Part shown: one piece after another, positions 1-64,000 of the stretch
Numbering within the stretch: position 1 is the first letter of the stretch
How the letters are laid out: each line of letters opens with the position of its first letter
Assembly: GCA_029573725.1 (NCBI GenBank)
Contig: JAKQDQ010000042.1
Location: forward strand, 777 to 64,776
Direction: 5' to 3'
Length of the DNA: 64,000 nucleotides
Source of the DNA: Verrucomicrobiota bacterium
GTDB lineage: Bacteria; Verrucomicrobiota; Verrucomicrobiia; Limisphaerales; JADLHS01
Made by a program: the position numbers and the translations under genes
The notes under the pieces: model-generated
Told to the model about the DNA's origin: nothing
Databases searched by the model: none
The model's input: the letters and a program-made list of their open reading frames with translations, nothing else

Positions 1-1
1 G

Positions 2-1282
2 ACGGAGCCGGGGTCGGGCGCGGAGACGCTGGACGCGCAGGGGTTGGTGGTTTGTCCCGGGTTGATTGATTTGCACGTGCATTTGCGGGAGCCGGGCCAG
101 ACGGCGAAGGAAACCATTGCAAGCGGGGCGGCGGCGGCGGCGAAGGGCGGGTTCACCTCGGTCCTCTGCATGCCCAACACGGCGCCGACGATTGACAATG
201 CCGGGACGGTTGCGCTGGTCAGCGCGCGCGCCCGGCGGCAACAGCTGGCCAATGTCTTTGTGGCCGGCGCCATCACCAAGGGCCTTGCCGGCGAGGAACT
301 GGCGCCCATCGGCTCGCTGCAGCGGGCCGGGGTGCTGGCGATCACGGATGACGGGCATTGCGTGCAGAACAACGAGTTGATGCGCCGGGCTTGTGAATAT
401 GCCCGGATGTTTGATTTGCCGGTGCTGGATCATTGCCAGGATTACGCGCTGGTGACGACCGGAGTCATGCATGAGGGCGAGTGGAGCACGCGCCTGGGTT
501 TGCAGGGCTGGCCGGCGGCGGGAGAGGAGGTCATCGTGGCGCGGAACATTCTCCTGGCGGAGGTGACGGGCGCGCGGGTGCATTGTCAGCATGTGAGCAC
601 GGCGGGCAGCGTGGCGTTGTTGCGCGAGGCGAAACGCCGCGGGTTGCCGATCTCGGGGGAGGCCTGCCCGCACCATTACACTCTGACGGATGCGGCGATT
701 GCGGGCAGCGAATCCTTTTGGGCCCGGGACGGCCGGAGCCTGTTTTCGGCGTTTGGCTGGCCGGAGACGCCTGCCGAACTGCCCGCCTGGCCGAGTTATG
801 ACACCCATTTCAAAATGAATCCTCCGCTGCGCTCGGCCCGGGACCGGGAGGCGGTATTGGAGGGGATTGTGGACGGAACAATTGAAATTTTGTGCAGCGA
901 TCACGCGCCACACTGTGATTTCGAGAAGGAGGTGGAGTTTGACAGCGCGCCGTTTGGCATCACGGGACTGGAGGTTGAGTTCTCCCTGGCCCTCATGCAG
1001 TTGTATCATGCGGGGCGGCTGGGGCTGGCCGAGCTGATCGCGAAGTACACCGTCGCCCCGGCACGTCTGCTGGGGTTGTCCAAGGGGACACTGGCGGTCG
1101 GTGCAGATGCCGATGTGACCCTCTTTGATCCGGACCGGGCGTGGGTCTGGCAGCGGAGCGAAACGGCGAGCCAGGCGCAGAACAATCCGTTCTATGGCTG
1201 GCGGTTGCGAGGGCGGCCGGTGGCGACGATCGTTGCCGGCCGGCGCACGGACGTTGAACAGAAAGCAGAGCTGGCCGTCTAA
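2..1282 (+). CDS. pyrC: dihydroorotase (5' end lies outside the window)
   Basis: The frame of ORF 44..1282 stays open to the window start. It has the amidohydrolase metal-binding motif DLHVHLREPG, an HCQHVST region and SDHAPH near the C-terminus. Length and layout fit class I dihydroorotase. Confidence 0.85.
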   Translation, partial: TEPGSGAETLDAQGLVVCPGLIDLHVHLREPGQTAKETIASGAAAAAKGGFTSVLCMPNTAPTIDNAGTVALVSARARRQQLANVFVAGAITKGLAGEELAPIGSLQRAGVLAITDDGHCVQNNELMRRACEYARMFDLPVLDHCQDYALVTTGVMHEGEWSTRLGLQGWPAAGEEVIVARNILLAEVTGARVHCQHVSTAGSVALLREAKRRGLPISGEACPHHYTLTDAAIAGSESFWARDGRSLFSAFGWPETPAELPAWPSYDTHFKMNPPLRSARDREAVLEGIVDGTIEILCSDHAPHCDFEKEVEFDSAPFGITGLEVEFSLALMQLYHAGRLGLAELIAKYTVAPARLLGLSKGTLAVGADADVTLFDPDRAWVWQRSETASQAQNNPFYGWRLRGRPVATIVAGRRTDVEQKAELAV

Positions 1283-1304
1283 GCAGAAGTTGCTAAACTA
1301 CGGA

Positions 1305-1748
1305 ATGATTATGAAAAAACTTATTTTGGGAACGATCACAGCCCTCGCCCTGACCGGGGTGATGGCGGCGGACGCGGTCAACTGGCTGACGGATGCCGTC
1401 AAGGCACAGGCGCAGGCCAAGGCGGAAAACAAGCTGGTGCTGCTGGATTTCACCGGTTCGGATTGGTGCGGTTGGTGCATCAAATTGAACAAGGAGGTCT
1501 TTTCGCAACCGGAATTTGCGGACTATGCGAAGCGGAATCTGGTTTGCGTGGAGGTGGATTTCCCGATGAAGAAAAAGCTGAGCGCGGAGCAGAAAAAGGC
1601 GAACGATGCACTGGCGGCGAAGTACAACATCAGGGGATATCCAACCATCATCGTGCTTAATGGCGAGGGCAAAAAAGTGGGCGAGCTGGGCTACATGAAA
1701 GGCGGACCGAAGAAATTTACGGCGGAACTGGACAAACTGAGGAAGTAA
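1305..1748 (+). CDS. secreted thioredoxin-fold protein
   Basis: Internal ATG at 1305 (MIMKKLILGTITALALTG, a signal-peptide-like N-terminus). It has the thioredoxin-like motif DFTGSDWCGWC (CxxC) and GYPT further on. The upstream part of ORF 1125..1748 overlaps pyrC and is Arg-rich noise. Confidence 0.75.
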   Translation: MIMKKLILGTITALALTGVMAADAVNWLTDAVKAQAQAKAENKLVLLDFTGSDWCGWCIKLNKEVFSQPEFADYAKRNLVCVEVDFPMKKKLSAEQKKANDALAAKYNIRGYPTIIVLNGEGKKVGELGYMKGGPKKFTAELDKLRK

Positions 1749-1829
1749 TCCAGTGCCTGGTTTCCGCGGCTGGCGACGGGGCCTCGGGCCGGCGCGGTGA
1801 GGGGTGTTTTCACAAGCCCGCGACGTCCA

Positions 1830-2555
1830 TCAATCGCGGGTGATTTCGCGCAACGCGTCTTCCAACTGGCGGCGCAACTGTTCCCGTTCGACTGCGGAAG
1901 CCTCGCGCGGCACGTGAATCAGCCGTCCCGTGCAGACGTGGCAGCGCGCAAAGGGCAGGGGGATTTGAAAGCGGTCCCAACTGCGCAATTGCAGCTTCCA
2001 ATTCAGATCGTAGGCGACGGGCAGGATGGGACGTCCGGTCAACTGCGCCAGGGCGACAATGCCTTCCTGCACCGAGTACCGTGGTCCGCGCGGGCCGTCG
2101 GGGGTGATGGCCAGATCGCAACCGTTCCCACCCCAGGTGACCAGTTCGCGCAACGCTTGCGGTCCGCGGCGGGAGGAGGAGCCGCGGACCGGCTCCACTT
2201 GGAACAACTCCAGCACCCGCGCCAGCAGAGCGCCGTCCTTGCTGGCGCTCACCAGGGCGGCCATGCGGCGGCCCGGCTGCCGGCGTTGCACCAGCCGGGC
2301 ATACAGACTCAGCACCAGCGCCAGCCGGTTGTGCCAGACGGCGAAAATGACCGGTGTAGCCGAGGCTCCGGACAAATAACCAGCTTGATCGGTGATCCGG
2401 ACCCGCACGGTGGCGCTCAGGGCGCAAACGGACAACCAGATGAGGCGCGCAAACAATCTCTGCCAGCCATTGGCCTGATGCGGAACGATCACCCCGGAGC
2501 GCCGAGGAATGCGCGGCCTGCCCGCAAGGGCATCGAATTCGGAGGGGGCGGCCAT
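1830..2555 (-). CDS. DUF374 / lysophospholipid acyltransferase family protein
   Basis: 241-aa ORF with VWHNRL (HxxxxD-like acyltransferase region), SASKDG and PDGPRGP motifs typical of DUF374 LPLAT-type proteins. Its start overlaps the ruvA stop. Confidence 0.65.
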   Translation of the reverse strand: MAAPSEFDALAGRPRIPRRSGVIVPHQANGWQRLFARLIWLSVCALSATVRVRITDQAGYLSGASATPVIFAVWHNRLALVLSLYARLVQRRQPGRRMAALVSASKDGALLARVLELFQVEPVRGSSSRRGPQALRELVTWGGNGCDLAITPDGPRGPRYSVQEGIVALAQLTGRPILPVAYDLNWKLQLRSWDRFQIPLPFARCHVCTGRLIHVPREASAVEREQLRRQLEDALREITRD

Positions 2556-3160
2556 CAGGCACCTTTTTTCAAAGCCACCCGGACGAGCGCCTCGATCCCG
2601 GCGTTATCGCCCAGCATGGCCAGCGCGGCGCGCACGGATTCATGTGCTTCCGCCGGTTTGAAGCCCAGAGCCATCAAGGCCAGCACCGCGTCGTTGAGCT
2701 TTTGCTCCGTGGCGGACAGGCCGTGCCGGGCGCTGGCGGCCTCCCAGGCGCCGGCCGCTCCGATCTTGTCACGCAGTTCCACGACGATGCGCTCGGCGGT
2801 CTTCCTGCCCACCCCGGAAATTTGGGAGAGGGCTTTGACGTCGCCCTGCGCCACCGCGCCACGGAACGCAACGGGGTTCATGCCGCTCAAAACATTCAAC
2901 GCCAGCTTCGGTCCAATGCCGCTGACGGTATTGATCAACATGCGGAACAGCTCCCGTTCCGGAGCGGTCATGAAGCCATAAAGCACCTGGGCGTCCTCGC
3001 GCACGACAAGGTGCGTGAGGATTTTGATCTCCGCCCCGGGCGCGGGCAATTTATCGAAGGACGAGAGTGGAATCAGCACGTCATAACCCACGCCATGGAC
3101 CTCCACGATCACCTGCGTGGGCAGGGCTTCCACCAGTTGGCCGTGAAGAAATGAAATCAT
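2555..3160 (-). CDS. ruvA: Holliday junction branch migration complex subunit RuvA
   Basis: N-terminus MISFLHGQL...VEVHGVGYDV, two helix-hairpin-helix segments (ISGVGRKTAERI) and a C-terminal domain III. 201 aa. Confidence 0.9.
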   Translation of the reverse strand: MISFLHGQLVEALPTQVIVEVHGVGYDVLIPLSSFDKLPAPGAEIKILTHLVVREDAQVLYGFMTAPERELFRMLINTVSGIGPKLALNVLSGMNPVAFRGAVAQGDVKALSQISGVGRKTAERIVVELRDKIGAAGAWEAASARHGLSATEQKLNDAVLALMALGFKPAEAHESVRAALAMLGDNAGIEALVRVALKKGA

Positions 3161-3295
3161 TGTGGATCAGTTGGGCACCGGTGCGGCGCACGGCCCGGGC
3201 TGCCCGCCGCGCGGGCAGCCGGATGGGATGCGTCCGCCGGCGGCAGGCGGGATGGTTGCAGGAAGGACAAGTCGGGTGCGGGGGACATGGGGCAT

Positions 3296-3883
3296 CTACA
3301 CCGGCTGGAGAGGCTTCAAGTGGCCCCGGCGACGTTCCAGGTTTTGCGCCTGCGCCAGGGCCAGGGCCAGCGCGTCCGCCGCATCGGCGGATGGCAGCAC
3401 GGCGAGGCCCAGGAGGCGTTGCACCATTTTGGCAACGGCCAGTTTTTGGGCGGCGCCGTAACCCACAATGGCCTGTTTCACCTTGCGCGGCGCGATTTCG
3501 TAAATCTCCAGGCCCGCTTCGGCCAGCGCGGCCAGCGCCGCGCCGCGCGCCTCGCCCATGACAAGGGCGGTTTTCAGATTTTGCGCGAAAAACAATCCTT
3601 CGACGGCGCAGACCGTCGGTTGGAACGTCATGGCGACTTCGCGCACGGTTTTCGCTATGTGGGCGAGGCACCGGGAATGCGGCCAGTCCCGCGGACAGAC
3701 AATGGTGCCGTGCGTCAGCGCGACCGGTTGGGGCGTCCGGGTGGCAATGACCCCGTATCCGGTGCCGCGCAGCGAGGGGTCCAGGCCGAGAATGATCCGG
3801 TGCGCGGCGGTTGCCGGCAGCGGCGGCAGCGCGGGGTGTGGCGCGGCGTGGCGCAGCCCGGCGCCTTGGACGCGGGCGGTCAT
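3296..3883 (-). CDS. ruvC: crossover junction endodeoxyribonuclease RuvC
   Basis: ILGLDPSLRGTGYGVI (catalytic Asp region), EGLFF and ADALALAL motifs. The start is set at the internal ATG at 3883. The longer ORF reaching 4063 overlaps the pssA start region. Confidence 0.8.
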   Translation of the reverse strand: MTARVQGAGLRHAAPHPALPPLPATAAHRIILGLDPSLRGTGYGVIATRTPQPVALTHGTIVCPRDWPHSRCLAHIAKTVREVAMTFQPTVCAVEGLFFAQNLKTALVMGEARGAALAALAEAGLEIYEIAPRKVKQAIVGYGAAQKLAVAKMVQRLLGLAVLPSADAADALALALAQAQNLERRRGHLKPLQPV

Positions 3884-4061
3884 TTCGTTGAATTGGCGGA
3901 GAGTAATCCCCACGTCCGCACTGTGCCAATGAATGAAGCCCCGTAAAAGGACAAAACCGTGGATTTTGTACTTTGTGCAACGACGGCGCGCTCCTACTCT
4001 GAACGCGCACGTGGCGGGCGCGGTGGAGCCGGGTCTGGCGCAACTCCCCTCACGGCAAAGC

Positions 4062-4937
4062 ATGGCTGATGATCAACAGCAATCTGGTGGGGCGCTGCCG
4101 GAGGCGAAACTGAAGATTTATTTCCTGCCCAATCTCCTGACGGCGGGGAACCTCTTCTGCGGGTTTGTCGCCCTGACCAAGATCGTGGAGGCGGATCTGC
4201 GGGCCGGGGATTATTCGGCGATCAAAGTGGCGCTGGCCTTCATCCTGGCCGCCTGTGTTTTTGATTTGTTCGACGGTCGCGTGGCGCGGCTGGTGGGCGC
4301 GGACAGCCCGTTCGGGCGCGAGTTTGATTCGCTGGCGGATTTGATTTCCTTTGGCGCCGCGCCGGCGTTTCTGGTGCACCGGATTGTGCTCAAGGACGTG
4401 TTTGTGAAATACGCGGAGTTGGGGTGGTTTGTGGCCTCGATTTATCTGGTGTGTGGCGCGTTTCGCCTGGCGCGTTTCAACACCCTGGCCGGCGCGCCGG
4501 GCGGGGGAGGCGGCCGGGAGTTTCTCGGCTTTCCCATTCCTTCGGCTGCCGCATTGGTGGCCTCGCTGACGCTGTTCATGATCTGGCTGAACGAAATGGG
4601 TTTGATGGAAGCGCGGATTACGCACACCCGATGGCGCTATCTGCTGCCGACCCTGATGCTGTTTCTGTCGTGGATGATGGTCAGCCGGGTGAAGTATCCG
4701 AGCTTCAAAGTGCTGAACCTGCGCACCACCCGGTCTTTTCCCGGGATGCTGATCGCGATTTTGTTGCTGGGAATCATTGTGGTGACGCGGGGCAAGGCGT
4801 TGATGTTCATCCTCCCGCTGTTTTTCACCGCCTATTTGATTTACGGGTTCGTGCGACCACACATCTCGCGGCGCATCCGGCGGGACATCATCGAGGAGGA
4901 CCTGGAGGATGAGGAGGACCCGCCCGCCCCGGCCTAG
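4062..4937 (+). CDS. pssA: CDP-diacylglycerol--serine O-phosphatidyltransferase
   Basis: CDP-alcohol phosphatidyltransferase signature DLFDGRVARL...G..FDSLAD plus multiple TM segments. The start is set at MADDQQQ (4062). Confidence 0.8.
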   Translation: MADDQQQSGGALPEAKLKIYFLPNLLTAGNLFCGFVALTKIVEADLRAGDYSAIKVALAFILAACVFDLFDGRVARLVGADSPFGREFDSLADLISFGAAPAFLVHRIVLKDVFVKYAELGWFVASIYLVCGAFRLARFNTLAGAPGGGGGREFLGFPIPSAAALVASLTLFMIWLNEMGLMEARITHTRWRYLLPTLMLFLSWMMVSRVKYPSFKVLNLRTTRSFPGMLIAILLLGIIVVTRGKALMFILPLFFTAYLIYGFVRPHISRRIRRDIIEEDLEDEEDPPAPA

Positions 4938-4946
4938 GCGACCATC

Positions 4947-5627
4947 ATGCCGGAGCTGCCTCCTTTCCTGGTTGCCGCGTTGACGGGATTTCTCGCCGGC
5001 GTCGCGCTGTCCATTCCAGTCGGCCCGGTCAACATCACCATTCTGAACGAAGGCGCGCGCCGGGGATTCAAATGGGCGGCGATGATCGGGATGGGCGCGA
5101 CGCTGATGGAAATGATTTATTGCGCGATTGCGTTCACCGGGTTTGCCGCCATTTTCGAAAACGGCCTGATCAAGGCGCTGATGGAGGTGTTCAGCTTTGC
5201 CTTCATGCTCTTTCTGGGGGTGAAGTTTTTGCTGTCCAAATCCGTGCCCACCATGGCGCGGATGGAGCACCGCATTGAGTTAAAACTCGAACAGCGCCTG
5301 CATCCGCACTCGGCGTTCATGACGGGATTCGTGCGCACCCTGGCCAACCCCGGGGTGCTGCTGGGGTGGATCGTGCTCGGGGCGATTTTTATTTCCCGCG
5401 GTCTGGTGCGGCCGGATTGGGAGGGCAAACTGGCCTGCCTGGCGGGCGTGACGGCGGGCGTTGGCCTGTGGTTCCTGTGCCTGAGCTGGGCCATCTCCCT
5501 GGGGCAGAAAAAATTTACTGACAAGACGCTGCTTAAAATGGAACGTATTTCCGGCGCCTGTCTGGTTGTGTTCGCCTTGTTTCAAGGGGTGTTTCTGGCC
5601 ATGCGCCTGACCAACCATAGAATGTGA
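4947..5627 (+). CDS. LysE/RhtB family amino-acid exporter
   Basis: 226-aa polytopic membrane ORF with an N-terminal PVGPVN motif and a layout typical of LysE-type translocators. Confidence 0.7.
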   Translation: MPELPPFLVAALTGFLAGVALSIPVGPVNITILNEGARRGFKWAAMIGMGATLMEMIYCAIAFTGFAAIFENGLIKALMEVFSFAFMLFLGVKFLLSKSVPTMARMEHRIELKLEQRLHPHSAFMTGFVRTLANPGVLLGWIVLGAIFISRGLVRPDWEGKLACLAGVTAGVGLWFLCLSWAISLGQKKFTDKTLLKMERISGACLVVFALFQGVFLAMRLTNHRM

Positions 5628-5648
5628 CATAAGAAGGGAACAACACCG

Positions 5649-5858
5649 ATGAAAAGCACGTTGGGCATTATTTTTCTGGTTGCCGGGGCGGGTCTGCTGG
5701 TCTGGGGCTACCGCGAGGCCCAAACTTTCAAGGGGAGATTGCATCAGACCTTCAGCGGTTCAACTAACAACCGCATTACGTGGATGTATGTGGGTGGTGC
5801 GGTTTTGGTGACCGCCGGTGCCGGGCTGGTTTATGCGAGCCGCGGCAAGGGGGGGTGA
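5649..5858 (+). CDS. small two-TM membrane protein (DUF3185-like)
   Basis: 69 aa with two hydrophobic helices flanking a polar loop. The sequence pattern recalls DUF3185. Confidence 0.55.
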   Translation: MKSTLGIIFLVAGAGLLVWGYREAQTFKGRLHQTFSGSTNNRITWMYVGGAVLVTAGAGLVYASRGKGG

Positions 5859-5869
5859 GCCCCACCGCC

Positions 5870-6325
5870 TCAGGCTGCTTCCGATTCGGTGGAGACGGCC
5901 CCGCCGCCCTCCTTCAGGGCGCTCATGATGGCGTGCCAGGCGAGGATCGCGCATTTCACCCGGGATGGGTACTTGTAAACCCCGGCGAACACGGCCAGCT
6001 TGCCGGCGTTCGCGGCGACCTTGCCGGTGGTGATCATATCATGAACTTCGGCAAACATGCGTTCGACGGCGGCTTTGGTTTTGCCCTTGGCGAATTCCGT
6101 CAACAAGGAGGCCGAGGCCTTTGAAATGCAGCAGCCCGAACCCACAAAGCTGATGTCGGTGATCGTGTCGGCGTCCATCACCAAGAACAGTTTCAGCTGA
6201 TCTCCGCAGAGGGGATTGTGTCCCTGGGCCGAACAGGTGGCGGCGGCAATTTCGTGAAAGTTCCGTGGTTTCTTGCAGTGGTCGAGAATGACCTCTTGGT
6301 AAAGGTCGTTCAAGTCATCAAACAT
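5870..6325 (-). CDS. SUF-type Fe-S cluster assembly scaffold (NifU/IscU/SufU-like)
   Basis: The internal start MFDDLNDLYQEVILDHCKKPRN, GHNPLCGD and GSGCCISKASAS carry the conserved Cys ligands of U-type scaffolds. Confidence 0.8.
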   Translation of the reverse strand: MFDDLNDLYQEVILDHCKKPRNFHEIAAATCSAQGHNPLCGDQLKLFLVMDADTITDISFVGSGCCISKASASLLTEFAKGKTKAAVERMFAEVHDMITTGKVAANAGKLAVFAGVYKYPSRVKCAILAWHAIMSALKEGGGAVSTESEAA

Positions 6326-6632
6326 GGAGGCAGTATAGCCGAGGCAAGACGAAATCCACGAAAGAATTGCTTTGGCGCGGGAAGGAGAGGACGACCGGCA
6401 GGGAGACGAAACGCATTGCGCCTCCACCCGTACAAGCCGCAATGACGCCGGCAGAAAGGGGACCATCTGCATCCCGAAAGGCGGGGCACGAAGTGGTTTG
6501 GCTCATGGAACTGATGGGGAGCGTTAATGGGGCGTGAATATCTTGTGAAAAAGATGGAGTTTGCCCGGAATTTCAGGCGTTTTTTCGGGCAAATCTCGGT
6601 TAATAATTATTTTTTAAAAAAACGCTTGAGCC

Positions 6633-6679
6633 CCACAATCCGTAGTAGCAACATGCCCGCGTTCCCCAATTAGTTGGGG
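6633..6679 (+). promoter_or_regulatory. possible tandem NrdR-box-like operators upstream of nrdJ
   Basis: Two 16-nt sites, CCACAATCCGTAGTAG (6633-6648) and the palindrome CCCCAATTAGTTGGGG (6664-6679). Their centres are 31 bp apart, about 135-180 nt upstream of the nrdJ ATG. Each matches the NrdR-box consensus acaCwAtATaTwGtgt only partially (about 9-10 of 16). Confidence 0.3.
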
Positions 6680-6811
6680 GATTTTGTTCCAAAAAAGCAG
6701 GCCCAAAATTCCGAGGAATTGACTGTGTTTTAAGCCGGATCCGGATTTTTCAGGTTCCTGGAATGATTGGGCATAACGTAGAAAAAGCCATTAATTTTAA
6801 GGTATCGAAAC

Positions 6812-9800
6812 ATGATTGATGCACGTGAAGATGTTATGACCGCTTCCACGAAATCCACTTACCGCCGCGCGGCTGGTGCGGCGTCCGTTGCGCGTGGGGC
6901 ACAACCCAAAAAGGCGGCGGCACGCAAGTCACTGCCCATCAAACGTGTCTTCAGTAGCGCCGGGATCAGCCCGTTCGATCAATTGGAATGGGACAAGCGC
7001 ACGGCCGAGATCACTGATGACAGTGGCAAGGTCATCTTCAAACAGGAAAATGTCGAAGTGCCCAAGTCGTGGTCCGTGCTGGCAACGAAGGTGGTGGTCT
7101 CGAAGTATTTCTATGGCGAGCAGAACACGCCCGAACGCGAAACGTCGGTGCGCCAGCTGGTCCATCGCATCACCCGGACGATTGCCGATTGGGGAGTCAA
7201 GGACGGATATTTCAGCAAGGCGGATGGCGAGATTTTTTATGACGAACTGACGTGGCTTTGTCTGAACCAGCACGGCGCGTTCAACTCCCCGGTCTGGTTC
7301 AATGTCGGGCTGTATCATCAGTACGGCATTGGAAAAAATTCGGACAAAGGCAACTGGGTGTACCATCCGAAGCTCCGGCAGGCGCAACGCGCGTCCACCC
7401 AGTACGAATTCCCGCAGTGCAGCGCCTGCTTCATTCAATCGGTGGAAGACAACATGGAAAGCATCATGCACCTGGCCTATGCCGAGGCGATGCTGTTCAA
7501 GTTTGGTTCGGGCACCGGCACGGATTTGACGCCGATTCGTTCCGCGCGGGAAAAGCTCAGCGGAGGCGGGCGTCCCAGCGGGCCGATGAGCTTTCTCAAG
7601 GTGTACGACCAGGTGGCCAACGTGGTGAAATCCGGCGGCAAGACCCGGCGCGCCGCCAAGATGAACACGCTGCGCGATTGGCACGGCGACATCGAGGAAT
7701 TCATTGACGCCAAGCAGAAGGAGGAAAAGAAGGCGTGGGCACTGATTGAACAGGGTTACGACGGTTCGTACAACGGCGACGCCTACGGCAGCGTGATGTA
7801 TCAGAATGAAAATCTTTCCGTCCGCGCCAGTGATGAGTTCATGCACGCGGCGGTGACCGGCCAGGAATGGTGGACGCGCGCCACCACCACCGGCCAGCCG
7901 CTCGAAAAGAAGGATGCCAGCCAGCTGCTGGACAAGATCGCCGAAGGCACCTGGATTTGCGGCGACCCGGGCATGCAATATGACGGGGCGATCCAAAAGT
8001 GGCATACCTGCAAGGGCACCGAGGCCATTCACTCAACCAATCCCTGCAGCGAGTACGTGTTCCTCAACAACACCGCCTGCAATCTCGCGTCCCTGAACCT
8101 GATGAAGTTCAAGCGGGCCGACGGCCGGTTCGACATCGAACGCTTCAAGGCCGCCGTGCGCATCTACATCACCGCCCAGGAGATTCTGGTGGACAACTCC
8201 AGCTATCCCACCAAGAACATTGCGGAAAATTCCCACATCTTCCGGACGCTGGGACTCGGGTTTGCCAACCTGGGCTCGCTCTGCATGAGCTATGGTCTGC
8301 CGTATGACAGCGACGAAGGGCGCGCCCTGGCGGGGGCAATCACGGCCATCATGACGGGCCACGCCTACGAACAATCCGCGGAAATCGCCGCCATCAGCGG
8401 CCCGTTCGCGGGCTATCACGATGCCCGCTGCCCCGGGGTGCCGCATCCGGTGAAAAAGAGCAACGTCGAATCCACGCTGGAGGTGATCCAACTCCATCGG
8501 GCCGCGGTGGAGGACATCCATCCGAGCGCGGAGTTCGGGTATTTGAAGGAGGAGGCGCGCCGTTGCTGGGATCGCGCCCTGACCCGCGGCCGGCAAGTGG
8601 GCTACCGGAACGCCCAAGTCACCGTCCTCGCGCCCACCGGCACGATTGCGTTCCTCATGGATTGTGATACGACCGGCGTTGAGCCGGACATTGCGCTGGT
8701 GAAGTACAAGCTCCTGGCGGGGGGCGGCATGTTGAAAATTGTCAATCGCACGGTGCCCGAAGGCCTGCGGCGACTGGGTTATGACGCCCGCCAAATCGAG
8801 GCCATCGTCGGGCACATTGAAAAGTTCGACACCATCGAAGATGTGGAGGAAAACGGCGCAACGGTGGCCAGCGGGCTGAAACCCGGGCATCTTCCGGTTT
8901 TCGATTGCGCCTTCAAGGCGTTCCGCGGCAAACGCAGCATCAGTTATCTGGCCCACCTCAAAATGATGGCCGCCGCCCAACCATTCATCAGCGGGGCCAT
9001 TTCCAAGACGGTGAACATGCCCAATGACTGCACCGTGGCGGATGTGCGCAACACCTATGTGGAAGCCTGGCGGATGGGCCTCAAATGTGTGGCCATCTAC
9101 CGCGATGGTTCCAAGCGTTCGCAGCCGCTGAACACCAAGCAGACCCGGGAGGGCGAGGATAAAAATGGCGCCGTTTCGTCCGCGGACATGGCGCTGGAGA
9201 CCCGGGTCAAGGAGTTGGAAAGCGAGATCACCCAGTTGCGGGAGACCGCGGGCAAACCGTTGCGTCGGCGGTTGTCGGAAACGCGCAGCGCCTTGACCCA
9301 CAAGTTCGACATTGCCGGACATGAGGGCTATCTCACGGTCGGCCTGTTCGAGGACGGCCAGCCCGGCGAATTGTTCATCACCATGGCCAAGGAGGGTTCG
9401 ACCATTGGCGGGTTGATGGATGGCATTGGCACGTTGACCAGCATGGCGCTGCAATACGGCGTCCCGTTGGAGGCCCTGGTGCGGAAGTTCGCGCATCAGC
9501 GTTTTGAGCCGAGCGGCTACACCAAAAATCCGGAAATCCGCAATGCCGCCTCGATCACGGATTACGTCTTCCGCTGGATGGCCATGCAGTTCATTCCCGG
9601 CTACCGCGAAGCGAACACGCAGTTGCGCAATCAGCCCGAGCTGGCCATTCCCGGGTTGATCGAGGAGATCAAAAAAAAAGTAAACCGTCCGGTGCCGGAT
9701 CTGCCGCTCGCGGATGACACCGAGGTGCTTGAGGTCCGGGCGGCCACAGGGAGCCGTGACGGGAGCGCCCCGGCCGGGGAGCGAGTGGTGAAAACCCTGG

Positions 9801-9922
9801 GTGATTCCGTGAAGCACTTCCAACAGGACGCGCCCACCTGTCCGAACTGCGGGCACATCGCGGTGCGTAATGCCTCGTGTTACAAATGCTTGAATTGCGG
9901 CGAGAGCCTCGGCTGCTCGTAG
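6812..9922 (+). CDS. nrdJ: adenosylcobalamin-dependent ribonucleotide reductase (class II)
   Basis: 1036-aa ORF with the active-site region NPCSEYVFLNNTACNLASLNL, a GLGFANLG motif and the C-terminal Cys-rich tail CPNCGH...CYKCLNCGESLGCS typical of NrdJ. Confidence 0.9.
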   Translation: MIDAREDVMTASTKSTYRRAAGAASVARGAQPKKAAARKSLPIKRVFSSAGISPFDQLEWDKRTAEITDDSGKVIFKQENVEVPKSWSVLATKVVVSKYFYGEQNTPERETSVRQLVHRITRTIADWGVKDGYFSKADGEIFYDELTWLCLNQHGAFNSPVWFNVGLYHQYGIGKNSDKGNWVYHPKLRQAQRASTQYEFPQCSACFIQSVEDNMESIMHLAYAEAMLFKFGSGTGTDLTPIRSAREKLSGGGRPSGPMSFLKVYDQVANVVKSGGKTRRAAKMNTLRDWHGDIEEFIDAKQKEEKKAWALIEQGYDGSYNGDAYGSVMYQNENLSVRASDEFMHAAVTGQEWWTRATTTGQPLEKKDASQLLDKIAEGTWICGDPGMQYDGAIQKWHTCKGTEAIHSTNPCSEYVFLNNTACNLASLNLMKFKRADGRFDIERFKAAVRIYITAQEILVDNSSYPTKNIAENSHIFRTLGLGFANLGSLCMSYGLPYDSDEGRALAGAITAIMTGHAYEQSAEIAAISGPFAGYHDARCPGVPHPVKKSNVESTLEVIQLHRAAVEDIHPSAEFGYLKEEARRCWDRALTRGRQVGYRNAQVTVLAPTGTIAFLMDCDTTGVEPDIALVKYKLLAGGGMLKIVNRTVPEGLRRLGYDARQIEAIVGHIEKFDTIEDVEENGATVASGLKPGHLPVFDCAFKAFRGKRSISYLAHLKMMAAAQPFISGAISKTVNMPNDCTVADVRNTYVEAWRMGLKCVAIYRDGSKRSQPLNTKQTREGEDKNGAVSSADMALETRVKELESEITQLRETAGKPLRRRLSETRSALTHKFDIAGHEGYLTVGLFEDGQPGELFITMAKEGSTIGGLMDGIGTLTSMALQYGVPLEALVRKFAHQRFEPSGYTKNPEIRNAASITDYVFRWMAMQFIPGYREANTQLRNQPELAIPGLIEEIKKKVNRPVPDLPLADDTEVLEVRAATGSRDGSAPAGERVVKTLGDSVKHFQQDAPTCPNCGHIAVRNASCYKCLNCGESLGCS

Positions 9923-9943
9923 CCGGTTTGCGCCCCCAAACCC

Positions 9944-9982
9944 GGCCGGAGAGCGAAAGTTCTCCGGCCTTCCAATTTTTCC
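9944..9982 (+). terminator. rho-independent terminator after nrdJ
   Basis: GGCCGGAGA (9944-9952) pairs with TCTCCGGCC (9961-9969) across an 8-nt loop. TTCCAATTTTTCC follows. Confidence 0.5.
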
Positions 9983-10039
9983 GGTCTTGCCGGCCGCTCA
10001 TCCCGCGCCGGCGCCCACCGGTCCGGGACGTCCGCAACC

Positions 10040-10789
10040 TCAGAACAGCCGGTGCCCCAGCCAGGTGAACAGCGGGGCGAGGACCAGCGCCGGAAGATAA
10101 TCGGCCAGCGGGACACGGCGGATCTCAAAAATCACCACACCCACGGTGCAGACGATCAAGCCGCCGACGGCGTTAACGGAATTCAACAACTCATGGGCGC
10201 GCAGCCAGGGCTGCAGGTAGATGCTGGTGGCCATCGTGATCGTGCCGAAGCATACGAACACCGGCACGGCGGAGACAATCGCCCCGCTGCCAAACATCAT
10301 GGCAAATCCCATCGCTGCCAGGCCATCCATCAGCGCCTTGATCGCCAGCGGATAAAAATAACCGGGTTGCCCGGCAACCACCGGCAGCGCGTCCTGGATC
10401 GCGCCCACCACGCCCAGCGGGGCGGCACAAAACAAAATGGTGCAGGCATTCATGCCGTGGTTGAACCGGTGACGCGCATCCGAGCGGGTGGCCTCGATCA
10501 ACTGCTTGGCCAGCTGCCCCAGATGGTTCAAGCTGGCCTGCACGCGCAGCCGCCGGCCCAACCAGCTGCCCAGCATCAGCGCCAGACAGGCGATCAAGCC
10601 TTGTTGGAGCATCTGCCCCCAACCGCCGTCGAGACTGAGCCAGGTGAGGCGCAGGCCAACGAACATGGCGCCCGTGCCCAGCGCCACCTTGAAGAACATC
10701 TGGATCGAAAGCGCCAGCGGCTTCCGAAGCAGCAACCCCAGAAGGCCGCCCAGCACAATGGCGGCCGCGTTGAGAATGGCTCCAATCAC
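10040..10789 (-). CDS. DUF554 family membrane protein
   Basis: 249-aa polytopic ORF starting MIGAILNAAAIVLGGLLG, the characteristic DUF554 (YdfK/YqgA-like) N-terminus. Confidence 0.7.
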   Translation of the reverse strand: MIGAILNAAAIVLGGLLGLLLRKPLALSIQMFFKVALGTGAMFVGLRLTWLSLDGGWGQMLQQGLIACLALMLGSWLGRRLRVQASLNHLGQLAKQLIEATRSDARHRFNHGMNACTILFCAAPLGVVGAIQDALPVVAGQPGYFYPLAIKALMDGLAAMGFAMMFGSGAIVSAVPVFVCFGTITMATSIYLQPWLRAHELLNSVNAVGGLIVCTVGVVIFEIRRVPLADYLPALVLAPLFTWLGHRLF

Positions 10790-10914
10790 GCGCAGACTGA
10801 AACATTTTGATGCCGGGTCGAGAAGTCAAAAGTTGCCGTGTGGCCGTGTCCCGGCAATCCACTCTGCGGATCCGTATTTGCATCGCACTGCACTTTTCGC
10901 GATACTCCGCGCCC

Positions 10915-12285
10915 ATGAGCAATGCACCTCGGTCGGCGCTGACGCCCTGGTATCGTGGTTTGACGGGGTATCACTGGTTCGTTTTCGCGGTGGCCAGTGC
11001 CGCCTGGTTCTTCGACTGTCTGGACCAGCGCCTGTTTTCGCTGGCCCGGATTCCCGCCCTGAAAACGCTGATGACCGACGCTTCGCCCGGGGCGATTCAG
11101 GCGGCGGGCAAGGAGGTGACGGCCATCTTCCTCATCGGGTGGGGCATCGGAGGGATCGTTTTTGGCGCGCTGGGGGACCGGTTCGGTCGCGCCAAGATGC
11201 TCACCACGACCGTTTTGCTCTACTCGGTTTGCACCGGGCTGACGTTTTTCAGCCATACCTGGATTGATTTCGCGCTGCTCCGCATGCTGACGGGATTGGG
11301 GGTGGGTGGTGTGTTCGGGCTGGCCGTGGCCTTGGTGGCGGAAACGGTGCCCGACCATTCCCGCACGGGTGCGCTGGGCATGCTGCAGGTGCTGTCCGCG
11401 GGCGGAAACATCTCCGCCGGATTGATCAAGATGTTGATTGATCACCTGGAAGCGGCGGGAACAATCACCGCCGGCGCCGGCTGGCGCTGGGCCTTTCTCG
11501 TCGGGGTGCTGCCGGCGTTGCTGGTGGTGTTGATCCAAAAATATCTGAGGGAAACCGATCCCTGGTTGAAACTCAAGGCCGCCGGCCGGCTGCCCACCGG
11601 TGGTTTTTTTGCGCCTTATCTTGGCCTGTTGAGTGAGAAGCGCTGGCGCAAAAATCTGCTGGCTGGCGCGGTCATCGCCTCCACAGGCGTGGTGGCCTAT
11701 TGGGGCATTGGCGAATACGGGGTGGATTTGCAGCGCAACGTGTTCCAGACCTACTACCAAAATCTGGGGCTGCCCCCGGCCGAAATTCAGGCGCGCCTCA
11801 GCCGGGCAATCAATATTTCCTACACGCTGTCCATGCTGGGCGCCGCCATCGGCATGTGGGTCTTCACCAAAGTCGCCCAGCATCTCGGCCGCCGGCCGGC
11901 GTTCGCCCTGGGCTTCAGTCTCGCCATGGTGGTGACGGTGATGGTGTATTGGAAAATGAAATCGCCGGCGGACGGATATTGGATGCTGCCGCTGATGACC
12001 AGCTGCCAGTCGGCGATGTTTGCAGGATTCGCGATTTATCTGCCGGAATTGTTTCCAAGCCGGTTGCGCAGCACGGGAACCTCCTTTTGCTACAATCTCG
12101 GCCGGTTTGCGGCGGCGATTGGCAGCTTCTTTTCCGCCACGCTGGCCACCGAAGTGTATGGCAAATTCGGCTCGCCATTGATGGAGCGTTATTCCGCCAT
12201 GACCATGTGCGCCATTTTCCTGTTTGGCCTGCTGATTTTGCCGTTTGCCCCGGAAACCAAGGGTAAACCGCTGCCGGAAGACTGA
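10915..12285 (+). CDS. MFS transporter
   Basis: About 456 aa with roughly 12 predicted TM helices and the MFS loop motif GALGDRFGRAK between TM2 and TM3. The start is set at the ATG at 10915. Confidence 0.8.
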   Translation: MSNAPRSALTPWYRGLTGYHWFVFAVASAAWFFDCLDQRLFSLARIPALKTLMTDASPGAIQAAGKEVTAIFLIGWGIGGIVFGALGDRFGRAKMLTTTVLLYSVCTGLTFFSHTWIDFALLRMLTGLGVGGVFGLAVALVAETVPDHSRTGALGMLQVLSAGGNISAGLIKMLIDHLEAAGTITAGAGWRWAFLVGVLPALLVVLIQKYLRETDPWLKLKAAGRLPTGGFFAPYLGLLSEKRWRKNLLAGAVIASTGVVAYWGIGEYGVDLQRNVFQTYYQNLGLPPAEIQARLSRAINISYTLSMLGAAIGMWVFTKVAQHLGRRPAFALGFSLAMVVTVMVYWKMKSPADGYWMLPLMTSCQSAMFAGFAIYLPELFPSRLRSTGTSFCYNLGRFAAAIGSFFSATLATEVYGKFGSPLMERYSAMTMCAIFLFGLLILPFAPETKGKPLPED

Positions 12286-12370
12286 GGCGGCCCGGGAGCG
12301 CCGGTACGATGCGGAAGGGCATACGCCGGCCTCGCGGCCCCGCATGGTAAACGGCGGCGGCGGGACCGGT

Positions 12371-13672
12371 TCAGACGCGGAGGAAAATCCGGCGTTGGTG
12401 GAGGAAGCGCACTATCCAGAACGCGATAAGCAATCCGCCCAGCGAAATCATCAAATCGCCCGCCCCCCGGGTGAGGTGCGCGTCGAACCACGCTTTGACG
12501 TCACCCCCGAACACGCGGGCGGACAACCGGCTGAACGAGCCGCCAAGGAAGTTTTTGATGAGGTAAATGGTGATGGCGTTCATGCCCATCCAGACAAACG
12601 GCCGGCACCATTTCTGCAATTTCCAGACGTCCACGATCAGATAAAACGCACCCAGCAGCAGCGCGGAGTAGCCGCCAGCCACCAGGACATAGGACGAGGT
12701 CCAGATTTTCTTGATGACGGGAAATTGCAGGCCCCAGATCCACCCGAGGACCGCGCAGAGCAGGCCGCCGCCCAACAGGTAGAGCAGCTTCCGACGGTCC
12801 GGCAGATTCTTGTCGCGCAGGATCAATCCGGCAAAGACCCCCAGCAACGCGGTGGCCACGGCAGGGAGCGTGCTCAAAATCCCCTCCGGATCCCAAAACA
12901 AATCCCAGCGGCGGCCGGGGAGATATTTGAAGTCAATGTGGTTGGCGAGGTTGTAACCCATTTCGAACTTGCCGGTGACCCGCCGGGTGGTTTCGGCGTA
13001 CAGGCGTTGCGCGGCAAGCCAGGCCGGATTGTCCCGGGTGGCGGATGGATTGGCCGGGCCCGAGCCGATTTGACGGAACAACTCCGCACTGGCCGGGTCG
13101 CCCGCGCGCTCGGCTCTGGCGACGAGGGCGGACTTTTCCAACTGAATGTCACGAATGGGCACGAAGGTCAGCAGGGCCCAATACCCGACCAGGAGGCCGG
13201 CGCAGACGGCGATGAGCGCGCGCGGTTTCAAGTAGATGAACAGCAGGCCGGCGGCCGTGTAGGCCAGGGCGATGCGGTTCAACACTCCCATCAAGCGGAT
13301 GTCCGGCCACGGATTGGTGACGCCGCCCGAGTAGAAAATGCCAATCAAGAACAACAGCACGCCGCGTTTCAAGACGCGCCAGAGGGCGTGCCCGCGGCCT
13401 GATTCACTGGTGATTTTGGTGAGCGAAAAGACAATGGCCGCACCCACCATGAAGACGAAGAGCGGAAAAATCAAATCGTAGAAATGAAATCCGGCCCACT
13501 CCACATGCTCCAATTGGTCGGCGAGGAAGCGGGTCACGGGGTTGCCGCTCAGACGATTGAGGGCATACACCAGGGAGTCGGCGCCGATGATCCAGAACAT
13601 GTCGAAGCCGCGGAGGGCGTCGAGGGACATCAGCCGGGTGGATTTGGTCGGGGGAACAGGAGCGTCAGTCAT
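12371..13672 (-). CDS. membrane acyltransferase family protein (DUF5009 / HGSNAT-like)
   Basis: Start MTDAPVPP...RLMSLDALRGFDMFWIIG, the typical N-terminal motif of heparan-alpha-glucosaminide N-acetyltransferase-like DUF5009 proteins, followed by many TM segments. Confidence 0.65.
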   Translation of the reverse strand: MTDAPVPPTKSTRLMSLDALRGFDMFWIIGADSLVYALNRLSGNPVTRFLADQLEHVEWAGFHFYDLIFPLFVFMVGAAIVFSLTKITSESGRGHALWRVLKRGVLLFLIGIFYSGGVTNPWPDIRLMGVLNRIALAYTAAGLLFIYLKPRALIAVCAGLLVGYWALLTFVPIRDIQLEKSALVARAERAGDPASAELFRQIGSGPANPSATRDNPAWLAAQRLYAETTRRVTGKFEMGYNLANHIDFKYLPGRRWDLFWDPEGILSTLPAVATALLGVFAGLILRDKNLPDRRKLLYLLGGGLLCAVLGWIWGLQFPVIKKIWTSSYVLVAGGYSALLLGAFYLIVDVWKLQKWCRPFVWMGMNAITIYLIKNFLGGSFSRLSARVFGGDVKAWFDAHLTRGAGDLMISLGGLLIAFWIVRFLHQRRIFLRV

Positions 13673-13950
13673 AGAATCCAGGTGAAACAAATCACGGCCA
13701 CGAGTGCCAGACCCACCAGCCACCAGACCCAGTGGATGCCGCGCGGTCGGAGTGGGCGCGGGCCGAATTCGCGCCGCACAAACTCGTCGTAATGGAAATC
13801 TTCCTCGGGCAGGCCCAGATCCGCTGCGGTCGCGCCCTCTGCAGCCTCGGACCAGCCGGTATGTTCGTCCGCCCCGCACTGCGGGCACGCCTTCGCCCGC
13901 CGCGGCACGGAGGCCCCGCAATGAGGACAATTTTCCGGTGAACTCATCAA
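13669..13950 (-). CDS. zinc-ribbon protein with C-terminal TM anchor
   Basis: CPHCG...CPQCG double CxxC motif and a C-terminal hydrophobic helix. Its TGA overlaps the ATG of the next gene (ATGA). Confidence 0.5.
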   Translation of the reverse strand: MMSSPENCPHCGASVPRRAKACPQCGADEHTGWSEAAEGATAADLGLPEEDFHYDEFVRREFGPRPLRPRGIHWVWWLVGLALVAVICFTWIL

Positions 13951-14202
13951 TCGCGAAGCAGAAAGTGTGCGTGTGAAGCCGTTAGTTCAAGCCCGATTTC
14001 CAGACGGGGCATGAGGGCCGGGTTGCTGGCCTCTGAAACCCGCGCGGGCGCCGTTGCCGCGCCGGGGACCTCCAGAGGCGTCATGGATGCGGTGACGGCA
14101 CGGGCGGAGGAGCGTCAGGGGGGGGGCTGGGGAAAAACCCGGGAAAGTGCTGAAGACCGGCGGCGCCGCCGGAGGGGTGGAGCCGGGCGCTTCGGAAGCG
14201 GT

Positions 14203-14976
14203 TCAGCTGCGGGCAACGTCCCCGGCGATGCCGGGCTTTTGCAGCAACAGCCGGCCGTCCAGATCGGCCGGGTCCAGGCTCCAACGCCGGGCGAGCTGGG
14301 GCACCTTTTCCACGTTGGCTACCAGGTGATCTGCCATGGCCCAATCGTCGCCAGGCGAATTTTCTCCATAAGCGAAGCAATTCATTCCCAGCTCGATCTC
14401 GGTATTGGTCTTGACCCCTTGATTCCACAGCGTGTTGCCGGCCCAGGCGTAAGCGCGGCGCACGCGGCCAAATTCCACCTGCACCCAGGCGTGGTGCTGC
14501 AGCACCGGGTCGGCTTGAAAAAATTGCACGTGACCGAGTTTGCGCCCGAGCCGCAGGAGAAAACGGTAGCAGGCATCCACATCCTCGTCCGGGACCGGCA
14601 ATCCCGCACCGAAGACCAGCACCCAACCATTGAAGGCGGGAGCGATGAACAATTTTCCTTCGGAAACCACGCGGTCCGACCAGGGGCACGGCCGCGGATT
14701 GCGCAATCCCAATGCGTGTTGTACCTGATGAGGGTCACGGGTGCGAACCGCCAGCCAGCGCGTCGGACGGCGGGTCTGGATCGGGTGGTAGGGCAAAAAG
14801 ATGAACCGCCCCAGCGGCGGCGCGGAACCATCTCCTTTCGCGGTTGATTGACCCGCCAGCGGCTTGCGGCGACGGCGTTGACCGCGCAGGAAAAGCAACC
14901 CGCCCCAGCCGCCCAGCAGCAGCAGCACCGGCAACGTCAACAATGCGACTGTCAGCACGTCCATCGCATTCATCAT
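14203..14976 (-). CDS. hypothetical membrane-anchored protein
   Basis: The internal start MMNAMDVLTVALLTLPVLLLLGGWG gives an N-terminal TM helix and a roughly 220-aa soluble domain. I recognise no family. Confidence 0.45.
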   Translation of the reverse strand: MMNAMDVLTVALLTLPVLLLLGGWGGLLFLRGQRRRRKPLAGQSTAKGDGSAPPLGRFIFLPYHPIQTRRPTRWLAVRTRDPHQVQHALGLRNPRPCPWSDRVVSEGKLFIAPAFNGWVLVFGAGLPVPDEDVDACYRFLLRLGRKLGHVQFFQADPVLQHHAWVQVEFGRVRRAYAWAGNTLWNQGVKTNTEIELGMNCFAYGENSPGDDWAMADHLVANVEKVPQLARRWSLDPADLDGRLLLQKPGIAGDVARS

Positions 14977-15043
14977 CACCAGTGTTAACAGAGAATGTTG
15001 CGCACGCAACCTTCTTGGGGCGTCCGTACGACGGAGACCCCGG

Positions 15044-15421
15044 TCATCCGGCTCTTTCCCTCCGCGCGCCCCCGGTGCCACCGGCGGCGCCTCCGCTTCC
15101 GGCGCAACAGTTCCGCACCCAGTTCAAGTACCGCTTGGCGCCGGCGGTGATGTTGACCACCACGAACTCGGGTGTGTCGTAGGGGTGTGCATCCAGGATG
15201 GCCTGTTGCAGGGCGGGAATGCGGGCGTGGGTGGTTTTGAGCAGCAGCAGGACTTCGACGCTGCATTCCACGCGCCCCTGCCAGACATAATGCGATTCGA
15301 TCCGTGGCAGCAGGTTGACACAGGCGGCAAGTCGCTTCGCCACCACCCGGCTGGCCAGGCGGCGCGCGGTTTTCAGATCGGGGGCCGTGACGAGGACGAG
15401 ACGGAATGAGGTCTGAGCCAT
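15044..15421 (-). CDS. cutA: divalent-cation tolerance protein CutA
   Basis: LVLVTAPD...A..LA..VV..RLAACVN...I.S.Y.W.G pattern and the YDTPE motif of CutA1. Confidence 0.85.
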   Translation of the reverse strand: MAQTSFRLVLVTAPDLKTARRLASRVVAKRLAACVNLLPRIESHYVWQGRVECSVEVLLLLKTTHARIPALQQAILDAHPYDTPEFVVVNITAGAKRYLNWVRNCCAGSGGAAGGTGGARRERAG

Positions 15422-15550
15422 GCCGCAGACTGGCAGACTTTCCCGCCCGCGTCACGTCCGGCGTGAATTTCCCGCGAATCCGGAGCCGGATGCGGCCGGC
15501 GCCGGGCCGCGGGAAGGGCGGTGCGGGTGAATGAAGGCTGTCCGCCGGGG

Positions 15551-16204
15551 TTATTGCGCCGGGGACGTGGCCGAGAGGGCAACCCCCAGGCTTTTGAAGT
15601 GGCTGACCAGCTGTTGCGCCGAGTTCCGCAGGGTGTGGCCGTCGTTGTTGGTTTTGTCGGCCACACTTCGGATGGCCGCCAGCCCTCCAACGGTCAGGTC
15701 CGTGCTCAACGCGGTTTGAATGTCTTTCAAATCCTGCATGAACGGCCCAAACGCCTGCTGCATTTCCGTATAGCCGCGTTTCACCTCGGTGAATTTCTGC
15801 TGCATTTCCGCGCGCCGCGCCGCGCTGCGCTGCTTGATGTCTTCGTTATGAATGTCGGCCAGCTGCTGGTCCCAGCGCTGGAAGTATTCGTTTCCGGCCT
15901 TGCGCATCCCCTCCACGCGTTTGCGCACATCCGCAGCGGTGGCTTCCAGACTCTTGACCGCGGCCGTGAACTTGTTGAAGCCAACGCGGAGATCGCCTTG
16001 CGGGTTGTTGATCAACTCGCCCAGACTGCCGAGAACCGCGTCAATCTTGGTTTGTCCGGTGGCGATGCTGTTGGCCGCGTCCAGCAGATCCGAAGCGGTG
16101 CGGTCGCCTTTTTTGTAATTTGCGGTCGTACACCCCGCCAGCGTTGCCACCAGCAGCGCCGCGAGGAAGTTTCGCGAGCAGAATTTCAAAGTCATCGTTT
16201 TCAT
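15551..16204 (-). CDS. DUF2959-like lipoprotein
   Basis: Start MKTMTLKF...LLVATLAGCTT (lipobox LAGC) followed by a helical Q/K/E-rich body resembling DUF2959. Confidence 0.65.
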   Translation of the reverse strand: MKTMTLKFCSRNFLAALLVATLAGCTTANYKKGDRTASDLLDAANSIATGQTKIDAVLGSLGELINNPQGDLRVGFNKFTAAVKSLEATAADVRKRVEGMRKAGNEYFQRWDQQLADIHNEDIKQRSAARRAEMQQKFTEVKRGYTEMQQAFGPFMQDLKDIQTALSTDLTVGGLAAIRSVADKTNNDGHTLRNSAQQLVSHFKSLGVALSATSPAQ

Positions 16205-16221
16205 AATGTATGGTTGGTGAT

Positions 16222-17130
16222 TTACCAGGGTCGGCGTTTCGTTTGCGGCCGGCCCTTCACAATCGTCGTTCTTTGGGTCGGGCTGCCTTGCCATTCCGGT
16301 TGGGTTTGGTTCATACAACGGCTGCGGAAATGGATCAGCAACTCAATCTCGCCGTCATAATTGGGTTTTTCCTTGGGAGAGTAAAGCCGGGATTGGGGTG
16401 GCCGAAGGCAATGATCTGAGCCAAAAGTTTTGTTACCGGAGGCGGGGAGACGGGTTTGTGTAACCGGGTTGTTGCGCCAAAAGTCGGTGTTGCCCGACTT
16501 GCGCACCGCACCCTGATCCAACAGACCACAGAGCAGGTCCTCCCGCAGCCGCAAGCGGCACGCACCCCGGCAGCCCGCTGCGCCAGGACGCGCGGGGGTC
16601 GTTGCAGAACCCCTTTTCCCCGACGCACAAGCTGGTGAAAAAAGCACTGCATCTTCGCCACCGGATTTGGTTTGCGTGGAACGGCGGGCTGCGCAAAAAC
16701 CGGGGAAAACCACGAACGTGAAACTGCGGCGGCCATCCAGTTGCTGCGCCGTGCCGGAACGTTTGGGGAAGACGAACTCCGCCACCAGCGGCGCGGAGAG
16801 GGCGCAGGATGAATCCGCTGCCTTCGGGCGCGCGCTGTGTGCGACAGGGCCGCAGGGTTGTGTGGGCCCGTTCACCTGCTCCAGCAAGTTCTGGGATGGA
16901 AGACGAGATTCCGTTATTCCGGCCCCCGCTGCCACGTTCCTTTGACCGGACGATGGCCAGACCGGGACTCCATTGGGGAGCCCGGCTTTCGGCTGCTGGC
17001 TGCAAACCGAAAATCGCGACCGTTGCTCTCCACTTAACCGCCCCGCCACCGTTTTGTAAACAACGAGCCTCTCGGCAACTTCGATCCGGGTGGAGCGTTT
17101 ACCATGGAAAGCACCAGTGGATTTGGACAA
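16222..17130 (-). CDS. hypothetical protein (weak call)
   Basis: This is the only long ORF in an otherwise empty 1.1-kb gap. It ends 18 nt before the DUF2959 gene on the same strand. Parts have coding-like third-position GC, but the composition is Arg/Ser/Pro-rich and no motif is recognisable. Confidence 0.25.
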   Translation of the reverse strand: MSKSTGAFHGKRSTRIEVAERLVVYKTVAGRLSGEQRSRFSVCSQQPKAGLPNGVPVWPSSGQRNVAAGAGITESRLPSQNLLEQVNGPTQPCGPVAHSARPKAADSSCALSAPLVAEFVFPKRSGTAQQLDGRRSFTFVVFPGFCAARRSTQTKSGGEDAVLFSPACASGKRGSATTPARPGAAGCRGACRLRLREDLLCGLLDQGAVRKSGNTDFWRNNPVTQTRLPASGNKTFGSDHCLRPPQSRLYSPKEKPNYDGEIELLIHFRSRCMNQTQPEWQGSPTQRTTIVKGRPQTKRRPW

Positions 17131-17345
17131 GTGGTTATTGCCAAGTGAACCGCACGGCCTGAAGACGGGCAGCCAGGAAACTTATTTTCACCATGATTGT
17201 TCTTCTGCGGCTGGCTGCGGCGAGATCGTTAAGTTTCCTCGCCCGGAGCAAGGATGTGGAGGTTGCCCGCCATGTCCACCTCCCGAATAACGGCGGTTGT
17301 TGGCGGTTTTCCACCAAATGAAGACCGGATCGCTCCGTCCCGAGC

Positions 17346-18377
17346 TTATCGACTGTCGGATTTGTGCGTGGTCTTTAAGTGCGTCGAACGCCAGCGCACC
17401 GCCAGGTCGGGAAAATCGGTGAAGAGACCGTCAATCCCCGCCTGATTGAACAACACCTCCTCGGCGTCCTCAACCGAGGCGAAGAATTTCGGAAGCTCAT
17501 CCGCGCGCAGGGTGTAAGGATGCACCACGAGCCCGGCGGCGTGGGCGTGTTTGACGAAGTCGGTGACGACGCGATCCGCGGGGGAGGTGCCGGTGACGAT
17601 GGCGTGAAGCGAGGGGCCAACGCCGTCCACCGTCTTCGCCGCTTCCGCCAATCCGGCCGGAGTAAACCAGGGGTCCGGCGTGCCGTCCGGGCGCTTGCCC
17701 CCCGAGCCGAGCAACAGCAGCAAATTTCCCTTCCAGCCCAGTTCGCCGCGGATGCGCTGGTTTTCGTCTATCTCGAAACACTGCACCCAGCAGGGATCCT
17801 GTTTCGTGGCGTAACCGTAGCGTCGCAGGATCGGCAGCACGATGCGGCTGATGTCGTGCCCTTGCCGCCGGTGCCAGGCCGCTTGTTTGATCTCCGGGTA
17901 AATGCCCACCCGGCGACCAAGTGTCTTGTTCAATCCGGCGATGAGTTGCAGTTCCTCCTCCAGGGTTGGCACCTTGAACGAAGATTGGCCGAGCGGGAAG
18001 CGCTTCGGAAAGACGACTTTGCCGGTCTTCGGATTGGTGCGCTCGTGCGCCTGCAGTTGTTTGATTTCGGCGAGGGTGAAATCGAGCGCGTAATAGTGGC
18101 CATCGGCCCGTTTGCGATCCGGAAAGCGTTGCGCCACGTCGGTGGTGGTTTCCAACTGGACATCGTGCATCACCACCGGCACGTCGTCCCTGGTCAGCAC
18201 CACATCCTGTTCGAGGTAATCCGCGCCCATTTCGTAGGCGAGAGTTTTGGCGGCGAGGGTGTGCTCGGGCAGATAGCCGCTCGCGCCGCGGTGGGCGATC
18301 ACCAGGGGTTGGGCGGAGCCGGCGGTGAGCGTGAGCGTCACGGTGGCCGTCAGGAGGGGCGACAGCAGTTTCAGCAT
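17346..18377 (-). CDS. glpQ: glycerophosphodiester phosphodiesterase
   Basis: Signal peptide followed by VIAHRGASGYLPEHT and YLEQDVVLTRDDVPVVMHD, the GDPD catalytic motifs. Confidence 0.85.
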   Translation of the reverse strand: MLKLLSPLLTATVTLTLTAGSAQPLVIAHRGASGYLPEHTLAAKTLAYEMGADYLEQDVVLTRDDVPVVMHDVQLETTTDVAQRFPDRKRADGHYYALDFTLAEIKQLQAHERTNPKTGKVVFPKRFPLGQSSFKVPTLEEELQLIAGLNKTLGRRVGIYPEIKQAAWHRRQGHDISRIVLPILRRYGYATKQDPCWVQCFEIDENQRIRGELGWKGNLLLLLGSGGKRPDGTPDPWFTPAGLAEAAKTVDGVGPSLHAIVTGTSPADRVVTDFVKHAHAAGLVVHPYTLRADELPKFFASVEDAEEVLFNQAGIDGLFTDFPDLAVRWRSTHLKTTHKSDSR

Positions 18378-18449
18378 GGCAGGTTCAGGTGATGAGTTCG
18401 GTTGCTGGGTTGGCTGGCGGCGAAATCAGGTGGGGCGGCATGTGGCCGA

Positions 18450-19289
18450 TCATGGCCCGGCCGTCCCGGCATTGGTTTTGCGCTGGTACACCCTGACGTA
18501 ATCCACCACGAATTCGTCCGGGAAAACGGTGTGTTTGATTTCGTCCGGGTTTGACGGGATTTCCATGCTCAGGATCAGGTATTCCTTGATGTGGGAAATG
18601 CCGGCGGTGACCTCGTAGTAGCGGTAACCGTCCACGAGGAACACGTATTTTTCGGGCGTCCACTCCACGGCGAACGTGTGGAAACCTTCGCTCACTCCGG
18701 GCCGGTGGCTCTGCATGCCGCGGGTGGTCTGTTGGTGGGGGCCGTAAGCCCAATGCACGTTGTGGGAAACAATGTCCGGCCCGAGCTTCTTGAAAAACTC
18801 CATGATGTCAATCTCCGCGCCGTAAACCGCCGGATCCTCCCCGGCGGAGATCAACGGGGACTGAATCCAGAACGCGGCCCAGATGCCGGGAGATTTCTGG
18901 AGCTGCGCGCGACATTCAAAGTAGCCGTAGCGCGCCATGAAACGGTTCTCCGTGCCGACGGCTCCGAGCAGGATGCGGCCGTCCTTTTTCAGCGCGCTCA
19001 GTTTCAGAAAGCCATTGGTGACGCTGACTGCCTCGGGGGACACGAAGCCCAGGTTACGCGGTCCAACCCCGCGCACCGCCCATTTGGTGGCATCAAGCGT
19101 GTTGCCATCAAAATCGTCCTGCCAGACGAGTTCATAACCCATTTCCTCCGGGGTATGGCGCGTGGGCGACATTGGTCCCTGTGGCGGTCGCTGGGCTTGG
19201 GCGCTCAACCCCGGGCCCAGCAGAATCGCGACCAGCAACCGGCCGGCCGCCACTACGAAGGGTCGGGAAAAAATATGCGCCGTGAGCAT
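18450..19289 (-). CDS. glycoside hydrolase family 16 (beta-glucanase/laminarinase-like)
   Basis: Start at 19289 (MLTAHIF, signal peptide), the catalytic EIDIME motif (ExDxxE) and WAAFW. The upstream two-fifths of the 466-aa ORF is Pro/Arg-rich noise. Confidence 0.85.
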   Translation of the reverse strand: MLTAHIFSRPFVVAAGRLLVAILLGPGLSAQAQRPPQGPMSPTRHTPEEMGYELVWQDDFDGNTLDATKWAVRGVGPRNLGFVSPEAVSVTNGFLKLSALKKDGRILLGAVGTENRFMARYGYFECRAQLQKSPGIWAAFWIQSPLISAGEDPAVYGAEIDIMEFFKKLGPDIVSHNVHWAYGPHQQTTRGMQSHRPGVSEGFHTFAVEWTPEKYVFLVDGYRYYEVTAGISHIKEYLILSMEIPSNPDEIKHTVFPDEFVVDYVRVYQRKTNAGTAGP

Positions 19290-19552
19290 CAGTGATCCTC
19301 GTTGGTCAGGCCGTAACCAGTGTCCATCGTCGGGAATGTTTTGCGCAGACTCGACCGAGGTCGAGACAATTTTGCGTCGCGCCGGCAGGCCGGCGGGGAC
19401 GTGGCCGGTGGACCGGGGGCAGTTCGACAGGAAGAGGGAATCACCTCCTGCGAGAGGCATGGGTGGGCCGGACCAATGGTCCGGCCGGCCTGTGGCCGGA
19501 CCCGGGCAAGGGGGTGATTGCTCCATGCCCCGCGCCGGCTTAAGCTGCAACG

Positions 19553-20158
19553 ATGGAATTGTCGCTGCCCGTGAGCAGAGCGTTGCTGTATGAATTGCCG
19601 TCCATTGTGGAGCGGCTGGAGTTGGGGCGGCTATTTCCGGAAGCACAACCGTTGGAGGTGGAACTGGGTTGTGGCGACGGCTCGTTTCTGGTGGATTACG
19701 CGGGGCAGAATCCGGCCACCAATTTTCTGGGCGTGGAACGTTTGCTGGGGCGCATCCGGAAGCTGGAGCGCAAGGGGCGGCGGCGGGGCCGGACCAATCT
19801 TTGCGGGGTGCGCATCGAGAGCGCCTATTTTCTCGAATATCTATTGCCACCGCATTGTGTCAGAGCGCTGCACATTTATTTCCCCGATCCGTGGCCCAAG
19901 CACAAGCATCGGAAATACCGGCTCATCAACGCACGTTTTCCCACGTTGGCCCATCAAGTCTTGGTTCCGGGCGGGCGGGTTTATTTGCGCACGGATGACG
20001 CGGATTATTTCCAGCAAATGCAATCGGTATTTGCCGCAGACCAACGGTTTCATCCCGTGGAGACGTCAGCGGACCTGGCGGCGGTGCGAACGGATTTTGA
20101 ACGCGATTTCAACGCGCAGGGCATTGTCACGCGGCGGGCGGCGTACGCGCGGGACTGA
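19553..20158 (+). CDS. trmB: tRNA (guanine46-N7)-methyltransferase
   Basis: LELGCGDGSFL SAM-binding motif and HIYFPDPWPKHKHRKYRL, diagnostic of TrmB. Confidence 0.9.
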   Translation: MELSLPVSRALLYELPSIVERLELGRLFPEAQPLEVELGCGDGSFLVDYAGQNPATNFLGVERLLGRIRKLERKGRRRGRTNLCGVRIESAYFLEYLLPPHCVRALHIYFPDPWPKHKHRKYRLINARFPTLAHQVLVPGGRVYLRTDDADYFQQMQSVFAADQRFHPVETSADLAAVRTDFERDFNAQGIVTRRAAYARD

Positions 20159-20159
20159 A

Positions 20160-20609
20160 TCAGACGTCAATCACCGGCCCGCCGCCGTCGCGGCCGGAGG
20201 CGCCGGAGGAATGTGGGCGGCGCACCTTGACGGTGGCCCGGGTGCTGCCGGTGGCGAGGTTGAGCAGTAGCGAAACCACGCTGATGATAATCGCGCCGAG
20301 CATGGCCCAGCCAAATCCTTCAATGACGAAGTTCATGCCGAATACGCTCATCATGGCTTTCACGAAGTAGAGCAGGCAGGCGTTGATGATGATGGTGAAG
20401 AAGCCCAGCGTAAACACCAGCAACGGCAGCGCGAAGAACAGCATCAACGGGCGGATGAAGGCGTTCAGCAGCCCCAGCAGCAGCGCGGCGACAAACACCG
20501 GCACCACGCCCGAGCATTCCAAGTGAGGGCGCAAAACCGTGACGGCCACCAGCACGGCAAACGCGTTGATGAGCCAGGTTTTGAAAAATTTTTTCCATTC
20601 GGAGTTCAT
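20160..20609 (-). CDS. four-TM membrane protein of the Phage_holin_4_2 (YvlD-like) family
   Basis: Start MNSEWKKFFKTWLINAFAVL, four hydrophobic helices and a Gly/Ser/Arg tail. The family is common in chromosomes and is not evidence of a prophage here. Confidence 0.65.
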   Translation of the reverse strand: MNSEWKKFFKTWLINAFAVLVAVTVLRPHLECSGVVPVFVAALLLGLLNAFIRPLMLFFALPLLVFTLGFFTIIINACLLYFVKAMMSVFGMNFVIEGFGWAMLGAIIISVVSLLLNLATGSTRATVKVRRPHSSGASGRDGGGPVIDV

Positions 20610-20735
20610 TCGTCCGCCTCGCACCGGAAGGAACATGGGGGAGAATCGGGATGGACACAAGCGACAATCCCGGAAACGGCCGGACTGGCCGGGGCGGGAC
20701 GTGGAAAAACCTCGCGGCGGCGCGCGCTTGTGCGC

Positions 20736-23700
20736 ATGCTACGGGCGATGAATCTCCGGGTTTTATTCTGGGCCGGCATGGGGTGGGCGACCTGCGCGCT
20801 GGGGACGGAAGCGCCGCGCGGGTATTATCGTTTCCCCACGCTGCACCACGACACGATTGTTTTCACGGCGGAAGGGGATTTGTGGCGCGTGGCCTGCAGC
20901 GGCGGCGTGGCGCAGCGGATCACTTCCCACCTGGGGACGGAGGCGGACGCCGCCATTTCTCCTGATGGTCAGACCCTGGCCTTCAGCGCCGAGTACGAAG
21001 GGCCAACGGAGGTTTACACGATGCCGCTGACGGGGGGATTGCCCGCGCGCCGCACCTTTCATGGCACCACCGCGCGGGTGGTGGGCTGGACGCCGCAGGG
21101 CCGGTTGCTGTACACGACCGAAGCGTTTTCCACGCTGCCCAACTGGCAACTGGTCGCGCTGGATCTGTCCACCGGCGCCCGCACGATTGTCCCGCTCGCG
21201 CAGGCCAGCCAGGGGGCGTACGACGAGCGCGAGCAGCAATTGTTCTTCACGCGACTGGCGCGACAGAGCAGCAGCACCAAGCGCTACACCGGCGGCACGG
21301 CGGAGAATCTTTGGCGCTTCGGCGCGGGGGAGGCGGAGGCGGTGCCGCTGCTGCCCGATTTCCAGGGGCAGAGCCGGAATCCGATGTGGTGGCAGGGGCG
21401 CGTGTATTTCGCTGCAGATCTGGATGGCGTGATGAATCTGTGGTCCATGAATCCGGACGGTTCGGACCGGCGCCAGCTCACGCACCACCGCCAGTTTGAG
21501 GTGAAGACGCCGGCGCAACAGGGCGGGCGGATCGTGTACCAGCACGGTGGGGATTTGCGGTTGTACGACATTGCCACGGGCCAGGATGCCGTGGTGGACA
21601 TCCGGCTGGCGTCGGACTTTGACCAGATGCGCGAGCGCTGGGTGAAGCGCCCGCTGGATTTTCTCACCAGCGCCCACGTTTCGCCGGAGGGCGACCGGGT
21701 GGTGTTGACGGCGCGCGGCAAGATTTTTGTGGCGCCCGTCGCCTCGGGGCGGTTCATTGAATGGCCGTCGCCGGCGGGCGTGCGTTATCGCGGCGCCCGC
21801 TTTATGCCGGACGGCAAAACGTTGCTGGCCTTGTCGGATGAAACCGGGGAGTGGGAATGCTGCCAGCTGCCCGCCAACGGGGTCGGGCCCGCCGAGCCCT
21901 TGACCCGGAACGGCACGGTTTACCGCTTCAGCCCGCAGCCCTCACCAGACGGCAAATATCTGGCCTGGTCGGACAAGGATCGCAAGCTGTGGTTGTTCAA
22001 AATGAAGGGACGGAAGACGAAATTGATTGCGACCTCGAAACACTCCGGCTTCGATGAGCTTGCGTGGTCGCCGGACAGTCAATGGCTCGCCTATACCGAT
22101 CCGGCCAGCAATCTGGTGCAGCAGATTCATCTGTATCGCCTGTCCGACGGCACCACGAGCACCGTGACCAGCGATCGGGTGGACAGTTATAGTCCCGCGT
22201 TTTCGCCAGATGGCAACTGGCTGTATTTTTTGAGCGACCGGCAATTGCGCTCGTTGGTGACCAGTCCGTGGGGCGCGCGGCAACCCGAACCGTTCTTCAC
22301 TGAAACCACGAAGATTTACGCGCTGGCGTTAAAGGATGATCTGCGCTGGCCATTTCAACCCCAGGACGAACTGCAATCGGAAAAGAAAGCGGAAAAATCC
22401 AGCAAGAGCAAAGCCCCCAAGGTCAATTTGAAGGGCTTGTCAGAGCGGTTGCATGAAGTGCCGGTGGAAGCGGGGAATTATTCGCGTCTGGAAGTGACCG
22501 CGAAACATTTGCTGTACGTGGCGCGCGGCGTGGGCTTTGAGGCCAAGCCGCAATTGCTGCAGCTCGCAATCACCAATAACGATCCCAAACCCAAAACGCT
22601 CGTGGAAAACCTGGCGAGCTATGAACGGGCCGCGAAAGGAAAGAAGCTGCTGATTCGCAAAGGAGACGCGTTTTATGTGGTGGCGGCGGATAGCAGCGCG
22701 CCGGCGAAGTTGGATGAGCGCCTGAAGCTGGATGATTGGACGCTCTCGATTGTTCCCCGCGAAGAATGGCGGCAGATTTACGTGGAATCGTGGCGGATGT
22801 TGCGTGATTTCTTCTACGACCGGGGCATGCACGGTGTGGATTGGCCGGCGATGCGCGCGAAATACCAGCCACTGGTGGAACGTGTCAGCGATCGCGCCGA
22901 GTTGAGCGATGTAATTTACGATCTCGCAGGCGAATTGTCGGCGTTGCACATTTTCGTCCGTTACGGCGATCAACGGGAAGGGTTGGACAACGTGCGTCCG
23001 GCCTCCCTGGGCGCACGGTTGGTGCCGGACGCTGGCGCGGGCGGCTGGCGGATTGAACACATTTACCGTGGCGATCCGGATTATCCCGAGGCGCTTGCGC
23101 CGCTCAGCCGGCCGGGTGTGGCGGCGGAGGCGGGAGACCTCATCACCGCCATCAACGGACGCAATCCGTTGGAGGGGGGCAGCCCCGAGCTGCTCCTGCG
23201 CCACCAGGCCGGCCAGCAGGTGTTGCTGGAACTCCAGCCCCGGTCCGGAGGCGCGAGACGCCGGGCAATCGTGGTGCCGATTTCCGCCGCGGCGGAGGCG
23301 GAGCTGCGCTATACCGAATGGGAACTGACGCGGCGCGAACGGGTGGAGCAGGTGGGGCAGGGGCAGATCGGTTACGTGCATTTGCGGGCCATGGGCGCGA
23401 AAGACATTGCCGATTGGGCGAAGGGCTTTTTCCCGGTGTTCAACCGGCCGGGATTGATCATTGACGTGCGCAACAACCGCGGCGGCAACATTGACGCGTG
23501 GATTCTGGAAAAGCTCCTGCGCAAAGCCTGGTTCTACTGGCAGCCGCGCGTTGGCGATCCGTATTGGAACATGCACTATGCGTTTCGCGGCCATCTCACG
23601 GTGCTGTGCAACGAACGCACCGCCAGCGACGGGGAGGCCTTCAGCGAAGGCATCAAACGGCTAGGGCTGGGCAAGGTCATCGGCACGCGCACTTGGGGCG

Positions 23701-23975
23701 GGGAAGTCTGGCTTTCCGCACAACGCTGGCTGGTGGACCGCGGCATGGCGACGGCGGCGGAAACGGGCGTGTATGGTCCGGAGGGCGAGTGGTTGATCGA
23801 GGGGCACGGCGTGGACCCGGACATCGTCGTGGATAATCTGCCGCATGCCACCTTCAACGGCCAGGATGCGCAATTGGATGCGGCGATCAGCCATCTCCAG
23901 GAATTGATCGCGCAGGATCCGCGGCCCGTTCCGCCTCCGCCCCGGTATCCGGATAAATCATTCCGCGCCAAGTAG
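20736..23975 (+). CDS. tricorn-like protease (TolB-type beta-propellers + PDZ + S41 peptidase)
   Basis: N-terminus YYRFPTLHHDTIVFTAEGDLWRV, repeated PDG propeller motifs and a C-terminal S41 region (NNRGGN...TASDGEAF). The start is at 20736 or 20748, after a signal-like segment. Confidence 0.85.
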   Translation: MLRAMNLRVLFWAGMGWATCALGTEAPRGYYRFPTLHHDTIVFTAEGDLWRVACSGGVAQRITSHLGTEADAAISPDGQTLAFSAEYEGPTEVYTMPLTGGLPARRTFHGTTARVVGWTPQGRLLYTTEAFSTLPNWQLVALDLSTGARTIVPLAQASQGAYDEREQQLFFTRLARQSSSTKRYTGGTAENLWRFGAGEAEAVPLLPDFQGQSRNPMWWQGRVYFAADLDGVMNLWSMNPDGSDRRQLTHHRQFEVKTPAQQGGRIVYQHGGDLRLYDIATGQDAVVDIRLASDFDQMRERWVKRPLDFLTSAHVSPEGDRVVLTARGKIFVAPVASGRFIEWPSPAGVRYRGARFMPDGKTLLALSDETGEWECCQLPANGVGPAEPLTRNGTVYRFSPQPSPDGKYLAWSDKDRKLWLFKMKGRKTKLIATSKHSGFDELAWSPDSQWLAYTDPASNLVQQIHLYRLSDGTTSTVTSDRVDSYSPAFSPDGNWLYFLSDRQLRSLVTSPWGARQPEPFFTETTKIYALALKDDLRWPFQPQDELQSEKKAEKSSKSKAPKVNLKGLSERLHEVPVEAGNYSRLEVTAKHLLYVARGVGFEAKPQLLQLAITNNDPKPKTLVENLASYERAAKGKKLLIRKGDAFYVVAADSSAPAKLDERLKLDDWTLSIVPREEWRQIYVESWRMLRDFFYDRGMHGVDWPAMRAKYQPLVERVSDRAELSDVIYDLAGELSALHIFVRYGDQREGLDNVRPASLGARLVPDAGAGGWRIEHIYRGDPDYPEALAPLSRPGVAAEAGDLITAINGRNPLEGGSPELLLRHQAGQQVLLELQPRSGGARRRAIVVPISAAAEAELRYTEWELTRRERVEQVGQGQIGYVHLRAMGAKDIADWAKGFFPVFNRPGLIIDVRNNRGGNIDAWILEKLLRKAWFYWQPRVGDPYWNMHYAFRGHLTVLCNERTASDGEAFSEGIKRLGLGKVIGTRTWGGEVWLSAQRWLVDRGMATAAETGVYGPEGEWLIEGHGVDPDIVVDNLPHATFNGQDAQLDAAISHLQELIAQDPRPVPPPPRYPDKSFRAK

Positions 23976-23990
23976 CCAGCGTTGCTCCAA

Positions 23991-25253
23991 TTATTCGTAG
24001 CGCAGTGATTCGATGGGATCGAGCTGGGCGGCCTTGTAGGCGGGATAGGTGCCGAAGAGGATGCCGACGGCCGAGCAGATCACCAGGCCGATCACGATCC
24101 AGTCGAGGGGCAGGGCGGGTTGGACTTTGAGCAAATATGCGGTGACGTTGCCGCCGAGGATGCCGAGCAATACCCCGATCGCACCGCCGACTTCGCATAA
24201 TACCACGGCTTCCACGATGAACTGCGTCATGATGTTACGTTTCTTCGCGCCGATGGCCCGGCGGATGCCGATTTCGCGCGTCCGTTCGGTCACGGACACC
24301 AGCATGATGTTCATGATGCCGATGCCTGCCGCCAGCAACGCAATTGCGCTGACCACCGCCACGCCGACACGGGCGGCGAACGTCAGCCCGCGAAATTGCC
24401 GGATGAGGGAATCGTTGGAGGAGATTTCAAAGTCGTCCGGCTCGCCCGGCGGCACCTTGCGCGCCACGCGCAGCACGCTGCGAACCTGCTCGACGCAATC
24501 GTCGTAACCGGCCTGGTTCCGGGCTTGCACCAGCAGCGTCAAACTGCGCCAGGTGTTGCCGCCATAACGGTTCAAACCCAGGGTGATCGGCACGGCCACG
24601 AAATTGTCCTGTCCCTCCCCCATGCGGGTGCTGGCTTCCAAAACCCCCACCACGACATGCGTCACCCCGTCGAACTTGATCGTCTGGCCGACCGCGTGGC
24701 CGCGGGGGAACAGTTTCCGCGCCAGCTTGTTCCCCAGCAAACACACAAACCGCGCCGCCTCCACATCCGCCGCCTGCAAGCTGCGGCCGGTCGCGAGGTC
24801 CAAGCCCTTGCACGCCAGCGCTTCCGGGGTCACGCCCAACAGCGTCACGTCGGGATCGGTGGTGACGAACCGCGAGGCCGCCTCGGCCTGCCGGAATTCC
24901 GCCTCCGCGCCCACCGCCGTGGCCAGGGTGGCGCGTTCCTGCAGCACGCGCAGATGCTGCAACGTCAACGGTTGGCGGCGGCGGAACTTTTCCCAGCCTT
25001 GCGGTCCTTCAAAGGAAAGGGTCGGCCACTTGTCCACCGTGAACGTGTGCGCACCCAATCCGCTTAACTCGCGTTCGATGTTGCTTTGCAGCACACGCAT
25101 GGCGGTCATTGTTACAATGATCGAAAACACGCCCACGACGACGCCAAGCAGGGTCAGAGTCGCGCGTAATTTGTGGGCGGCCAGGGCGCTCAGGGCCATC
25201 ACGAAGCTCTCCCGCACTTCGTCGAACCACAGGGTGGAACGCCGTTTTTTCAT
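23991..25253 (-). CDS. ABC transporter permease (MacB/FtsX family)
   Basis: N-terminal TM helix, a large periplasmic domain and C-terminal FtsX-type TM helices with the ERTREIGIRRAIGA motif. Confidence 0.85.
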   Translation of the reverse strand: MKKRRSTLWFDEVRESFVMALSALAAHKLRATLTLLGVVVGVFSIIVTMTAMRVLQSNIERELSGLGAHTFTVDKWPTLSFEGPQGWEKFRRRQPLTLQHLRVLQERATLATAVGAEAEFRQAEAASRFVTTDPDVTLLGVTPEALACKGLDLATGRSLQAADVEAARFVCLLGNKLARKLFPRGHAVGQTIKFDGVTHVVVGVLEASTRMGEGQDNFVAVPITLGLNRYGGNTWRSLTLLVQARNQAGYDDCVEQVRSVLRVARKVPPGEPDDFEISSNDSLIRQFRGLTFAARVGVAVVSAIALLAAGIGIMNIMLVSVTERTREIGIRRAIGAKKRNIMTQFIVEAVVLCEVGGAIGVLLGILGGNVTAYLLKVQPALPLDWIVIGLVICSAVGILFGTYPAYKAAQLDPIESLRYE

Positions 25254-25365
25254 GCGGCAAGGACCGGGGTGAAAGCTGGGTCGCCCGCAGGAAAAGTCGC
25301 GTCGGTTCGGAATCGCGCGGCGGACGTGTTCAGCCGGGCCGGGCTTGGTGATTTTGTTGGCGCAT

Positions 25366-26613
25366 TCATTCGCTTCTCAAGGCGTCCACCGGATTCATGC
25401 GGGCGGCGCGCCAGGCGGGGAGAAAACCGGCGAGGATGCCGGTCAGCGCGGAAACGCCAAGCGCCAGCGCGGCAATGGGCAGCGACAAGGTGGCGGGAAA
25501 AAAACGGGCAATACCCCAGGTGATGAGCGTCGCCAGCCCGAGGCCGATCAGTCCGCCCAGCAGACAAATGACTGCGGCTTCAATCAGGAATTGAATCAAG
25601 ATGGCGCGACGTTTGGCGCCTACGGCTTTGCGGACGCCGATTTCGCGGGTGCGCTCCGTGACCGAAACGAACATGATGTTCATGATGCCAATGCCGCCCA
25701 CGAACAGTGACAAACCGGTGATGAACAGGCCCACGCCGCCAATGATTCGGGAGACCTGGGTGAACTTCTGAATGAATGCTTCGAGCGAATTGACGGAGAA
25801 ATCGTCCGGGTCCGTGGGCGGCAGCCGCCGCACGTGGCGCATGACCGCGCGCACCTCCTCCCGGGCGTCTTCCAGGTGCGCCAATCCGCCAACCTTGACG
25901 GCAATCCGGATGCCGGGAAAGAACGTGAACCCGCGTCCCATCAGCGTGACCGGAATGTGCGCGGTGTTGTCGAGGTTTTCAATGCCCAGAAACTTGCCTT
26001 TTTTTTCCAGCACTCCGATGACTTCGAAGGCCATGTCGTCAATGCGCACCCGGCGGCCCACTGCCTGGCCGTGCGGGAAAAAGTTGCGGGCCACGTCGGC
26101 GCCCAGCACGCAAACCGGCCGGTGGCCCTCCACTTCGGCGGCCGTGAAATAGCGGCCTGCCGAAAAGCTCAGATCATCGGTGACCACGGCGGTCTCGGTG
26201 TTGCCCACCAGGAACACGCCGGTGGCGACGTTATGGCCGTAGCGCAGGGTGCGCACGCCCACGGACTGCAAATTGACGTGCCAGTGGGGATTGGCCTTGC
26301 GGATGAAGGCGTGTCCGTCCGCCAGGTAAATCTCCCGTCGTTTGAGCAGCTTCCACCAGGGCTCCTCATTGAACCACGGCCATTTCTGGATGAAGAACAC
26401 GTCCGTGCCGACGGCCGAAACGCTGGTGAGGAAGGCCGCGTTCAAGCCGCGAATCGCCGCGCCCATCAGGGTCACGGTGACGATGCCGATGATGATTCCC
26501 AAAGTGGTCAACACGGCGCGCAACTTGTTCGCTCCGATCGCATCCCAGGCAATGCGCAACCCCTCAACCATCTCGAGTAGTAATTTCATGACGGGCCGAA
26601 CGTGATTTCGCAC
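25366..26613 (-). CDS. ABC transporter permease (MacB/FtsX family)
   Basis: Paralogous architecture to the previous gene, with the ERTREIGVRKAVGA motif. Confidence 0.85.
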   Translation of the reverse strand: MRNHVRPVMKLLLEMVEGLRIAWDAIGANKLRAVLTTLGIIIGIVTVTLMGAAIRGLNAAFLTSVSAVGTDVFFIQKWPWFNEEPWWKLLKRREIYLADGHAFIRKANPHWHVNLQSVGVRTLRYGHNVATGVFLVGNTETAVVTDDLSFSAGRYFTAAEVEGHRPVCVLGADVARNFFPHGQAVGRRVRIDDMAFEVIGVLEKKGKFLGIENLDNTAHIPVTLMGRGFTFFPGIRIAVKVGGLAHLEDAREEVRAVMRHVRRLPPTDPDDFSVNSLEAFIQKFTQVSRIIGGVGLFITGLSLFVGGIGIMNIMFVSVTERTREIGVRKAVGAKRRAILIQFLIEAAVICLLGGLIGLGLATLITWGIARFFPATLSLPIAALALGVSALTGILAGFLPAWRAARMNPVDALRSE

Positions 26614-26679
26614 TGTTGCCGTTGCGTCGGGGGAAATGTTGGTCGGGAGTTCATTGGGAAATGATGGCGGCGCACCAGG

Positions 26680-27372
26680 TCATGATTTGCGTTCCAGCCG
26701 TTCGTCGCTCGCGATCAATCCGTCCCGAATGCGAAGGATGCGCCGCGCTTGACGAGCAATATCCTCCTCGTGAGTGACCAGAATAATGGTGTTGCCCTTT
26801 TGGGCGAGTTCCTCGAACAACGCCATGATTTCCTCGCCGGTCTTCGAGTCGAGGTTGCCAGTAGGTTCGTCCGCCAGCAGGATGGACGGCTGGTTCACCA
26901 GCGCGCGGGCCACCGCCACACGCTGGCGCTGGCCGCCGGAGAGTTCGTTGGGGCGGTGATGCACCCGGTCCCCCAGGCCGACTTGCTGGAGTGCGGTCAG
27001 GGCGGTTTGCCGGCGTTCGTCCGCGTGGACGCCCGCGTAGATCAGCGGCAGTTCGACATTGTGCAGGGCGTTCGACCGCGGCAGCAGGTTGAAAGTTTGA
27101 AACACGAAGCCGATCTCGCGGTTGCGCACCTCGGCCAGTTCGTTGTCGTCCATCTCGCTGACGTCGGTGCCGTTGAGTTCGTAGCGACCCGAGGTTGGCG
27201 AGTCCAGGCAGCCGAGCACGTTCATCAGCGTGGATTTTCCCGAACCGGACGGGCCCATGATTGCGACGTACTCGCCGCGCTGAATCTCCAGTGAAACCTC
27301 GCGCAAGGCGTGAATGGTTTCCGTCCCCATTTGATAGCGGCGCGAAATATTCTGCAGACGGATGAGGCTCAT
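26680..27372 (-). CDS. ABC transporter ATP-binding protein (MacB/LolD-type)
   Basis: Walker [10 protein letters not shown], signature LSGGQRQR and Walker B ILLADEPT. The start is set at MSLIRLQNI. Confidence 0.9.
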
Positions 27373-27472
27373 TCGGGCGAAGCGGGTGGTTCGCAACCGG
27401 GATATTGGACAATCAACCCAGTCCGCCGGCGACGAGAACTGCCATGACCCTCACTGTGCCGGGCGCGTGCCG

Positions 27473-28750
27473 TCATGGCTTTTCCTGGTCTCCTTCGGAG
27501 TCCGGTTTGCCGATGCGAATTTTTTTGCCGTCCTCCAGCTCGCGGTTGATGGCCTTGTAACCGCCCGACACGATTTCCATGCCTTCCGTCAATCCCTCGG
27601 TGATTTCCCAGTGGTCCTCATCGCTGATTCCAATTTTCACGGGCGCCATTTTCACGTGGTCTCCTTCCCGGACGAAGACCACCGAGACGGGTTTGGGGGA
27701 CTCCTTCGCTTTGCGACCGCTTTTCGTGGCGTCGGGGGCGGCGACGGGATTCTGCTCCGGCCCCTTGGGGATGCGGGCGGCCACACTGGCAATCGGCACG
27801 GTCAACACGTTGGTGCGGTAGCGGGTTTCCACGTAGGCGGTCACGGACATGCCCGGTCGAAATGCGGCCTTGTCCTGAATGCGGATTTTCACCTCGAACT
27901 TGGTGGCTTCTTGGCTGGTATTGCCGAGTGCGCTGGTTTTCGACGAATTGGCGATCTCGGAGACCTGTCCCCAAAACCGGCGGTCCTTGAACGCATCCAC
28001 CTCGAGTTGCGCCTTCTGTCCGGGACGGAGCAGGACGATGTCCGTTTCACCGATGTCCACCCGCGCCTCCATGTCGTTGAGATCGGCCACGGTCATGATT
28101 TCCGTGCCCGCCATCATGGTGTTGCCCGCCACGCGCTCGCCGACCTCGAGGTTCAGCTTGCTGACCGTGCCGGTGATGGGCGAATCAATGGTGGTTTTAG
28201 CCAGTTCCTCTTCGGCTCGCGCCAGTGAGGCCTTGGCTACATCGGCCTGATGTTGGGCCGATTCGACCTGCGCCTGCGCGATCTCGAGTGCGGTCTTGAA
28301 TTCGAGGAAGGTCGAATCCGAGATCAGTTGCGAGTGGAACAGGTCCTCATTGCGCTGGGCTTCCAATTCGGCCTTGGCGAGGTTGGCCTGCGCCAGTTTC
28401 AAGCTGGAGAGGGACGATTGATACGCCGCCTCGGACGAGCGTTGTTGCGCTTGATAAACGTCGGGTTTGATCCGCACCAGCAAATCGCCGCGCTTGACGC
28501 TCTGGCCTTCCTTGACCGCAAGCTCAATGATTTCACCGCTGACCTCGGCGCTGATTTTTACCTGCACCACAGGTTGGATGCGCCCGTTGGCCACCACGAT
28601 CTCCGTCAGATTGCGCCGCACCACTTTTTCGGTCTGCACGGTGATGGGCGCTTCACGGCGCTTGTAGATGACGGCCACGGCCAGTGCCGCCACCACCACG
28701 ACGATGAGTGCGATGACGATTGGCTTGCGGCCCTTTTTGGTGTTTGCCAT
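27473..28750 (-). CDS. efflux periplasmic adaptor subunit (HlyD/MacA family)
   Basis: Start MANTKKGRKPIVIALIVVVV (TM anchor), then lipoyl/barrel-sandwich and long coiled-coil segments. It is the first gene of the ABC efflux operon. Confidence 0.85.
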   Translation of the reverse strand: MANTKKGRKPIVIALIVVVVAALAVAVIYKRREAPITVQTEKVVRRNLTEIVVANGRIQPVVQVKISAEVSGEIIELAVKEGQSVKRGDLLVRIKPDVYQAQQRSSEAAYQSSLSSLKLAQANLAKAELEAQRNEDLFHSQLISDSTFLEFKTALEIAQAQVESAQHQADVAKASLARAEEELAKTTIDSPITGTVSKLNLEVGERVAGNTMMAGTEIMTVADLNDMEARVDIGETDIVLLRPGQKAQLEVDAFKDRRFWGQVSEIANSSKTSALGNTSQEATKFEVKIRIQDKAAFRPGMSVTAYVETRYRTNVLTVPIASVAARIPKGPEQNPVAAPDATKSGRKAKESPKPVSVVFVREGDHVKMAPVKIGISDEDHWEITEGLTEGMEIVSGGYKAINRELEDGKKIRIGKPDSEGDQEKP

Positions 28751-28992
28751 GTACGGTCTTCGTTTACGCGACGATCCGGTCCGCGGGTGGAGGATGCCCG
28801 CAGCCGGGCTCCGGAAACGGGCGCGGCCACGCCACCGCAGCGTCCGGAATGGTCCCCGAAAAATCCATGCGCCGAACTGTAGCAGTTCACGGCAAAAGTC
28901 CAAGTGGGATTGGCGGGACCCGCGCGGCCGCACACTTCCGGAAAGCGTTCCGGGATTGCTGAATGCCGCGTTTCGCCGCAGGATGAGGCGCG

Positions 28993-29832
28993 ATGAGCAA
29001 ACACGCCCCCGTGACCACCAGGCGGCCGGCCTGGCCTCCGGTTTTGCAGGTATCCCAACTCCGGGTTCGCCGTGGCCGAACCACCATTTTGCGTGAAATC
29101 AACTGGCGGGTGAACCGCCGCGAACATTGGGTCATCCTCGGCGCCAATGGTTCAGGCAAAACCTCCCTGCTCAGCGCGTTGACGGGTTATTTGATGCCCA
29201 CCAGCGGGACCATTTCCGTGCTGGGTGAAACTTACGGGGAAACGGACTGGCGCGAATTGCGGAAACGGATCGGCCTGGTCAGTTCGGCCTTGCGGCAGCG
29301 GATGGCGGATACCGAGCCGGCGTTGGAGAGTGTGGTCGGCGGCCGGTACGCCATGATTGATTTTTGGGGGCAACCAACGCCCGCCGACCGCCGGGCCGCC
29401 CGGCACTGGCTGCGCCAGGTGGGCGGTGCGCGGCTGGCGGATCGGCCGTGGGGTGTTTTATCGCAGGGTGAACGGCAGCGGATTCTCATTGCGCGCGCCT
29501 TGATGGCGCGGCCGGCTCTGTTGATTCTGGACGAACCGTGCGCAGGTTTGGATCCGACGGCCCGCGAGCGTTTCCTGCAGTTCCTGCAACGACTCGGCCG
29601 GCAGCCCGGCGCGCCGGCGCTGGTGCTCGTGACCCATCATGTGGAGGAAATCATGCCGGTCTTCTCGCATGTATTGTTGTTGCACCGGGGCGGGGTTTTG
29701 GCGGCCGGCCGGAAGCCGGCGGTGCTCACCCGGCCGGCGCTGGCGGAGGCGTTTGGCGTCCCGGTGCTGCTCACGCGGTATGCCGGGCGCTGGCACCTGC
29801 AGGTGCGGCCGCCCCGCCGTCTCGTTGTTTGA
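28993..29832 (+). CDS. ABC transporter ATP-binding protein (stand-alone, ModF-like)
   Basis: Walker A GANGSGKTS, signature LSQGERQR and Walker B LILDEPCAGLD. Confidence 0.8.
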   Translation: MSKHAPVTTRRPAWPPVLQVSQLRVRRGRTTILREINWRVNRREHWVILGANGSGKTSLLSALTGYLMPTSGTISVLGETYGETDWRELRKRIGLVSSALRQRMADTEPALESVVGGRYAMIDFWGQPTPADRRAARHWLRQVGGARLADRPWGVLSQGERQRILIARALMARPALLILDEPCAGLDPTARERFLQFLQRLGRQPGAPALVLVTHHVEEIMPVFSHVLLLHRGGVLAAGRKPAVLTRPALAEAFGVPVLLTRYAGRWHLQVRPPRRLVV

Positions 29833-29886
29833 ATCGTCCTGAACTTGGCACTTGGAAGTTCCCGGGTGACGCCCTATAAATCTGCC

Positions 29887-30603
29887 ATGCCAAGTTTACT
29901 GGCCCAGGGTGGTTTGCAGCCCTCGCTGTTGATGTTCGCCAGTGCGCCGGATGCCGCCTCGGTGGCGCACAAAATGACCATGCCCAATCTGCTGGCCGAC
30001 GGCGGGCCCATGTTGTGGGTGATCCTGTTCGCCGGTGCGGCCGGACTGGTCGTGTTCATTGAGCGCGCCCTGCATTGTCATCGCGCGCAGATCAATTCCG
30101 CCGAATTCCTCAACGGCGTCCGCACGGTCATCAAGCGGAACAATCTGGTGGAGGCGATTTCCATTTGCGACGCCACTCCCGGTCCGGTGGCGCGGCTGGT
30201 GAAGACCGCCATTCTCAACCGGGATTTTGGTCGCGAGCGGGTGCGCGAATCCCTGGAGGAAACCGGGCTGAGCGAAGTGCCGCGTCTGGAGAAACACCTG
30301 GACCTGCTGGCCACCATTGCGCAGCTTGCGCCGTTGCTCGGGTTGTTGGGCACGGTGCTCGGGTTCATCAAGACGTTTGCCACGCTGCAAAGTCAGGCGC
30401 TGTACGCCAACAGCAATTTGATGGCCGCGGGTGTTGGCCAGGCGCTCATTTGTTGCGCCGCCGGCCTGGCGGTCGCAATCCCGATCCATGCCGGCTACAA
30501 CTATCTGGTCAGCCGCGTCAACGCCATCGTCACGGACATGGAACGCACGGCCAACGAGATCGTGAACATCGTCACGGAAAACGGATCGGACCGACAACCA
30601 TGA
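29887..30603 (+). CDS. MotA/TolQ/ExbB proton-channel family protein
   Basis: Three TM helices and the conserved C-terminal region LGLLGTVLGFI...G.ALI.CAAGL. The start may be 29887 or 29974. Confidence 0.8.
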   Translation: MPSLLAQGGLQPSLLMFASAPDAASVAHKMTMPNLLADGGPMLWVILFAGAAGLVVFIERALHCHRAQINSAEFLNGVRTVIKRNNLVEAISICDATPGPVARLVKTAILNRDFGRERVRESLEETGLSEVPRLEKHLDLLATIAQLAPLLGLLGTVLGFIKTFATLQSQALYANSNLMAAGVGQALICCAAGLAVAIPIHAGYNYLVSRVNAIVTDMERTANEIVNIVTENGSDRQP

Positions 30604-31019
30604 AATTTCCGCGGCGCCGACGTTTGTTGCGCAATCCGTTCGACGCAACGGCTTACGCCGCCGTGTTCTTTTTGCTGGTGATTTTTGTCCTGCTCAGTTC
30701 CCGCCTTTACACCCCGGGCATCAAAATCCATCTGCCCGCCGCGGCGGATCTGCCGGGGACGGACCGGCCAACCCTCACCGTGGCCATGGATGAGTTCGGC
30801 CGGTATTTTTTTCAAAATCAATTGATTGAGGCGGCCGCCTTGCAGCAATCCCTGCAGCGGGCCAGCCAGCAGTCGGCCGAGCCCCTGACGTTGATCATCC
30901 TGCTGGATGAAGCAGTGCGCTACAAAAATGTGCAGGCGTTGCAGTTGTTGGCGCGGGCCGCGGGCATCCACGATTCGCTCATTGCCACCACGCCGCCCGC
31001 CGGCAGCCCGACCCCATGA
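30600..31019 (+). CDS. ExbD/TolR family biopolymer transport protein
   Basis: The ATG overlaps the exbB-like stop (ATGA). It has an N-terminal TM helix (AAVFFLLVIFVLL) and a periplasmic domain of about 139 aa. Confidence 0.8.
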   Translation: MKFPRRRRLLRNPFDATAYAAVFFLLVIFVLLSSRLYTPGIKIHLPAAADLPGTDRPTLTVAMDEFGRYFFQNQLIEAAALQQSLQRASQQSAEPLTLIILLDEAVRYKNVQALQLLARAAGIHDSLIATTPPAGSPTP

Positions 31020-31810
31020 CCTCATCCGTCACTGCTCCCACGGGCTTTCCCCGGCCGCCGGCGGTGGCGGAAGCAGCCTGGTCGCCGTGGCGCTGGATGC
31101 TGGCCTTGATCCTGGCCTTCGTGGGCCATGTCGCGCTGATTTTCATCTTCGGCCGCCACGAACCCATCTCTCCGCGTCCAGTCAAAAACGCGGTGCAGGC
31201 CGGCGTGATTCTGCAGCGTACCGAACTGATGGATTTGCAGGACCCGATGGTGTTTGCCGGCCCGCACCCGCGCGGTTTTGCCGCCAGCACCTGGCTCGCC
31301 ATGCCGACGGTGCCGCTCCCCAGCTTCCGCTGGACCGATGGTCCGCACTTTCTTGCCCTGGCGGCGGAGCAATTGGGAGTCTCCTTCTCGATGCAGGCTG
31401 TAGCGCCTCCCGCTGACCTGTCGCGCCGGTCGCCAAGCCCGCCGCCCGACTTTGCGGTTCTGCTTCCTCCCGCTCCGCCCGCGCCACCGACCCAAAGCGT
31501 GGTGCGGATCACCGGGGCTTTGGCGGGCTGGCCTCTGGTGGCCGACTGGCCCTTGCTGCCGGTCCAGTCCAGTCCTGAAAGCCTCACCAATTCCGTGGTG
31601 CAGGTGGTGGTGGATGAAGCCGGACGCGTGTTTTCCGCCGTCCTGCTGCCACCCGGGAGTGGTTCGGTGGAGGCGGATCAACAGGCCCTCAGACTGGCCC
31701 ATGCGGCGCGTTTCACCCCGCCGCCCGGCCAGCCGGCGATCCAGTTTGGCAGGATCATTTTTCAGTGGCAAAGCCGCGCCCCGGCCACGGGCACAACGCC
31801 TCCGCCATGA
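31016..31810 (+). CDS. TonB-like energy transducer (divergent)
   Basis: N-terminal TM helix, a Pro-rich spacer (PPADLSRRSPSPPPDFAVLLPPAPPAPP) and a C-terminal beta-rich domain. It is translationally coupled to the exbD-like gene. Confidence 0.5.
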   Translation: MTSSVTAPTGFPRPPAVAEAAWSPWRWMLALILAFVGHVALIFIFGRHEPISPRPVKNAVQAGVILQRTELMDLQDPMVFAGPHPRGFAASTWLAMPTVPLPSFRWTDGPHFLALAAEQLGVSFSMQAVAPPADLSRRSPSPPPDFAVLLPPAPPAPPTQSVVRITGALAGWPLVADWPLLPVQSSPESLTNSVVQVVVDEAGRVFSAVLLPPGSGSVEADQQALRLAHAARFTPPPGQPAIQFGRIIFQWQSRAPATGTTPPP

Positions 31811-32031
31811 CTGCTGCGGCGCTCATTTTCAGCTATGTGACCCTGTGGTTGGGCGGTCTGGTGGCCTTGACGGTTTATACGGAATTCCGGGGGCGCAAAT
31901 TTCGACCGGCGGTGCGTGAAGACCGCATTTTTCGCTGCACTCATTGCGGCCTGGTTTACACCGATGATCCCGATGTGGACCGATCCCGCTGCAGTCAATG
32001 CGGCAAACTAAACGACGCCATCAAATTTTAG
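31807..32031 (+). CDS. small membrane-anchored zinc-ribbon protein
   Basis: The ATG overlaps the upstream stop (ATGA). It has one TM helix and CTHCG...CSQCG. Confidence 0.45.
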   Translation: MTAAALIFSYVTLWLGGLVALTVYTEFRGRKFRPAVREDRIFRCTHCGLVYTDDPDVDRSRCSQCGKLNDAIKF

Positions 32032-32145
32032 TGGCCCCGACGATTCTCCCCGGGCCGGTCTGCGAGTGGCGGGACGGTGCTTCCGTGGGCGTTCGGCTTC
32101 ACCTGCCCGGGAGCGCGAAGCCGCCAGGGCCGGTCGCGGGCATCG

Positions 32146-33279
32146 TTAGGTGCCGGGGTGGTCGCCGAAGCAGGTCCCGACGCTGCGAGCACTCGTGATC
32201 CAGGAATGATCTGGCGGCACCAGTTTGAGCCGCCCGGCGACATCCGCGATGGGGACGGCCCGGGTGTCATCTCCCCGCGAGGCCACCATCATGCCGAACT
32301 GGCCTTGCTGAATCAGCCGGACGGCGGCCGCGCCGAGCCGCGTGGCGAGCAGGCGGTCCGCAGAGGTGGGTGTGCCGCCGCGTTGCACATAACCCAGGAT
32401 CGTCACGCGCGCCTCCAGATGGGTCAGTGCTTCGAGCTGCCTGGCCAGACGCAGGGTGTGTCCCGCGTGCGCCTCCTGCAGCTGCAGCAGCTCTGCCTTG
32501 GCCAGGCGTTTTTCGGTTTTGTTTTTGGCCTGCTTTTTATGCCGCACCACGGCGGCGACACGCGCGGCTTCCCGCATGGGCAGGGCGCCCTCCGCCACGG
32601 CCACGATGCTGAAGTTGGTGCCGTATTGTTTGCGCCTGCGGATGGCGGCGGCGACGTTGTGCACGTCGTAGGGAATTTCTGGAATCAAAATCACATCCGC
32701 ACCGCCGGCAATTCCCGCCCCCAGGGCCAGCCAGCCGGCGCGGTGGCCCATGATTTCCGCGATGATGATGCGGTGATGGCTGTGGGCCGTGCTGTGCAGG
32801 CGATCAATCGCCGTGGTGGCGATGTCCAGCGCGGTGTCGAAGCCGATGGCCGTGTCGGTCAGAACCACGTCGTTGTCAATGGTCTTGGGGATCGTGACGA
32901 TGTTCAACCCCGCTTCAATCAGGCGCAGCACGTTCTTATGCGTGCCGCCGCCCCCCAGGCAGACCAGGGCGTCCAGTTTTAATTTGCGGTAGTTGCGGGC
33001 AATGGTGCTGCGCATGTCCCGAATGCGGCCGTTCATTTCCATGGCCTGCGGCTTGTCGCGTCCCGTGCCGAGCACCGTCCCGCCGACGGTGAGAATCCCC
33101 GCCAGACTGCGCTTGTCCAGTTTGATGGTCAGATTCTCGGCCAGCCCGCGAAACCCGTCGCGGATGCCGACAATTTCCATGCCGGCGTCCAGGGCGGCCT
33201 TGCCCGCGCCGCGGATCGCCGCATTCAGGCCGGGACTGTCGCCGCCGGCGGTCAAGATTCCGACTCGTGTTTTGCTCAT
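32146..33279 (-). CDS. pfkA: 6-phosphofructokinase
   Basis: [31 protein letters not shown] and [10 protein letters not shown] motifs of the PFK-A family. Confidence 0.85.
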
Positions 33280-33479
33280 GGATTCAGGTTGTTGCACCCG
33301 TGGAGCCGGGCGGAGGCCGGAACACCGTCCGCGCCGGCCCGTCGCCCCGGCTGCACTGACGGCCTTTGCTTATCAATTTGGGGGATCGAGGTGAAGTCCG
33401 TTTTCAGCGTGGGTTGCGTTTGGCGATGTTTCGTCTAAAGTATGCGCGATTGAGAGTTAACCAAGTGAATTAAGACGCC

Positions 33480-34160
33480 ATGTTTTTTGACCCTCTATAT
33501 TTCATTTTCATGCTGCCAGCGATGCTGATTGGCCTCTGGGCGCAATTCAAGCTGACGGCCGCCTATGGTCGTTATAGCCGCGAGGGGCTGGCTTCCGGGG
33601 TGACGGGCGCCGAGGCGGCGCGGGAAATTCTGGATCGCGCGGGGTTGCAGAATGTGCCTGTGGAAGAGGTGCCGGGACATTTGACCGATCATTATGACCC
33701 GGCCAAACGCGCCCTGCGGTTGTCGAGCGGCAACTTTCGCGGGGCCTCGGTTGCGGCGGTGGGTGTGGCGGCGCATGAGGCCGGTCATGCCCTGCAACAC
33801 CAGGTCGGGTACGCGCCCATGCGCCTGCGCGCCGCCCTGGTGCCGGCCACCCGCTTCGCCAGTTACGCTTGGATCGTGTTGATCATGATCGGATTTTTCC
33901 TGCAAATGACCAAGCTGATCTACGTCGGCATCGGCCTGTTCAGCATCATGATGCTGTTTCAGTTGGTGACGCTGCCCGTGGAATTTGACGCCAGCCGCCG
34001 GGCCCGGGTGGAACTGTTGCGCCTGGGGATTGTGCGCTCCGAAGAAAGTCCCGGCGTCAGCCAGGTTCTGAACGCGGCAGGTTTGACCTACGTGGCCGCG
34101 TTGGTCAGTTCCGTCATGCAACTTCTGTATTTTCTGAGCCTCGCGCGCGGTCGGGATTGA
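33480..34160 (+). CDS. zinc metallopeptidase (Zn_peptidase_2 / YugP-like)
   Basis: N-terminus MFFDPLYFIFMLPAMLIGLWAQ, the HEAGHALQH zinc-binding motif and C-terminal TM helices. Confidence 0.8.
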   Translation: MFFDPLYFIFMLPAMLIGLWAQFKLTAAYGRYSREGLASGVTGAEAAREILDRAGLQNVPVEEVPGHLTDHYDPAKRALRLSSGNFRGASVAAVGVAAHEAGHALQHQVGYAPMRLRAALVPATRFASYAWIVLIMIGFFLQMTKLIYVGIGLFSIMMLFQLVTLPVEFDASRRARVELLRLGIVRSEESPGVSQVLNAAGLTYVAALVSSVMQLLYFLSLARGRD

Positions 34161-34596
34161 CGCTGGGGGTTTTTGGCTTGGGAGCCGCCTCCATCCCGCA
34201 ACCGGGCGGTGCCGGCGGCGTCAGCAGCCGGGTCACCCAACTCCGGACCGGCGACCACCGTCGGCCGGGACGGAAACCCGGCCCGGCCCGGTGCCGCACG
34301 GAGGCGCAGGCGGCCTGTTTTTGAGGAAGGCCATGCTTGATGGGTTTCCCGTGGAGGTGACGTGAACATCGGGGCAGGTTGGATTAGCCCCCCCGGGTCG
34401 GAGTGTCCGGGTTGACGCACGTTTGACATCTGCGGGAGTGGCCCGGATGGTCAGGCACAACGCGATGCGGATCGGCCCGCTCCGGCCCGCTCCGGCGCGA
34501 GGAGGTATCTCAAGCAAACGCGCACCGTCTCGATCCGGTCAAGGCAGCAAGCGAAGCAGGAAAGCCGGTCTCTGCACGAACTTTCCGAAGAAAAAA

Positions 34597-34621
34597 TGGT
34601 CGGGGCGGTGAGATTTGAATC
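34597..34621 (-). other. tRNA 3'-end fragment (tRNA-Pro-like), putative att site of the adjacent element
   Basis: The minus strand reads GATTCAAATCTCACCGCCCCGACCA: a T-loop (TTCAAAT), the 3' T-stem, the 3' acceptor strand CGCCCCG, discriminator A and CCA. A T-run follows. No complementary 5' acceptor strand (CGGGGCG), D arm or anticodon arm lies upstream, so it is a fragment and not a gene. Confidence 0.6.
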
Positions 34622-34744
34622 TAAAACGGTATTTTCGGCGTTGTTCGGTCAAACCGTGCTCCAAGCCCATTTTTATTGGGTGATTTTACGCTTTCGGCTT
34701 TTCCCGCTCCCGTCGTCCGACCACCCCAAAACGCAATCGGCGCG

Positions 34745-35449
34745 TTAGGAATTGTTAGGAGTCTTGCCGTCTCGCAACTTCGCCAGCGCCGATTCAATCC
34801 GATCATCCACGCCGTTCTTATCCGCATCTACCATTCCCCGCAACTGACCGTGACGATGCGCCAGAAACCAACCACCGACAGCCAACGCAACGCCACCCAA
34901 AATCAGTAATTCGTTGCCCACAATCATGCTTGGCAAAACCATGAGTGTCAAACCACCAACGACGAGCGCGGCGCTTGTCGTCACGCTGCCAATAAGCAGC
35001 TTGAGCGGCGGATAGAAAATGGATGCCAGGCCGAACGCGAATATGGCGGCGCCCACCCACACAATTCCCTTGAGGCTCGCCAGTTTCGCGCCGATTTCAC
35101 GGGCGGTGTCTTTCTGGGCCGCGCCGAGTTCCGTCTTGGCCCGCGTCTCCTCGCGCTCGACAACGGGCATCGGCGCGCTCACGACCACAGCCGCGGCGTT
35201 CGTCGCGCCGGATTCCAGCCGTGACCCAGTCGGCACGGTGTAGCTCCGCGTGCGCACCGTCTCCTGATCCTGACGCGACACGGCCGCTGGGTTGTCCGAT
35301 TGCACGACGGTTTGCTCAATGCCCTGAGTAGGTTTGCTCAATGTCGTGGCCTTGCCGCCCTTGAGCGGACCAGTGCCGGCGCAACCGCACAACAGGCCAA
35401 CAGATGCCCTCACGGCAAAATCAATCAGGGTGAAATTCAGTCGTTTCAT
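34745..35449 (-). CDS. hypothetical lipoprotein/membrane protein (last gene of the element)
   Basis: Start MKRLNFTL...VGLLCGCAG (lipobox-like) and three C-terminal TM helices. No family recognised. Confidence 0.45.
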   Translation of the reverse strand: MKRLNFTLIDFAVRASVGLLCGCAGTGPLKGGKATTLSKPTQGIEQTVVQSDNPAAVSRQDQETVRTRSYTVPTGSRLESGATNAAAVVVSAPMPVVEREETRAKTELGAAQKDTAREIGAKLASLKGIVWVGAAIFAFGLASIFYPPLKLLIGSVTTSAALVVGGLTLMVLPSMIVGNELLILGGVALAVGGWFLAHRHGQLRGMVDADKNGVDDRIESALAKLRDGKTPNNS

Positions 35450-35468
35450 GCTTCTTGGTGGCCGTCCG

Positions 35469-35774
35469 CTAGGACCTTTCCTGGAATCGCCGCAGTTCAA
35501 ACGCGCACTCGTTCAATGCGGCGGTATTGTGATCAATGCACACCGCCAGCTTCAGTGACGTCTCACTTTGCTTCTCGATGATTTGGGCGAGGGCGTGGTG
35601 ATGCGCCTCCCGCAGTTCCTTGTGATCGGCGAGGACGCTTTGGAGTTGCCGAACGAGCCAGTAAATGACGATGCCGCCACCGACCAGCAACAGGCAGAAC
35701 GCCGCCAGGAACAACCAGCGATCATTCATGGTGGCGGCATGATCCACGGCCTTGATCATTTCATTCGCATTCAT
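35469..35774 (-). CDS. small single-TM protein (holin/spanin-like topology)
   Basis: 101 aa (MNANEMIK...) with one TM helix (WLFLAAFCLLLVGGGIVIYWLV) and a helical tail. The function is unproven. Confidence 0.4.
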   Translation of the reverse strand: MNANEMIKAVDHAATMNDRWLFLAAFCLLLVGGGIVIYWLVRQLQSVLADHKELREAHHHALAQIIEKQSETSLKLAVCIDHNTAALNECAFELRRFQERS

Positions 35775-36241
35775 GGTTGCCTCACTTGTTGCACGCGTTC
35801 GATTAACAGCCGGCGCGTCGTGAAAAACTCCATCGCCTTCGTCGCCCGCACGAGCGTCGGCTCCCCCGGCCAGCTCGCCCAGTGCACCAGATTCGTGCTG
35901 CGCTCGAGGACCGGTGTCAGTCGCACCCAGGTTTCGCTCTGCACAACCGGTGCGACGGGTTTCGCCTCCCACTCCACCACGTTGCTGAAATCTGATGCGA
36001 TGCCGCTGCCATCCACGGCCGTTGCCGCGAAGCACCAGCGGCCCGGATGCGGTAACACCACCGCTTGCGTCAGCGTCAAACCCGCGTTGGTCACGAAGCA
36101 GTAATTCGCGCCGTTCGTACCGAAATGAATCCGGTAGCTGACGACGCCCGGCGATGGCGACGCATCCCACACGAGCGTGACCGACTGCGCGTGGACCATC
36201 AGCGCACAAGCCAGAATCAAACTTGTGAACAATGGCTTCAT
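35771..36241 (-). CDS. secreted FN3/Ig-like domain protein
   Basis: Signal peptide MKPLFTSLILACALMVHAQS followed by an FN3-like pattern (LVWDASPSPGVVSYRIHFG...). Confidence 0.5.
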   Translation of the reverse strand: MKPLFTSLILACALMVHAQSVTLVWDASPSPGVVSYRIHFGTNGANYCFVTNAGLTLTQAVVLPHPGRWCFAATAVDGSGIASDFSNVVEWEAKPVAPVVQSETWVRLTPVLERSTNLVHWASWPGEPTLVRATKAMEFFTTRRLLIERVQQVRQP

Positions 36242-36756
36242 GTTCTCGTGAGCTGCACCGCGCCGCTCCGGCTCTTCAGGAGCGCGCCGTATTTCGCCAG
36301 GTGCGCCTGGACCAGACGCGGGATAACCGGCGGCGTGTCGTTCTTGTCGTAACCCGTCTGTTCCGTGCCGGTGTTGTGATACTTCAGCCCTTCACCGGCC
36401 GGCGCCGCCGTGCGATCCGCCACGAGGAGTTCCCGCGCCATCTCGCACGTTGCTTCGATGACCGCCTTCGGCACAGAGTCAGCGGGAAGCTCGTCTTCAG
36501 AATCTGGGAGGCGACACCGTCGCCGCGGCCATTGCCGCGCTTGTGCCTCGTCCGCCTTCACGCCGTTGAACTGGTATTGCCCATCAATCAGCCACGTCGC
36601 CATCACGAGCGCCTTCTCCTTGTTGGCCAACGTCGCCGCGGTCCACGCGGAGGCATACAAGTGCCCGTCGTGATACGCGTCGCCATCCGCCGCGTTCGCG
36701 TAAGCGTTGGCATCCACCAGACCGGCTCCGGTTTCTTTGATGAGCGTCAGCGCCAT
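36238..36756 (-). CDS. putative head-tail adaptor (DnaT_2-like phage protein)
   Basis: The N-terminus MALTLIKETGAGLVDANAYANAADGDAYH matches the pattern I associate with phage DnaT-like/adaptor proteins. It sits just downstream of the capsid genes. Confidence 0.5.
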   Translation of the reverse strand: MALTLIKETGAGLVDANAYANAADGDAYHDGHLYASAWTAATLANKEKALVMATWLIDGQYQFNGVKADEAQARQWPRRRCRLPDSEDELPADSVPKAVIEATCEMARELLVADRTAAPAGEGLKYHNTGTEQTGYDKNDTPPVIPRLVQAHLAKYGALLKSRSGAVQLTRT

Positions 36757-36762
36757 AACCCT

Positions 36763-37629
36763 TCACAGGTTTTGCACCAGCGCGAGCACGGCCTCTGAAA
36801 AACGCGTGCGCAGAAACGTCGCCCGCTCCGTCCACCACGTCGTCACGCCCGACAGATTCAATTCAATCGCCACGAAACTGCCGTCCGGCTGGCGCATCAA
36901 ATCCACACACACGTAGCCGAGCCCGACGTCCGTCATGCGCCGGCTCAGTTGGCGCAATGCCACCTTGTCGGCATCGGGAAATTCCAACAGCTCCCGATGC
37001 CGTTCGTCCGGTCGCTCCATCGGATCGCGATAGACGGCCAGCCGCCGGAAACCGTCGGCATCCAAGTCGCCCGCTAACAGTCGTTCGCCTAGCGGACGCT
37101 TTTTAAGCACGTAGGAAATCAGGATGCGACCGTTGAACAGTTCGACTTTGTAGGTGTTGCCGTCGTTCGGATTGACCTCGCGGCAGATGATGTCGCGCGC
37201 CAGATCCCAATCGCCGTAGCGCACTTGCCCCGGTGTCACGACATGAAAGCCCGCGCCACCCGCAGTGAACGACCGCTTCACGATCAACTTGTCCACGCCC
37301 CAGGTATCAAACAGTGCCAGCGCGGCGGACTTGCTGTTCACGGTCTGCCATTGCATGGTTGGAAAGCCCGCTTGATCCAGCGCGAGCAATTGCTCTGCGC
37401 GCGTCCAGCGGCGCCCGCCAAACGCTTTCCCGGGCAGTTGCTGCCGCACACTCGCCGGCAACTCGAAATGACTAAGCACCATGCCGTAGCCCGCGAGCTG
37501 CAATTCGGTCGGCCCGACGCCCCACACCACGTCCGCCTCATGCCCGTTGGCGCGCAGATGCGCCGCCACGGCTTCGTAGCGACTCAGCAACGACTCGCCG
37601 GCATTCCAGGTATGTAAGAGTGCTTTCAT
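36763..37629 (-). CDS. ATP-grasp domain protein (RimK/glutathione-synthetase-like ligase)
   Basis: LIVKRSFTAGGAGFHVV (ATP-binding Lys/Gly-rich loop), YKVELFNGRILISYV and YVCVDLMRQPDGSFVAIELN (Mg/ATP-binding E-x-N region), about 288 aa. Confidence 0.65.
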   Translation of the reverse strand: MKALLHTWNAGESLLSRYEAVAAHLRANGHEADVVWGVGPTELQLAGYGMVLSHFELPASVRQQLPGKAFGGRRWTRAEQLLALDQAGFPTMQWQTVNSKSAALALFDTWGVDKLIVKRSFTAGGAGFHVVTPGQVRYGDWDLARDIICREVNPNDGNTYKVELFNGRILISYVLKKRPLGERLLAGDLDADGFRRLAVYRDPMERPDERHRELLEFPDADKVALRQLSRRMTDVGLGYVCVDLMRQPDGSFVAIELNLSGVTTWWTERATFLRTRFSEAVLALVQNL

Positions 37630-37632
37630 GCT

Positions 37633-38031
37633 TTAACCACCCAGCACGCTGCCCGCCGCTTGGTTGGACTGTGCCGACTCGCCGGCACCGTTATAGGCCA
37701 CCACGTAGTAGGTGTAAGGGATGCCCAGTTCCGCCGTCCAATCCACGAAGCTGGTTTGATTCGCGAACATCTGCGCCCGCAACGCGAACGCCTCGTTGAA
37801 TGGCTTGCGATACAGCCGAAACCCCGTCTCATTGGCGGACTGATCCGTCCACGAAAGCGCGATGTTGCCGAAGCCACTCACGGCAATCAGATTGATCGGC
37901 GCATTCGGCACGGGTGTCGGCTGCACCCGCGCGCGGCGCCGGTCCTGCAACCACGTCGCCAGCCAGCCGTGAAACCGCCGCGCAGGCGACCACGACCTAC
38001 CGTTCGCTCTGGTTTGAGGCAACTTGCGCAT
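37633..38031 (-). CDS. FN3-domain protein (possible capsid decoration protein)
   Basis: PNAPINLIAVSGFGNIALSWTDQSANETGFRLYRK...YTYYVVAYNGAGES is a canonical fibronectin type III pattern. The start is uncertain because the N-terminal 40 aa are Arg-rich. Confidence 0.5.
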   Translation of the reverse strand: MRKLPQTRANGRSWSPARRFHGWLATWLQDRRRARVQPTPVPNAPINLIAVSGFGNIALSWTDQSANETGFRLYRKPFNEAFALRAQMFANQTSFVDWTAELGIPYTYYVVAYNGAGESAQSNQAAGSVLGG

Positions 38032-38203
38032 CGTCAGCTTTTGGCTCGTCTTCGCTCACCACGGGTTCAACGGGCTTCGCCGCCACCGGTTGCACCGGCG
38101 ACGGTGGCCCGTCCGGCACGGACTTGCCCACAACGACCGGCGGCGCATCCGCCACGACCAGTGGCCGCCGCACACGTCGGATGATGGGAAGTAGTTCGTT
38201 CAT
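37997..38203 (-). CDS. small Pro/Val-rich hypothetical protein
   Basis: 68-aa ORF directly downstream of the capsid gene. Low complexity, weak call. Confidence 0.3.
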   Translation of the reverse strand: MNELLPIIRRVRRPLVVADAPPVVVGKSVPDGPPSPVQPVAAKPVEPVVSEDEPKADDAQVASNQSER

Positions 38204-38260
38204 TGGTAGTTCGCCCTCGCCCGCGTAGCAGGCGAGGGCAATCGCCTGACCGTGCTACGG

Positions 38261-39271
38261 TCAGTTGTTGTGATCCACCGCCACGATGCGGACGTTCTTG
38301 TTCTCGAACACCCGCGTCCAGTTGGCGGCATTCTCCAGTTCCGCGTTGGTCGGGCTCGTGCCCGCCACCGCCGCGGAATTGAACTTCACGCCTCGCGGAT
38401 GCAGGATGAAGCGACGCCGGTTGATGAAGTTCGTGTCGCTGTCCAACGCGGCTCGCGCCCACTCGACCCCTTCCGTGCCGTGCCCGCCCATCAGCGGTTC
38501 ACCCGCCAGCGGCGCCGCGCCACGGGCGAATGCGCCCGGCCCGAACAGGTAGCTGGTGTAAACCTGACCATCGGTCGTGCCGTTACGCACGGGCAGACCA
38601 TCGTCCACGATGACGCGCCGGCCCTGGAAGGTCTTGATCTGCGCTTTCCCCTCGCTGTCGGGGATGAAGTCAATCAAGTCCAGTTTGCGCAGCGCCGCTT
38701 CGGTGCCCGAGTGCATCGCCACTGCCGTGAGACGGTCGCCCCGGTCGCCGAGCTTCACCGTCGCATCCACGAAGGTGGCGCCGTTGAGCCGCGTCGCGGA
38801 CGACTGGCCCGCGATGCTTTCACTCGCGATGGACAACTTGTTGCCCGCCATCGTCGCCGAGGCGAACAGGCCCTTGAGGCTGGAAACGATCAGGCCCTGG
38901 TCCACCCGAATCCAGTAGTCGCCCACCAGCTCCACCAACGCGCCCATCGGATCATCACCGGAAAGCACCTTGGCCAGGTCATTCACGCTCCACGCATTCG
39001 CGTCCATCTGGATGCGCGCAATGTCCTTGCTCGCGGTGATCTTGTTCACCGTGAGCGGCGCATTGTCAGCCAGAATCTGGCGCGTCGGATTCACATCCTG
39101 CCAGAACGGCATGTCCACCGTGTTCCCACCACCAGCGGCCAGCGCGTCAAAGAACGGGTCGCTCTCGACGATGCCACTCGCACCGAACGCCGACAGGGTC
39201 GCCGTGCGCTCGATCACGTATTTCTCAAACACACTCGGAACAATCACGTCCGAGATTGCCGTCTTAGCCAT
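38261..39271 (-). CDS. major capsid protein
   Basis: 336 aa, immediately after the scaffold gene. The N-terminus MAKTAISDVIVPSVFEKYV and the MPFWQD motif resemble phage coat proteins. Size and position fit an HK97-fold MCP. Confidence 0.75.
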   Translation of the reverse strand: MAKTAISDVIVPSVFEKYVIERTATLSAFGASGIVESDPFFDALAAGGGNTVDMPFWQDVNPTRQILADNAPLTVNKITASKDIARIQMDANAWSVNDLAKVLSGDDPMGALVELVGDYWIRVDQGLIVSSLKGLFASATMAGNKLSIASESIAGQSSATRLNGATFVDATVKLGDRGDRLTAVAMHSGTEAALRKLDLIDFIPDSEGKAQIKTFQGRRVIVDDGLPVRNGTTDGQVYTSYLFGPGAFARGAAPLAGEPLMGGHGTEGVEWARAALDSDTNFINRRRFILHPRGVKFNSAAVAGTSPTNAELENAANWTRVFENKNVRIVAVDHNN

Positions 39272-39326
39272 AAACTAACCTTTCGTTTTTCTTGCGCGCC
39301 AGCGCGGTGGCCGGCACGCAGTGCCC

Positions 39327-40076
39327 TCAAGCCGTCGCCTTCAGGCGTGCGGCCAGTTGCGGGTCGGATTTCTCAATCTTCATTTGCTCCGTCACGTTCC
39401 ACGTCTCCTTGCGGAAGGGATTACGCACGGACCGGTGGCCAGCCCCACCGGAGCCAGAGCCGGCGGCACCGCCACCAGCGTTTGCTTCGAACAAGTGCGG
39501 CGCGTCGGACACCAACGCCTCCACCCATTCAGCCAAAGTCATCGGCGACACCCCGTCCTTGCCGGTGCGCATCCGCTCGCCGTCGAAAGCTTGGGGAACT
39601 CCGTCCACCAGCTTGAACGTCATTCGCGCTCGCGACGTGATGTCAGGAATTGCGGTCGCCCGCAGCCCGCGTTTCGTCGCCTCGTTCACGACCGCTTGAT
39701 CAATTTGAATCGCTGTCAAACGACCATGCAGGGCATCACGCTCGGCGACCACGACCCTGTGTTGCTTGTCCCAATCCGCGCGGGCCGTCCTGAGCCGGGC
39801 CTCAATCACCTTGTCCACTTCGCCCGCCTTGATCTGCGCCGCTTCCTCCAGCTGGCGCTTCTCCTCGGTAAGCTGCCGCACGGCATCCGGATCAATGCCC
39901 TCAAAGCGTTTCAACTGATTCGCCAGCGCGATGTTGTTCTGCCGAAACTCCTCGTGTTTCGCCCGGTCCACCACGCCTTCCGCATCCAGGACAAACGCGC
40001 CATCGCGCTCGACGTAAAAGCCCGCTTGTTCCGCCGGGATTTCCTCCCGCTTCCCGTATTTGTATTTCAGTGCCAT
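39327..40076 (-). CDS. phage scaffolding protein
   Basis: 249 aa, charged and helical (coiled-coil EEKRQLEEAAQIKAGE...), with a Gly-rich linker and a basic C-terminus. It lies between the portal-proximal gene and the MCP. Confidence 0.65.
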   Translation of the reverse strand: MALKYKYGKREEIPAEQAGFYVERDGAFVLDAEGVVDRAKHEEFRQNNIALANQLKRFEGIDPDAVRQLTEEKRQLEEAAQIKAGEVDKVIEARLRTARADWDKQHRVVVAERDALHGRLTAIQIDQAVVNEATKRGLRATAIPDITSRARMTFKLVDGVPQAFDGERMRTGKDGVSPMTLAEWVEALVSDAPHLFEANAGGGAAGSGSGGAGHRSVRNPFRKETWNVTEQMKIEKSDPQLAARLKATA

Positions 40077-40149
40077 ATCTTCTTTTTGTCGCAGCGGACG
40101 TGAGTCCGCTTATTTGTTCATTTCGCACTCCGCGCTCCGAATTCCGCAC

Positions 40150-40731
40150 TCACAACTCCACCTGAATCCGCCCTTGCATCATCACCCCCGGACTCAGTTG
40201 GCCTTCCACGTAGTGATGCACGCGCAGCCAGATGAACGTGTCCACCGGCCATTCGCCTCCCTCGCCCGGACCATCCCACGACCCGTGCACGGCTGCATAC
40301 GCCGTCCCAATCGACGGCGTTAAATCACCCATCACCAGCGTTCCCGGCGTCATCACCGCGATGAAGCGCAGCCATCCATGCGCGTTCACCTCCTCCGCGC
40401 CCAACGGTCGCGTCGCCCACACCAACCACTTCACGCCCGGCCCAAAGTTGTCCTCCGCCCGAAAACCCACGAACCCGGCGTTCTCCGTAAACGGCCCGGC
40501 ATCGCGCAGCGATAAACCGCCATCCGACCACGTTGCCTCTCCGGGCAGCACCGCCGGATTCGCCGCGTCACCCGCGAGCGCCCGGTTGCGCAACACCCTC
40601 GTCATCGCCTTGCGCCCGCTCACGCGCCGCACCGTGCCATCAGCCAGCAGCACCGGATTGTTCTTCGCCCACGCGCTCCACGCCCGACGTTGCGTTTGCG
40701 TCAGGGACTTCCATTCCTTCGCCGCTTTCAT
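40150..40731 (-). CDS. hypothetical head-module protein
   Basis: The start MKAAKEW overlaps the portal stop (ATGA). 193 aa, no motif recognised. Confidence 0.45.
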   Translation of the reverse strand: MKAAKEWKSLTQTQRRAWSAWAKNNPVLLADGTVRRVSGRKAMTRVLRNRALAGDAANPAVLPGEATWSDGGLSLRDAGPFTENAGFVGFRAEDNFGPGVKWLVWATRPLGAEEVNAHGWLRFIAVMTPGTLVMGDLTPSIGTAYAAVHGSWDGPGEGGEWPVDTFIWLRVHHYVEGQLSPGVMMQGRIQVEL

Positions 40732-42218
40732 TGCGTTGCGTCTCCTTGTTCGCTTGCCATCGGCATTTGTTGACCGCGACAAACCAGTTGGTGCTCCTCC
40801 TCATTGGTGCGTCCCGGCGGCAACACTTCACCGCGCCGGAACAGCTCGCACATCGTCTCCCGGCTGATCGCCCCCGCCTGCCACGCGGCCACGACGGCCG
40901 TGATCTCATCACTCGACATCCCCTTCGTGCTGAAGTCCGAGTTGAGTTCCATCAACACGACGTCTTCACCAATTTCCTCAGGGCTTTCCTCGGTCGAGTT
41001 CCACCAATAAACCCAGCGCAACACGTGCGTCAGTGAATCACTCACACTCAACGACACCGCCGACAGCACCGAGTTTTCACCGCTTTGACGAAGTTCGATC
41101 GCATCGGCGGATTCGCCCACGCGCTTCTGTGCTTCGAGCATTCGCGTGCCAAGCACCGCCATGAGCCGTTCATCACGATCCATCGCCCGTTCAAACGTCG
41201 TCAGCCCTTGGCCCGTGAACTCCAGGAAACCAGCCGTCGCACCGGGAGTTTCCGCCACCCACGCAGTGCTTGAGCCGATTCGCAGCGTCGCCGACTTGTC
41301 GAACCCGCTCACCCAGGCCGTCGGCAGTGCGGTAAAATGCAGGCCATGCTTGTAGTCGGCATTCAGCCGATAGTGATCCAGATTCACCGCGATGATGTCC
41401 GCCAGCGGCAGTTTATCCACGCATGGCTGGCAGTTACGCGGACCATGAAACACGAACGGAATCAGTGGCAGCGGTTTCCCCAGGCGAAGCGGAATCCGGG
41501 TTTCGACTTTGACCCATTCGGGTTTGCTGCGCTTGGACTTCGACTCCTGGCGCTGCCAGATTTCCACCTGATAAAACCATCCGGTATTCTTTTCGTCAGA
41601 ACTTTTGGCTCCCTTCACGAGTCGCAACACCCGGAGTTGTTCCACTTCCTTGACGACGAAAGGATCCTCCTGACTCTGCCCCGTCTCACTCAGGACGAGC
41701 AGGGTCAGAACATTCCGACCATTCACCCGTTCCGTACGCCAGTTGATGATTTGTTCCACTTGGTAGAGTACGGCATAGGCGCGACGTTCCACGTCACCTT
41801 CCCAATCCACGAGTGTCCCGGCCCGACCCACCGTGATGACCTCACTGACGATGTTCTTCGCGTAGGATTCCAGCGGCGTGCCGAGCATGTCGGCATCATC
41901 CCGGAATCCCGCGAGTGCCTTGCCCACACCGGACTGGTCGTCCGGCAATTTCACGGCGGACTCGCGCCGGAAGATCAAACCCACGAAACCATCCACCGTG
42001 CGGGCCGTGGCATTGAAGAAGGAAGCACGGGATTTGTAGGCGGCATATTCGGTTTCGGATTGCGAGTCGAGGCGCGGCAGATACCGGGTGCCGGCGGCCT
42101 TCACCGCGTCCTCGCCCGCAAAAACATCCCGCGCCCGCAACCACGCGGCGGCGTTGGCATCGTAATCAGGATGGGTCGAGTTGACCGGCACGCGCGCACC
42201 GTAGCACGTCATTTTCAC
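40728..42218 (-). CDS. phage portal protein (DUF4055-like)
   Basis: 496 aa. The N-terminal pattern HPDYDANAAAWLRARDVFAGEDAVKAAGTRYLPRL...EYAAYKSRA is typical of DUF4055-type portals. Confidence 0.8.
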   Translation of the reverse strand: MKMTCYGARVPVNSTHPDYDANAAAWLRARDVFAGEDAVKAAGTRYLPRLDSQSETEYAAYKSRASFFNATARTVDGFVGLIFRRESAVKLPDDQSGVGKALAGFRDDADMLGTPLESYAKNIVSEVITVGRAGTLVDWEGDVERRAYAVLYQVEQIINWRTERVNGRNVLTLLVLSETGQSQEDPFVVKEVEQLRVLRLVKGAKSSDEKNTGWFYQVEIWQRQESKSKRSKPEWVKVETRIPLRLGKPLPLIPFVFHGPRNCQPCVDKLPLADIIAVNLDHYRLNADYKHGLHFTALPTAWVSGFDKSATLRIGSSTAWVAETPGATAGFLEFTGQGLTTFERAMDRDERLMAVLGTRMLEAQKRVGESADAIELRQSGENSVLSAVSLSVSDSLTHVLRWVYWWNSTEESPEEIGEDVVLMELNSDFSTKGMSSDEITAVVAAWQAGAISRETMCELFRRGEVLPPGRTNEEEHQLVCRGQQMPMASEQGDATQ

Positions 42219-42404
42219 GGCTCACCCGCATGTCATCTGCGCCTCACGAACCATCACGAACCCCACCCCTCTTGCCACGAACACACCCGAACTATTTTTT
42301 GTGGATTCCCCCTTGACGGTTTTCACAACCACGACGCGACACAACTTGCGAACGCCGCAATGTCCGTTGGCGGGCAGCGGCGTTCTCCCGTGTCTCCACT
42401 CCGT

Positions 42405-42599
42405 AGCTCTCGATGTGGTGTGTGTGTCAGCTCCGCACAGGCCGCGTAGATGGACGGCGAATGCATCTGCCGCGCCAGCCTGCCGCAGGCGCAACACAGG
42501 CTGTCACGGCAGATGCTTCGCCGGAGGAATTGAATGCGCTGTCGCGCAGCGCGACCCGTGCTCCGCAATGGTGATGACACACACACCACATCGAGAGCT
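42405..42599. repeat. 195-bp inverted-repeat element with perfect 25-bp arms (IR1)
   Basis: AGCTCTCGATGTGGTGTGTGTGTCA (42405-42429) is the exact reverse complement of 42575-42599. The 145-nt interior contains further nested stems, for example GGCGAATGCATCTGCCG / CGGCAGATGCTTCGCC and CAGCCTG / CAGGCTG. Confidence 0.85.
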
Positions 42600-42813
42600 G
42601 CTACGTTACGTTCGCAGTCACTGGCTGCGCTGGCAGGGCAGCATTGCCAGCTTCTATTTCCAGCGCGTCACCCAGCCCGTCCAGTTCTGGGTCGCGTGCG
42701 GGCGTCCACCCCAGTTCGCGCCCCGCATCCCGTGGTGGCAGCCGTTCGTCTGGCAGTATCTCGTCATCACTGGCTGGGTGCGGCCATCGCGCCAGCCACC
42801 TTGGGCAGCGTGA
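42568..42813 (+). CDS. hypothetical Trp-rich small protein (weak call)
   Basis: 81-aa frame (MVMTHTPHRELLRYVRSHWLRWQG...) with very high third-position GC, better than the antisense ORF 42601..42861. Its ATG lies at the inner edge of the right arm of IR1. Confidence 0.25.
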   Translation: MVMTHTPHRELLRYVRSHWLRWQGSIASFYFQRVTQPVQFWVACGRPPQFAPRIPWWQPFVWQYLVITGWVRPSRQPPWAA

Positions 42814-42901
42814 GCCGCTTCGTGGCTCACCGTCGCCGTGAACGATATCCACCTTGAGCATGGCGTAAGAACGGAAGTTTTGGCACGCTGCGGATTGAGC
42901 C

Positions 42902-43453
42902 ATGTGCACCGATTACGAAGGCCCAAAGCCGGAACAAAAAGCAGAGATCGAGCGTAAAATCCGATGTGAGGTTTTCGGCTTTGTCCCGCGTGCCCGTGTT
43001 CGCCCCACTGACCCGGCGCCAATCATCATTCCGGTGGAAGATTCTTTGGCCTGCTCCGAAATGCGGTGGGGCTGGACTGTGCCGTGGGACAAAGCACCAT
43101 TGGTCAACGCCAAGAGTGAAACCCTCACCACGCTTGCCACGTTCAAGCCCCACTTGGATCAGCGCTGTCTGATTCTCGCCCGCAGTTTCAAAGAAGGCGG
43201 CGCGCAATTTCACCAATCCGGATGGGGCGTGTTCTGTCTGGCCGGTCTCTGGCGCGAGGAATCCAGCGGCCCGCGCTTCGTCATGCTCACCACCACACCC
43301 AGCGAATCCGTCGCCCCCTTTCACAATCGGATGCCGTTTCTGCTCCGGGAAGAACAATTCCCCGACTGGTTGCGCGGCGATTACCTCAAAGTGCTGGCCG
43401 CACCGGACAAGTCGCCGCTGGAGAAATTCCAGAAGCAGCCCGAATTGTTTTAG
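42902..43453 (+). CDS. SOS response-associated peptidase (SRAP/YedK family)
   Basis: It starts with MC (the catalytic Cys2) and has the conserved NAKSET and HNRMPFLL motifs. 183 aa. It is on the strand opposite to the structural genes. Confidence 0.8.
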   Translation: MCTDYEGPKPEQKAEIERKIRCEVFGFVPRARVRPTDPAPIIIPVEDSLACSEMRWGWTVPWDKAPLVNAKSETLTTLATFKPHLDQRCLILARSFKEGGAQFHQSGWGVFCLAGLWREESSGPRFVMLTTTPSESVAPFHNRMPFLLREEQFPDWLRGDYLKVLAAPDKSPLEKFQKQPELF

Positions 43454-43513
43454 TTCACTCGCGCCGTCCCGCTTTTCAAGCAGTCGAGACCGGTGAACAC
43501 CAATCGTCCTTCG

Positions 43514-43726
43514 TCACCATCGTCGTTTTGGACCAACGTAGATCGCGTTACACCGACAACGCGCCTGGAATGCTTTTGGAATCGGCGACCGCATCTTGAT
43601 CTCGGCCACGACACGGCATTGTTGGCAAATCAGCAACGCCACGAAATCTTCGGATTCGTAACCGACACTGACCTTCACGCGGGAAGTTTCACACGCAGCC
43701 ACGTAAACTCGTTCTTCGCTGGCCAT
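43514..43726 (-). CDS. small zinc-ribbon-like hypothetical protein
   Basis: 70 aa with a non-degenerate composition and CQQC...CRC cysteine pairs. Its third-position GC is lower than the host's. Confidence 0.35.
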   Translation of the reverse strand: MASEERVYVAACETSRVKVSVGYESEDFVALLICQQCRVVAEIKMRSPIPKAFQARCRCNAIYVGPKRRW

Positions 43727-44742
43727 TTCAACGCGCCGGGTATTCGGTCGCCCTCGAAAGACAAAATTGGCCCGCTGCGCTCGAAGGGAAATTAGTTCGC
43801 GCTACATGGCTCGCCGGTGCGGCTCGCACTTCGCGTGCTCAACCACCACGAGGCGCGCAACCATTCACGGTTTCCATGTGCGAACGTCACGCTCGCGGCC
43901 CTTTCGCTCCAGCGCCCACGCATCGAACGCCGCAGGTTGTCGAACGTCGGTCGTGCATTCCAACCGTTCAGGTTGGCGGATGTTTTAGGCGCGCTGTCAG
44001 GCATGGGGATGGAATGACGCCGGCTCGTCGCTTCGCTCCTCGAATTGCAAGGTGGCCCGTGCGGCACGCACCAGCCTGGCTTCACAGAGCGGACACTTGC
44101 GCTTCGGCGCGGCTGCCCCGCTTCGCAGTTCAGCCGACCTCGCGCCAGGTGACGCGGTTCGGGCAGGCGCTGGCCGCCAGATGATCCTCACCGCTTCCGC
44201 ACTGTTCCGCCCGCGCCACTGGCCGGACTCGTCAGCTTTCCGCCCGCTCCATTCGCTGCCGCACTCCGCTTCGCCGACTTCGCTGGATGCTCTCGCTCAT
44301 TCCGACGGCCGCAAACTGCCGAGACCGGCACGGACAGCGGTGCTCCCAAAAACGCAAGACGCCGAAGGCCGCGATGCTCCGCATGTCGCCCAGGACAAGA
44401 CCACCGGAATAGCCGTGAGCCCGCCCAGCTTTCGCTGGCGCGAAACTGGCCGGACTCACTGATGGTGGCCATCCGCAAGGATGTCTGAGACTTCGTCGTC
44501 AGGCTGCGGTCCTGCTACCGATCCACACCCTGATCCCCTGGTGGCCGTCCGCAAGGACCTCCGCTCTGCCGTCGAAGACTCAGAATGGTTGGCTTCGCGT
44601 TGGCGCGACTGCGCCCGGTGGCCGGTGACGCTGTCACCCGGCAGACCCGGCCAAAGGCATCGGCTCGCGGCGGATTGGCACGAACGACCGGCGAGGCTTA
44701 CGGTGCTCGTTCCTGCGCGCCTGTGGCCTCGCCTTGCGTACC

Positions 44743-44886
44743 GGGGCGACACACAACACATATTGTGCGTTCGTTCCCTCGTGCCTCGGTCACACCTTTA
44801 TTCCTGATCGCACCGACACTCCTCACTCGTGAGCCGCTTCGGTGCGGGAATAAAGGGTCGCACAATATGGCGTTGTGTGTAGCCCC
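44743..44886. repeat. 144-bp nested imperfect inverted repeat (IR2)
   Basis: GGGGCGACACACAACACATATTGTGCG (44743-44769) pairs with CGCACAATATGGCGTTGTGTGTAGCCCC (44859-44886). Inner stems are ACCTTTATTCC/GGAATAAAGGGT, CGCACCGA/TCGGTGCG and CTCAC/GTGAG. Confidence 0.8.
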
Positions 44887-45370
44887 GCTGCTTCACTGTC
44901 ACGCTGATTGCTTCCTGGATTCCCCATCCGGCACGCGACTGCCCTCGTCGCGTGGCAATCACCGCGCCAGCTCGCAGGCATCCTTCGCGCCAACACCGCC
45001 GCTCCGCATGATGGCCAGTGCGGCACGCACCAGCCGGGTCTGCTTGCCCCAATAGCTCGCCGGTACGGCTCGCACCCCCACCCAACCCCAATGCTCGACC
45101 CCTTCCGTCCCCAAGGGGTCGTCGCGCGCAAAGTAGTTTGCTCGCTTCGCTGGTTGGATCGCGTGGCTGCAGGATGCAACCACGCGCCAATGGAAGGCCG
45201 GACTCCGGCTTTTCAGGTCCGGCTTTTTCTGCTCCGCGTTTCTCTCCATCGCCCTCCCGGCCTCGCCGCAAGACCAGCCCGCCCACTCGTGGCGACCTTC
45301 TGAAGACCACTTCCACGGGGGAGGGCTGGCGGCTCGGCGTTGTCGTGAAGGGCGACGGACAGAAGACGCA

Positions 45371-45949
45371 ATGCAGAGCAGAAAAAAAAAGACCATGAAA
45401 ACAAATAAACAAAACTATGAAGGGGCTCGGGAGCAGATCCGCAATACTCAGCAGACCAACACCAGCACAGTTCGACAAGAAGTTGATGCAGTGGTGGCCA
45501 AGTTTTCCACCCCGACCGGTGGAGACGTGACCGCGCAGGACATCGCGGAGCAGAAAGCCCGTGATGCGAAGCAAGCCAAGGTTGATAATCGCTTGCCGAT
45601 TGATTCCCAGGCACGGAAGCAGAACCGGACGCTTCCGACCCCGAAGGTGTTGAACCTTTTGTTGACCACGTTGCCGGACGTTTACCGCGCCGCCGAGGTT
45701 GTCGGGAAATGGGTTTGGGTGACGTTCAAGGAGCAACCCGCCGCCGAGATTCGGCAGCACTTGGCCCAGCTTGGCTTCCACTGGAATCGTGAGCGGCAGA
45801 CATGGCAGCACCCCTGCGGCCAGTTCCGCTTGAGCAGCAACAACGACCCGCACGAGAAGTATTCCAGTTACTACCCCGCCCGGATTCGTCGCAGCACCAA
45901 AGCACAGACCCCGGAGATGATGGCCAGTGGCGCTGCCACCGCCGCGTGA
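45371..45949 (+). CDS. hypothetical protein (phage/plasmid accessory type)
   Basis: 192 aa. The C-terminal segment VGKWVWVTFKEQPAAEIRQHLAQLGFHWNRERQTWQH resembles a small domain I have seen on plasmid/phage accessory proteins. An alternative start is at 45395. Confidence 0.5.
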   Translation: MQSRKKKTMKTNKQNYEGAREQIRNTQQTNTSTVRQEVDAVVAKFSTPTGGDVTAQDIAEQKARDAKQAKVDNRLPIDSQARKQNRTLPTPKVLNLLLTTLPDVYRAAEVVGKWVWVTFKEQPAAEIRQHLAQLGFHWNRERQTWQHPCGQFRLSSNNDPHEKYSSYYPARIRRSTKAQTPEMMASGAATAA

Positions 45950-45993
45950 TTCAACCGGGGCGGGCAGCACCCGCCCCCAACTCTCCCAAGATT

Positions 45994-46209
45994 ATGACGA
46001 ACTCCTACACCCTCCGAGCCGGTGACCTTGTCGAGTATGCCGGCCAGCCGTGCCGCGTGGTTCGCGTGAGCGAATCCGCCGCCCTTGTCGCCGTGATTCA
46101 AAAGCCGCGCACCATCACCCCGCGCTTTGGCAAGCCGGTGACCATTCAACCACGCCCCAAGCTGGAGCGCATTTCCCCAAACTCCGAAATCCCCATCCTT
46201 AACCGCTAA
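45994..46209 (+). CDS. small hypothetical protein
   Basis: 71 aa (MTNSYTLRAGDLVEYAGQPCRVVRV...), SH3/KOW-like beta pattern, tightly spaced with its neighbours. Confidence 0.4.
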   Translation: MTNSYTLRAGDLVEYAGQPCRVVRVSESAALVAVIQKPRTITPRFGKPVTIQPRPKLERISPNSEIPILNR

Positions 46210-46213
46210 CACT

Positions 46214-46675
46214 ATGAACCAAGACCAGAATATCAATCCAGAGGAAGCGCTCCGCGCCGTTTTCGGCGAACCGCAGCAGATCGCCGACGGCATCACCGCG
46301 TTCGGCCCGGTCGTTTACAGTTACACCCGCGCGCAGGCCGTCGCCGACGGCGTGCAAGTCGAAGTCACCAAGACCGCGCAGGAAGCCGGAATCCGCTTCC
46401 CGGTTTTTCTCACCCGCACCGTATTCGACGCCTACGTTGCCGTGCCGCCCGACGTGACCGGCCAAGACGAAGCCGGGCGACTCTGGGACATCGTCTGGAT
46501 GTTGCGCTTTGCCATCCAGCGCACCAGCCGCGGAGTTGCGCGCCTGCCGTTCGCGCTCTACGTGCGCAACGACAACCGCGCCGCCAAGCTCATCAAGTTG
46601 GTCGCCGTCGCTGGCCCGCTCGACATTGACGACCCATCGCCCGCCATCACCGTGATGTTGCCGGACGAAGATTGA
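46214..46675 (+). CDS. hypothetical protein (possibly DUF6573-like plasmid/phage accessory protein)
   Basis: 153 aa with a clean, non-degenerate sequence. The family assignment is from memory only. Confidence 0.5.
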   Translation: MNQDQNINPEEALRAVFGEPQQIADGITAFGPVVYSYTRAQAVADGVQVEVTKTAQEAGIRFPVFLTRTVFDAYVAVPPDVTGQDEAGRLWDIVWMLRFAIQRTSRGVARLPFALYVRNDNRAAKLIKLVAVAGPLDIDDPSPAITVMLPDED

Positions 46676-46721
46676 AACCACCACAGGCCGCGCTCCGCTC
46701 CGGGGCGCGGCCCTTTGACCT

Positions 46722-47057
46722 ATGACTTCCCAATCATTTCTTGGATTCGAGCAGCAGACCCGCGACGCCGAACTCGCCGCCGCCAATGCCAAGCTACAGG
46801 CCAAGCTCGCGGAGCAGGCCCAACGCGCCATCCGCAAGCGACAGGAGGAAATGGCCAAGAACACCCGCCGATGGAAGCGCGAGGAAGCCACGCGCAAGCG
46901 GAACGACATCCTCGTTGCTCAGTGCGGCATCAATTGGTATTCGCGCCGCCGCGATGCGGGCATCTACTGGACGCACTGCAAGACTTGCGGCCAGTTGCTC
47001 CACTACACCGACGACAAAAACGCGAAGCCCCAAGTTTGCGCCGGTCGCAAATCGTAG
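46722..47057 (+). CDS. coiled-coil + zinc-ribbon hypothetical protein
   Basis: 111 aa with a charged helical N-terminus and C-terminal C..W...HCKTCG...C cysteines. Confidence 0.45.
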   Translation: MTSQSFLGFEQQTRDAELAAANAKLQAKLAEQAQRAIRKRQEEMAKNTRRWKREEATRKRNDILVAQCGINWYSRRRDAGIYWTHCKTCGQLLHYTDDKNAKPQVCAGRKS

Positions 47058-47132
47058 CCCCCCCATATTTTCCAGCCTGCCGCGATGACACCCTCGCGGC
47101 TGGAGGCAGGTGCGGCTCGCACAAAAATTTTT

Positions 47133-47172
47133 CGCCTGACGGCTCGCGCTCGTCAGGCGAATCCATTTTTTC
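47133..47172. terminator. bidirectional rho-independent terminator between the plus-strand island and terL
   Basis: CGCCTGACG (47133-47141) pairs with CGTCAGGCG (47151-47159). ATTTTTT follows on the plus strand and AAAAATTTTT precedes it, which gives a T-run on the minus strand. Confidence 0.55.
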
Positions 47173-47233
47173 GGCTGGGTCTTGCGCCGACCCAGACCCG
47201 CGCCAAAGGGTGGCAACCCTCTGGGCACTGTGC

Positions 47234-48631
47234 TCACAGCCCCCGCAACTTCCGCTCGCTGATCGTTCGGGTTTTCGTCGCCACCAAGTAGCGGAGACAG
47301 TCCGCGCAGTCATCGCCCCCAACGCCATCCTCGTCCGCGTCCACCTTGAGCACGTCCTCGGGCCGGTTTGGATCGTGTTGGAGTGCCGGCAACGTCTCAA
47401 TCAGCCGCCCGCAACGGGCGTGAATGAATAGTGTCGGCCTGATGCCTCCCTCAATATCACCTAACCCTTGCATAACTTCTGCCCAACCGTTCACCCGGTC
47501 GGTGTTGGCTGGACGCAGCGTGATACCCTGTTTCGCATATTGCGCGGCAATCGTCGTCCCGTCCGATTGCCGGCTGAAAACATCCGCGCCGGCCACGAAC
47601 CGTTTCAGGTCCGCCAGCGTCAATGCCCGGTCGCCAATCTTGTGCCGCGCGAGCATGGCCTTGATCGCCGCCGCGTGCCGTTGCGGCAGCCACAACCGCT
47701 CCGCGTGTTCATCCACGACATAGGTGTTTCCATCGCCATCGCGGCAGCCGAGCAGGCAGACCGTGTAATGGACGTGGCCGTAGTCAAAGGCACAGAACCA
47801 CTCCACGGCCCGCGCATCGTCGAAGTCCTCGACGACGTGAACGTCGCGCCGGAACTGCGTGAAGAACTGACCGGCGGCAATGTCCCAATCACCATCGAGC
47901 CAGGCGCGGCGTTGCCAGCCCGTCAGACCTTCCAGAATCCGCCGGTATTCCGGGTTGTTGAACGCATTGTCGTCGACGCGGGCCGGAATGAAGCGCGTTT
48001 CCGTCTCGCGCCGCTCCAGCATCGGCTGGACGAATCGCTTGCGATACCACGCATGACCAACGCCGCCGGGATTCGTGGTGGAGTAGATGCGCGGACGCCA
48101 GTTTGGCTTGGACGACCGGCAGCACGTCGTAATGTCTTGAAACTTCCGGCTCGTCAGTGTGGTTGCTTCCTCGATCCCAATGACATCGTATTCCAAGCCC
48201 AGGTAGGCATCCACGTCCCGGTCATTCTGGAAATGCCCGGCAATGATGCGCGAACCATTCGCGAAGGTGAGGATGCCGCGGAACGCGCTGAACTCATGTG
48301 GCAGCCGGTTGAACAGCCGTTGCCGGAGATCCTCGAAGTGCTCCAGGTTCGCTTTGCCCACTTTGCGGAGCAGCAGACATTTCAATCCTGGCACACGCTG
48401 ACAATCGTCGGCGCCGACTTGGGACAACATCCAGTGCGACTTGCCGCCGCCACGAGCGCCACCGTAACCGACTTCCGTCGGCCCGTCGGGGCGGTCGCAC
48501 AATCGGGCGGCAGCACTGGCAACCAGTTGACGCTCTTGCAACCACAATTTCGCGGCCACGAAGTTGCGGGTTTGATCCTCGGGACAGCCCGCCGCAATCG
48601 CGGCGTTCAGGAAAATTTCACGCTCGTTCAT
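47234..48631 (-). CDS. terL: terminase large subunit
   Basis: 465 aa with Walker A-like GGARGGGKS, Walker B LLLRKVG..., the ATPase coupling motif GIEEAT and a C-terminal RNaseH-like nuclease region (FDYGH..., DADEDG). Confidence 0.9.
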   Translation of the reverse strand: MNEREIFLNAAIAAGCPEDQTRNFVAAKLWLQERQLVASAAARLCDRPDGPTEVGYGGARGGGKSHWMLSQVGADDCQRVPGLKCLLLRKVGKANLEHFEDLRQRLFNRLPHEFSAFRGILTFANGSRIIAGHFQNDRDVDAYLGLEYDVIGIEEATTLTSRKFQDITTCCRSSKPNWRPRIYSTTNPGGVGHAWYRKRFVQPMLERRETETRFIPARVDDNAFNNPEYRRILEGLTGWQRRAWLDGDWDIAAGQFFTQFRRDVHVVEDFDDARAVEWFCAFDYGHVHYTVCLLGCRDGDGNTYVVDEHAERLWLPQRHAAAIKAMLARHKIGDRALTLADLKRFVAGADVFSRQSDGTTIAAQYAKQGITLRPANTDRVNGWAEVMQGLGDIEGGIRPTLFIHARCGRLIETLPALQHDPNRPEDVLKVDADEDGVGGDDCADCLRYLVATKTRTISERKLRGL

Positions 48632-49224
48632 GGCTTCGCCTCCTGGACGTCAATCACCGGTTGCTCCGGGACAGCTTCCACCTTCGCGCTATACGCCTTG
48701 CGGATGGCAATCTCCCAATCCACATCAATCGTCGCCTTCACCGTGGTGTTGACCTCCTTCACTTCTGTCGGCATCCCTGCCGCCAGCCGACCGAGCTTGG
48801 TTGCCAGTTCCAGCACGCGGGCGATGCCTTCCAGCGTGCCGCACTTGGCTTTGTTCTTTTCCCACCGCGCCAACATTTCATCCGCCAGCGCGATTAGCTT
48901 CTTGTGCCGCTGCCACTCGGCGACTTTCACGGCTTCATGCACCTTGTTCCAATCGACCGCCTTTTCGAGCGCCAACCCTTCGATGGCTTCGCGCTCGATG
49001 GTCGCCAGGTGCGCGGCGTGAGCTTGCACCCGTGCCGGCCAGTCGAACCGCCGCGACCAACGTTCGATCATGGTCTTGGACTTGCCGTGCTGGACGGCCA
49101 CGACCGCCAGCGAGCGTTGTGCGCCAAGTTCTAAGTAGGTTTTGAAAGCCGCGAACGCCTTGTTGCTCTCGCGGGGTTGCTGTTCAAATGACAACGCTGC
49201 TGTTTCTTGCTTGCTCGATTTCAT
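48628..49224 (-). CDS. terS: terminase small subunit (HTH type)
   Basis: The start MKSSKQ at 49224 and N-terminal AFAAFKTYLELGAQRSLAVVAVQHGKSKTMIERWSRRFDW match the HTH pattern of small terminases. Its stop overlaps the terL start. Confidence 0.65.
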   Translation of the reverse strand: MKSSKQETAALSFEQQPRESNKAFAAFKTYLELGAQRSLAVVAVQHGKSKTMIERWSRRFDWPARVQAHAAHLATIEREAIEGLALEKAVDWNKVHEAVKVAEWQRHKKLIALADEMLARWEKNKAKCGTLEGIARVLELATKLGRLAAGMPTEVKEVNTTVKATIDVDWEIAIRKAYSAKVEAVPEQPVIDVQEAKP

Positions 49225-49378
49225 GGTCTTTTTTTCCGCTGGCCCGTCCGGCTCGGACCGTCTCGCCTTAACGGCAGTAGTGGAATGGCAACCCGACCCA
49301 AGAAGGGTTGCCTTCCCGACTGCCTGCTTTGCTGGTGTAGTCCACTTTCTATTTAAGGGATGTTGGACTGTTGGACTG

Positions 49379-50416
49379 CTACTCGTTTCCGACCCAATAC
49401 AGCCCGCCGCCACTCTTGATTAAACCGTTGGCCACAAGCCGTTTGAGGTAGTTTGCCACGCTGCTCCGGCTCATCTTGAACTCGCTTTTGGCGGCTTCGA
49501 CGATTTTGGCGAAGGTTTTGCCCTCCGAACTCATCACGGCATCCACAAATTCCTTGTCCGAACACACCTTGTTTTTGGACTGTGGCCGGCGCAGTGCTTC
49601 CGGGTTCAGGTCGCTGGCGACCTTCATCAGGGGATACTCCCAGCCGACCACGAACTCCGGCAGTTGCGGCAGGTTGCGGAGGATGCTGGTGACGGTGAAG
49701 TGATCCGGCTCTTCGTGCGGCGTCAGCACGACGATGGTGTCGGGGTCGCGCGCCCACGCGCCTGCACCGCTCATGCGGTCCATCGCCGACTTCGCCGTGC
49801 TATCGCCCTTGGCAAAATGGTGCGCGACCACGATGGCCGCGCCGGTCTTCTGCGCCATTGCTTCAAACTCGTTCATCAGGCTGGCGATCTCGCCGTTGGC
49901 GTTCTCGTCGCGGTTGCCCAGCACCTTGTAAGCGGGGTCGAGGATGATCAGACCGAACTGATGCTTGGCGAGTTGTTCCTCCAGCTTGGGCCGCAGCAGG
50001 GTGATGTCGGCATTGTGCCCGCGCAGATTCCAAATGTGCAGCGTCTTGCCCATCGCCTTGCACTCGGGCCGCGCCCCGCACAACGCATTGATGCGTTGCG
50101 CCACCGCCCAGGTGTGCAGCTCGAAATTGATATACACCACCGGCAGCTTGGCGCATTGCCGTCCCCACCACGGTTGCCCGCTCGCCACGGACAACGCCAG
50201 GTCCAGCAGACACCACGACTTGTTGCTCTTGCTCGTCCCGCCGAGGATCATCTTGCACCCTTGGTGCAGGATGCCCTCGATGATGAGCGGCGGCGGTGGC
50301 GTCGCCACGGCGCACAACTGCTCCAGCGTCAGAATGTCCGGCAGCGGCGGCGCGACCGCGCCCAGGTCCACCGCCGGGTCAACCTGCTCAGTCGGGGAAT
50401 AGGTTTTGATCTCCAT
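49379..50416 (-). CDS. RepA/DnaB-like replicative helicase (AAA_25) with C-terminal wHTH
   Basis: Walker A ILGGTSKSNKS, Walker B LIILDP and a RecA-like core, with a C-terminal MarR-like helix (VANYLKRLVANGLIKSGG). Confidence 0.7.
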   Translation of the reverse strand: MEIKTYSPTEQVDPAVDLGAVAPPLPDILTLEQLCAVATPPPPLIIEGILHQGCKMILGGTSKSNKSWCLLDLALSVASGQPWWGRQCAKLPVVYINFELHTWAVAQRINALCGARPECKAMGKTLHIWNLRGHNADITLLRPKLEEQLAKHQFGLIILDPAYKVLGNRDENANGEIASLMNEFEAMAQKTGAAIVVAHHFAKGDSTAKSAMDRMSGAGAWARDPDTIVVLTPHEEPDHFTVTSILRNLPQLPEFVVGWEYPLMKVASDLNPEALRRPQSKNKVCSDKEFVDAVMSSEGKTFAKIVEAAKSEFKMSRSSVANYLKRLVANGLIKSGGGLYWVGNE

Positions 50417-50417
50417 G

Positions 50418-51407
50418 CTAATCCTTGAGCCAGACGATGCGTTGCAGTTTTCCGTCCCGGTATGCGCCGGGCACGCGCACCGGCTGGGAATAGGTGAAAA
50501 GTTTCGGGTCGCAGCCGAACACGGTCAGCACGGCCTTGAGTCGCGCCTCGATCCGCCTGTCGCGGGGTGCGTCCAGCCAGCCGTGGAGCGACTTCCCGGC
50601 GGTATCAATGATGGCGTGCAGGTTGAAATGCAGCCGGCGATTCAGATAGGCGAAGATCGCGCCAACTTCATCCTTCGCCAGCGTGTCCGACTCCACGACC
50701 ATGAACCGCGTGCCGTTGCAGTTCGCGTTGCTGCGCTGAAAACTCCCCGGCTTGAACGATGAGCCGCAGGTGAAGTTGCCCATCACCGGCCCGATTTGAT
50801 ACCAGTCGGCTATCGGCCGGAAATGCGTCCGATGTTCCGGCCTGCCCGAACTGTAAATGTCGCCGATCCACACATGACAATGCGCCGGCCAGAGCTTGAG
50901 CCAGGTGCGGAACTGGTCTTCGGCGTCGCGCTCCGCTACTAACAGCGGCGAGTCCTCCAATATCTGCGCGAACGGCCAGTGGAAATTCTCGAACAACTCC
51001 GGTTTGAACCGCTCCGCCGTCACCGTCAGCGTTTCCAAAATCAACTGCTCGCCCGCGTCGCGGCCCTCGGACTTGGCGCGAGCCTGGACAACCTCACGCG
51101 GCAGCACCGTGCCGCTCGCTTGCAACACGTCACCGCTCCGCAAAACTTTTCCGCCCGGTAACGTCAGCGCCCACGGCGACGCGTTCAACCCGCGCCGCAA
51201 TCGCCGGTTGGCTTCCGCCACCGCCGGGGCGCACGAGGCGTGGAAACAGTAAATCGTCGGCGCTCCATCCACGTTGATCCGGCAGTCTTTCTTGCCGGTC
51301 TTGTGCGTGTGCAGCGACTCACCCGGACAGCGGCAGAAGCCGCTGACCTCGCTCTGCCAGTCCACCGCGCCGACGATGCTGGCGGCAATGTGCCGCGGGT
51401 CAGTCAT
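50418..51407 (-). CDS. putative DNA primase (Zn-finger + AEP/Prim-Pol-like core)
   Basis: The start MTDPRH at 51407 is followed by an N-terminal CPG...H.H...C...CFHASC zinc motif. The acidic VVESD and SLHGW motifs resemble AEP motifs I and II. It lies directly upstream of the helicase. Confidence 0.5.
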   Translation of the reverse strand: MTDPRHIAASIVGAVDWQSEVSGFCRCPGESLHTHKTGKKDCRINVDGAPTIYCFHASCAPAVAEANRRLRRGLNASPWALTLPGGKVLRSGDVLQASGTVLPREVVQARAKSEGRDAGEQLILETLTVTAERFKPELFENFHWPFAQILEDSPLLVAERDAEDQFRTWLKLWPAHCHVWIGDIYSSGRPEHRTHFRPIADWYQIGPVMGNFTCGSSFKPGSFQRSNANCNGTRFMVVESDTLAKDEVGAIFAYLNRRLHFNLHAIIDTAGKSLHGWLDAPRDRRIEARLKAVLTVFGCDPKLFTYSQPVRVPGAYRDGKLQRIVWLKD

Positions 51408-51792
51408 GGTGACCGCCCACCAGTTGCGGCGTGACTTTGCGATGCCACTCGTCGTGGCACGGCTTGCACAGATAATCCTTCGGCCACCGGTCCGCCTCGT
51501 CCTTGCCGAAGATCGCCTGCGGCGACCAATGATGTTCTTCCGCGCCCCGAGCCCCACATCGGGCGCAGCGCGGTTGATCCATGCGCTCGACGACGCGGAC
51601 GAGCGACAAGTCCACGCCGTTGGTGGCGAGGGTTTCCTTTGGAATCCAATAGCCACCGTTTTTGCTCGCCGTCCACCAACGACATTCCAGACACCACCAG
51701 CCAAAATGCTCGGCGGCGCTGGCACTCAGCCGACAGGAAATCTCCTGGCGGGTGTCACGCGCACAACGCGGGCAACGGCGGTTTCGTATCAT
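51400..51792 (-). CDS. HNH-type zinc-finger nuclease-like protein
   Basis: CPRC...CLEC...CARCG cysteine pairs and EEHHWSP...CKPCHDEWH (HNH-like His-Me finger). Confidence 0.5.
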   Translation of the reverse strand: MIRNRRCPRCARDTRQEISCRLSASAAEHFGWWCLECRWWTASKNGGYWIPKETLATNGVDLSLVRVVERMDQPRCARCGARGAEEHHWSPQAIFGKDEADRWPKDYLCKPCHDEWHRKVTPQLVGGHHD

Positions 51793-51813
51793 GGTGGCCG
51801 GTGCGGTTCGCAC

Positions 51814-52020
51814 TCAGAACTTCAATTCCGGTTCGCAGTGTTCCTTGACCGCCCGCAGAAAATCAGCGGGCCGTTTCAAGACCTCCTTCGCGACGTGCGG
51901 CGGCAGATGGAGCAGATTCTTCGCGCCGTATTTGTCCGCGATGAATTGCAGCACCATGCCCTCGACACGCGGATCACCGCCGAGCAGGCGGTGCAACCGT
52001 TCCACCGTCTGCACCGACAA
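51814..52020 (-). CDS. small hypothetical protein (TTG/GTG start)
   Basis: Only the 3' end of the 383-aa shadow ORF looks real (LSVQTVERLHRLLGG...KYGAKNLLHLPPHVAKEVLKRPADFLRAVKEH). It follows REP-like repeat copy A. Confidence 0.3.
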   Translation of the reverse strand: MSVQTVERLHRLLGGDPRVEGMVLQFIADKYGAKNLLHLPPHVAKEVLKRPADFLRAVKEHCEPELKF

Positions 52021-52040
52021 CCGGCCCGTCGCGGGATTTG

Positions 52041-52127
52041 AAATTTCTCCCTCTCCGCCTCGGTCGGGGAGAGGGATAAAGGGTGAGGTGTCGCTAGGCA
52101 TTTGTCGCATCCGTCCTATTTGTCCTA
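52041..52127. repeat. REP-like hairpin repeat, copy A
   Basis: TCTCCCTCTCCGCCTCGGTCGGGGAGAGGGATAAAGGGTGAGGTGTCGC...ATCCGTCCTATTTGTCC is shared with copies at 53186 and 53806. Confidence 0.75.
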
Positions 52128-52994
52128 CGCCGTCAGCACCATTTCGGCGCTGGCTTTGGCTGCCGGGTCGTAACCCTTTTCGATCACCCACAACCGGTGC
52201 GCGGCGACGAACGCCCGCCACCCGGTTTCCATTTCGTCTTCGGTCCAGACGTGTTCGATTGGCGCGGACGGCTCGACCGAGTTGACGATGAGGTTCATGC
52301 ACCGCACCGGCTCGCCCAGCGCCCGGCGATACGCCGCGAGTTGGTAACACCAACTCTTGTAAGGCTTGGGTGGCACAGGCGACCCGCCTGTCGTTCCGGG
52401 CGGCCCGCCCGGAACTTTCCCTCCCCGTTGCGGAAACTTCATCGTCTTCAAATCCACGAGCGTCAGCCCGTGAACCGGATGCTCGATGAGCAAGTCCGCC
52501 GTGCCGGCGTAACCCCATTCGGGATGCACCAGCACCTTCTCGGTCCAACGCAGCACGAGCGCGTTGGCCTGATACCAGTCGCGGTATTTGTTCAACCAGG
52601 CCGAGTGCAAATCCGCCCGGTCCACTTCCAGCGTGTGCGCGATGCGTTCCGCTCCGGCGTGAAACGCCGTGCCGAAATCCGCCGCGCTGTCGCGGGTCGT
52701 CTGCGAATCCGCGACCACCCGCCGGGCGAAATCGTCTTCGCTTTCGCCGGGGTTGCGCGGCAGCGTCAACGCCGCCATCACCGCTTGCTCTTGCAACCAG
52801 GCCGTGAGTTCCGGCTTGGCGATGACGCCGAGGATGTTCGTCACGCTCGGCAGCAGGCCCAGCTTGCGGGCATCCCGCAGCGTGGTCGGGCGCATGGTGG
52901 CCGTCTGCAAAGACCCCTTGAGGGACGGGACGGTGTGCAACGGCACACCATCCCGTTGATACCAATGCGCCGAATCTGGTGAAAATAGCTTCAT
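52125..52994 (-). CDS. PD-(D/E)XK family exonuclease (phage RecB/Cas4-like)
   Basis: GYAGTADLL...LVDLKT...YQLAAY motifs (D, D/ExK, QxxxY), 289 aa, inside the recombination module. Confidence 0.7.
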   Translation of the reverse strand: MKLFSPDSAHWYQRDGVPLHTVPSLKGSLQTATMRPTTLRDARKLGLLPSVTNILGVIAKPELTAWLQEQAVMAALTLPRNPGESEDDFARRVVADSQTTRDSAADFGTAFHAGAERIAHTLEVDRADLHSAWLNKYRDWYQANALVLRWTEKVLVHPEWGYAGTADLLIEHPVHGLTLVDLKTMKFPQRGGKVPGGPPGTTGGSPVPPKPYKSWCYQLAAYRRALGEPVRCMNLIVNSVEPSAPIEHVWTEDEMETGWRAFVAAHRLWVIEKGYDPAAKASAEMVLTA

Positions 52995-53120
52995 ATTCGT
53001 TTTCCTTGGGGAATCACTCTGAGAACTCTGAAGGAGTTCCAGAAATTGGCCCCGGGTAAGGTCGGGAGGCCGCTACCCGGGGATCATGGGATGATATCCA
53101 CGTAATCAGTTTCACCCGGT

Positions 53121-53735
53121 TCAAAATCCGACTTCGGGATCGAAGTCGCCAGCGGGCGGCGTTGTCGCCGCGCTGCTTTTGGATTCCCCTCCCTCCCCGC
53201 GCTGGGGAGAGGGTTGGGGTGAGGTGCGCGGCGAAGCCGCATTGGCCACAGGCGCTGCCTGTTTTGCTTTCCATTCGGCGTAACGCTGGCGCGTCGCCGC
53301 CGGATCGTAAGTGCCGCTGGGCGTCACCTTCCTGGTCGGCTTGCTCACCGCATCAATCGCGGCGTAAGTCTTGCCGCTCATGTTCTGCTGGTGACTGATG
53401 ACCAGCGTGCAACTCGCGCCGATGAGCTTGGCGAGATCAATCGTCTCGCCCGGCGTCACCGGACGCCCCCGCCACTTGCCCAGGAACTCCGCGAGCTTCG
53501 CCTTCGGATGCAGGCTCGCCGTGAAGTTCTTCGACACCGTGCAGGGTTTGCCGTCGTCGGTCTTCTGCTCGCTCTCGAAAACGAGCTTCACCTTGTTGAC
53601 CATCTTCTTGACCCCTTGAAACTCCGTTTCAACGAGGCCCATATCCATCACATCCACGCAGCACGCGGGATGGATGCCTTCGGGATGCGGCTTGAAGTCG
53701 CCGCCGTCTTTGCTTGTCAGTGTGAGGTTACTCAT
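53121..53735 (-). CDS. DUF669-like phage protein with SSB-style acidic tail
   Basis: Start MSNLTLTSKDGGDFKPHPEGIHPACCVDV (DUF669-like N-terminus), and the C-terminus ends GDFDPEVGF. The linker PRTSPQPSPQRGEGGE is encoded by REP-like repeat copy B. Confidence 0.55.
   Translation of the reverse strand: MSNLTLTSKDGGDFKPHPEGIHPACCVDVMDMGLVETEFQGVKKMVNKVKLVFESEQKTDDGKPCTVSKNFTASLHPKAKLAEFLGKWRGRPVTPGETIDLAKLIGASCTLVISHQQNMSGKTYAAIDAVSKPTRKVTPSGTYDPAATRQRYAEWKAKQAAPVANAASPRTSPQPSPQRGEGGESKSSAATTPPAGDFDPEVGF
53186..53228. repeat. REP-like hairpin repeat, copy B (inside a CDS)
   Basis: CCCCTCCCTCCCCGCGCTGGGGAGAGGGTTGGGGTGAGGTGCG. Confidence 0.7.
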
Positions 53736-54262
53736 GTGCTTTGTTCTTTCTGTTTTTGGTTTTTGTTTTCCGTGGTAGGGACGTGCTGCTGCGCGTCCCA
53801 AATCTTTCCTCCCTCTCCGCCTCGAACGGGGAGAGGGCCGGGGTGAGGTGTCGCATCCGTCCCATTTGTCCCCTTCGTCCCTTCATACCCCGTGCGGCTC
53901 GCACCCGGCGACAGTTCGCCGCGCAGCAGGCGGAAGAAGGTTTCGGCGCGCATCGTGATCAGCCAGGGGGAGCGATTGCGGCGGTGCGCCACAATCCACG
54001 CCAGTTTCTTGGGCTTCGCGGCGTCAGCCGCATTGAGTCCAGACCCCGTCTGGTCGCGCTCGGCCTGGGCGCAGGCGTCGGTGAGGTTCAGGTTTTGCAC
54101 CCGCTTCACCTCGACGTGCAGCCACGCCAGCGCGTCGCTGACCACGTCGGGCGAATCCGGCGAGCCGCTAAATTGCTGCCCGCGCCTTGCATCGAATCCA
54201 TTTTCCCGAAGCAAGGCGGCAAACTCCCGTTCACCGCGTTTTCCTTTGTCTCGGCAATTCAT
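53732..54262 (-). CDS. Holliday-junction-resolvase-like / PD-(D/E)XK endonuclease
   Basis: KGKRGEREFAALLRENGF...SPDVV...LHVEVKR pattern (E, D, ExK). The C-terminal 50 aa are encoded by REP-like repeat copy C. Its stop overlaps the next start (ATGA). Confidence 0.55.
   Translation of the reverse strand: MNCRDKGKRGEREFAALLRENGFDARRGQQFSGSPDSPDVVSDALAWLHVEVKRVQNLNLTDACAQAERDQTGSGLNAADAAKPKKLAWIVAHRRNRSPWLITMRAETFFRLLRGELSPGASRTGYEGTKGTNGTDATPHPGPLPVRGGEGGKIWDAQQHVPTTENKNQKQKEQST
53806..53872. repeat. REP-like hairpin repeat, copy C (inside a CDS)
   Basis: TTCCTCCCTCTCCGCCTCGAACGGGGAGAGGGCCGGGGTGAGGTGTCGCATCCGTCCCATTTGTCC. Confidence 0.75.
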
Positions 54263-54417
54263 GGATTCGATCCTTTCCGGGCGTCATCTCGGGTCGCGAA
54301 GCGACTTTGTGATTTAGGGCATCCATTTTGAGGCAGGCTTGGGAAGCCCAACCCGTGCTCGCGCAGCAGCGACGCAAACTCGCGCTCACCAACTTTGCCT
54401 TTGCGCCGGGAGTTCAT
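54259..54417 (-). CDS. short ORF whose N-terminus is a paralogue of the downstream endonuclease N-terminus
   Basis: MNSRRKGKVGEREFASLLREHGLG aligns with MNCRDKGKRGEREFAALLRENGFD and diverges afterwards. It has ATGA overlaps at both ends. Confidence 0.35.
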   Translation of the reverse strand: MNSRRKGKVGEREFASLLREHGLGFPSLPQNGCPKSQSRFATRDDARKGSNP

Positions 54418-54551
54418 TGGCCGTTGTCCTTGCGGTTGGCTTTGGCGCGACGCTCGCGCATCTCCTCGACGCACTGGACGCAGTAGCAGCCGGTGATGAC
54501 GCAGAAGTTCGCCAGCATGACTGCGAACAGAATGTTGATGATGGTGTTCAT
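54414..54551 (-). CDS. small single-TM protein
   Basis: MNTIINILFAVMLANFCVITGCYCVQC..., 45 aa. Confidence 0.35.
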   Translation of the reverse strand: MNTIINILFAVMLANFCVITGCYCVQCVEEMRERRAKANRKDNGQ

Positions 54552-54585
54552 TGATTTGCCTTTCGTGTTGGTTCGTTGGTGTTGG

Positions 54586-54846
54586 TTAAATCCCCGTGCG
54601 CGGACGAACGACACCGCGCCGGCAGACTTTGAAATTCGATTTCAGGTGTTCGATGACCTCCGGCCAGTGGAACAAAACGACAGAGGAAATTTTGATGAAG
54701 GGCAGGAATCCCTCGCGTTGCCAGTTCTCGACGGTTCGCACCGTCACCTTGAGCTTCGCGGCGAGTTCCTTCTTGGTGAGCATTTCGTCGCGTGGATCAG
54801 CCGGCAACGGCGCGGACGTGGTTGAGATTTGTGTGTTGTTGCTCAT
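54586..54846 (-). CDS. AlpA/excisionase-family HTH protein (HTH_17)
   Basis: LTKKELAAKLKVTVRTVENWQREGFLPFIK is the typical MerR-superfamily excisionase/AlpA helix-turn-helix. Confidence 0.7.
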   Translation of the reverse strand: MSNNTQISTTSAPLPADPRDEMLTKKELAAKLKVTVRTVENWQREGFLPFIKISSVVLFHWPEVIEHLKSNFKVCRRGVVRPRTGI

Positions 54847-54863
54847 GCGTCGCTCCTGGGGAA

Positions 54864-55058
54864 TCAGCAGTCGAAGATTTCAAACGTGGGTTTGCCGAGC
54901 GCATCGGCGATGCGCTGCTTGAGCCTGGCATCCGGCGCGATGCGTCCGGTTTCGACGCGAGAGATTTCGATCTCCCTTGTTCCGACTCGGTCGGCGAGTT
55001 GAAGCTGGGTTAAGCCCTTCAACACCCGCGCCGCCTTCATTCGATGATTCACAGTCAT
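54864..55058 (-). CDS. XRE-family (Cro/CI-type) HTH regulator
   Basis: 64 aa with KAARVLKGLTQLQLADRVGTREIEISRVETG, a canonical HTH_3 pattern. Confidence 0.75.
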   Translation of the reverse strand: MTVNHRMKAARVLKGLTQLQLADRVGTREIEISRVETGRIAPDARLKQRIADALGKPTFEIFDC

Positions 55059-55127
55059 TTCCGGTTTGTTGGTTACGGTGGCGAACCGCTCGTCACGTCT
55101 CTTTTCCCCGGAAATCGCGGAATCAGG

Positions 55128-55161
55128 GCATGAAAATGGGGTTAGCAGTCACGCTAACCCC
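55128..55161 (-). terminator. putative terminator separating the WYL-linked genes from the XRE operon
   Basis: GGGGTTAGC (55138-55146) pairs with GCTAACCCC (55153-55161). On the minus strand ATTTTCAT follows. Confidence 0.45.
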
Positions 55162-55205
55162 TGTGCGGGAATGAATTGTGAGAAATCAGGAAATCGCGGA
55201 GGAAA

Positions 55206-56378
55206 TCACGAAACGGCGGCACGCAGCGCGTCGGCAAGATTGGAACACTGTGCCTCCCAATTTTCAGGATCGAGCATTTCTAATTCTTCGACGGCGTCGC
55301 GGATCAGCGATGGGAAATCCACCTCGCGTTCCGCGCCGGAGGCGAGCCGCTTGGCAAACTCGACGCCGGCCTGCCCCTTGATGGCTTTTCGCCAGCGCAC
55401 GAACTCGGCGAGCGCGACATACTCCTTCCCGCGTTTGCGCCACGCCGCAACCTTGGTGCGCAACGTGGAATCTTTCATGTCCAGATCGCGGCTGGCTTTG
55501 GCGACATCCCCACTGGCGAGAATCGCCAGGAACAAATCGCGCGCCTCGCGGTCAATCTTCGCCGCGAAGCCGAACAGTCCGTCGCCGTGCATCTGTTCGA
55601 TGCGCGCCTTGGCCGCGCTCAAATCCAGCTTTTGTTTCGCCACCAGTTCCATGTGCCGGTCAATCCGTTCCACGGTCTTGACCAGTCCCGGCCCGGAGGC
55701 CAGCCGTTGATCAAACGCGGCGAGCACAGCATCAATTTGCTCGTGCAACGTGAACGCGCCCGCGCCGGAAACCGCCAGCCATCGGGACAGGCCAAGCAAA
55801 AGAAAACCGTGGCGCACTTGCATCGCGCCGACAGTTTTCGAGTGATGCGCTTCCGTCGGCGTCAGCAGAACGAACGGCCCGCCCACACTTGCGACCAGTT
55901 GTTCCGACTCACCCGCCAGCGCCGCCGCATCGTGCGGAAGATGAAGAAACACTGGCAGCTTCGCCGCGCCTCGCGCCGCGATGCGCGTGGATTGCTCGCC
56001 GTTGGCACTTCCAACCGGCGACTGGAATTTCAAGGCGCGTCGCACCGCTTCGCCGAGTTTCACCACATCCACCGCCCACACGAGAACGTCGGTCGGTTGG
56101 AGTTCAATGGGTTCGCAGCTCCCGCCATCGCACTCGCACACGGCGGCCAGACGGTCGGGCGCGTGCATCACCACTCGATGCCGGCAATCGCAGGGAAACC
56201 GGTTCGTGCAGGGATGACTTGAGCTTTGCTCGCCGTTCGGATTCAGGAAAACACGCGCCGCGTCAAACTCGCTGCCGAGTTCGCGCCGCCATTCCGCCAG
56301 CACTGCTGCCGCAGTGGGCAGGGCTTCAAGACTTGTCCACAATCCCGGTTTCCGTTTCATCTGTTTCGTTGTCGTCAT
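55206..56378 (-). CDS. hypothetical protein with Cys cluster and C-terminal Fis-like HTH
   Basis: About 380-390 aa. It has HPCTNRFPCDCRH...CECDGGSC cysteines and an HTH-like segment near the C-terminus, GDVAKASRDLDMKDSTLRTKV. Its start overlaps the upstream gene by 15-53 nt. Confidence 0.5.
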   Translation of the reverse strand: MTTTKQMKRKPGLWTSLEALPTAAAVLAEWRRELGSEFDAARVFLNPNGEQSSSHPCTNRFPCDCRHRVVMHAPDRLAAVCECDGGSCEPIELQPTDVLVWAVDVVKLGEAVRRALKFQSPVGSANGEQSTRIAARGAAKLPVFLHLPHDAAALAGESEQLVASVGGPFVLLTPTEAHHSKTVGAMQVRHGFLLLGLSRWLAVSGAGAFTLHEQIDAVLAAFDQRLASGPGLVKTVERIDRHMELVAKQKLDLSAAKARIEQMHGDGLFGFAAKIDREARDLFLAILASGDVAKASRDLDMKDSTLRTKVAAWRKRGKEYVALAEFVRWRKAIKGQAGVEFAKRLASGAEREVDFPSLIRDAVEELEMLDPENWEAQCSNLADALRAAVS

Positions 56379-57522
56379 CTTCGCCGATGAAGCCGCGTTC
56401 TTTCAGCCAGTTTTCGATGATGATGCCATCGTCATCGCGTCCGTATTGCGCCTTGTTCGATGGAATGATCGTCACGCGGCGGGGTTTCTTTGATCCGGCG
56501 AATTTGATTTCAAACGTCGCCCGCTTGATGCGTTCCGGGTCTTCCGGCCAGAACAACTTTTCCTTTTCCACCAGCCCGTAGATGTCATCCGAGGCGCGCG
56601 TCACCCGCTGCCACGGTTTGCCGCCGAACAGGAATTGCACTTCCTTGAGCGTGACGCTCTCCATCCCCTCGATGTCCAGGCACGCAAGACAGCCCCGCCC
56701 CATGAGCAGCGGCTTGAGCCGGTATTTGCCCGTGCCCGGAAAAAATTCCTCCTTGCCGAACAGATGCAAGCCAAATGCCTTTCGGAACAATTCCAGTTCC
56801 CGCTTGCCGCAGCAATTCATACGGAGTTCGCCTTGCATCGTGTCATACACCACCACGTCATGCTTCTGCGGGCGGTAAAACACGCTCGACGATTCGCCTT
56901 CCACCATCGCGCTTTCTCGCTTGCATGGCAGACCGTGCCGCACCAGAAACCAACACTCGCCTTCCTTGGGAAATGGAATGACTTTGCATCCGCGCCCGCG
57001 CTTGCTTTTGGCATACCAGTCATCCAGCCGCGCTTCCAGCGCCTCAATTTGCTCCTTGCCCGGCGGCGTGAACTTGGGCGGCTCATCTCCCTCGCAGACG
57101 AAGTATTCAAACGAACGCGGGCGCGTGAGTTGATGTTCGTTGTGAAGTTCTTCGAGCAGCAGCCGGTTCAGCAGCAGGGTTTGCACAGCCACGTCCGCCG
57201 GCGACGGCTTGTCACCAACCTCCAGCGTGAACTTGCGTGGCCCTTGCGCTTCCAGAATCGCTTCCATCGCTTCATCTGTCGCCATTTCGTTCACGAGGTT
57301 GAGCGATTCCACGAGGTCGCGGGGCATGTCGGGATCGGGGTCGAGAAACACCGCCGCCAGCTTTTCCAAATCCACCGGCCCATCGGCGACGTCGGCGGGC
57401 AGCGTCACGCCGCGCGTGGCGAGGTATTCCTTTGCTGGCGTCAGCCATGTCACCAGACTGGCGGGCCGGATTTTTCCCAAGATGTCAGGATTAGTGAAGC
57501 GTCGGGTGTTCAGGTTTGGCAT
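56326..57522 (-). CDS. hypothetical protein (no recognisable family)
   Basis: 398 aa, clean non-degenerate sequence with an acidic tail. It is the first gene downstream of the WYL regulator on the same strand. Confidence 0.55.
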   Translation of the reverse strand: MPNLNTRRFTNPDILGKIRPASLVTWLTPAKEYLATRGVTLPADVADGPVDLEKLAAVFLDPDPDMPRDLVESLNLVNEMATDEAMEAILEAQGPRKFTLEVGDKPSPADVAVQTLLLNRLLLEELHNEHQLTRPRSFEYFVCEGDEPPKFTPPGKEQIEALEARLDDWYAKSKRGRGCKVIPFPKEGECWFLVRHGLPCKRESAMVEGESSSVFYRPQKHDVVVYDTMQGELRMNCCGKRELELFRKAFGLHLFGKEEFFPGTGKYRLKPLLMGRGCLACLDIEGMESVTLKEVQFLFGGKPWQRVTRASDDIYGLVEKEKLFWPEDPERIKRATFEIKFAGSKKPRRVTIIPSNKAQYGRDDDGIIIENWLKERGFIGEDDDNETDETETGIVDKS

Positions 57523-57652
57523 GTTTGTTTGGTCGGTTGCTTTCTGATTTCTTCAATCGTTCACCCCGCAGGATAGCCGGAGGGGTCTGCCAAATGCTGT
57601 CAGACCCCACGAAATAAATCAGAAAGTTGTCCTCCGTCTTTTCACGGCCAGT

Positions 57653-58666
57653 TCACCTGTCCTGCCTCATCTTCGCGTATCGCTGGTTCAATTCCGCCGT
57701 GACCTTCTCTATACGCGCGACCAGCGTTTGCGGTGCGATGACGGTCGCGTGCGTGCCCCAGCTTAACGCCCAGCGCTCCACTTCCTCGACGTTGTTCAGC
57801 CGCATCCGCAGCCTCATTTCTCCACCGGGCAGTTCGTCCACCGTCTGACTCCAATGCCAGCGCCGACCGCGCAGCAGGTCTGCCGACCATGAATCAAATT
57901 CGATGACGACTTCAAATTCATCATCCGGCTTCCCGGTGAACACGCTGAACGACCCGCGCAAGTGCCGGTCGAGATTGAAGTCCTTCGGCGCGGGAAATTT
58001 CTCATCCGTCACTTCCAGCGTCTTCATGCGTGTCAGCACAAACCCCCGGATGGCCTGCCGCGCCAGGTCATGCGCGAACAGATACCAGCGGTTGTCCACG
58101 CACGCGACGTGGTAGGGGCGCACGCTGCGACGCTCCGGCTTTTGCGCCCCCAGCTTGCGGTATTGAAACCGCACAACCCGCCGCTCCCGCACCGCCTTGA
58201 GCAATCCCTGAAAAATTTCCAGATCGGTTTCCTCCGGCGCGAACGGACGGAATGAAAACGCCCCGTCTAGCCCGCCAAAGCTGAATGACGATTCCTTGTC
58301 TAGTTGCCCCGTCAGTTTGCGGAAAGAACCTTCCAGCAGATGTTCAAACGGCGTTCCTTGATACTGGACAATCGCCTTGTGCGCCACCATCAGCGCGAAC
58401 AAATCCGCTTCCGTCACCGGCACGGATGGAAACCGGTCCACTTTTTCTGAATAGAAATATCCGTAGCGTTTCTGGTGATATTCGATCGGCAGGTTCAACC
58501 GGCACTTCATGAAATCAATGTCGCGCTTGATGGTTCGCGACGACACTTCCGTTGCCTCCGCCAGCGAGGAACAGTTCGGGAAAGCCTCGCCCTGCAATTT
58601 TTCATGGATTAACAGCATCCGCTCCAATGGCGGCCTCGAATGGAGTTGTTCGCTGACTTTTGGCAT
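57653..58666 (-). CDS. HTH-WYL-WCX transcriptional regulator (BrxR/CapW-like architecture)
   Basis: N-terminal wHTH (LAEATEVSSRTIKRDIDFM), a central WYL domain (VRFQYRK...RSVRPYHVACVDNRWYLFAHD) and a C-terminal WCX-like extension. The start is at 58666. Confidence 0.85.
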   Translation of the reverse strand: MPKVSEQLHSRPPLERMLLIHEKLQGEAFPNCSSLAEATEVSSRTIKRDIDFMKCRLNLPIEYHQKRYGYFYSEKVDRFPSVPVTEADLFALMVAHKAIVQYQGTPFEHLLEGSFRKLTGQLDKESSFSFGGLDGAFSFRPFAPEETDLEIFQGLLKAVRERRVVRFQYRKLGAQKPERRSVRPYHVACVDNRWYLFAHDLARQAIRGFVLTRMKTLEVTDEKFPAPKDFNLDRHLRGSFSVFTGKPDDEFEVVIEFDSWSADLLRGRRWHWSQTVDELPGGEMRLRMRLNNVEEVERWALSWGTHATVIAPQTLVARIEKVTAELNQRYAKMRQDR

Positions 58667-58739
58667 GGCGTGAAGATTTTTCAAAATTCTGCTCCCCGGT
58701 GACAATGGATGTCAAACCCCCTTCTGTTAAGATGGGTGC

Positions 58740-60035
58740 ATGAATTTGAACCTTCATCGCGTTCAACCCATGGCAATTCCCTTGAAACTTGACCATTTTC
58801 GGCTTCGGCGGCAATCGCAGTTGGAACAGGAACTTGCCAGCCGCCCGCTGTTCAAAAAGGTGGACGGCATGGCGGGCAAGGAATGGCGGATCAGCCAGTT
58901 GAAGCAGATTGTCAGCGGCAACCTGTTCGTGCCCGAAGGCACGATTCCCCTTTTGGACGCGGCGGTGTTGCGCATGAAGACAGTCATGCGCTTGTCGTAT
59001 CCCGTTCGAGTCTTTCTGCGACCCGATTCAGGCAACGTAACCGCCTGCCTTGCGTTTCTGGGCGCGGACACTTTGAACATTGCCGTCGCCCCCGGCCTGA
59101 TTCGGGGCGATTCGCCAGCCGCGCTTGCCTACCACTTGGCGACCGCCGCGTTCCACGGTTTGCAGCACTACCCGCAATACCTTGGGCTGTTGCTCACGCT
59201 GCGTGCGCCATTCGATTTGGAAGGCCGGCTCAAGGCGTATGAGATTTTGCGGCTCAACCGCTACGCCGCGAATTGTTTCGCGGTCGTTTGTTGTGACAGC
59301 CTGGAGATTGCCACCCGGCACGGCTTTTCAAGGGTCACCGGCATCCCGGTCACCGGAAGCAAACCGGCTTTGAATCTCGACGTTCTCGCCGGGCACGCGA
59401 TTCAGAACACCGCGTTGAACGGCGGCAATGTGCTCGACGACTATTCGCCGTTGGATCACTACGAACCGATTCTGCCCCTTGTGCTCCGCCGCTTCTTGGA
59501 GAGCGAACCGTATCGCGCCTGTCGCGGGGAAAGCGGAGGGACGCCCCGCGACCAGTTCGAGGCCGAGATTTTGGAACTCGACCGCCAGGCGTATCCGCTC
59601 ACGGAAACCATCCCCAAAATCCATGGCGAATTTGCGGCGATTGCGTCGTTGCTGGCCGCGCATTGGGTGATGGAATCGTGCGGGCCGGTGACGCAGCGGC
59701 GCGAGGAAATCCTGCTTGAGTCATTCGAGTTGGAGCGGAAGCAGCTCGACGAAATCGCCGCACAAACCGGCTGGCGGCGCGAAGGCGAAACCAGCACGAA
59801 GCAGCTTCTCGACGCGCTGTCCGGTGGCCGCGATTGGAAAAACATTCATTGCGTCCAAATAATCCGCACCGCGTTCCTGATTGCCGCCGAGGAACACCAG
59901 GGCAAGCTGCCCGACAAGGTGAAGGCGGCGTTTGTCGAAATCGGTCGGATATGCCGCCTTGAGCCGAACGAATGTAGCGCCGTGTGCGAAGTCTTGATGG
60001 AGGAGGCAATCAAGAAATCAGGCCAGACCGAATGA
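58740..60035 (+). CDS. hypothetical protein, divergent from the WYL regulator
   Basis: 431 aa (alternative start at 58770). Helical, no catalytic motif recognised. It is the first gene of the plus-strand defence-type operon. Confidence 0.5.
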   Translation: MNLNLHRVQPMAIPLKLDHFRLRRQSQLEQELASRPLFKKVDGMAGKEWRISQLKQIVSGNLFVPEGTIPLLDAAVLRMKTVMRLSYPVRVFLRPDSGNVTACLAFLGADTLNIAVAPGLIRGDSPAALAYHLATAAFHGLQHYPQYLGLLLTLRAPFDLEGRLKAYEILRLNRYAANCFAVVCCDSLEIATRHGFSRVTGIPVTGSKPALNLDVLAGHAIQNTALNGGNVLDDYSPLDHYEPILPLVLRRFLESEPYRACRGESGGTPRDQFEAEILELDRQAYPLTETIPKIHGEFAAIASLLAAHWVMESCGPVTQRREEILLESFELERKQLDEIAAQTGWRREGETSTKQLLDALSGGRDWKNIHCVQIIRTAFLIAAEEHQGKLPDKVKAAFVEIGRICRLEPNECSAVCEVLMEEAIKKSGQTE

Positions 60036-60211
60036 AACACAGGTGCGTCAACATTCCCAGAAACGACTGCTCTCCGGTGAATCCGCTGGGACGCGAACTC
60101 GCGACGCGGACACGCTGGCAGCCCGTCATGTTGACGCCGCCGATCCAGATTACATTTGTCAGTTTTCCGTGCCGCGATTATCATACACGACAAAGTCAGT
60201 CAGTTCATTCG

Positions 60212-61518
60212 ATGAACCGGATCAGTTTCTTAGACCTCTTTTGCGGATGCGGTGGGTTCAGCCTCGGAATGGAGCGGGCTGGACTTTACTGTTTGGCAGC
60301 CATTGATTTCAACCCGGAAGCCGTCGCTGTCTTCAAAGCCAATTTCCCGCATGTAACACAGGCATTGGAGCGCGACCTCACCGCTTTCTCTCCACGCGAA
60401 CTGGCGAGCTTGATTGAAACCGAAACCGTGGACGTGATTGTTGGAGGCCCGCCCTGTCAGGGATTTTCCACGGTGCGGCAGCGTGATGGCGCAAACAGTG
60501 GGCCGCGCATGGTTGAGGACAAGCGACGCCATTTGTATCAGGAATTTTTGCGCTACGTTGAATTCTTCCGACCGAAGGTGTTCGTGATGGAAAACGTGTT
60601 GGGAATCAAGTCGGCAGCCGGCGGCAAATATTTTACGCGCGTGCAGAAGGAGGCGCGAGCCATCGGCTACCGCGTCCACTCCCAGGTTGAAAAGGCGATT
60701 GAATTGGGCGTGCCGCAAAAACGCCAGCGTCAGTTGATCGTCGGCACTCGCCTTGACCTGCCCGACTATTTCCCCGGCCAGTTGAAGCCCGCACCTCGCG
60801 CTGTCGAAAAGCCGACGCTCGGCGAGGCGATTTGCGACCTTCCCCCCGTTCGTGCGGGCGGTGGCGAGGAAGAAACCGACTACGACATGCCCGGCGCATG
60901 GCCTATGTCGCCAAATATGGTCGACGTTATCTCTACGAGACGCTTGAAGTCCAACGGGCGTCGAAATTGACGGCACATCGCGCGCGCCCGCACAGCGAAC
61001 GTGATCTGCGCGATTTTGCCCGGTTGCACGAAGGCGAACACTGCGCCGAGGCGATGAAGCGCGGCGAGAAATTCGAGTTCCCCTACGACAAGGAGACGTT
61101 CAAGGATCGCTATACCCGCCAACATCGCAACGAAGCCTGCTCCACCATCGTCGCGCATTTGAGCAAGGACGGACTGATGTTCATCCATCCGACACAAAAC
61201 CGCTCGCTCACGCCGCGCGAGGCTGCCCGTGTGCAGAGTTTCCCTGACTGGTTTCAATTTCCGGTTGCCCGCACTCATCAATTCCGCGTCATTGGCAATG
61301 CAGTCCCGCCATTGGTTGCGGAGGCCATCGGATACGTCGCGAAATCCTACCTGGAGAAAACTATGAAAACACAAAAAGCAGTCCATTTCGGTTTGTCGCC
61401 GCTACCGTCCAGCCAGAAGGAAGCTGTCCAATGGCTTCTCGGCTTGGTGACGCGGCAGAGGGCAAAGCATTACAGCAATTGTCAGCCGCCGATTTTAAGC
61501 GTGGCTGGTATTCCGTAG
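60212..61518 (+). pseudogene. DNA (cytosine-5)-methyltransferase, split by a frameshift near 60880-60905
   Basis: Motifs I (DLFCGCGGFSLG), IV (GGPPCQGFS), VI (ENV) and VIII (QKRQR) are in the frame of ORF 59984..60970. Motifs IX and X (LTPREAARVQSFPDWFQF, GNAVPPLVAEAIG) are in the frame of ORF 60832..61518. The two frames overlap over 60832-60970. Confidence 0.75.
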
Positions 61519-61783
61519 GGTTTTTGTATCCCGGCCTCCACCCGGACAGCGCACTTGAGCACGGAAAGGAGTTGTGCAACGACGCCGAAGATTTTCCCGA
61601 AGTCCGCAAAGTTGAACCGCGTTTGCTCGCGCCATACTACGTTGACAGCGGTTGGCCTCGCCGTCCTCGCGTTGCTCCTGTTAATTTTCTGCCCTCGCCG
61701 CTAGACTGCGTTGCATCCCGCTCCACTCTACGTGCATCCATTTGGGATGGCGCAAACGACGTTTTCTTTGCATCATGCGCGCC

Positions 61784-63286
61784 ATGTCGCGCACTTCGTC
61801 CTCAGAATACGAGACAGTTCCACCCGAGCCAGCCGCGCTCGTGGAATCGCTGCGCGCGTTTGGATACGAACTTTCAACAGCCTTGGCCGACCTTGCCGAT
61901 AACAGCCTTTTCCACCATTCACGGCACATCACCGTTCATTTTCACTGGGCCGGGGAAAATTCTGCAATCGCCTTGGCGGATGACGGCGACGGGATGGACG
62001 AGCGCACATTGGTAAATGCGATGCGGCTTGGCAGCCGCAACCCACGCGCGCCGCGCGATCCAGGAGATTTTGGGCGGTTCGGTTTGGGGCTGAAGACCGC
62101 CTCGTTTTCCCAATGTCGCCGCGTGACGGTTTTCACGAAGCAGCACCGTAAGGAAACCCTGATTCGTTGCTGGGACTTGGATCACGTTGCCGAAACCGGC
62201 GAATGGCAACTGCTTCGAACTTCGTCGGCGCTTGCCGCGAGGCTGGCAGAAAAACTCGCCGATACGAAGCAGGGCACAGTTGTCATTTGGGAAAAACTGG
62301 ATCGGCTGACTGCCGACACCAAGACCGAGAACGATGCCGACGAGGATGCCTTCTTACGACGCGCGGAACAGGTCGGCGACCATTTCTCGGCAGTCTTCCA
62401 CCGTTTCATGAATGGAAATCGTGCTGTCGCTTTCTCCCTGAACGGCACAGCCATCCAGCCTTGGGATCCGTTCCTTGTTGATGAAGCCGCCACCCAGCGG
62501 CTTCCATTGGAGCGCCTTCGTTTTCAGGGGCATGTCGTCGAGGTCGAGCCGTTCATCCTTCCGCATCTTTCCAAGCTGGATATTTCCGCTCATCGCACCG
62601 CTGCAGGCTTGCGCGGATGGAACGCACACCAGGGATTTTACATTTACCGCAATCGCCGCCTGCTTGTTCCCGGTGACTGGCTCGGCATCAAAGGCTGGCG
62701 TCAGGAGGAACATTACAAGCTCGCCCGCATCCAGGTTGATTTGCCTAACGCACTCGATCACGAATGGGAAATTGACGTGACTAAATCGCGTGCAAGGCCG
62801 CCTGAAAAACTTCGGCGTGAACTCGTTCGCATCGGTGAAAGCACACGCAGCGTGGCAAAGCGTGTTTACTCGCATCGTGGCGCGAAGCTCGTTCCCGCCG
62901 AGGGACAGGAGCGCGTGTTCCTTTGGGAACAGACGGCGAAGCACAACCAGGTGTCCTACCGCGTCAACCGCGATCACCCACTGGTGAAACAAGTTCGCGC
63001 GGCTTGTTCCGACGCGCCGAAGTTCAGCGCGCTGATCCGGCTCATTGAGGAAACGATTCCCGTTCCACTCATCACCATCACGGATCGGGAAAAGCCAGAC
63101 CAGACCATCGGCCCGTTTGAAACCTCGAAAGAGTCGGAAATTCTTGAAGTCATGCGGCAGGTATTCGCCTCGCTCCGCGCCAGCGGACTGTCGCGCAGGG
63201 AAGCCTTGTTGCGCCTTGCCCACTTCGAGCCGTTTCCGCGCTTTCCAGAATTGCTCCAAACCATCCAGGAGGAAGATGAACCATGA
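61784..63286 (+). CDS. GHKL (HATPase_c_3) MORC-like ATPase
   Basis: N-box LADLADNS, G1 box DDGDGM and G2 box GRFGLGLKTAS of the Bergerat fold. About 500 aa. The start is at 61784 or 61775. Confidence 0.75.
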   Translation: MSRTSSSEYETVPPEPAALVESLRAFGYELSTALADLADNSLFHHSRHITVHFHWAGENSAIALADDGDGMDERTLVNAMRLGSRNPRAPRDPGDFGRFGLGLKTASFSQCRRVTVFTKQHRKETLIRCWDLDHVAETGEWQLLRTSSALAARLAEKLADTKQGTVVIWEKLDRLTADTKTENDADEDAFLRRAEQVGDHFSAVFHRFMNGNRAVAFSLNGTAIQPWDPFLVDEAATQRLPLERLRFQGHVVEVEPFILPHLSKLDISAHRTAAGLRGWNAHQGFYIYRNRRLLVPGDWLGIKGWRQEEHYKLARIQVDLPNALDHEWEIDVTKSRARPPEKLRRELVRIGESTRSVAKRVYSHRGAKLVPAEGQERVFLWEQTAKHNQVSYRVNRDHPLVKQVRAACSDAPKFSALIRLIEETIPVPLITITDREKPDQTIGPFETSKESEILEVMRQVFASLRASGLSRREALLRLAHFEPFPRFPELLQTIQEEDEP

Positions 63287-64000
63287 GTGATGCTTTCAGT
63301 AAAGCCCGCGCGATTGCCGTGACGCTCTTAAACACCGAGCCGTTGCGGACGCCGGAGGTGATTCACGCCCAGGTTCAGAAGGCCATCTCCATCATCCCCG
63401 GCCTGACGGCGGAAGATGGCGAGGCACTTGTCGCCCAACTGATGCACGAGGCCAATGTCTTTGTGCCTGATGCAACCTTGATGGATGACCCAACCGACCA
63501 CATCGAATGGCTTCCAACCAAGCGCGCGGTGATTCAGGAAAAGCAGGGCTGGAAATTTTGGAATCGCTACAAGGAATTTCTGGAAAAGGACAAGAAGCTT
63601 CCCGAACCGGTCGTGAGCGCCCTTGGAAAACTCACCGATGATATTCTCGGCAAGCTCGAAGACCCCGAACGAACACCGTCATGGGATTGTCGCGGCATGG
63701 TTGTCGGCAGCGTGCAGTCTGGCAAGACCGCCAACTACTGCGGCCTCATCTGCAAGGCGATTGACTCCGGCTATCGGCTGGTCGTGGTGCTCGCCGGGAT
63801 GCACAACAATCTTCGCAGCCAGACGCAATACCGTCTCGACGAAGGCGTGCTTGGGCGCGACAGCCAGAAAGACCGCCAGCTTGACCAGACGACAAGTTTG
63901 ATTGGCGTCGGAAAACTTTTCGGCCAGTTGCTACCCGTTCACACACTCACAAGCAGTCTGGACGATGGCGACTTTCGCGCGCCCAAGGCCGACACAGGCG
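63283..64000 (+). CDS. Z1 domain protein (3' end lies outside the window)
   Basis: The ATG overlaps the upstream stop (ATGA). GSVQSGKTANYCGLICKAIDSGYRLVVVLAGMHNNLRSQTQYRLDEG is the characteristic Z1 P-loop region. The frame stays open to the window end and is not in the supplied ORF track because it has no stop. Confidence 0.8.
   Translation, partial: MSDAFSKARAIAVTLLNTEPLRTPEVIHAQVQKAISIIPGLTAEDGEALVAQLMHEANVFVPDATLMDDPTDHIEWLPTKRAVIQEKQGWKFWNRYKEFLEKDKKLPEPVVSALGKLTDDILGKLEDPERTPSWDCRGMVVGSVQSGKTANYCGLICKAIDSGYRLVVVLAGMHNNLRSQTQYRLDEGVLGRDSQKDRQLDQTTSLIGVGKLFGQLLPVHTLTSSLDDGDFRAPKADTG

Follow-up and report, generated by a model that had tools for sequence, protein, structure and literature searches.

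A 195-bp inverted repeat in a Verrucomicrobiota prophage, best read as the local form of a conserved start-codon hairpin of a small Trp/Arg-rich protein gene

The window, which is the whole stretch of 64,000 nucleotides analyzed here, comes from a Verrucomicrobiota bacterium and holds a 195-bp element (42,405–42,599) inside a gap of about 680 bp between a portal gene and a SRAP gene. The portal gene (40,728–42,218, − strand) belongs to the DUF4055/phrog_145 family, phrog_145 being assigned via relatives, and is transcribed away from the element. The SRAP gene (42,902–43,453, + strand) lies on the other side of the gap. The large terminase gene, terL (47,234–48,631, − strand), whose family was also assigned via relatives (phrog_979), forms the other boundary of the island which contains the element and which splits terL from the portal gene. 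Upstream of the element, a conserved region (42,245–42,325) is composed of CACGAAC heptamer repeats (42,245–42,292), a T-rich tract and TTGACGGTTTTCA (42,313–42,325). Both the heptamers and TTGACGGTTTTCA are found again in relatives, on the portal side of the module (L055, 5660–5740; L022, 1090–1190). They are part of a conserved unit of about 500 bp, not peculiar to the portal gene of the window, and could serve as an operator, as iterons or as a promoter. A scan for sigma70-type promoters, which does not cover phage-specific ones, gave none at 42,100–43,000, and a terminator scan returned a single + strand “terminator”, located inside the small open reading frame (ORF) at the right edge of the element. 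Two further structures were considered and set aside. A hairpin at the stop codon of this ORF (GAGCCGC-TTC-GTGGCTC) is not conserved beyond the window's subfamily. A second inverted repeat (IR2, 44,743–44,886) resembles the element only in the general style of its CA-rich arms of about 27 bp; it has no homologue of the small protein encoded after it and is neither a copy nor a homologue of the module. No second copy of this protein is encoded elsewhere in the window.

The left, 5′ arm of the element (42,405–42,429, + strand; AGCTCTCGATGTGGTGTGTGTGTCA) is the exact reverse complement of the right, 3′ arm (42,575–42,599, + strand), which bears out the perfect 25-bp inverted repeat described by an earlier, sequence-only reading of this locus. 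The left arm has no coding role and can pair with the opening codons of the small ORF, while the right arm encodes approximately (M)THTPHREL of the small protein. Arm pairing reaches 30 nt at 93% (42,405–42,434 with 42,570–42,599), and the + strand fold adds two pairs on the base side, U42404·G42600 and G42403–C42601. The same reading had placed this stem beyond chance, and rightly so, because a 17-nt core of the arms is found at these two places and nowhere else in the window, against 0.01 occurrences expected in shuffles. Folding of a 216-nt stretch gives −126.5 kcal/mol for the + strand and −138.0 kcal/mol for the − strand, with z = −9.2 and −9.9, respectively, when compared with dinucleotide shuffles.

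The nested inner stems that had been noticed are present as well. In the folds, an inner closing helix is formed by GCACAGGCCGCG (42,435–42,446, + strand) and CGCGACCCGTGC (42,550–42,561, + strand); its two + strand mismatches (A·C and C·A) read as U·G and G·U on the − strand, and the A·C mismatch is kept in all relatives of the window's own subfamily, called type A. The first internal hairpin, hp1 (42,456–42,522, + strand), is of about 20 bp with a variable loop. Its stem is built from GGCGAA..TTCGCC, GCATCTGCCG/CGGCAGATGC and CAGCCTG/CAGGCTG, and it carries the conserved motif CGCGCCAGCC...GGCTG(T/G)CACG. The second one, hp2 (42,536–42,552, + strand; GCGCTG-TCGCG-CAGCGC), is small and conserved in type-A relatives. 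When relatives are compared, synonymous drift is absent from the right arm, except for changes which are mirrored in the left arm.

Two ATGs had been proposed as candidate starts of a Trp-rich small ORF, at 42,568 and 42,574, and both indeed open a frame ending at 42,813 (small ORF, 42,568–42,813, + strand), which corresponds to 81 and 79 aa, respectively. Judged against the rest of the family, the consistent start is ATG 42,574 (79 aa). Substitutions counted over ten copies in the + frame are distributed as 372, 345 and 709 at codon positions 1, 2 and 3. The pN/pS ratio is 0.41 in the ORF frame and 1.3–1.5 in four other frames. It is 0.55 in the only reverse frame sharing third positions, which is full of stops, and a reverse-strand ORF was rejected; the + frame is stop-free in nine of the ten copies. 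By its pattern of substitutions, the small ORF is a real gene under purifying selection.

The encoded protein has 33 close homologues. It is strongly basic (pI 11.7 in the window, with 8 Trp, 9 Arg and neither Lys nor Asp), and the family medians are a pI of 11.9, 9.6% Trp and 15.4% Arg. Residues Q, Y, R, V, P, W, G, P and PWW are invariant across the homologues. No transmembrane stretch was detected in the window protein, the highest 19-residue Kyte–Doolittle average being 0.59. The AlphaFold2 model consists of a long helix (residues 8–43) and a short one (residues 59–68), with a pLDDT of 79; it gave no fold match when searched against the PDB, and a Pfam search of the protein gave no match either. 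As judged from these searches, the small protein represents a previously undescribed family, without Pfam or PDB relative, which comprises 112 clusters at 50% identity by HMM, 78 of them below 1e-10.

Database entries for this protein (P0001–P0143) have called lengths ranging from 31 to 1765 aa and are often extended upstream through the 5′ arm. Gene callers mis-start the small ORF, the family-consistent length being 75–85 aa, and annotators should be warned that its start is called inconsistently. An apparent fusion with DUF6448 in one locus (L060) turned out to be an artefact of an out-of-frame ORF.

A scan with one genome per species retrieved 62 loci, almost all labelled Verrucomicrobiota, together with two IMG/VR contigs. 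Clustering of the flanking ORFs reveals a recurrent order, with the major capsid, scaffold and portal genes read in one direction, then the module, read in the other, a set of variable genes, and finally terL, read in the same direction as the portal gene. The portal gene was found in 29 loci, and terL was present at a distance of up to 4 kb in 15. The small gene lies between portal and terL, read opposite to both, in about 30 related prophage loci. Directly before the ORF, 37 distinct hairpins of 11–36 bp were found in the relatives. All 37 share an invariant TCA-loop-TGA, with a loop of 10–13 nt which is A-rich on the sense strand, and in all of them an in-frame (A/G)TG start is composed of the last loop nucleotide and of the TG that opens the 3′ arm. 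Read from this junction, the ORF is 75–85 aa long in most copies, and its first 6–12 codons are always base-paired to a matching stretch on the upstream side. Five copies have an in-frame stop inside the loop, two or three codons upstream of the start; the start at the loop/arm junction is therefore the only possible one there. No Shine–Dalgarno sequence is evident. Coupling to an upstream ORF through an overlapping TGATG/GTGA motif was considered and rejected, because an open upstream frame with a start is not regularly present. Such an ORF is even impossible in several copies and, since the loop length varies from 10 to 13 nt, the frame relation to such an ORF is not kept.

The arm sequences are wholly different between lineages, yet they remain complementary, which makes up 30 distinct arm pairs. 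These were aligned on the fixed apical motif, pairing being not used in the alignment. Over 36 positions, 76.7% of the combinations are Watson–Crick, against 52.3 ± 1.0% in column shuffles and 23–33% in shifted registers. Positions 1–17 are almost all Watson–Crick, with two to four pair types each, and at least three Watson–Crick pair types are observed at 21 of the 36 positions. RNAalifold applied to 14 diverse modules finds 27–29 pairs with double-sided changes. The covariation which the sequence-only reading had proposed to look for is found in abundance. The pairing itself is under selection, independently of the sequence. An AT-rich relative from IMG/VR (L090) also keeps the hairpin architecture.

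The hp1 hairpin was found in 39 distinct relatives, and both its outer and inner stems covary. In this hairpin (here 42,463–42,516 in the window), a conserved C·A mismatch is accompanied two base pairs away by C·T or T·C, between flanking pairs which covary; on the opposite strand these mismatches become a conserved G·U beside G·A, which has the look of a recognition motif. The linker can also carry a mini-hairpin, CC-NNNN-GG (for example in L055 at about 5806–5816, L033 and L043), with a GACA loop in one lineage. Whole modules (hp1, start hairpin and ORF) are duplicated in tandem, 0.6–1.4 kb apart inside one and the same prophage island, in five loci (L049, L050, L060, L069 and L070), and one metagenome-assembled genome (MAG), MFD02979.bin.4.344, has at least 12 loci. 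Some contigs with the Verrucomicrobiota prophage module are found in MAGs labelled Bifidobacteriaceae, Bifidobacterium or Hyphomicrobiales, and are probably mis-binned or mislabelled.

In the common form of the module, hp1 lies about 130 nt upstream of the start-codon hairpin, outside it. The type-A subfamily (the window, G031, G028, L028, L031 and L037) differs by the position of the 5′ arm, which has moved by about 145 nt and lies upstream of hp1, leaving a “loop” of 142–164 nt. Because of this shift, hp1, hp2 and the linker become enclosed, hence the nested 195-bp structure. Though moved, the type-A 5′ arm still pairs with the same coding segment. One compensatory position of the arms is G:C in the window, T:A in G031 and G035, and C:G in G028; in L031 and L037, a 3-nt deletion is found in both arms. 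G035 has window-type arms around a different 55-nt interior. This copy (L010, contig C373, 1086–1745) has perfect 27-bp arms and a frameshifted ORF. It is located 270 nt after a tRNA-Thr gene, beside a PIN/AbrB-type toxin–antitoxin pair and with no portal gene nearby, and may mark the border of another integrated element. Taken together, the 195-bp repeat is best read as the local form of a conserved cis-element of the small prophage gene.

Four options had been offered for the element by the sequence-only reading, namely a translational control hairpin, a structured non-coding RNA, a MITE-like insertion and a DNA hairpin active in single-stranded form. The first one has the best support: a genuine protein-coding gene has its initiation region within the stem, the right arm being the 5′ coding end of this conserved gene with the start always at the loop/3′-arm junction, and the 30 arm pairs show compensatory pairing (76.7% against 52%). 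By analogy with the T4 genes I-TevI, soc and e, the hairpin may act by fold-back occlusion of translation initiation, a tentative reading to which slightly less than even credence is given. On a transcript including the 5′ arm, a helix of roughly −50 to −75 kcal/mol would form on coding positions +2 to +25/+36. Such a helix over the start region would block 30S binding, and no initiation would occur. Synthesis of the protein would then be limited to transcripts which begin within the hairpin, to RNA whose helix has been cleaved, or to conditions under which some factor opens it; as regards cleavage, the helix would be long enough for RNase III. We infer both that the element acts in the sense mRNA and that the helix represses translation. 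The displacement of the 5′ arm between subfamilies, with the same coding segment still paired, fits the need to cover the start region. Several observations count against this fold-back model. The element and its surroundings gave no sigma70-like promoter, which leaves the short-transcript half of the model unsupported. The 10–13-nt loop of the plain form leaves little room for an internal start site, and sense-strand G·U pairs are nearly absent from the helices.

The main alternative, possible although rather unlikely, is that the functional molecule is the RNA of the − strand, i.e., that of the late operon, in which the start hairpin, the linker and hp1 would be domains lying between terL and portal. 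This is the sole form in which the structured non-coding RNA option survives. Such an RNA could be a late-transcript leader, an RNase III-type processing site or a cis-antisense RNA with a hairpin loop that complements the start region of the small gene, in the style of IS10 RNA-OUT/RNA-IN or of type I toxin–antitoxin systems, and it could coexist with the sense-strand model. Read-through on this strand is plausible because terL and portal are both on it, and both strands may well be transcribed. The mismatches found in the strict arms (C·T 18, T·C 11, C·A 5, G·T 1) and in hp1 (C·A 33, T·C 32, C·T 26, T·G 2) turn into G·A and G·U on the − strand. Many of them are however inherited and do not represent independent events, and their spectrum is skewed because coding constrains the 3′ arm and leaves the 5′ arm free to change. 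One hp1 pair is U·G (10 sequences) or U·A (4 sequences) on the − strand, where the + strand has C·A or T·A, and the A·C mismatches of the type-A closing helix and hp2 are wobbles on the − strand only. Conversely, in the coding arm of the window, a CTA>CTG change which is synonymous produces a U·G wobble on the sense strand. The − strand also folds better, in the window and in 32 of 33 modules, with an RNAalifold consensus of −72.3 kcal/mol against −52.9 kcal/mol for the + strand; this advantage is not decisive, since the neighboring coding genes show the same bias. In several lineages the linker tetraloop, read on the − strand, is GCGA, GCAA or GUAA (GNRA), but the largest clade has UUCG or UCCG there when the + strand is read. 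Two features belong to the sense strand, namely the A-rich loop and the invariant in-frame start at its edge. That the helices contain almost no G·U pairs keeps a DNA reading in consideration, in which a cruciform or single-strand hairpin would serve phage replication, packaging or recombination, the conserved loop being a recognized site and the upstream CACGAAC repeats iterons; this proposal is judged improbable. The arms are essentially all Watson–Crick, with very few wobbles on either strand. The conservation of the loop and of its closing TCA/TGA over variable stems recalls rolling-circle nick sites, and the upstream side has direct repeats of the heptamer as well as a T-rich tract. The start codon, however, fully explains the conserved loop end, and no HUH, Rep or recombinase gene is recurrent nearby, the recurrent neighbors being head and packaging genes and unknowns. 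Moreover, the mismatches conserved in hp1 would be without effect in duplex DNA, and a 5′ arm which can lie 145 nt away makes a poor cruciform.

The readings as a mobile or retron-like unit fare far worse. A MITE, or non-autonomous transposon with 25-bp terminal inverted repeats, is suggested by the perfect terminal repeats on a unit of about 200 bp, by a partial second copy on contig C167 which abuts an IS5-like transposase fragment, and by the many copies found in several MAGs. Yet a search through the whole 4.28-Mb assembly yields one full copy and one decayed right-arm remnant, with no dispersed copies, and the flanks (CCGT|...|GCTA) have no direct repeat, so there is no target-site duplication. 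Other genera of the same family (G031 and G028) carry the full element at the syntenic position, beside portal, and one of the “terminal repeats” is coding sequence. The multi-copy genomes contain several prophages or tandem duplicates of the module of about 500 bp, not dispersed 195-bp units. The MITE option is thus refuted for practical purposes, its residual likelihood being very slight. The C167 copy, which lies in an island at 1570–5450 (G000, L006), comprises the right arm and about 260 bp downstream, at 88% identity, with a stop codon in the small ORF, and starts exactly at the end of the truncated IS5-like (DUF772) transposase ORF. HEPN RiboL-PSP and Fic/DOC genes and a C-terminal fragment of terL (74% identity to residues 317–465) are found downstream of it. 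Judged from this content, the C167 island is what remains of a second, decayed prophage of this family and not a transposed unit. A retron-like msr–msd unit, with a1/a2 repeats flanking a long msd-like hairpin, deserves equally little credence. The long flanking repeats, the one long and one short internal hairpin and the phage-associated setting provide a likeness which is superficial. There is no reverse transcriptase on the contig, the only RVT_1 match of the genome being on contig C82, the neighbors are portal and SRAP, and most relatives are plain hairpins whose 10–13-nt loop contains nothing resembling an msd. Rfam gave no match to a retron family, and no Rfam family of any kind comes near its gathering threshold: in a scan of both strands at E ≤ 1, the best match was isrG, with 21.2 bits for a threshold of 100, and the remaining ones were chance miRNA and snoRNA matches.

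The fold-back hairpin stays as the preferred reading. A more ambitious proposal would unite the hairpin, hp1 and the small Arg/Trp-rich protein into one self-contained RNA switch, the protein being an arginine-rich-motif RNA binder comparable to lambda N with boxB; the likelihood of this proposal is judged low. The protein would recognize the conserved mismatch-bearing hairpins of the island, including the one formed from its own first codons. It would thereby control its own translation and also whether the late transcript, which has to cross the island on its way from terL to portal, is read through or processed. Were it true, this would be a new protein–RNA regulatory system using both strands in an uncultivated phage lineage.

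What appeared as an isolated palindrome has become a defined module, in which a new small-protein family is associated with a hairpin which ranks among the most heavily covarying ones in a coding 5′ end. The structure is real and strongly selected, ordinary in kind as a hairpin over a translation start, and unusual in its architecture. No regulatory biology of these Verrucomicrobiota prophages is described in the literature searched. If the fold-back model is true, the temporal translational gate of T4 type would extend to a distant phage lineage, with an unusual design: the codons themselves would form a 25–36-bp helix, with the start at the loop edge and a 5′ arm movable across a structured insert. 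If instead the opposite-strand reading is true, the element would belong to a structured RNA of the late transcript, located between the terminase and portal genes.

The closest known parallel is found in T4, where hairpins hide the translation start (I-TevI, segB, soc, e) on long transcripts only, with a late promoter inside (PMC2988022). As in T4 I-TevI, I-TevII/III, segB, soc and e, a stem covers the start of an accessory or non-essential gene placed among essential late genes and, in the model proposed here, the structure would likewise form only on transcripts which include the upstream arm. The T4 stems are short, cover the Shine–Dalgarno sequence and the AUG, and have a mapped late promoter inside. 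In contrast, no internal promoter was found in the present hairpin, and the first 6–12 codons build a near-perfect Watson–Crick helix of 17–36 bp with the start at the loop edge. The module can also be compared with type I toxin–antitoxin systems such as hok/sok and symE/SymR, with which it shares a small gene, a structured 5′ end, a potential antisense overlap and a prophage-borne location. A toxin of this type was rejected: the protein, of pI 11.7 and 79–81 aa without transmembrane segment, is not a short hydrophobic membrane peptide. To our knowledge, neither toxicity nor an antisense promoter is associated with it. Long near-perfect intergenic duplexes are also found at the RNase III sites of T7 and lambda, and 25–36 bp would suit RNase III. 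A difference is that the sites of T7 show characteristic internal loops and separate cistrons of one strand. Finally, IS10 uses fold-back inhibition against read-through transcripts, and IS10/Tn10 also has RNA-OUT, a hairpin RNA of antisense type with a loop that complements the start region of RNA-IN. In both IS10/Tn10 and the present module, an upstream complementary segment pairs with the start region, and RNA-OUT parallels the − strand alternative; no transposase is involved here, the gene being that of a small basic protein within a prophage head module.

Follow-up and report, generated by a model that had tools for sequence, protein, structure and literature searches.

A candidate family of large, modular structured RNAs between the terminase and portal genes of Verrucomicrobiota phages

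A gene-free interval of 1.7 kb (43690-45405) separates the terminase and portal genes of a Verrucomicrobiota prophage in the 64-kb stretch of DNA analysed here, which we call the window. On balance, we favour the explanation that this interval encodes an uncatalogued family of large, modular structured noncoding RNAs, most likely on the minus strand, that acts by the mechanism proposed below. About 215 conserved base pairs make up a series of domains (B5, a G-tract hairpin, B4, B3, B2 and B1), followed by a further conserved block, B0. At least two units of this modular locus are separable, and the locus extends past the limits first drawn for it: the 43727-45370 segment of the initial annotation lies inside the conserved unit, but that unit is larger, about 43690-45405. 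We found no earlier description of the locus in the literature.

Results

In every phage locus, the noncoding interval is flanked by the terminase and portal genes and shares their strand, and its neighbours are always the terminase, the portal gene and the cassette headed by gene X (Table 1). B5 always stays with gene X, whereas B4-B1 may instead directly adjoin the 3' side of the terminase; in arrangement II, B4 begins ~150-180 nt past the terminase stop codon. In minimal loci, B0 precedes the portal start codon by ~90 nt. Across about 80 loci from Verrucomicrobiota metagenome-assembled genomes (MAGs), the region is as conserved as gene X, with a per-block identity of 65-90% (79 MAG loci). 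The locus is also present on 6-7 IMG/VR contigs (the first DNA pattern used there was overly degenerate, and 114 of its 120 matches were due to chance) and on at least 100 metagenome contigs, 100 of the 119 matches listed being genuine. In total, more than 180 loci conserve the region, with the order and synteny of the modules preserved rather than scattered. A blastn search of phage GenBank sequences with the region returned no match.

Table 1. Positions of the RNA modules and neighbouring features in the window
Feature	Positions	Strand	Basis and details
Portal protein (DUF4055)	40728..42218	-	Pfam and synteny; downstream neighbour on the RNA strand
B0 conserved noncoding block	43690..43850	-	nhmmer and MAFFT, 29 homologues; repeated TYGAGC / GCGAAC motifs; adjoins B1
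B1 domain	43855..44003	- (no strand preference)	Helices 43855-43861:43895-43901 and 43909-43917:43989-43997
Linker hairpins	44086..44203	-	44203-44196:44093-44086 and 44151-44144:44102-44094; global minus-strand RNAalifold
B2 domain	44212..44344	-	~26 pairs; 92.0% of cells pair out-of-sample
Conserved 11-bp hairpin (block B2b)	44415..44459	-	95.8% of cells pair out-of-sample
B3 domain	44484..44584	-	17+5+4 bp hairpin; 92.9% of cells pair out-of-sample
B4 domain, ~330 nt	44667..45002	-	Closing helix 44667-44687:44981-45002 around a multi-branch core
Hairpin GACCCCUU-GGGGACGG-AAGGGGUC, then G-tract run GAGCAUUGGGGUUGGGUGGGGG	45070..45125	-	Immediately 5' of B4 on the RNA strand
B5 bulged hairpin, ~190 nt	45210..45401	-	45-49 pairs; z = -6.8; synteny
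Gene X, 184 aa	45395..45949	+	Period-3 signal; heads the divergent plus-strand cassette
orf71	45994-46209	+	Gene X cassette
DUF6573	46214-46675	+	Gene X cassette
orf111	46722-47057	+	Gene X cassette
Strong intrinsic terminator	47131..47161	+	12-bp stem followed by a T-run; ends the plus-strand cassette shortly before the terminase 3' end
Large terminase	47234..48631	-	Pfam Terminase_6N and synteny; upstream neighbour on the RNA strand

The initial annotation had left two readings side by side, a large structured RNA or the remnants of degraded genes. Its description of the region as ORF-poor is borne out: public gene callers leave it nearly empty, and its ORFs are Arg/Ala/Pro-rich shadows, none of which has a Pfam or PHROG match above cut-off. 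The sole family signal, a DEAD_assoc match in ORF 44481-44807 (E 6e-4, 20.1 bits versus a cut-off of 23.5), would be the one point in favour of gene remnants; we take it as due to chance, since it falls below the cut-off and its stretch is among the least conserved parts of the region. A further 70-aa ORF (43514-43726) is present only in locus L013, and its ATG is not kept in L001. The region has no period-3 pattern (codon-position entropy ratio of 1.07, compared with 2.71 in gene X), only 16% of its indel runs are multiples of 3, and more than 180 loci preserve it at the level expected of a functional gene, all of which makes degraded protein-coding genes an extremely improbable explanation.

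The Rfam comparison proposed at the outset identified no known family. A cmscan search with the 4227 models of Rfam 15 at gathering thresholds gave 0 matches in the window and 14 homologous loci, and a permissive scan (E<=10) of 43300-45600 returned only chance miRNA or sRNA matches. Therefore, the locus is not GOLLD, ROOL, HEARO, OLE, raiA, an intron or pRNA; IMES, RNase P, tmRNA, c4 antisense RNA and self-cleaving ribozymes likewise had no match in the window and the 14 loci. GOLLD and ROOL often adjoin tRNA genes or tRNA islands in phages. GOLLD was set aside as its covariance model (conserved 3' domain) is unmatched and ARAGORN found no tRNA genes in the 64-kb window, and ROOL as its covariance model is unmatched and tRNA adjacency is absent. 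Judged by its sequence, the locus is unrelated to both.

Comparative alignment, the second check proposed, revealed strong covariation that holds in independent sequences. Structure was assessed with an unbiased column-pair scan and with RNAalifold, per block and over the whole region. In the B4 alignment (A4), 58 pairs are 96.5% paired, against 25-50% in slid controls; 33 of them are doubly compensated, and the covariation score is 0.341, compared with 0.131 after shuffling and 0.01-0.06 after sliding. The 45 pairs of the B5 alignment (A5) are 96.6% paired, and 20 are doubly compensated. None of 500 shuffles matched the observed pairing values in either alignment, and 20 of 33 pairs are doubly compensated in the alignment consensus fold. 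In 29-79 independent metagenome sequences per module, 87-97% of pairs are kept, versus 24-50% with slid partners: B4 is 96.6% paired in 79 new sequences, B1 pairs in 94.6% of cells (24-49% when slid) and the linker hairpins (block B12) in 93.8%. At 53-60% identity, 89-96% of pairs are kept, indicating that structure rather than sequence is preserved. The compensatory changes expected of a generic structured noncoding RNA are thus present in A4, in A5 and in the out-of-sample pairing.

Thermodynamic stability is more localized, only 44660-45010 (z = -11.0) and 45195-45400 (plus strand, z = -5.9; minus strand, z = -6.8) standing out, while 43850-44600 has z = -0.7. The covariation of the core helices is nearly all Watson-Crick, wobble pairs being unusually scarce for RNA. 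The two stretches of highest conservation, 44310-44318 and 44968-44976, could pair over a long range, but we do not claim this pairing because its compensation is inconsistent in L064, L023, L030 and L034. Taken together, the absence of an Rfam family, the covariation and the lack of a coding signature support the structured-RNA reading, which therefore stands on comparative grounds, and lead us to reject decayed genes.

Most of the stems pointed out earlier prove to be conserved helices by this comparative evidence. The CCAACC-GTTCA-GGTTGG hairpin (43960-43976) is the invariant element that the B1 helices surround, and CCAGC-TTTC-GCTGG (44425-44438) is the tip of the conserved 11-bp hairpin. 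The TCTGAGACTTCG/CGAAGACTCAGA stem forms the base of B3; its first arm was correctly placed at 44484-44495, but its partner is at 44573-44584, not at 44563. This stem covaries strongly: at 44492:44576, for example, TA and CG each occur in 16 sequences. The GGTGAC-GCT-GTCACC stem is also real, but located at 44624-44638 rather than 44606. The direct repeats do exist, with slightly different coordinates from those first given (D6 at 44463/44539, D8 at 44212/44439 and D2/D3 at 44047/45006). Neither the two copies of GGTGGCCRTCCGCAAGGA nor those of GTGCGGCACGCAC are conserved in place; both represent short hairpin motifs found repeatedly in the variable regions. The inverted repeat noted at the region end corresponds to I2 (45224-45240 / 45370-45386), the outer stem of the ~190-nt hairpin.

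The modules differ in their distribution. B0 was found in 30 metagenome loci and is absent from integrase-primase elements. B1 is duplicated in many loci, where it flanks accessory gene cassettes on both sides. TTCCGACGGCCGCAAACTGCCGAGACC (plus-strand reading), in B2, is the most conserved sequence of the locus. In the hairpin preceding B4, the stem covaries around a conserved loop, and the G-tracts are likewise conserved: at least 6 of its 7 pairs form in 54 of 74 instances, and three G-tracts follow in 52 of 74. B5 is never found apart from the divergent gene X. It spans the gene X start codon and the upstream A-rich region in antisense, its 5' arm being the complement of the ribosome-binding region and start codon (45395-45397), and ~9% of its pairs are G·U, a proportion typical of RNA. 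Gene X itself, with 1532 homologues, had no family match in Pfam, NCBIfam or PHROGs; its AlphaFold model is poor (pLDDT 64), and neither a Foldseek search of the model against the PDB (E<=0.001) nor a PDB profile search gave a match.

The locus most likely functions from the minus strand, that of the terminase and portal genes. On this strand RNAalifold recovers 215 pairs, 86 of them covarying, at -250 kcal/mol, as against 171 pairs, 69 covarying, and -179 kcal/mol on the plus strand. G·U pairs embedded in minus-strand helices become A·C on the plus strand at five B4 positions and about eight B5 positions, with one opposite case, and the conserved G-tracts also sit on the minus strand. When helices were defined by Watson-Crick pairs only, the residual G·T (50) and A·C (55) carried no strand signal, and a helix-extension wobble analysis was noisy because short chance helices contaminated the counts; the strand call therefore rests on the ~13 positions and the RNAalifold totals. 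B1 shows no strand preference.

The opposite assignment would make B1-B5 a long structured 5' leader of the gene X operon, with B1 carrying its promoter and B5 sequestering the ribosome-binding site. Such a leader would fit the position of B1 at the head of every unit in plus-strand order (B1-B5-geneX and B1-B2-B3-B4), the exact coincidence of the B5 end with the gene X start codon, the 40:1 orientation bias of small GTGCG-GCN-CGCAC hairpins to the plus strand and the strand neutrality of the core helices. However, every block has fewer pairs on the plus strand and a less favourable consensus energy, the embedded G·U pairs turn into A·C mismatches (for example, in 51 of 66 sequences at 45273:45326), and B1-B4 has no plus-strand gene after it, either in arrangement II or in the islands. 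We consider such a leader improbable.

Searches for transcription signals found neither a sigma-70-like promoter nor an intrinsic terminator at a conserved position on the RNA strand. The 40-56 kb part of the window has no sigma-70 promoter consensus, and no conserved terminator was found past B1. In one locus (L293), a TTGACA-N15-TAATTT sequence upstream of the RNA was spotted by hand, its spacing being outside the rule of the promoter scan. A minus-strand transcript from the terminase would cross four plus-strand genes in antisense.

The locus is not confined to prophages. The description of the region as phage-borne fits the terminase-portal interval, but parts of the locus also occur in integrase-primase elements and beside restriction operons. 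B4, whose core comprises a 19-bp helix (44750-44768:44860-44879), a second helix (44895-44911:44955-44971) and an invariant GUGACAG, occurs alone, without the other modules, in satellite-like integrase-primase elements. In seven loci it lies in a repeat-rich noncoding region adjoining a ~1000-aa DnaG-type primase, and in one locus (L229) its closing stem is a perfect 33 bp. B1-B4 are also found beside restriction operons. In these contexts outside late operons, B4 or B1-B4 are divergent from the integrase-primase or restriction operons, and therefore would have to be transcribed on their own.

Association with primases raises the question of a DNA-level role. One such explanation is that the structure forms in single-stranded DNA as a replication element, namely a single-strand initiation (ssi) or priming signal or an origin structure for the primase/helicase. 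The primase-adjacent, repeat-rich settings of B4, the perfect closing stem in L229 and the almost purely Watson-Crick covariation agree with this idea. Known ssi signals, at about 100-150 nt, are however far smaller than a 1.7-kb locus, a tailed double-stranded DNA phage has no obligatory single-stranded stage at the locus, a site in a structural operon is unlike an origin, and the G·U content of B5 is that of RNA, so that we regard a single-stranded DNA structure as distinctly improbable.

Alternatively, the apparent covariation could reflect co-evolving inverted repeats, in a pile-up of MITE- or REP-like palindromes or in a cos/pac region common to helper phages and satellites. B4 is bounded by long inverted repeats, several contexts being known that are unrelated to one another, small hairpin motifs recur, and proximity to the terminase together with sharing by satellites may recall the cos sites of P2 and P4, a helper/satellite pair. 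Nevertheless, duplex DNA cannot form nested, multi-branch helices whose arms lie 100-330 nt from each other, and neither the strand asymmetry of wobble pairs, nor the conserved order and synteny, nor the retention of pairs at low identity described above would be expected of such elements. An explanation through such DNA elements is in our view very improbable.

Discussion

Our best guess is that the locus encodes an RNA of the phage life cycle that satellites have co-opted. In the mechanism that we favour, gene order suggests that the RNA would be produced together with the late transcript for packaging and head genes, or in parallel with it. Likewise from gene order, B5, which is antisense to the site where gene X translation begins, may silence or process the accessory cassette. 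The ~1.2-kb B4-B1 portion could be a stable RNA, associating with proteins or with itself, that acts in the lytic programme in the manner of GOLLD and ROOL, and the autonomous B4 core might have been copied by satellite-like elements to plug into the same phage process.

A more modest role would be purely in cis: the locus could be a structured spacer of the late polycistronic mRNA, with long helices such as the B5 hairpin and the closing stem of B4 as RNase III-type sites for processing and stabilization. It would also uncouple the messages of terminase and portal from the stretch that runs antisense to the accessory cassette, with no trans function. The invariable position between these two genes on their own strand, the failure to detect a promoter or terminator belonging to the locus, the distance from the terminase stop codon to B4 in arrangement II and the long, near-perfect helices are all compatible with such a spacer. 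It is nonetheless unlikely, though it deserves to be kept in mind, as ~215 conserved pairs and invariant single-stranded motifs far exceed the needs of a processing site, and B4 or B1-B4 occur outside late operons, divergent from their neighbours. At the other extreme, the locus could encode an RNA that acts in trans as a structural component of head assembly or DNA packaging, or one that self-assembles into a particle like the cages of GOLLD and ROOL, with the B4 core carried by integrase-primase elements as a means of hijacking that process. We hold this to be rather unlikely; if true, it would reveal an RNA-level currency between helper phage and satellite.

To our knowledge, extensive conserved structure has been described in very few bacterial or phage RNAs longer than 500 nt (OLE, GOLLD, ROOL, HEARO and raiA). 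Each such large RNA has opened new biology, the latest being RNA-only nanocages. With about 215 supported pairs, the family that the locus would contribute exceeds GOLLD in size. It comes from a phylum nearly without phage biology, and it would account for a recurrent 1.5-kb annotation gap in Verrucomicrobiota prophages. It also offers handles on function: a fixed site between packaging-motor genes, a module antisense to an accessory gene, and a ~330-nt autonomous domain common to satellite-like integrative elements and found beside restriction systems. Since the domains are separable and abundant in metagenomes, function and three-dimensional structure are directly testable.

Several known phage systems share single features with the locus. 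B5 is complementary to an accessory gene encoded opposite it, at the start codon and the ribosome-binding site, and in this it resembles P22 sar, lambda OOP and the c4/CI RNAs of P1 and P4. P22 sar blocks ant translation as an antisense RNA; compared with it, B5 is much larger (~190 nt with 45-49 pairs) and, in most loci, continuous with a far larger predicted RNA, and it differs from c4 in having no Rfam c4 match. The T7 R-sites and lambda sib, which are RNase III processing hairpins in phage polycistronic transcripts, are likewise long, bulged, double-stranded hairpins in intergenic regions of phage operons, whereas our locus has ~ten times more pairs, conserved junctions and single-stranded motifs, and also occurs outside operons. 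As a structured RNA that a phage encodes for its packaging machinery, phi29 pRNA parallels the candidate RNA, which is encoded between two packaging-motor genes; pRNA, however, is ~120-174 nt long and restricted to phi29-like podoviruses with protein-primed DNA, and the locus has no Rfam pRNA match. ColE1 RNA II and G4-type ssi signals are structured nucleic acids associated with replication functions, as B4 is in the seven loci with a DnaG-type primase, but the phage locus lies in a structural operon, far from replication genes, and is far larger.

The closest parallels are GOLLD and ROOL, which are encoded in prophages and phages, GOLLD expression increasing during lysis (PMC12286853). Like them, the locus is large, multi-domain and phage-borne, with heavy covariation, no assigned function or protein partner and an apparent association with the lytic or structural region of the phage. 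It differs in being longer (about 1.2-1.7 kb versus roughly 600-800 nt or more), in forming a chain of separable domains fixed between terminase and portal in Verrucomicrobiota, and in having one domain in common with integrase-primase elements. On the evidence of sequence comparison, it would be a new family among the large ornate phage RNAs.

Results

Conservation and non-coding character of the terminase-portal interval

The window locus, from a Verrucomicrobiota MAG, is a prophage with its packaging and head genes on the minus strand, in which a gene-free stretch shares the terminase-portal interval with a plus-strand cassette and an accessory SRAP peptidase gene (see table); no tRNAs were found within the 64-kb window. 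The first gene of the cassette, gene X, belongs to a large family (1532 database homologues) with a conserved C-terminal motif, WVWVTFKEQP...GFHWNRERQ.WQHPCG, but has no match in Pfam, NCBIfam, PHROG or PDB, and its AlphaFold model is poor. Its protein in the window has 100% identity to a database entry from a 'Verrucomicrobiota bacterium'. A gene X search gathered 79 loci in Verrucomicrobiota MAGs and one in IMG/VR. Genomes often contributed several of the MAG loci, and in several single MAGs (e.g. MJ-time_bin-3030, MFD09286.bin.2.119) the prophage-type locus is present in three to seven divergent copies. In dozens of the recovered loci, the non-coding stretch can be aligned at 65-90% identity as ordered blocks, B0 to B5, in MAFFT-based alignments whose variable linkers are poorly aligned.

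Features of the locus, in window coordinates
Feature	Position	Strand	Description
Portal	40728-42218	-	DUF4055
SRAP peptidase gene	42902-43453		accessory; terminase-portal interval
B0	43690-43850
B1	43850-44010		155-nt module
B2	44190-44470		26-pair domain
B3	44475-44700		26-pair hairpin
B4	44735-45015		roughly 330-nt domain; long closing helix 44667-44687:44981-45002
Element just 5' of B4 in RNA sense	45070-45125		conserved; covarying hairpin, loop UUGGGGAYGGAA, then three G-tracts
B5	45200-45400		bulged hairpin, roughly 190 nt
Gene X	45395-45949	+	first gene of cassette
Plus-strand cassette	terminase-portal interval	+	gene X, orf71, DUF6573, orf111
Terminator	47131-47161		strong; closes cassette
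Large terminase	47234-48631	-
Small terminase	48628-49224	-	candidate

The initial annotation had described 43727-45370 as poor in ORFs and dense in hairpins, possibly representing either a phage-borne structured RNA or decayed genes. Its ORFs are indeed compositional shadows without Pfam or PHROG support, public gene callers predict next to nothing there, and the sole protein-family match is a sub-threshold one to DEAD_assoc. Across 32 aligned sequences, the region matches gene X in conservation, yet its codon-position entropy ratio is 1.07 (2.71 in gene X), its period-3 power is at most 0.04 (about 0.1 in gene X), and only 16% of its indel runs are divisible by three. The lack of three-base periodicity, together with this indel pattern, therefore leads us to reject degraded protein-coding genes, a reading whose probability we consider negligible. 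Past the RNA, and on its strand, comes an ORF of 70 aa (43514-43726, minus) that has a CxxC...CxC pattern; L013 is the only locus to conserve it, and in L001 its ATG is gone while the surrounding nucleotides are retained. It probably lies outside the conserved unit.

A covarying chain of domains

All stems and repeats listed in the initial annotation are present, two of them displaced by 10-18 nt. Single-sequence folding is exceptional at 44660-45010 (z = -11.0) and 45195-45400 (plus-strand z = -5.9, minus-strand z = -6.8) and unexceptional at 43850-44600 (z = -0.7), where stems judged from one sequence alone could be due to chance. Comparative alignment speaks for the structured RNA: when all column pairs were scanned without prior assumptions, stacked helices with compensatory changes emerged along the whole region (e.g. 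44761:44867, CG 15, TA 14, AT 3; 44492:44576, TA 16, CG 16). Whole-region RNAalifold on the minus strand gives 215 pairs, 86 of them covarying, in a chain of domains comprising B5, B4, B3, an 11-bp hairpin, B2, linker hairpins and B1. By pair counting on the alignment, the B4 domain has 58 pairs with 96.5% of cells paired and 33 doubly compensated; none of 500 shuffles reaches this, and partners slid out of register pair in 25-50%. The B5 hairpin behaves likewise (45 pairs, 96.6% of cells paired, 20 doubly compensated, 0/500 shuffles), and in a plus-strand alignment of 51 B4 sequences 20 of 33 pairs are doubly compensated.

The MAG-derived structure was also applied to metagenome sequences absent from its derivation. 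A two-motif DNA pattern retrieved at least 119 metagenome stretches, with B4 in at least 100. Among the matches listed, 96.6% of pairs are retained in 79 new B4 domains, whose sequence identity is 53-60%. In the other blocks, 87-96% of pairs are retained, compared with 24-50% when partners are slid. The region is a modular and conserved single-stranded nucleic-acid structure that does not code for protein, most probably a minus-strand RNA.

The minus strand, which is that of the terminase and portal and divergent from gene X, is probably the functional one. It exceeds the plus strand in pairs (215 vs 171), covarying pairs (86 vs 69) and consensus energy (-250 vs -179 kcal/mol), and does so in every block. 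Within otherwise Watson-Crick helices, B4 has five and B5 about eight positions that pair as G·U when the minus strand is read but would mismatch as A·C on the plus strand; a single site shows the reverse. The minus strand also carries the conserved G-tracts. A strand-neutral count over Watson-Crick-defined helices is balanced (50 vs 55), and B1 gives no decision either way. On these figures, we consider it improbable that the region is a plus-strand leader of gene X.

Repeats and small motifs

Between B2 and B3 (about 44395), a roughly 50-nt unit, ...CUAUUGCUG..GUCUUGGCCGGGCGAAGCCUCGCGG..., occurs in two to four tandem copies in most relatives and in fewer in the window; it is a variable-number repeat inside the RNA. 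The repeat ACTGGCCGGACTC (44218-44230 and 44445-44457) is kept in relatives, each copy forming one strand of a different conserved helix, in B2 and in the 44415-44459 hairpin, which suggests an internal duplication or a common recognition motif. TGGTGGCCRTCCGCAAGGA (44463-44481 and 44539-44557), found only in the window and its nearest relatives, folds on the plus strand as a CAUCC-GCAA-GGAUG hairpin; since it also occurs elsewhere as an inverted pair, in the B4 variable loop of L034, it behaves as a small mobile motif. The hairpin GTGCG-GCN-CGCAC, often after (A)TGGTGGCC, is found at 43817, 44059, 45018, 45063, 47110, 51801 and 53892 (plus); the window holds 9 against 2.0 expected, and 79 related loci hold 40 on the plus strand and 1 on the minus. 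Its sites are variable and non-homologous, like a REP-type or protein-binding hairpin. Many metagenome contigs terminate within the B module, as expected of a repeat that breaks assemblies. There is only a slim chance that the whole region amounts to DNA-level repeats or a cos/pac site.

Modularity within and outside the phage

Phage loci show three arrangements. In arrangement I, that of this window, the order is portal, B0 to B5, gene X cassette, terminase; in arrangement II it is portal, B0 B1 B5, gene X cassette, B1 B2 B3 B4, terminase; and in L295 the cassette has the module on either flank. B5 therefore belongs with gene X, while B4-B1 is a separate unit, able to sit about 150-180 nt past the terminase stop codon. 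In its 5' arm, B5 carries the complement of the start codon of gene X and of the A-run upstream of it, a stretch that is invariant even at third codon positions; overlap with the B5 hairpin explains why the first codons of gene X do not vary in nucleotide sequence. B1 occurs twice, as direct repeats, in many loci (L027, L017, L060, L061, L014, L035, L057, L223, L287, L295). Accessory cassettes, either orf166/SRAP or the entire gene X cluster, lie between the copies, which suggests that cassettes are swapped by recombination at B1.

Of the longer metagenome loci among the matches listed, about half contain no protein of this phage. B4 stands alone in at least 7-8 loci (L212, L229, L250, L269, L304, L311, L316; e.g. 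L229:1606-8500), beside a tyrosine integrase, a roughly 1000-aa DnaG/Toprim primase and two small ORFs, embedded in a roughly 1.2-kb non-coding region of T-rich direct repeats. Its closing stem is intact there, with a perfect 33 bp in L229. No packaging genes were found in these elements, which resemble satellites of the phage family by analogy. Their association with a primase, together with the scarcity of wobble pairs, suggests a single-stranded DNA priming or origin structure, a reading that we regard as very improbable. B1-B4 is also found next to Type ISP restriction enzymes accompanied by a polyvalent-protein kinase, or next to an operon of DNA methylase, HNH protein and ResIII helicase; L239:81-4228, L293:462-3842 and L207:1123-8252 have the RNA module immediately upstream of such defence-type operons, in divergent orientation. 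The remaining non-phage loci have the module beside housekeeping genes at contig ends. In nearly all non-phage loci listed, the RNA strand is directed away from the adjacent operon, as from gene X in the window.

Discussion

On balance, we lean towards a model in which the RNA would be expressed together with the late genes, B5 would act antisense to gene X, and B4-B1 would be a stable RNA working in the lytic programme, whose core may have been copied by satellite-like elements. Promoter and terminator scans of the locus carry no information in this phylum. The long helices are reminiscent of sites processed by RNase III, and a purely cis-acting processing or stability spacer is conceivable but unlikely, with B4 recurring apart from the phage.

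Full-text literature searching found no prior description of the locus. Rfam 15 at curated thresholds, searched as the initial annotation had proposed, matched no known family in the window or 14 homologous loci, and at E<=10 gave nothing credible in the region. On paper, B5 could work in the manner of sar-type cis-antisense RNAs. GOLLD and ROOL, large ornate RNAs of phages (PMC12286853), are the nearest known kind. The locus has neither a match to their models nor a tRNA neighbourhood, and it differs from them in its size and modular construction, in where it sits in the genome, in host phylum and in sharing B4 with integrative elements; what it has in common with them is large size, phage origin and an apparent link to lysis.

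Follow-up and report, generated by a model that had tools for sequence, protein, structure and literature searches.

A conserved covarying hairpin as a predicted arm of a large structured non-coding element upstream of ORF192 in Verrucomicrobiota phage-like elements

Few very large structured non-coding RNAs are known in bacteria and phages (GOLLD, ROOL and OLE), and their functions are still open. Typical of large RNAs are multi-branch junctions and closing helices that act over long range, along with unpaired blocks that are conserved and peripheral hairpins that vary and are inserted into loops. GOLLD and ROOL are large ornate RNAs of phages and prophages that are represented by Rfam families and by cryo-EM (PMC12286853). 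The locus described here lies in a Verrucomicrobiota genome, within a window of 64,000 nt (the whole stretch of DNA that was analysed), and its most conspicuous part is a long hairpin, IR2, inside a conserved non-coding element of about 1.4 kb. With hallmarks in common with GOLLD, ROOL and OLE, it would rank among the largest of such molecules. Our preferred reading, to which we assign a probability of about 0.6, is that a large structured RNA, so far undescribed, works with or upstream of the ORF192 module and has IR2 as a rigid arm. The features on which the analysis relies are listed in Table 1.

Table 1. Positions of the features within the window (a dot marks features listed without a strand)
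Feature	Position	Strand	Description
Major capsid protein	38261-39271	minus	
DUF4055 portal	40728-42218	minus	
IR1 (comparison only)	42405-42599	.	hairpin, fold z = -8.2
SRAP	42902-43453	plus	
Whole non-coding element	about 43876-45248	.	~1.4 kb, ORF-free, block-conserved, heavily paired
Upstream covarying helix	44084-44093/44196-44205		
Upstream covarying helix	44222-44226/44325-44329		
Upstream covarying helix	44484-44495/44573-44584		conserved A.A mismatch
Four-way-junction core domain (predicted)	44641-45043	.	28 sequences, 114 consensus pairs
Junction closing helix	44641-44651/45033-45043		11 bp, GCAGACCCGGC/GCCGGGTCTGC, spans 400 nt
Long helix within junction domain	44662-44687/44981-45008		
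Junction arm, hairpin	44690-44733		
IR2	44742-44887	.	long irregular hairpin, predicted arm of the four-way junction
IR2 outer stem	44742-44747/44882-44887, 44749-44757/44872-44880, 44759-44769/44859-44869		26 bp in three runs
IR2 asymmetric bulge	44770-44794		25 nt, 5' side, TTCGTTCCCTCGTGCCTCGGTCACA, conserved
IR2 inner stem, 10 bp	44795-44804/44847-44856		plus A44794-T44858, G44857 bulged
IR2 inner stem, 8 bp	44809-44816/44839-44846		
IR2 inner stem, 4 bp	44822-44825/44830-44833		apical loop CTCG
Junction arm, hairpin	44888-44977		
Structured ORF192 leader	45222-45395	plus	RNA fold z = -7.5, 38 consensus pairs with covariation
Leader outermost helix	45224-45240/45370-45386		CTTTTTCTGCTC/GAGCAGAAAAA
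ORF192	45396-45949	plus	184 aa from conserved ATG
DUF6573 protein	46214-46675	plus	
111-aa ORF	in terL-portal island	plus	
terL	47234-48631	minus	
terS	48628-49413	minus	
Primase-helicase	49379-50416	minus	

The IR2 hairpin and its homologues

IR2, about 145 bases in size, was found where the preliminary description had placed it. Folded as single-stranded DNA, the interval 44730-44900 reached -48.3 kcal/mol, compared with -24.4 +/- 3.1 kcal/mol for shuffled sequences (z = -7.7), and none of 200 dinucleotide-preserving shuffles was as stable. The outer arms and three inner stems described before were all recovered, with one 1x1 and one 1x2 internal loop separating the three runs of the outer stem. 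The hairpin had also been described as an almost continuous rod, which overlooked the 25-nt bulge on its 5' side; because of this bulge, the rod is broken. The first eight bases of the bulge, TTCGTTCC, are invariant in the close family of IR2, and the remainder is largely conserved. The bulge also contains a small hairpin, CTCGTGCCTCG (44778-44788), with covarying closing pairs (covariation 0.497 versus 0.178 for shuffled alignments, with 0 of 500 shuffles equal to it). This small hairpin contains two invariant pyrimidine-pyrimidine mismatches, which on the minus strand correspond to tandem G.A pairs together with a GNA triloop. A further mini-hairpin, GGTGCGGCTCGCACC, is inserted in the bulge in 7 of 33 homologues.

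Homologues were collected with a pattern of two invariant IR2 segments, which returned 2 viral contigs, 25 from metagenomes and 8 from genomes, mostly Verrucomicrobiota MAGs. Freshwater, peat and wastewater are the sources of the contigs. Among 33 full-length homologues, 96.4% of the cells in the alignment are paired and 24 of the 49 pairs change on both sides. The covariation score is 0.279, while shuffled alignments gave 0.099 (0 of 500 equal) and alignments with slid partners gave 0.02-0.05. Compensatory changes are present in all four helices. For example, CGCACCGA/TCGGTGCG is replaced by CGCGCTGA/TCAGCGCG, CGTGCAGA/TCTGCACG or CACCCAAA/TTTGGGTG, CTCA/TGAG at the apex changes to CCCG/CGGG, and a T of the 10-bp stem is lost together with its partner A. 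Within the close family, ATTGTGCG and CGCACAAT do not vary at all, and the invariant stem segment ACAACAYATTGTGCG pairs with CGCACAATRTGGCGTTGT. The number of compensatory changes supports the view that IR2 is a functional, conserved structure.

A covariance model built from the 33 homologues scored IR2 itself at 164.7 bits. The model matched 16 of 401 genomes of the order, this genome counted, and 3 further genomes from other families among 401 of the phylum. The distant copies, of which 12 come from the order and 3 from other families of the phylum, score down to 40 bits and keep the stems. IR2 is single-copy in its own genome, where BLAST recovered only the query, and the 19 carriers have one locus per genome. 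Several assemblies break inside IR2. A sensitive blastn search against a plasmid collection gave no match.

The preliminary description had grouped IR2 with a second long hairpin, IR1, into one element family. This idea fails because the IR2 model misses IR1 and because the polarity of the arms is opposite. Applied to IR1, the model found only a 74-nt interior hairpin (19.6 bits, E = 0.04). IR1 runs from a TG-rich 5' arm to a CA-rich 3' arm and IR2 from a CA-rich 5' arm to a TG-rich 3' arm, so the arms cannot be aligned on either strand. The CA-rich arms once noted as a common trait do exist in both hairpins, but they are the 3' arm of IR1 and the 5' arm of IR2. Similarly, the 14-nt repeat CGTGAGCCGCTTCG, which had been placed near both, is exact at 42809 and 44828, but 210 nt separate the first of these copies from IR1, and the paralogous copy on contig C167 does not retain it. 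The pattern of conservation is reversed as well. The arms of IR1 are kept in three relatives, with one pair covarying as G:C, T:A and C:G, while its interior is swapped (36 nt in one relative versus 135 nt); in IR2 it is the interior and the bulge that are kept. Judged by these comparisons, IR1 and IR2 are unrelated, and the family idea fails on the condition for refutation that the preliminary description itself had set.

The larger fold around IR2

A scan for covarying helices combined with alignment folding, performed on both strands, identified a larger fold in which IR2 is predicted to form one arm of a four-way junction. In the 28 sequences of this domain, 93% of the cells are paired, 50 of 114 pairs change on both sides, and compensatory changes occur in 14 helices of the 400-nt domain. 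The covariation score of the junction is 0.213 versus 0.081 for shuffled alignments (0 of 500) and 0.02-0.05 with slid partners; for IR2 and the junction alike, the slid-partner controls lie 4-10 times below the observed covariation. Large structured RNAs are recognised by conserved secondary structure with covariation beyond controls, and such structure was found here (0 of 500 shuffles).

Structure extends upstream of the junction through the rest of the element, as revealed by a 17-sequence alignment, a helix scan and per-block alignment folding. In the upstream helix with the conserved A.A mismatch, TCTGAG-A-CTTCG / CGAAG-A-CTCAGA changes to TCTGAC-A-CCTGAG / CTCAGG-A-GTCAGA with the mismatch retained. 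The element bears one to four tandem hairpin modules, and small palindromic mini-hairpins (GTGCGGCWCGCAC) occur in an insertion-like manner in and around it. No credible ORF was found from about 43730 to 45395 by third-codon-position G+C, and to the left of the element conserved non-coding sequence runs on to about 43727. The interval 43700-45400 retains 70-80% DNA identity among several genera of the family, and a second family of the order shows the complete architecture again (f25, G543). The folding-energy density of the element is -0.52 to -0.58 kcal/mol per nt, and that of the RNase P RNA of the same genome is -0.41.

No known family accounts for the element in the databases searched. 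Rfam 15, with GOLLD, ROOL, OLE, HEARO and raiA among its families, gave no match to the whole window at gathering scores; at permissive E-values, positions 42000-46000 gave chance-level microRNA, snoRNA and isrG matches, none of which covers IR2. A literature search found no description of the element and nothing on DUF6573, and one lead (PMC5862659) was dropped as its "covariation" refers to protein residues.

ORF192, its leader and the strand of the folded molecule

The window holds a phage-like element, in which the IR2 element occupies the gap between the terminase and portal genes. This gap is a 5-kb island of plus-strand genes (Table 1), and terL homologues were found near the element in all 7 checkable records. 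All close homologues of IR2 run on into a conserved AAAAAAAAGACCATGAAAAC and the ORF192 gene. In 6 of 15 distant carrier genomes, belonging to six other families of the order, IR2 is followed after 0.35-1.2 kb by ORF192 on the same strand. The earlier observation that IR2 lies upstream of a plus-strand accessory cluster therefore extends to all close relatives and to these six distant carriers, while three distant copies of IR2 lie outside the ORF192 operon context. ORF192 has more than 1500 homologues, none of them with a Pfam domain. ORF192 itself matched no Pfam or PHROG family, and its AlphaFold model is weak (pLDDT 61), with no PDB match at E <= 0.001.

ORF192 has a structured leader of its own, which begins 335 nt further downstream than IR2 and, of all parts of the region, is found most widely in relatives. 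The A-rich stretch of the outermost leader helix ends 9 nt before the conserved ATG at 45396, which is probably the true start of the gene. A hairpin followed by a T-run (45197-45232) was considered as a plus-strand terminator, but this reading was given up: the T-run is the partner of the A-run immediately upstream of the ORF192 start, with which it closes the leader. A 70-aa minus-strand ORF (43514-43726) was also considered, as a conserved partner of the element, and was dropped after being found in 1 of 7 related records.

A paralogous remnant of the phage-like element on contig C167 is entirely without the module made up of the non-coding element and ORF192, so the module is accessory to the phage-like element and not essential. 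In the window and in relatives, variable cargo adjoins the left side of the non-coding element, between it and IR1; this cargo is SRAP with the 70-aa ORF in the window and is different on C167. IR2-like elements of ~330-600 nt in three distant genomes directly abut unrelated AT-rich cargo of toxin/immunity type, with a sharp homology boundary.

The cues for the strand of the folded molecule conflict. On the plus strand, the conserved unpaired positions comprise 31 C, 21 T, 9 G and 6 A, in close and distant homologues alike, so the unpaired positions are purine-rich on the minus strand, which is a cue for that strand. For 32 of 33 sequences the minus strand also gives the lower RNA minimum free energy, the bulge hairpin would form its tandem G.A pairs and GNA triloop there, and the hairpin modules show GAA or GGA triloops on that strand. 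The plus strand, however, is indicated by ORF192 and its plus-strand leader, with which the element keeps a fixed co-orientation, by apical loops that are YNMG-type (CUCG, CACG) or A-rich, and by two GCAA-loop hairpins at 44463 and 44539. Counting G.U against A.C mismatches was set aside as a guide to the strand. Per-block folding gave 86 A.C versus 34 G.T on the plus strand, and the model-fitted alignment gave 28 versus 21, but the A.C excess is probably mutational, since the plus-strand ORF192 leader has the same bias.

In the element, G.U pairs make up 1-3% of the cells and are no commoner than A.C. Such a ratio is also expected of a single-stranded-DNA fold. The scarcity of G.U was nevertheless rejected as evidence for DNA, and the argument against RNA fails with it, because the RNase P RNA of the same genome is equally G.U-poor, with 3 G.U among 93 pairs (3.2%).

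Neither a promoter nor a terminator was found on either strand across the region. No sigma-70-like site was detected on either strand of 42200-47300, and inspection by eye of the element edges, on both strands here and in one distant copy, gave nothing convincing. IR2 does not have the form of an intrinsic terminator, a short GC-rich hairpin with a run of U directly after it: the sequence that follows IR2 is GCTGCTTCACTGTC, and the terminator scan did not call it.

Alternative readings and comparison with known systems

Because the fold is branched, long-range and covarying and carries conserved unpaired blocks, we read it as a large structured RNA. IR2 would then be one rigid helical arm, of ~48 bp, of the ~400-nt four-way-junction core, and this core domain would belong to the ~1.4-kb structured non-coding element carried by Verrucomicrobiota phage-like elements. 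RNA is the most likely form in which the element is made, and it may act together with the ORF192 module downstream. One possibility is a separate large RNA with its partner gene adjoining, as OLE RNA lies beside oapA; another is a giant structured upstream region of the ORF192 operon. The invariant segments of IR2 (the ACAACAYATTGTGCG/CGCACAATRTGGCGTTGT stem and the TTCGTTCC bulge) might offer a docking surface for a protein or an RNA part.

The fold could instead act as single-stranded DNA, in ssi-type priming, as a recombination or cargo-capture site, or as a packaging signal. We consider this fairly unlikely, although several features agree with it: the helices are almost purely Watson-Crick, with G.T no commoner than A.C, primase-helicase and terminase genes lie nearby, and variable cargo adjoins the element (SRAP and the 70-aa ORF here, other cargo on C167, and AT-rich toxin/immunity-type cargo at distant copies). 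The hairpin modules also read GCGNAGC on the minus strand, and sequences of this type form unusually stable DNA mini-hairpins, as in the phiX174 and G4 origins. However, no relaxase, HUH nuclease, integrase or rolling-circle Rep is present among the annotated neighbours, an element of tailed-phage type passes through no obvious long-lived single-stranded stage, the low G.U content is matched by the RNase P RNA, and a 400-nt junction in 1.4 kb far exceeds the known ssi, sso and attC elements. We also hold it doubtful that the IR2-bearing core, folded as a single strand of RNA or of minus-strand DNA, serves as a platform marking and perhaps directing a hot spot of cargo insertion; if true, this would be structure-guided gene capture far larger than, and unlike, that of integron attC. 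A further doubtful reading is that, in elements that form capsids but have no tails, a 1.4-kb RNA and the ORF192 protein together make up a particle. A role of IR2 as a cis-acting site of RNA processing or stability, cleaved by RNase III in a long transcript, is distinctly improbable. The usual RNase III substrate is a Watson-Crick stem with small internal loops, and the 26-bp outer stem has this form, with Watson-Crick pairs only; IR2 also lies upstream of a conserved operon on the same strand, and IR1 provides another long near-perfect stem close by. But the bulge and the junction context are more strictly conserved than the stem sequence, which a simple double-stranded cleavage site does not need, and the three distant copies outside the ORF192 operon context do not fit such a site.

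It is very unlikely that IR2 lacks its own function and amounts to palindromic DNA of a selfish or neutral kind, for example a MITE/REP insertion or a quasi-palindrome whose complementarity is maintained by template switching. The GTGCGGCWCGCAC mini-hairpins do behave like insertions, and the assembly breaks inside IR2 would agree with this origin, but IR2 is single-copy per element and per genome, sits at one fixed place within the same larger fold in many families, and has, in the close family, invariant unpaired bases and a conserved asymmetric bulge; furthermore, there is no evident target-site duplication, and the aligned relatives showed no empty site. The suggestion that IR1 and IR2 form one family of Frpo/ssi-like single-stranded-DNA promoter or initiation hairpins driving plus-strand genes, as the preliminary description had proposed, now appears extremely unlikely. 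Both are long hairpins with CA-rich arms upstream of plus-strand genes, and the linkage of IR2 to ORF192 does hold across families of the order. Yet the IR2 covariance model does not relate IR1 to IR2, whose arms have opposite polarity, and the region has no -35/-10 hexamer pair. The stem could not contain such a pair, since its 26 bp fall short of the ~29 bp (6 + 17 + 6) required. The setting is the terminase-portal gap of a phage-like element and not a conjugative leading region, with no relaxase or type IV secretion gene among the annotated ORFs of the window; IR2 is predicted to be an arm of the larger 400-nt junction; and ORF192 has its own structured leader further downstream. Long hairpins before accessory genes should thus be checked for a larger fold before being called single-stranded-DNA promoters.

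The element, in our preferred reading a large structured RNA, comes from a poorly studied phylum and occupies a fixed site between packaging and portal genes. Its linkage to the ORF192 family, with more than 1500 members and no known domain, offers a concrete route to function, and IR2 may serve as a marker for finding the element family because it is the most conserved piece and the easiest to search.

Among described DNA hairpins, those of the Frpo and G4-type ssi elements resemble IR2 in being long, imperfect and mostly Watson-Crick, and in lying upstream of accessory or anti-defence-type genes. IR2 differs from them in its lack of promoter hexamers, its too-short stem, its predicted place in a four-way junction and a neighbourhood where no conjugation genes were seen. 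The GCGNAGC-type minus-strand mini-hairpins of the IR2 element bear a loose resemblance to G4-type ssi, for which Rfam has no reference model. Integron attC sites likewise conserve structure over outer-stem sequence, have asymmetric unpaired bases and lie near variable cargo. Their R-box consensus (RYYYAAC / GTTRRRY) is half matched by the IR2 arms (ACACAAC / GTTGTGT), in which only the AAC/GTT core fits. In contrast to attC, IR2 is single-copy, with no cassette array and no integron integrase among the annotated neighbours; its core sequence is highly conserved, and the element is much larger and branched. The RNase III processing hairpins of phage transcripts (lambda sib, T7 R1.1) share 20-30-bp near-Watson-Crick stems, small internal loops and a position near regulated genes, whereas IR2 has a conserved 25-nt bulge, three nested stems and a predicted junction-arm position.

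The large RNAs provide a closer parallel to the reading that we prefer. Beside oapA, OLE is a large structured RNA, and both there and here the structured element adjoins, on the same strand, a gene of an otherwise unknown conserved family. Sequence, fold and host group (Firmicutes for OLE) are unrelated, ORF192 is no membrane protein as far as is visible, and its partnership with the element is proposed from linkage. From GOLLD and ROOL the element is separated by the lack of any sequence or structure match in Rfam, by its length (~1.4 kb versus ~660 nt for ROOL and >800 nt for GOLLD), by its position between terL and portal beside ORF192 and not near tRNA islands, and by its host phylum, Verrucomicrobiota. 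With these two RNAs it has in common that it is very large, intricately paired, carried by phages or prophages and defined by covariation, and that a conserved core is combined with a variable periphery.

Mobile small hairpins, and contig ends within IR2

A small hairpin, GTGCG-GCW-CGCAC, often flanked by GGCCAG... or GCTCGCCG..., was detected at several positions of the window. Comparison of alignments A3 and A5 revealed that the loop positions holding this hairpin differ between homologues, being occupied in some and empty in others; in the bulge of IR2, the conserved hairpin at 44742-44887, it is found in 7 of 33 homologues. Another hairpin of this type, TGGTGGCCRTCC-GCAA-GGA, likewise shifts position. 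Both look like small insertions for which loops are the only tolerated sites.

Five metagenome or MAG contigs terminate within IR2, at varying points (L042, L047, L048, and contigs C371 and C692 of genome G028). These assembly breaks may be caused by presence/absence polymorphism of the inserted mini-hairpin or by difficulty in sequencing through the hairpin; they may also reflect a real DNA end.

Positions of the features in the window and at related loci
Feature	Position	Remarks
Mini-hairpin GTGCG-GCW-CGCAC	43817, 44059, 45018, 45063, 47110	From the window and alignments A3 and A5
Cargo slot, this window	42830-43700	SRAP and a 70-aa Cys-rich ORF
Cargo slot, contig C167	L017 2337-4304	Unrelated sequence, about 2 kb
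Conserved C-rich block (plus strand)	45060-45135	Flanked by the junction domain on one side and the ORF192 leader on the other
ORF192 structured leader	45222-45395	ORF192's own leader
Distant IR2-like hairpins	L087 (G170:C13), L086 (G436:C80), L088 (G095:C16)	Within GC-rich non-coding elements of 330-600 nt

IR1 and the variable cargo slot

The hairpin IR1 (42405-42599) has a partial copy in the same genome: positions 2078-2337 of contig C167 (L017) repeat its right arm and the following 260 nt, with complete identity over the first 49 nt and 88% identity over the remainder. The copy starts at the exact truncation point of an IS5-like transposase reading frame, which is interrupted past its first catalytic-Asp region. 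Additionally, three relatives keep the IR1 arms, including one three-state covarying pair, whereas the interior can be exchanged. Given this pattern of retained arms around a replaceable interior, and the start of the C167 copy at the cut in the transposase frame, IR1 may mark the border of a cargo slot or serve as its recombination site. This slot is variable: it separates IR1 and the conserved 260 nt beside it from the left end of the large element, the structured non-coding stretch of about 1.4 kb, and its cargo in the window differs from that on C167. The Cys-rich ORF is present in only one of seven related records.

The large element and the ORF192 leader

Near 43876, the window copy of the large element lacks about 100 nt common to most relatives (L069 and other rows of alignment A4, columns 256-360), which in those relatives is the stretch between two TACGAACGTCAC direct repeats. 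The left arm of a helix, GATGCCTGAC, is part of this absent piece, and the right arm (GTCAGGCATC-like) is retained near 44000. In this way, the 5' part of the window copy may be slightly decayed. Further downstream, the minus strand of the C-rich block reads GGGG-N6-GGGG-N9-GGGG-N2-GGG-N-GGGGG, a pattern that could possibly form a G-quadruplex.

The leader of ORF192, a conserved protein gene, shows covariation across 38 consensus pairs, and its outermost helix takes in the A-rich stretch immediately 5' of the start codon. Leader and ORF192 also occur together in many genomes without the large element, and genomes G010 and G028 each carry several leader copies.

Distant hairpins and terminase copies

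The elements hosting the distant IR2-like hairpins lie outside any terminase-portal gap, directly after AT-rich genes of the RHS-toxin/immunity type; in two species of one genus, their edges are sharp and both flanks are unrelated. Some genomes (records via L065 and L067; G462, G463) contain three or four copies of terL, the large terminase gene, of this element type with 80-83% identity to the window terL, so several such phage-like elements can be housed in one genome.

Follow-up and report, generated by a model that had tools for sequence, protein, structure and literature searches.

A conserved gene pair carried behind interchangeable DNA-damage-sensing regulators in temperate elements is a candidate Rex-like exclusion cassette

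Introduction

Genes that are co-transcribed with a phage repressor can serve the phage's own switch rather than defence, and RexA does both. RexA and RexB, and proteins of the RexAB type, make up prophage exclusion systems directed at superinfecting phages and are encoded by a two-gene cassette directly behind a repressor of the CI/LexA family, with which the cassette is co-transcribed, in lambda, in the mycobacteriophages Sbash and CarolAnn, and in the P1 prophage of P. putida. RexA lies in the cI operon, has the RdgC / IML3-CHL4 fold, and has homologues of 337-372 aa in mycobacteriophages (PMC11077077). It biases the CI/Cro switch independently of RexB, and RdgC inhibits both RecA strand exchange and LexA cleavage (PMC11077077). 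The RexAB-type system of a P. putida prophage was likewise found downstream of a CI-like repressor (PMC12894663). Immune operons can also be under the control of CapW and CapH/CapP, regulators that respond to DNA damage or ssDNA (PMC11662680; bioRxiv 10.1101/2022.04.27.489752; PMC13228613). Here, we describe a gene pair, A and B, that resembles RexAB in its position and in the predicted fold class of its first protein, and differs from it in the second.

Results

The window, i.e. the whole stretch of DNA that was analysed, comprises 64,000 nucleotides from a Verrucomicrobiota bacterium (GCA_029573725.1 JAKQDQ010000042.1:777-64776). An earlier note on this DNA had described a WYL regulator followed by two co-oriented genes that it did not recognise, and the coordinates that it gave for the regulator, for A and B, for the hairpin upstream of A and for the terminator were all recovered. 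The features of the locus are the following:

58740-60035, plus strand: gene for a 431-aa protein (ORF), divergent from the WYL gene
58686-58715, minus strand: sigma-70-like promoter candidate, TTGACA-18-CAGAAT (consensus scan, 10/12 matches)
57653-58666, minus strand: HTH-WYL-WCX regulator (BrxR/CapW type), 337 aa, ATG at 58666
57540-57626, minus strand: nested inverted repeats in the 130-nt spacer between the WYL gene and A (inner hairpin 57582-57608; arms 57540-57553 and 57613-57626)
56326-57522, minus strand: gene A (ORF), 398 aa
55206-56378, minus strand: gene B (ORF), 390 aa, with a 53-nt overlap with A
55704-56378, minus strand: conserved N-terminal domain of B, aa 1 to about 225, with a Cys/His cluster and an alpha/beta domain ('PFILLTPT')
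55206-55703, minus strand: clade-specific C-terminal tail of B, predicted coiled coil and helix-turn-helix
55138-55161, minus strand: intrinsic-terminator-like hairpin after B, 10-bp stem with 6 G-C pairs and a T-rich tail (scan)
54864-55058, minus strand: XRE/Cro-like gene, 64 aa (Pfam HTH_3, 8.9e-11; PHROGs)

The regulator ORF spans 57653-58705, and the 337 aa counted from the ATG at 58666 correspond to the length of the gene called in L001, a 96% relative of the window that carries the WYL gene, A-B and the 431-aa gene. For B, the homologues and the gene call in L001 point to a start at Met7 (56360) and to a protein of 384 aa. The promoter candidate sits where the WYL gene and the 431-aa gene diverge, in a region that is 89% identical in L001. 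A C5-methyltransferase gene and a gene for an MzaB-like ATPase lie on that flank, and the WYL gene is divergent from them as well as from the 431-aa gene. On the downstream side, the XRE gene opens an early operon with HTH_17, RusA-like, exonuclease and primase-helicase genes; the order A-B-XRE-HTH_17 is also found in L001, L002 and L052. The terminator-like hairpin after B is predicted to close the WYL-A-B unit before these early genes.

The inner hairpin of the spacer, GGGGTCTG(C)CA / TGTCAGACCCC, lacks a T-run and is nested in a 14-nt outer inverted repeat. The 130-nt spacer RNA folds with -44 kcal/mol (z = -3.45 versus shuffles), and the inner hairpin is kept in L001, where its flanks vary. 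Since the T-run is missing, this is not a canonical terminator; the nested repeats may serve as an operator, in attenuation or in processing of the transcript. Regulators of the BrxR/CapW type repress their operon until ssDNA or DNA damage releases them; the promoter-like site and these inverted repeats are the elements seen in the window that could take part in such control.

The regulator has the BrxR/CapW-type architecture that the earlier note had assigned to it, with an N-terminal (w)HTH, a central WYL and a C-terminal WCX domain. All three were found by Pfam: WYL (3.5e-19) and WCX (5.7e-12) score well over the cut-offs and HTH_11 (7.8e-6) just over; the PADLOC WYL model matched with 4.8e-42. 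The link of this architecture to defence operons was also confirmed. Among 1060 homologues, those with 58-77% identity adjoin Cas3 type I, HSP70-TPR, JetABCD (Wadjet) and ARPP/Ssp-like genes, and close ones (71-77%) stand beside type I CRISPR-Cas, HSP70-TPR and Wadjet loci. In L242, a WYL gene (71% identical) and a divergent 431-aa gene are located directly ahead of JetABCD, and the product of the latter shares 35% identity over its full length with the 431-aa protein of the window (E 2e-78). The 431-aa protein has no family match in Pfam, NCBIfam, PHROGs or PADLOC; judged by these comparisons, it is a conserved partner of this WYL clade.

The neighbourhoods of A homologues were surveyed in a sample of about 20 phyla plus IMG/VR prophages. 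In 155 of 158 loci, the gene directly 3' of A matches the B-HMM; B occupies position +1 in 125 of the 133 non-redundant loci. The two genes usually overlap, and two natural A-B fusion proteins exist (P0418 and P0424). The pair is thus genuine, strongly conserved and always linked. The near-constant adjacency, the frequent overlap and the fusions make it almost certain that the two proteins act together in a complex.

The cassette occurs in Desulfobacterota, Acidobacteriota, Planctomycetota, Verrucomicrobiota, Nitrospirota, Chloroflexota and other phyla. Cultured hosts with the cassette that can be used for genetics are Desulfosarcina alkanivorans PL12, D. widdelii PP31, Syntrophus buswellii DM-2, Desulfatitalea alkaliphila and Syntrophorhabdus aromaticivorans UI; in the cultured-phage and plasmid collections it was not found. 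All loci examined lie within a temperate element or on its margin, and no independent enrichment of A-B in chromosomal defence islands was seen. A-B is an accessory cassette of temperate phages and satellite-like elements. The integrase (a large serine recombinase with DUF2924), the repressor and the primase-helicase are separate genes in these loci, and no PHROG, Pfam or NCBIfam family of phage replication, repressor or integrase proteins matched A or B. Toxin-antitoxin (TA) modules were seen near some A-B loci: HicAB, a TAC-like toxin with an MqsA-like antitoxin and SecB, and a PIN protein.

Gene A has no match in Pfam (E <= 0.1), NCBIfam, PHROGs, PADLOC or PDB sequences, and tblastn did not find it in 50,697 deposited phage genomes. 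The family comprises 2419 clusters at 50% identity, and the identity of 43-49% across phyla is unusually high. Conserved residues include D110, R175, H196, G197, R202, D222, R348, R362, D365 and W372; many of the conserved positions are basic. The AF2 model (pLDDT 82.6) consists of a helical N-terminal domain (~aa 1-135) and a beta-rich domain with an RdgC/CENP-N-like DNA-clamp fold (~aa 139-375). Foldseek matched it to CENP-N (7r5v_N, E 3.2e-5, prob 1.0) and to E. coli RdgC (2owl_A, E 1.7e-4, prob 1.0, 343 aligned columns, with low TM-scores of 0.34/0.42). The model suggests a DNA clamp of the RdgC/CENP-N type for A, a fold class to which lambda RexA also belongs; because of the low TM-scores, the link is at the level of the fold class only. 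A check for a known defence system with PADLOC-DB v2 matched no model to the A and B of the window or to the canonical A and B of L044.

Gene B likewise has no match in Pfam, NCBIfam, PHROGs, PADLOC or PDB sequences. Positions 1-220 of the B-HMM were matched in ~96% of loci, and this N-terminal domain has no fold match in PDB or BFVD. The Cys cluster reported before, HPC..FPCDCRH..CECDGGSC, is present in the translation and partly conserved (C57 79%, C65 77%, H72 84%, C81 90%). B shows no transmembrane segment (maximum Kyte-Doolittle 19-residue mean 1.38) and no recognisable effector or catalytic motif. In the tail, coiled-coil matches cover profile positions 217-262. The AF2 helices of the window's tail and its Foldseek matches to LysR/NarL/GerE DNA-binding domains, all with E > 0.1, point weakly to the C-terminal helix-turn-helix that had been proposed, and not to a Fis-like one specifically. 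The homologous tail in L059 has a weak LysR HTH_1 Pfam match; the window's own tail has none. The window-type tail (type 3) was found in 8 of 134 B proteins, all of the window's clade, and the tails of other clades differ, one being Rrf2-like and one common to a QatC-like protein. B appears to be soluble; its Cys/His-cluster domain is conserved, and its C-terminal tail can be swapped and is usually DNA-binding-like. Its overlap with the end of A suggests translational coupling.

The usual gene at position -1 of A is co-oriented with it and encodes a LexA/CI-type S24 repressor (LexA_DNA_bind + Peptidase_S24; 63 loci). XRE and Peptidase_M78 (ImmA/IrrE-type protease) genes precede A-B in three loci and are fused in one more, while ~13 loci have no regulator gene between c5 and A. 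WYL was found upstream of A-B in 2 of the 133 non-redundant loci, only in the window and in L001. Since WYL is rare and S24 usual at this position, A-B is more aptly viewed as a payload accompanied by one or another of several exchangeable regulators that sense DNA damage; S24, XRE + M78 and WYL all belong to such regulator types.

Discussion

RexAB is among the known systems closest to A-B. Both are accessory two-gene cassettes that are missing from some related phages, and A-B has the Rex-like position behind a CI-type repressor in the 63 loci with S24 at -1; in the window, WYL takes this place. The co-transcription known for RexAB is predicted for A-B from the median S24-A spacing. Both A and RexA are soluble first proteins of ~280-400 aa; its model may place A in the two-domain, DNA-binding RdgC / IML3-CHL4 (CENP-L/N) fold class of RexA. 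However, neither sequence nor profile comparison relates A to lambda RexA (hhalign with the A1 profile, prob 0.1%), the 50 Foldseek matches listed for A do not include the crystal structure of RexA, 8TWQ, and the helical domain at the N-terminus of A is extra. The second proteins differ as well: B, with 390 aa, is predicted to be soluble and combines a Cys/His cluster with a tail of a DNA-binding-like kind, whereas RexB is a small inner-membrane protein with four transmembrane segments. Moreover, the regulator of A-B may be WYL or XRE + M78, and that of RexAB is CI-type.

A also resembles RdgC (PF04381) through its Foldseek matches to 2owl and to the RdgC-related CENP-N, but Pfam gives no RdgC match at E <= 0.1 and the PDB-sequence profile search misses 2owl. 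In addition, RdgC is a solitary chromosomal gene, whereas A is prophage-borne with an obligate partner gene. The wHTH-WYL-WCX architecture of CapW/BrxR operons stands directly upstream of A-B in the window, and that of CapH/CapP (XRE HTH + ImmA/IrrE-type peptidase) is present as HTH_3 + Peptidase_M78 in L052, L145, L151 and L159. In contrast to both kinds of operon, the commonest regulator of A-B is LexA-like S24, maybe simply the phage immunity repressor, and the payload matches no known defence system in PADLOC. As for QatABCD, a QatC-like (QueC-like PP-loop) protein of 700 aa holds the same slot, behind the gene for the LexA-like protein, in roughly a dozen contigs from related phages; A and the conserved domain of B, however, have no similarity to any Qat protein, and the B tail of the window is of a different type.

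We tentatively read A-B as a Rex-like, damage-regulated prophage exclusion or defence cassette, a reading whose chances we place just short of even. Position, type of regulator, fold and shared domains are the grounds for proposing a function in defence. The pairing, the operon-like structure, the regulator classes, the use of the slot for other cargo, the defence neighbours of the WYL clade and the fold of A speak for this reading; the distance of A from lambda RexA, a B unlike RexB, the lack of a PADLOC model, the confinement of the loci to temperate elements and the chance that repressor-linked genes serve the phage switch speak against it. The regulator would hold A-B low in the lysogen, and expression would rise upon DNA damage or ssDNA, e.g. 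during infection or induction. A dimer of A would then clamp DNA or replication/recombination intermediates, and the bound B would use its tail to act on DNA and keep an incoming phage from being replicated or transcribed. Unlike RexB, B would not act via a membrane channel. In the window, the LexA-type regulator would have been replaced by the pair of WYL and 431-aa genes, which elsewhere heads Wadjet.

Alternatively, A-B might tune the element's own lysogeny-lysis decision, which we consider unlikely, although it is the strongest of the competing explanations. For example, A might damp RecA filaments and RecA-stimulated repressor cleavage in an RdgC-like manner, or bind the repressor and operators like RexA; the HTH tail of B would direct the complex to the control region of the element, and derepression upon damage would feed back on induction. 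The predicted co-transcription with damage-sensing repressors is consistent with this, as are the location of A-B, nearly always between repressor and early genes, and the fold of A, whose class includes an inhibitor of LexA cleavage (RdgC) and a protein that biases CI/Cro (RexA; PMC11077077). The B tails are DNA-binding-like and clade-specific, as operator-specific factors should be. However, A-B is missing, or its place is taken by unrelated cargo, in related phages whose early genes are the same: among c3-anchored phage loci for which the upstream sequence was long enough, A-B is present in 17, S24 plus other cargo in 11, and neither in 9. The locus is thus a cargo hotspot, as the earlier note had suspected, and A-B, being missing or swapped in related phages, is not a core component of the switch. 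One alternative cargo is the QatC-like protein (PADLOC 1.3e-52), which shares homology with the type-2 tails of B over its C-terminal 210 aa (E 1.8e-27). Further points against a switch modulator are that the regulator of the window belongs to a WYL clade that heads defence operons, and that A-B is also found at the outer prophage end, transcribed away from the early region (L054, L057, L071).

It is less probable again that A-B is an ordinary early gene pair that opens the replication/recombination transcript, e.g. a DNA-end- or fork-binding factor with its loader. Most loci do have early genes on the same strand after B (exonuclease, AAA_24 ATPase, helicases, primase-helicases), RdgC-class proteins act at forks and in recombination, and the unusual conservation of A across phyla would fit such a role. 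The spacing, however, binds A-B to the repressor and not to the early genes: the median gap is 22 nt from the S24 stop to the start of A (n = 63) and 238 nt from the B stop to the next gene, and terminator-like sites occur <=200 nt after B in 40 of 122 loci, compared with 12 of 122 for a control window inside A. In loci with inverted early genes or an inverted integrase module (L010, L045, L071, L122), S24-A-B stays joined and the early genes are divergent. Furthermore, about half of the related phages lack A-B, no PHROG family exists for A or B, and the deposited phage genomes gave no match to A.

That WYL, A and B form a dedicated three-gene system with a WYL-controlled effector pair, as proposed in the earlier note, is improbable. 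The three genes share one orientation, a single promoter is predicted upstream of them and a terminator follows B, the arrangement is kept in L001, and the same WYL clade precedes JetABCD in L242. As a general architecture, this system is largely refuted by the occurrence of WYL at 2/133 non-redundant loci, which are close relatives of each other, with S24 being usual. In addition, WYL travels with the divergent 431-aa gene and not with A-B, and the structured 130-nt spacer contrasts with the tight S24-A junctions. Finally, an addiction or TA-like module that stabilises the element is very improbable: the cassette is two-gene, overlapping and obligately paired, lies at prophage ends, and has TA genes (HicAB, TAC-like/MqsA-like/SecB, PIN) in neighbouring positions in some loci, but both proteins are large (~390 aa), Pfam, PADLOC and NCBIfam show no resemblance of either to known toxins or antitoxins, and fusions such as those of A and B are unusual for a TA pair.

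Extended to the whole family, the exclusion or defence reading becomes a more doubtful proposal. A-B would be a previously undescribed, widespread anti-phage/exclusion system, in which an RdgC/RexA-class clamp acts with a soluble Zn-cluster partner that has interchangeable DNA-targeting tails, and in which expression is gated by the element's own DNA-damage sensor (LexA-, CapH/CapP- or CapW/BrxR-type). With A and B, two new protein families are defined, each with a testable set of conserved residues. If the proposal is true, B would be a partner protein without a known fold and with modular tails, one of them common to a QatC-like enzyme, and one payload wired to three DNA-damage sensors would provide a natural experiment on the regulation of immune and lysogeny modules. 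The Rex paradigm would then reach beyond membrane-channel effectors and beyond Proteobacteria and Actinobacteria, and repressor-linked RexA-fold cassettes would be general in temperate phages of environmental phyla rather than a peculiarity of lambda.

Organization of the WYL-A-B Region

The three minus-strand ORFs that the earlier note had described, a WYL-type regulator followed by the overlapping genes A and B, were all present at the coordinates it gave, as were its hairpin and terminator. The features are:

57653-58666, minus strand, WYL regulator gene (337 aa counted from ATG)
57582-57608, WYL-A spacer, hairpin (the inner one of nested inverted repeats at 57540-57626)
56326-57522, minus strand, gene A (398 aa)
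55206-56378, minus strand, gene B (390 aa)
55161-55138, terminator after B, from a scan
33480-34160, Zn-peptidase, host gene
32146-33297, phosphofructokinase, host gene

An ORF scan of the window showed that the longest regulator ORF begins with TTG at 58705, and the protein carries the Pfam domains HTH_11, WYL and WCX. Genes A and B share 53 nt. For B, a start at Met7 (56360) is suggested by its homologues and by the gene called in L001, a locus from a 96% relative of the window. Neither protein matched Pfam, PADLOC, PHROGs or NCBIfam, or the PDB by sequence. The Cys cluster claimed for B is there. The C-terminal HTH also claimed for it is weakly supported: Pfam's sole match was a weak LysR HTH_1 in L059, in the tail homologous to that of B, with no HTH match in the tail of the window protein. 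The hairpin lacks a T-run and is kept in L001, the WYL-A spacer folds better than shuffled sequences (z = -3.45), and a search of Rfam returned no known structured RNA in the region.

Three direct repeats of ~18 nt, GAAATCAGGAAATCGCGG-like, flank the B/XRE terminator at 55111-55219 and could be operators. The WYL-A spacer also holds a CTGATTTC core related to these repeats. An operator of the CTGATTTC type common to the WYL-A and B-XRE spacers was rejected: five occurrences were found window-wide versus 2.0 expected, which is not above chance.

Host genes stop near 34.2 kb, and a minus-strand element starts at ~34.7 kb (its capsid and packaging genes lie in 34745-52000). It encodes, in order, a head-tail adaptor, major head protein, scaffold protein, portal, TerL, TerS, primase-helicase, exonuclease, RusA-like resolvase, HTH_17 and XRE proteins, then B, A and WYL. 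No tail genes or integrase were visible inside the window, and the element may be a truncated prophage or a satellite-like element that forms capsids. SRAP (SOS-response-associated peptidase) and DUF6573 genes (42902-43453 and 46214-46675, both plus strand) lie within it on the opposite strand, in the interval between packaging genes and head genes. To the right of WYL, the plus strand encodes an unannotated 431-aa protein, a C5 DNA methyltransferase and an MzaB-like GHKL ATPase. The methyltransferase (59984-61518) consists of two overlapping ORFs of 328 and 228 aa, versus a single gene of ~600 aa in L001, and may be a frameshift or pseudogene. The ATPase (61742-63286; PADLOC MzaB 4.8e-109) scored 435 bits with the NCBIfam MzaB model, under its 850-bit cut-off; in L001, the corresponding gene is part of a bigger island that includes NERD/helicase genes.

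A and B Occur as an Obligate Pair

A word-indexed search returned 272 unannotated homologues of A and 50 of B. Searching with an alignment of A gave 273 matches in species-representative genomes, from which 80 loci were kept, as well as 73 IMG/VR contigs. The 80 loci represent ~20 phyla; A occurs in Verrucomicrobiota, Planctomycetota, Acidobacteriota, Desulfobacterota, Nitrospirota, Bacteroidota, Chloroflexota, Armatimonadota, Myxococcota, Gammaproteobacteria, Latescibacterota and Zixibacteria, among others. A had no match among deposited phage genomes or among the plasmids of PLSDB. An exhaustive HMMER search collected 2419 clusters (50% identity) at E <= 1e-3 and 773 at E <= 1e-30, with a very uniform length of ~390 aa.

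The earlier note had asked for a check of conserved pairing, which came out clearly: of 158 loci, 155 had a B-HMM match in the ORF directly 3' of A, the exceptions being mostly truncated contigs, and B was the +1 gene in 125 of 133 non-redundant loci. All these loci came from searching with A, and their genes were called heuristically from ORFs, conservation and overlap rules. Two of the best 150 family representatives are A-B fusions, P0418 (736 aa, B-HMM region 386-603) and P0424 (727 aa, 392-586). Since the HMM finds the N-terminal domain of B almost throughout, B is not a variable, unrelated neighbour. We also discarded the idea that A or B acts as an integrase or a transposase, because canonical loci have a large serine recombinase of their own with DUF2924.

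Conservation in B is limited to the first ~220 residues (96% of loci). Beyond them, the tail is of an unannotated 133-aa type in 87 loci, is held in common with a QatC-like protein in 10, and is of an Rrf2-like wHTH type in 6; a coiled-coil and HTH tail like that of the window protein (type 3) was found in 8 of 134 B proteins.

In a Bacteroidota MAG (L245, ~7.5-19 kb), A-B lies inside a small element of ~11 kb, together with genes for a Mrr-like nuclease, a 427-aa unknown protein, a D5-type primase-helicase and a serine recombinase. Satellite-sized integrative elements therefore carry it as well.

The Regulator Upstream of A Is Interchangeable

For the 133 loci, we grouped the flanking ORFs into clusters and used Pfam to annotate cluster representatives. 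The genes of the canonical layout are, in order, DUF2924, large serine recombinase, cluster c5, LexA-like repressor, A, B, cluster c6, cluster c3 (a weak sigma-70 region 2 match), cluster c7, PD-(D/E)XK exonuclease, AAA_24 ATPase and further genes. The repressor has LexA_DNA_bind and Peptidase_S24 domains (S24), and its gene occupies position -1 in 63 loci. Elsewhere, this position is held by XRE and Peptidase_M78 (ImmA/IrrE-type) genes, separate in L145, L151 and L159 and fused in L052, or by c5 with no regulator in between (~13 loci). WYL was found there solely in the window and L001, so the WYL link proposed in the earlier note does not extend to the family.

Median gaps are 22 nt from S24 to A (range -38 to 92) and 238 nt from B to the next gene. 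In 40 of 122 loci, B is followed by a terminator-like site, compared to 12 of 122 for a control window. Moreover, S24-A-B stays joined in loci with inverted early genes or an inverted integrase module (e.g., L010, L045, L071, L122 and L149), indicating that it is a transcription unit. It holds the position that cI-rexA-rexB, which includes the prophage exclusion pair RexA/RexB, occupies in lambda (PMC11077077). CapW-type WYL repressors sense ssDNA (PMC11662680), and CapH/CapP, an XRE HTH protein and an ImmA/IrrE-type peptidase, react to DNA damage (bioRxiv 10.1101/2022.04.27.489752; PMC13228613). All three upstream classes are therefore of DNA-damage-sensing types. The S24 protein may be the master repressor or a cassette-specific regulator.

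A-B Occupies a Cargo Slot

Because all A-B loci had been found through A, statements about the slot rest on a second search of IMG/VR contigs, anchored on c3 (6 closer c3 sequences). In the non-redundant loci that extended 4.6 kb or more upstream of c3, A-B was present in 17 (10 with S24, 7 without), A with B missed or truncated in 7, S24 with other cargo in 11, and neither S24 nor A-B in 9. This bears out the suggestion of a cargo hotspot, and since related phages have other cargo or an empty slot, A-B is accessory.

Other cargo included a 327-aa HTH protein (L162, L231) and a pair of 423 and 393 aa (L165), which hhalign ruled out as a distant A-B homologue (prob 1-3%). About a dozen contigs (L185:3364-6244, L177:3791-6674 and ~10 similar IMG/VR loci) encode a 262-aa protein and a 700-aa QatC-like protein (PADLOC QatC 1.3e-52, Pfam QueC) after a truncated LexA-like HTH gene. 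Over its C-terminal 210 residues, the QatC-like protein is homologous to B tails of the type-2 class (E 1.8e-27, 31% identity over 216 aa). A-B has a module in common with a defence-family member using the same site.

The WYL Regulator Travels with a 431-aa Protein

The WYL regulator has 1060 homologues at E <= 1e-20, from which we sampled neighbourhoods. A 77%-identical copy is divergent from a Cas3/type I locus, a 72% copy from an HSP70-TPR gene, and a 71% copy (L242) from a gene for a 431-aa protein, with JetABCD (Wadjet) next on the same strand; copies of 58-59% adjoin ARPP-1, Ssp-like and helicase genes. The 431-aa protein, a divergently encoded partner conserved in this WYL clade, has no family match. 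That of L242 (5615-6910) and that of the window (58740-60035, plus strand) are full-length homologues (35% identity, E 2e-78), which makes WYL and the 431-aa gene a mobile regulator pair of defence neighbourhoods. The two may form a two-component regulator module. In the window, the pair is placed where L242 has Wadjet and most A-B loci have the LexA-like gene.

Predicted Structures of A and B

The remote-homology and structure check placed A in the RdgC/CENP-N class. For A, an AF2 model built on an alignment of 54 sequences (pLDDT 82.6) has a helical N-terminal domain and a body rich in beta structure. A Foldseek search of the PDB matched it to CENP-N (7r5v_N, E 3.2e-5) and E. coli RdgC (2owl_A, E 1.7e-4), both at prob 1.0 over 320-343 columns, with TM-scores of only 0.3-0.4. 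This one model and Foldseek show a predicted RdgC-class fold. By sequence, no tie to RdgC or RexA was found, and a profile comparison with RexA gave no similarity. The RexA crystal structure (8TWQ) was also absent among the 50 Foldseek matches listed, so the link between A and RexA is one of fold class and position, not demonstrated homology.

The model of B (pLDDT 79.9) had no significant match in the PDB or BFVD, and structure searches against both and profile searches against PDB sequences returned only coiled-coil and generic HTH matches. Neither A nor B has transmembrane segments.

Possible Functions of the Cassette

Our leading reading, still tentative and a little short of an even chance, is that A-B is a Rex-like cassette for exclusion or defence, whose partner protein is directed at DNA and not at the membrane. 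With about half that weight, A-B could instead modulate the element's own switch, for example by damping RecA in the manner of RdgC or by acting on the repressor in that of RexA. It is rather unlikely that A-B is an ordinary early pair for replication or recombination. A dedicated WYL-A-B system as the general architecture is more doubtful still, and a TA-like stabilisation module is highly improbable. The refuting conditions named in the earlier note apply only in part: no homologue can be recognised as a replication or repressor protein, and homologues of A and B practically always occur together, but linkage to WYL is very rare. Rex-like or not, A-B is a widespread, obligately paired and at times fused cassette with a modular B, joined operon-like to interchangeable damage-sensing regulators.
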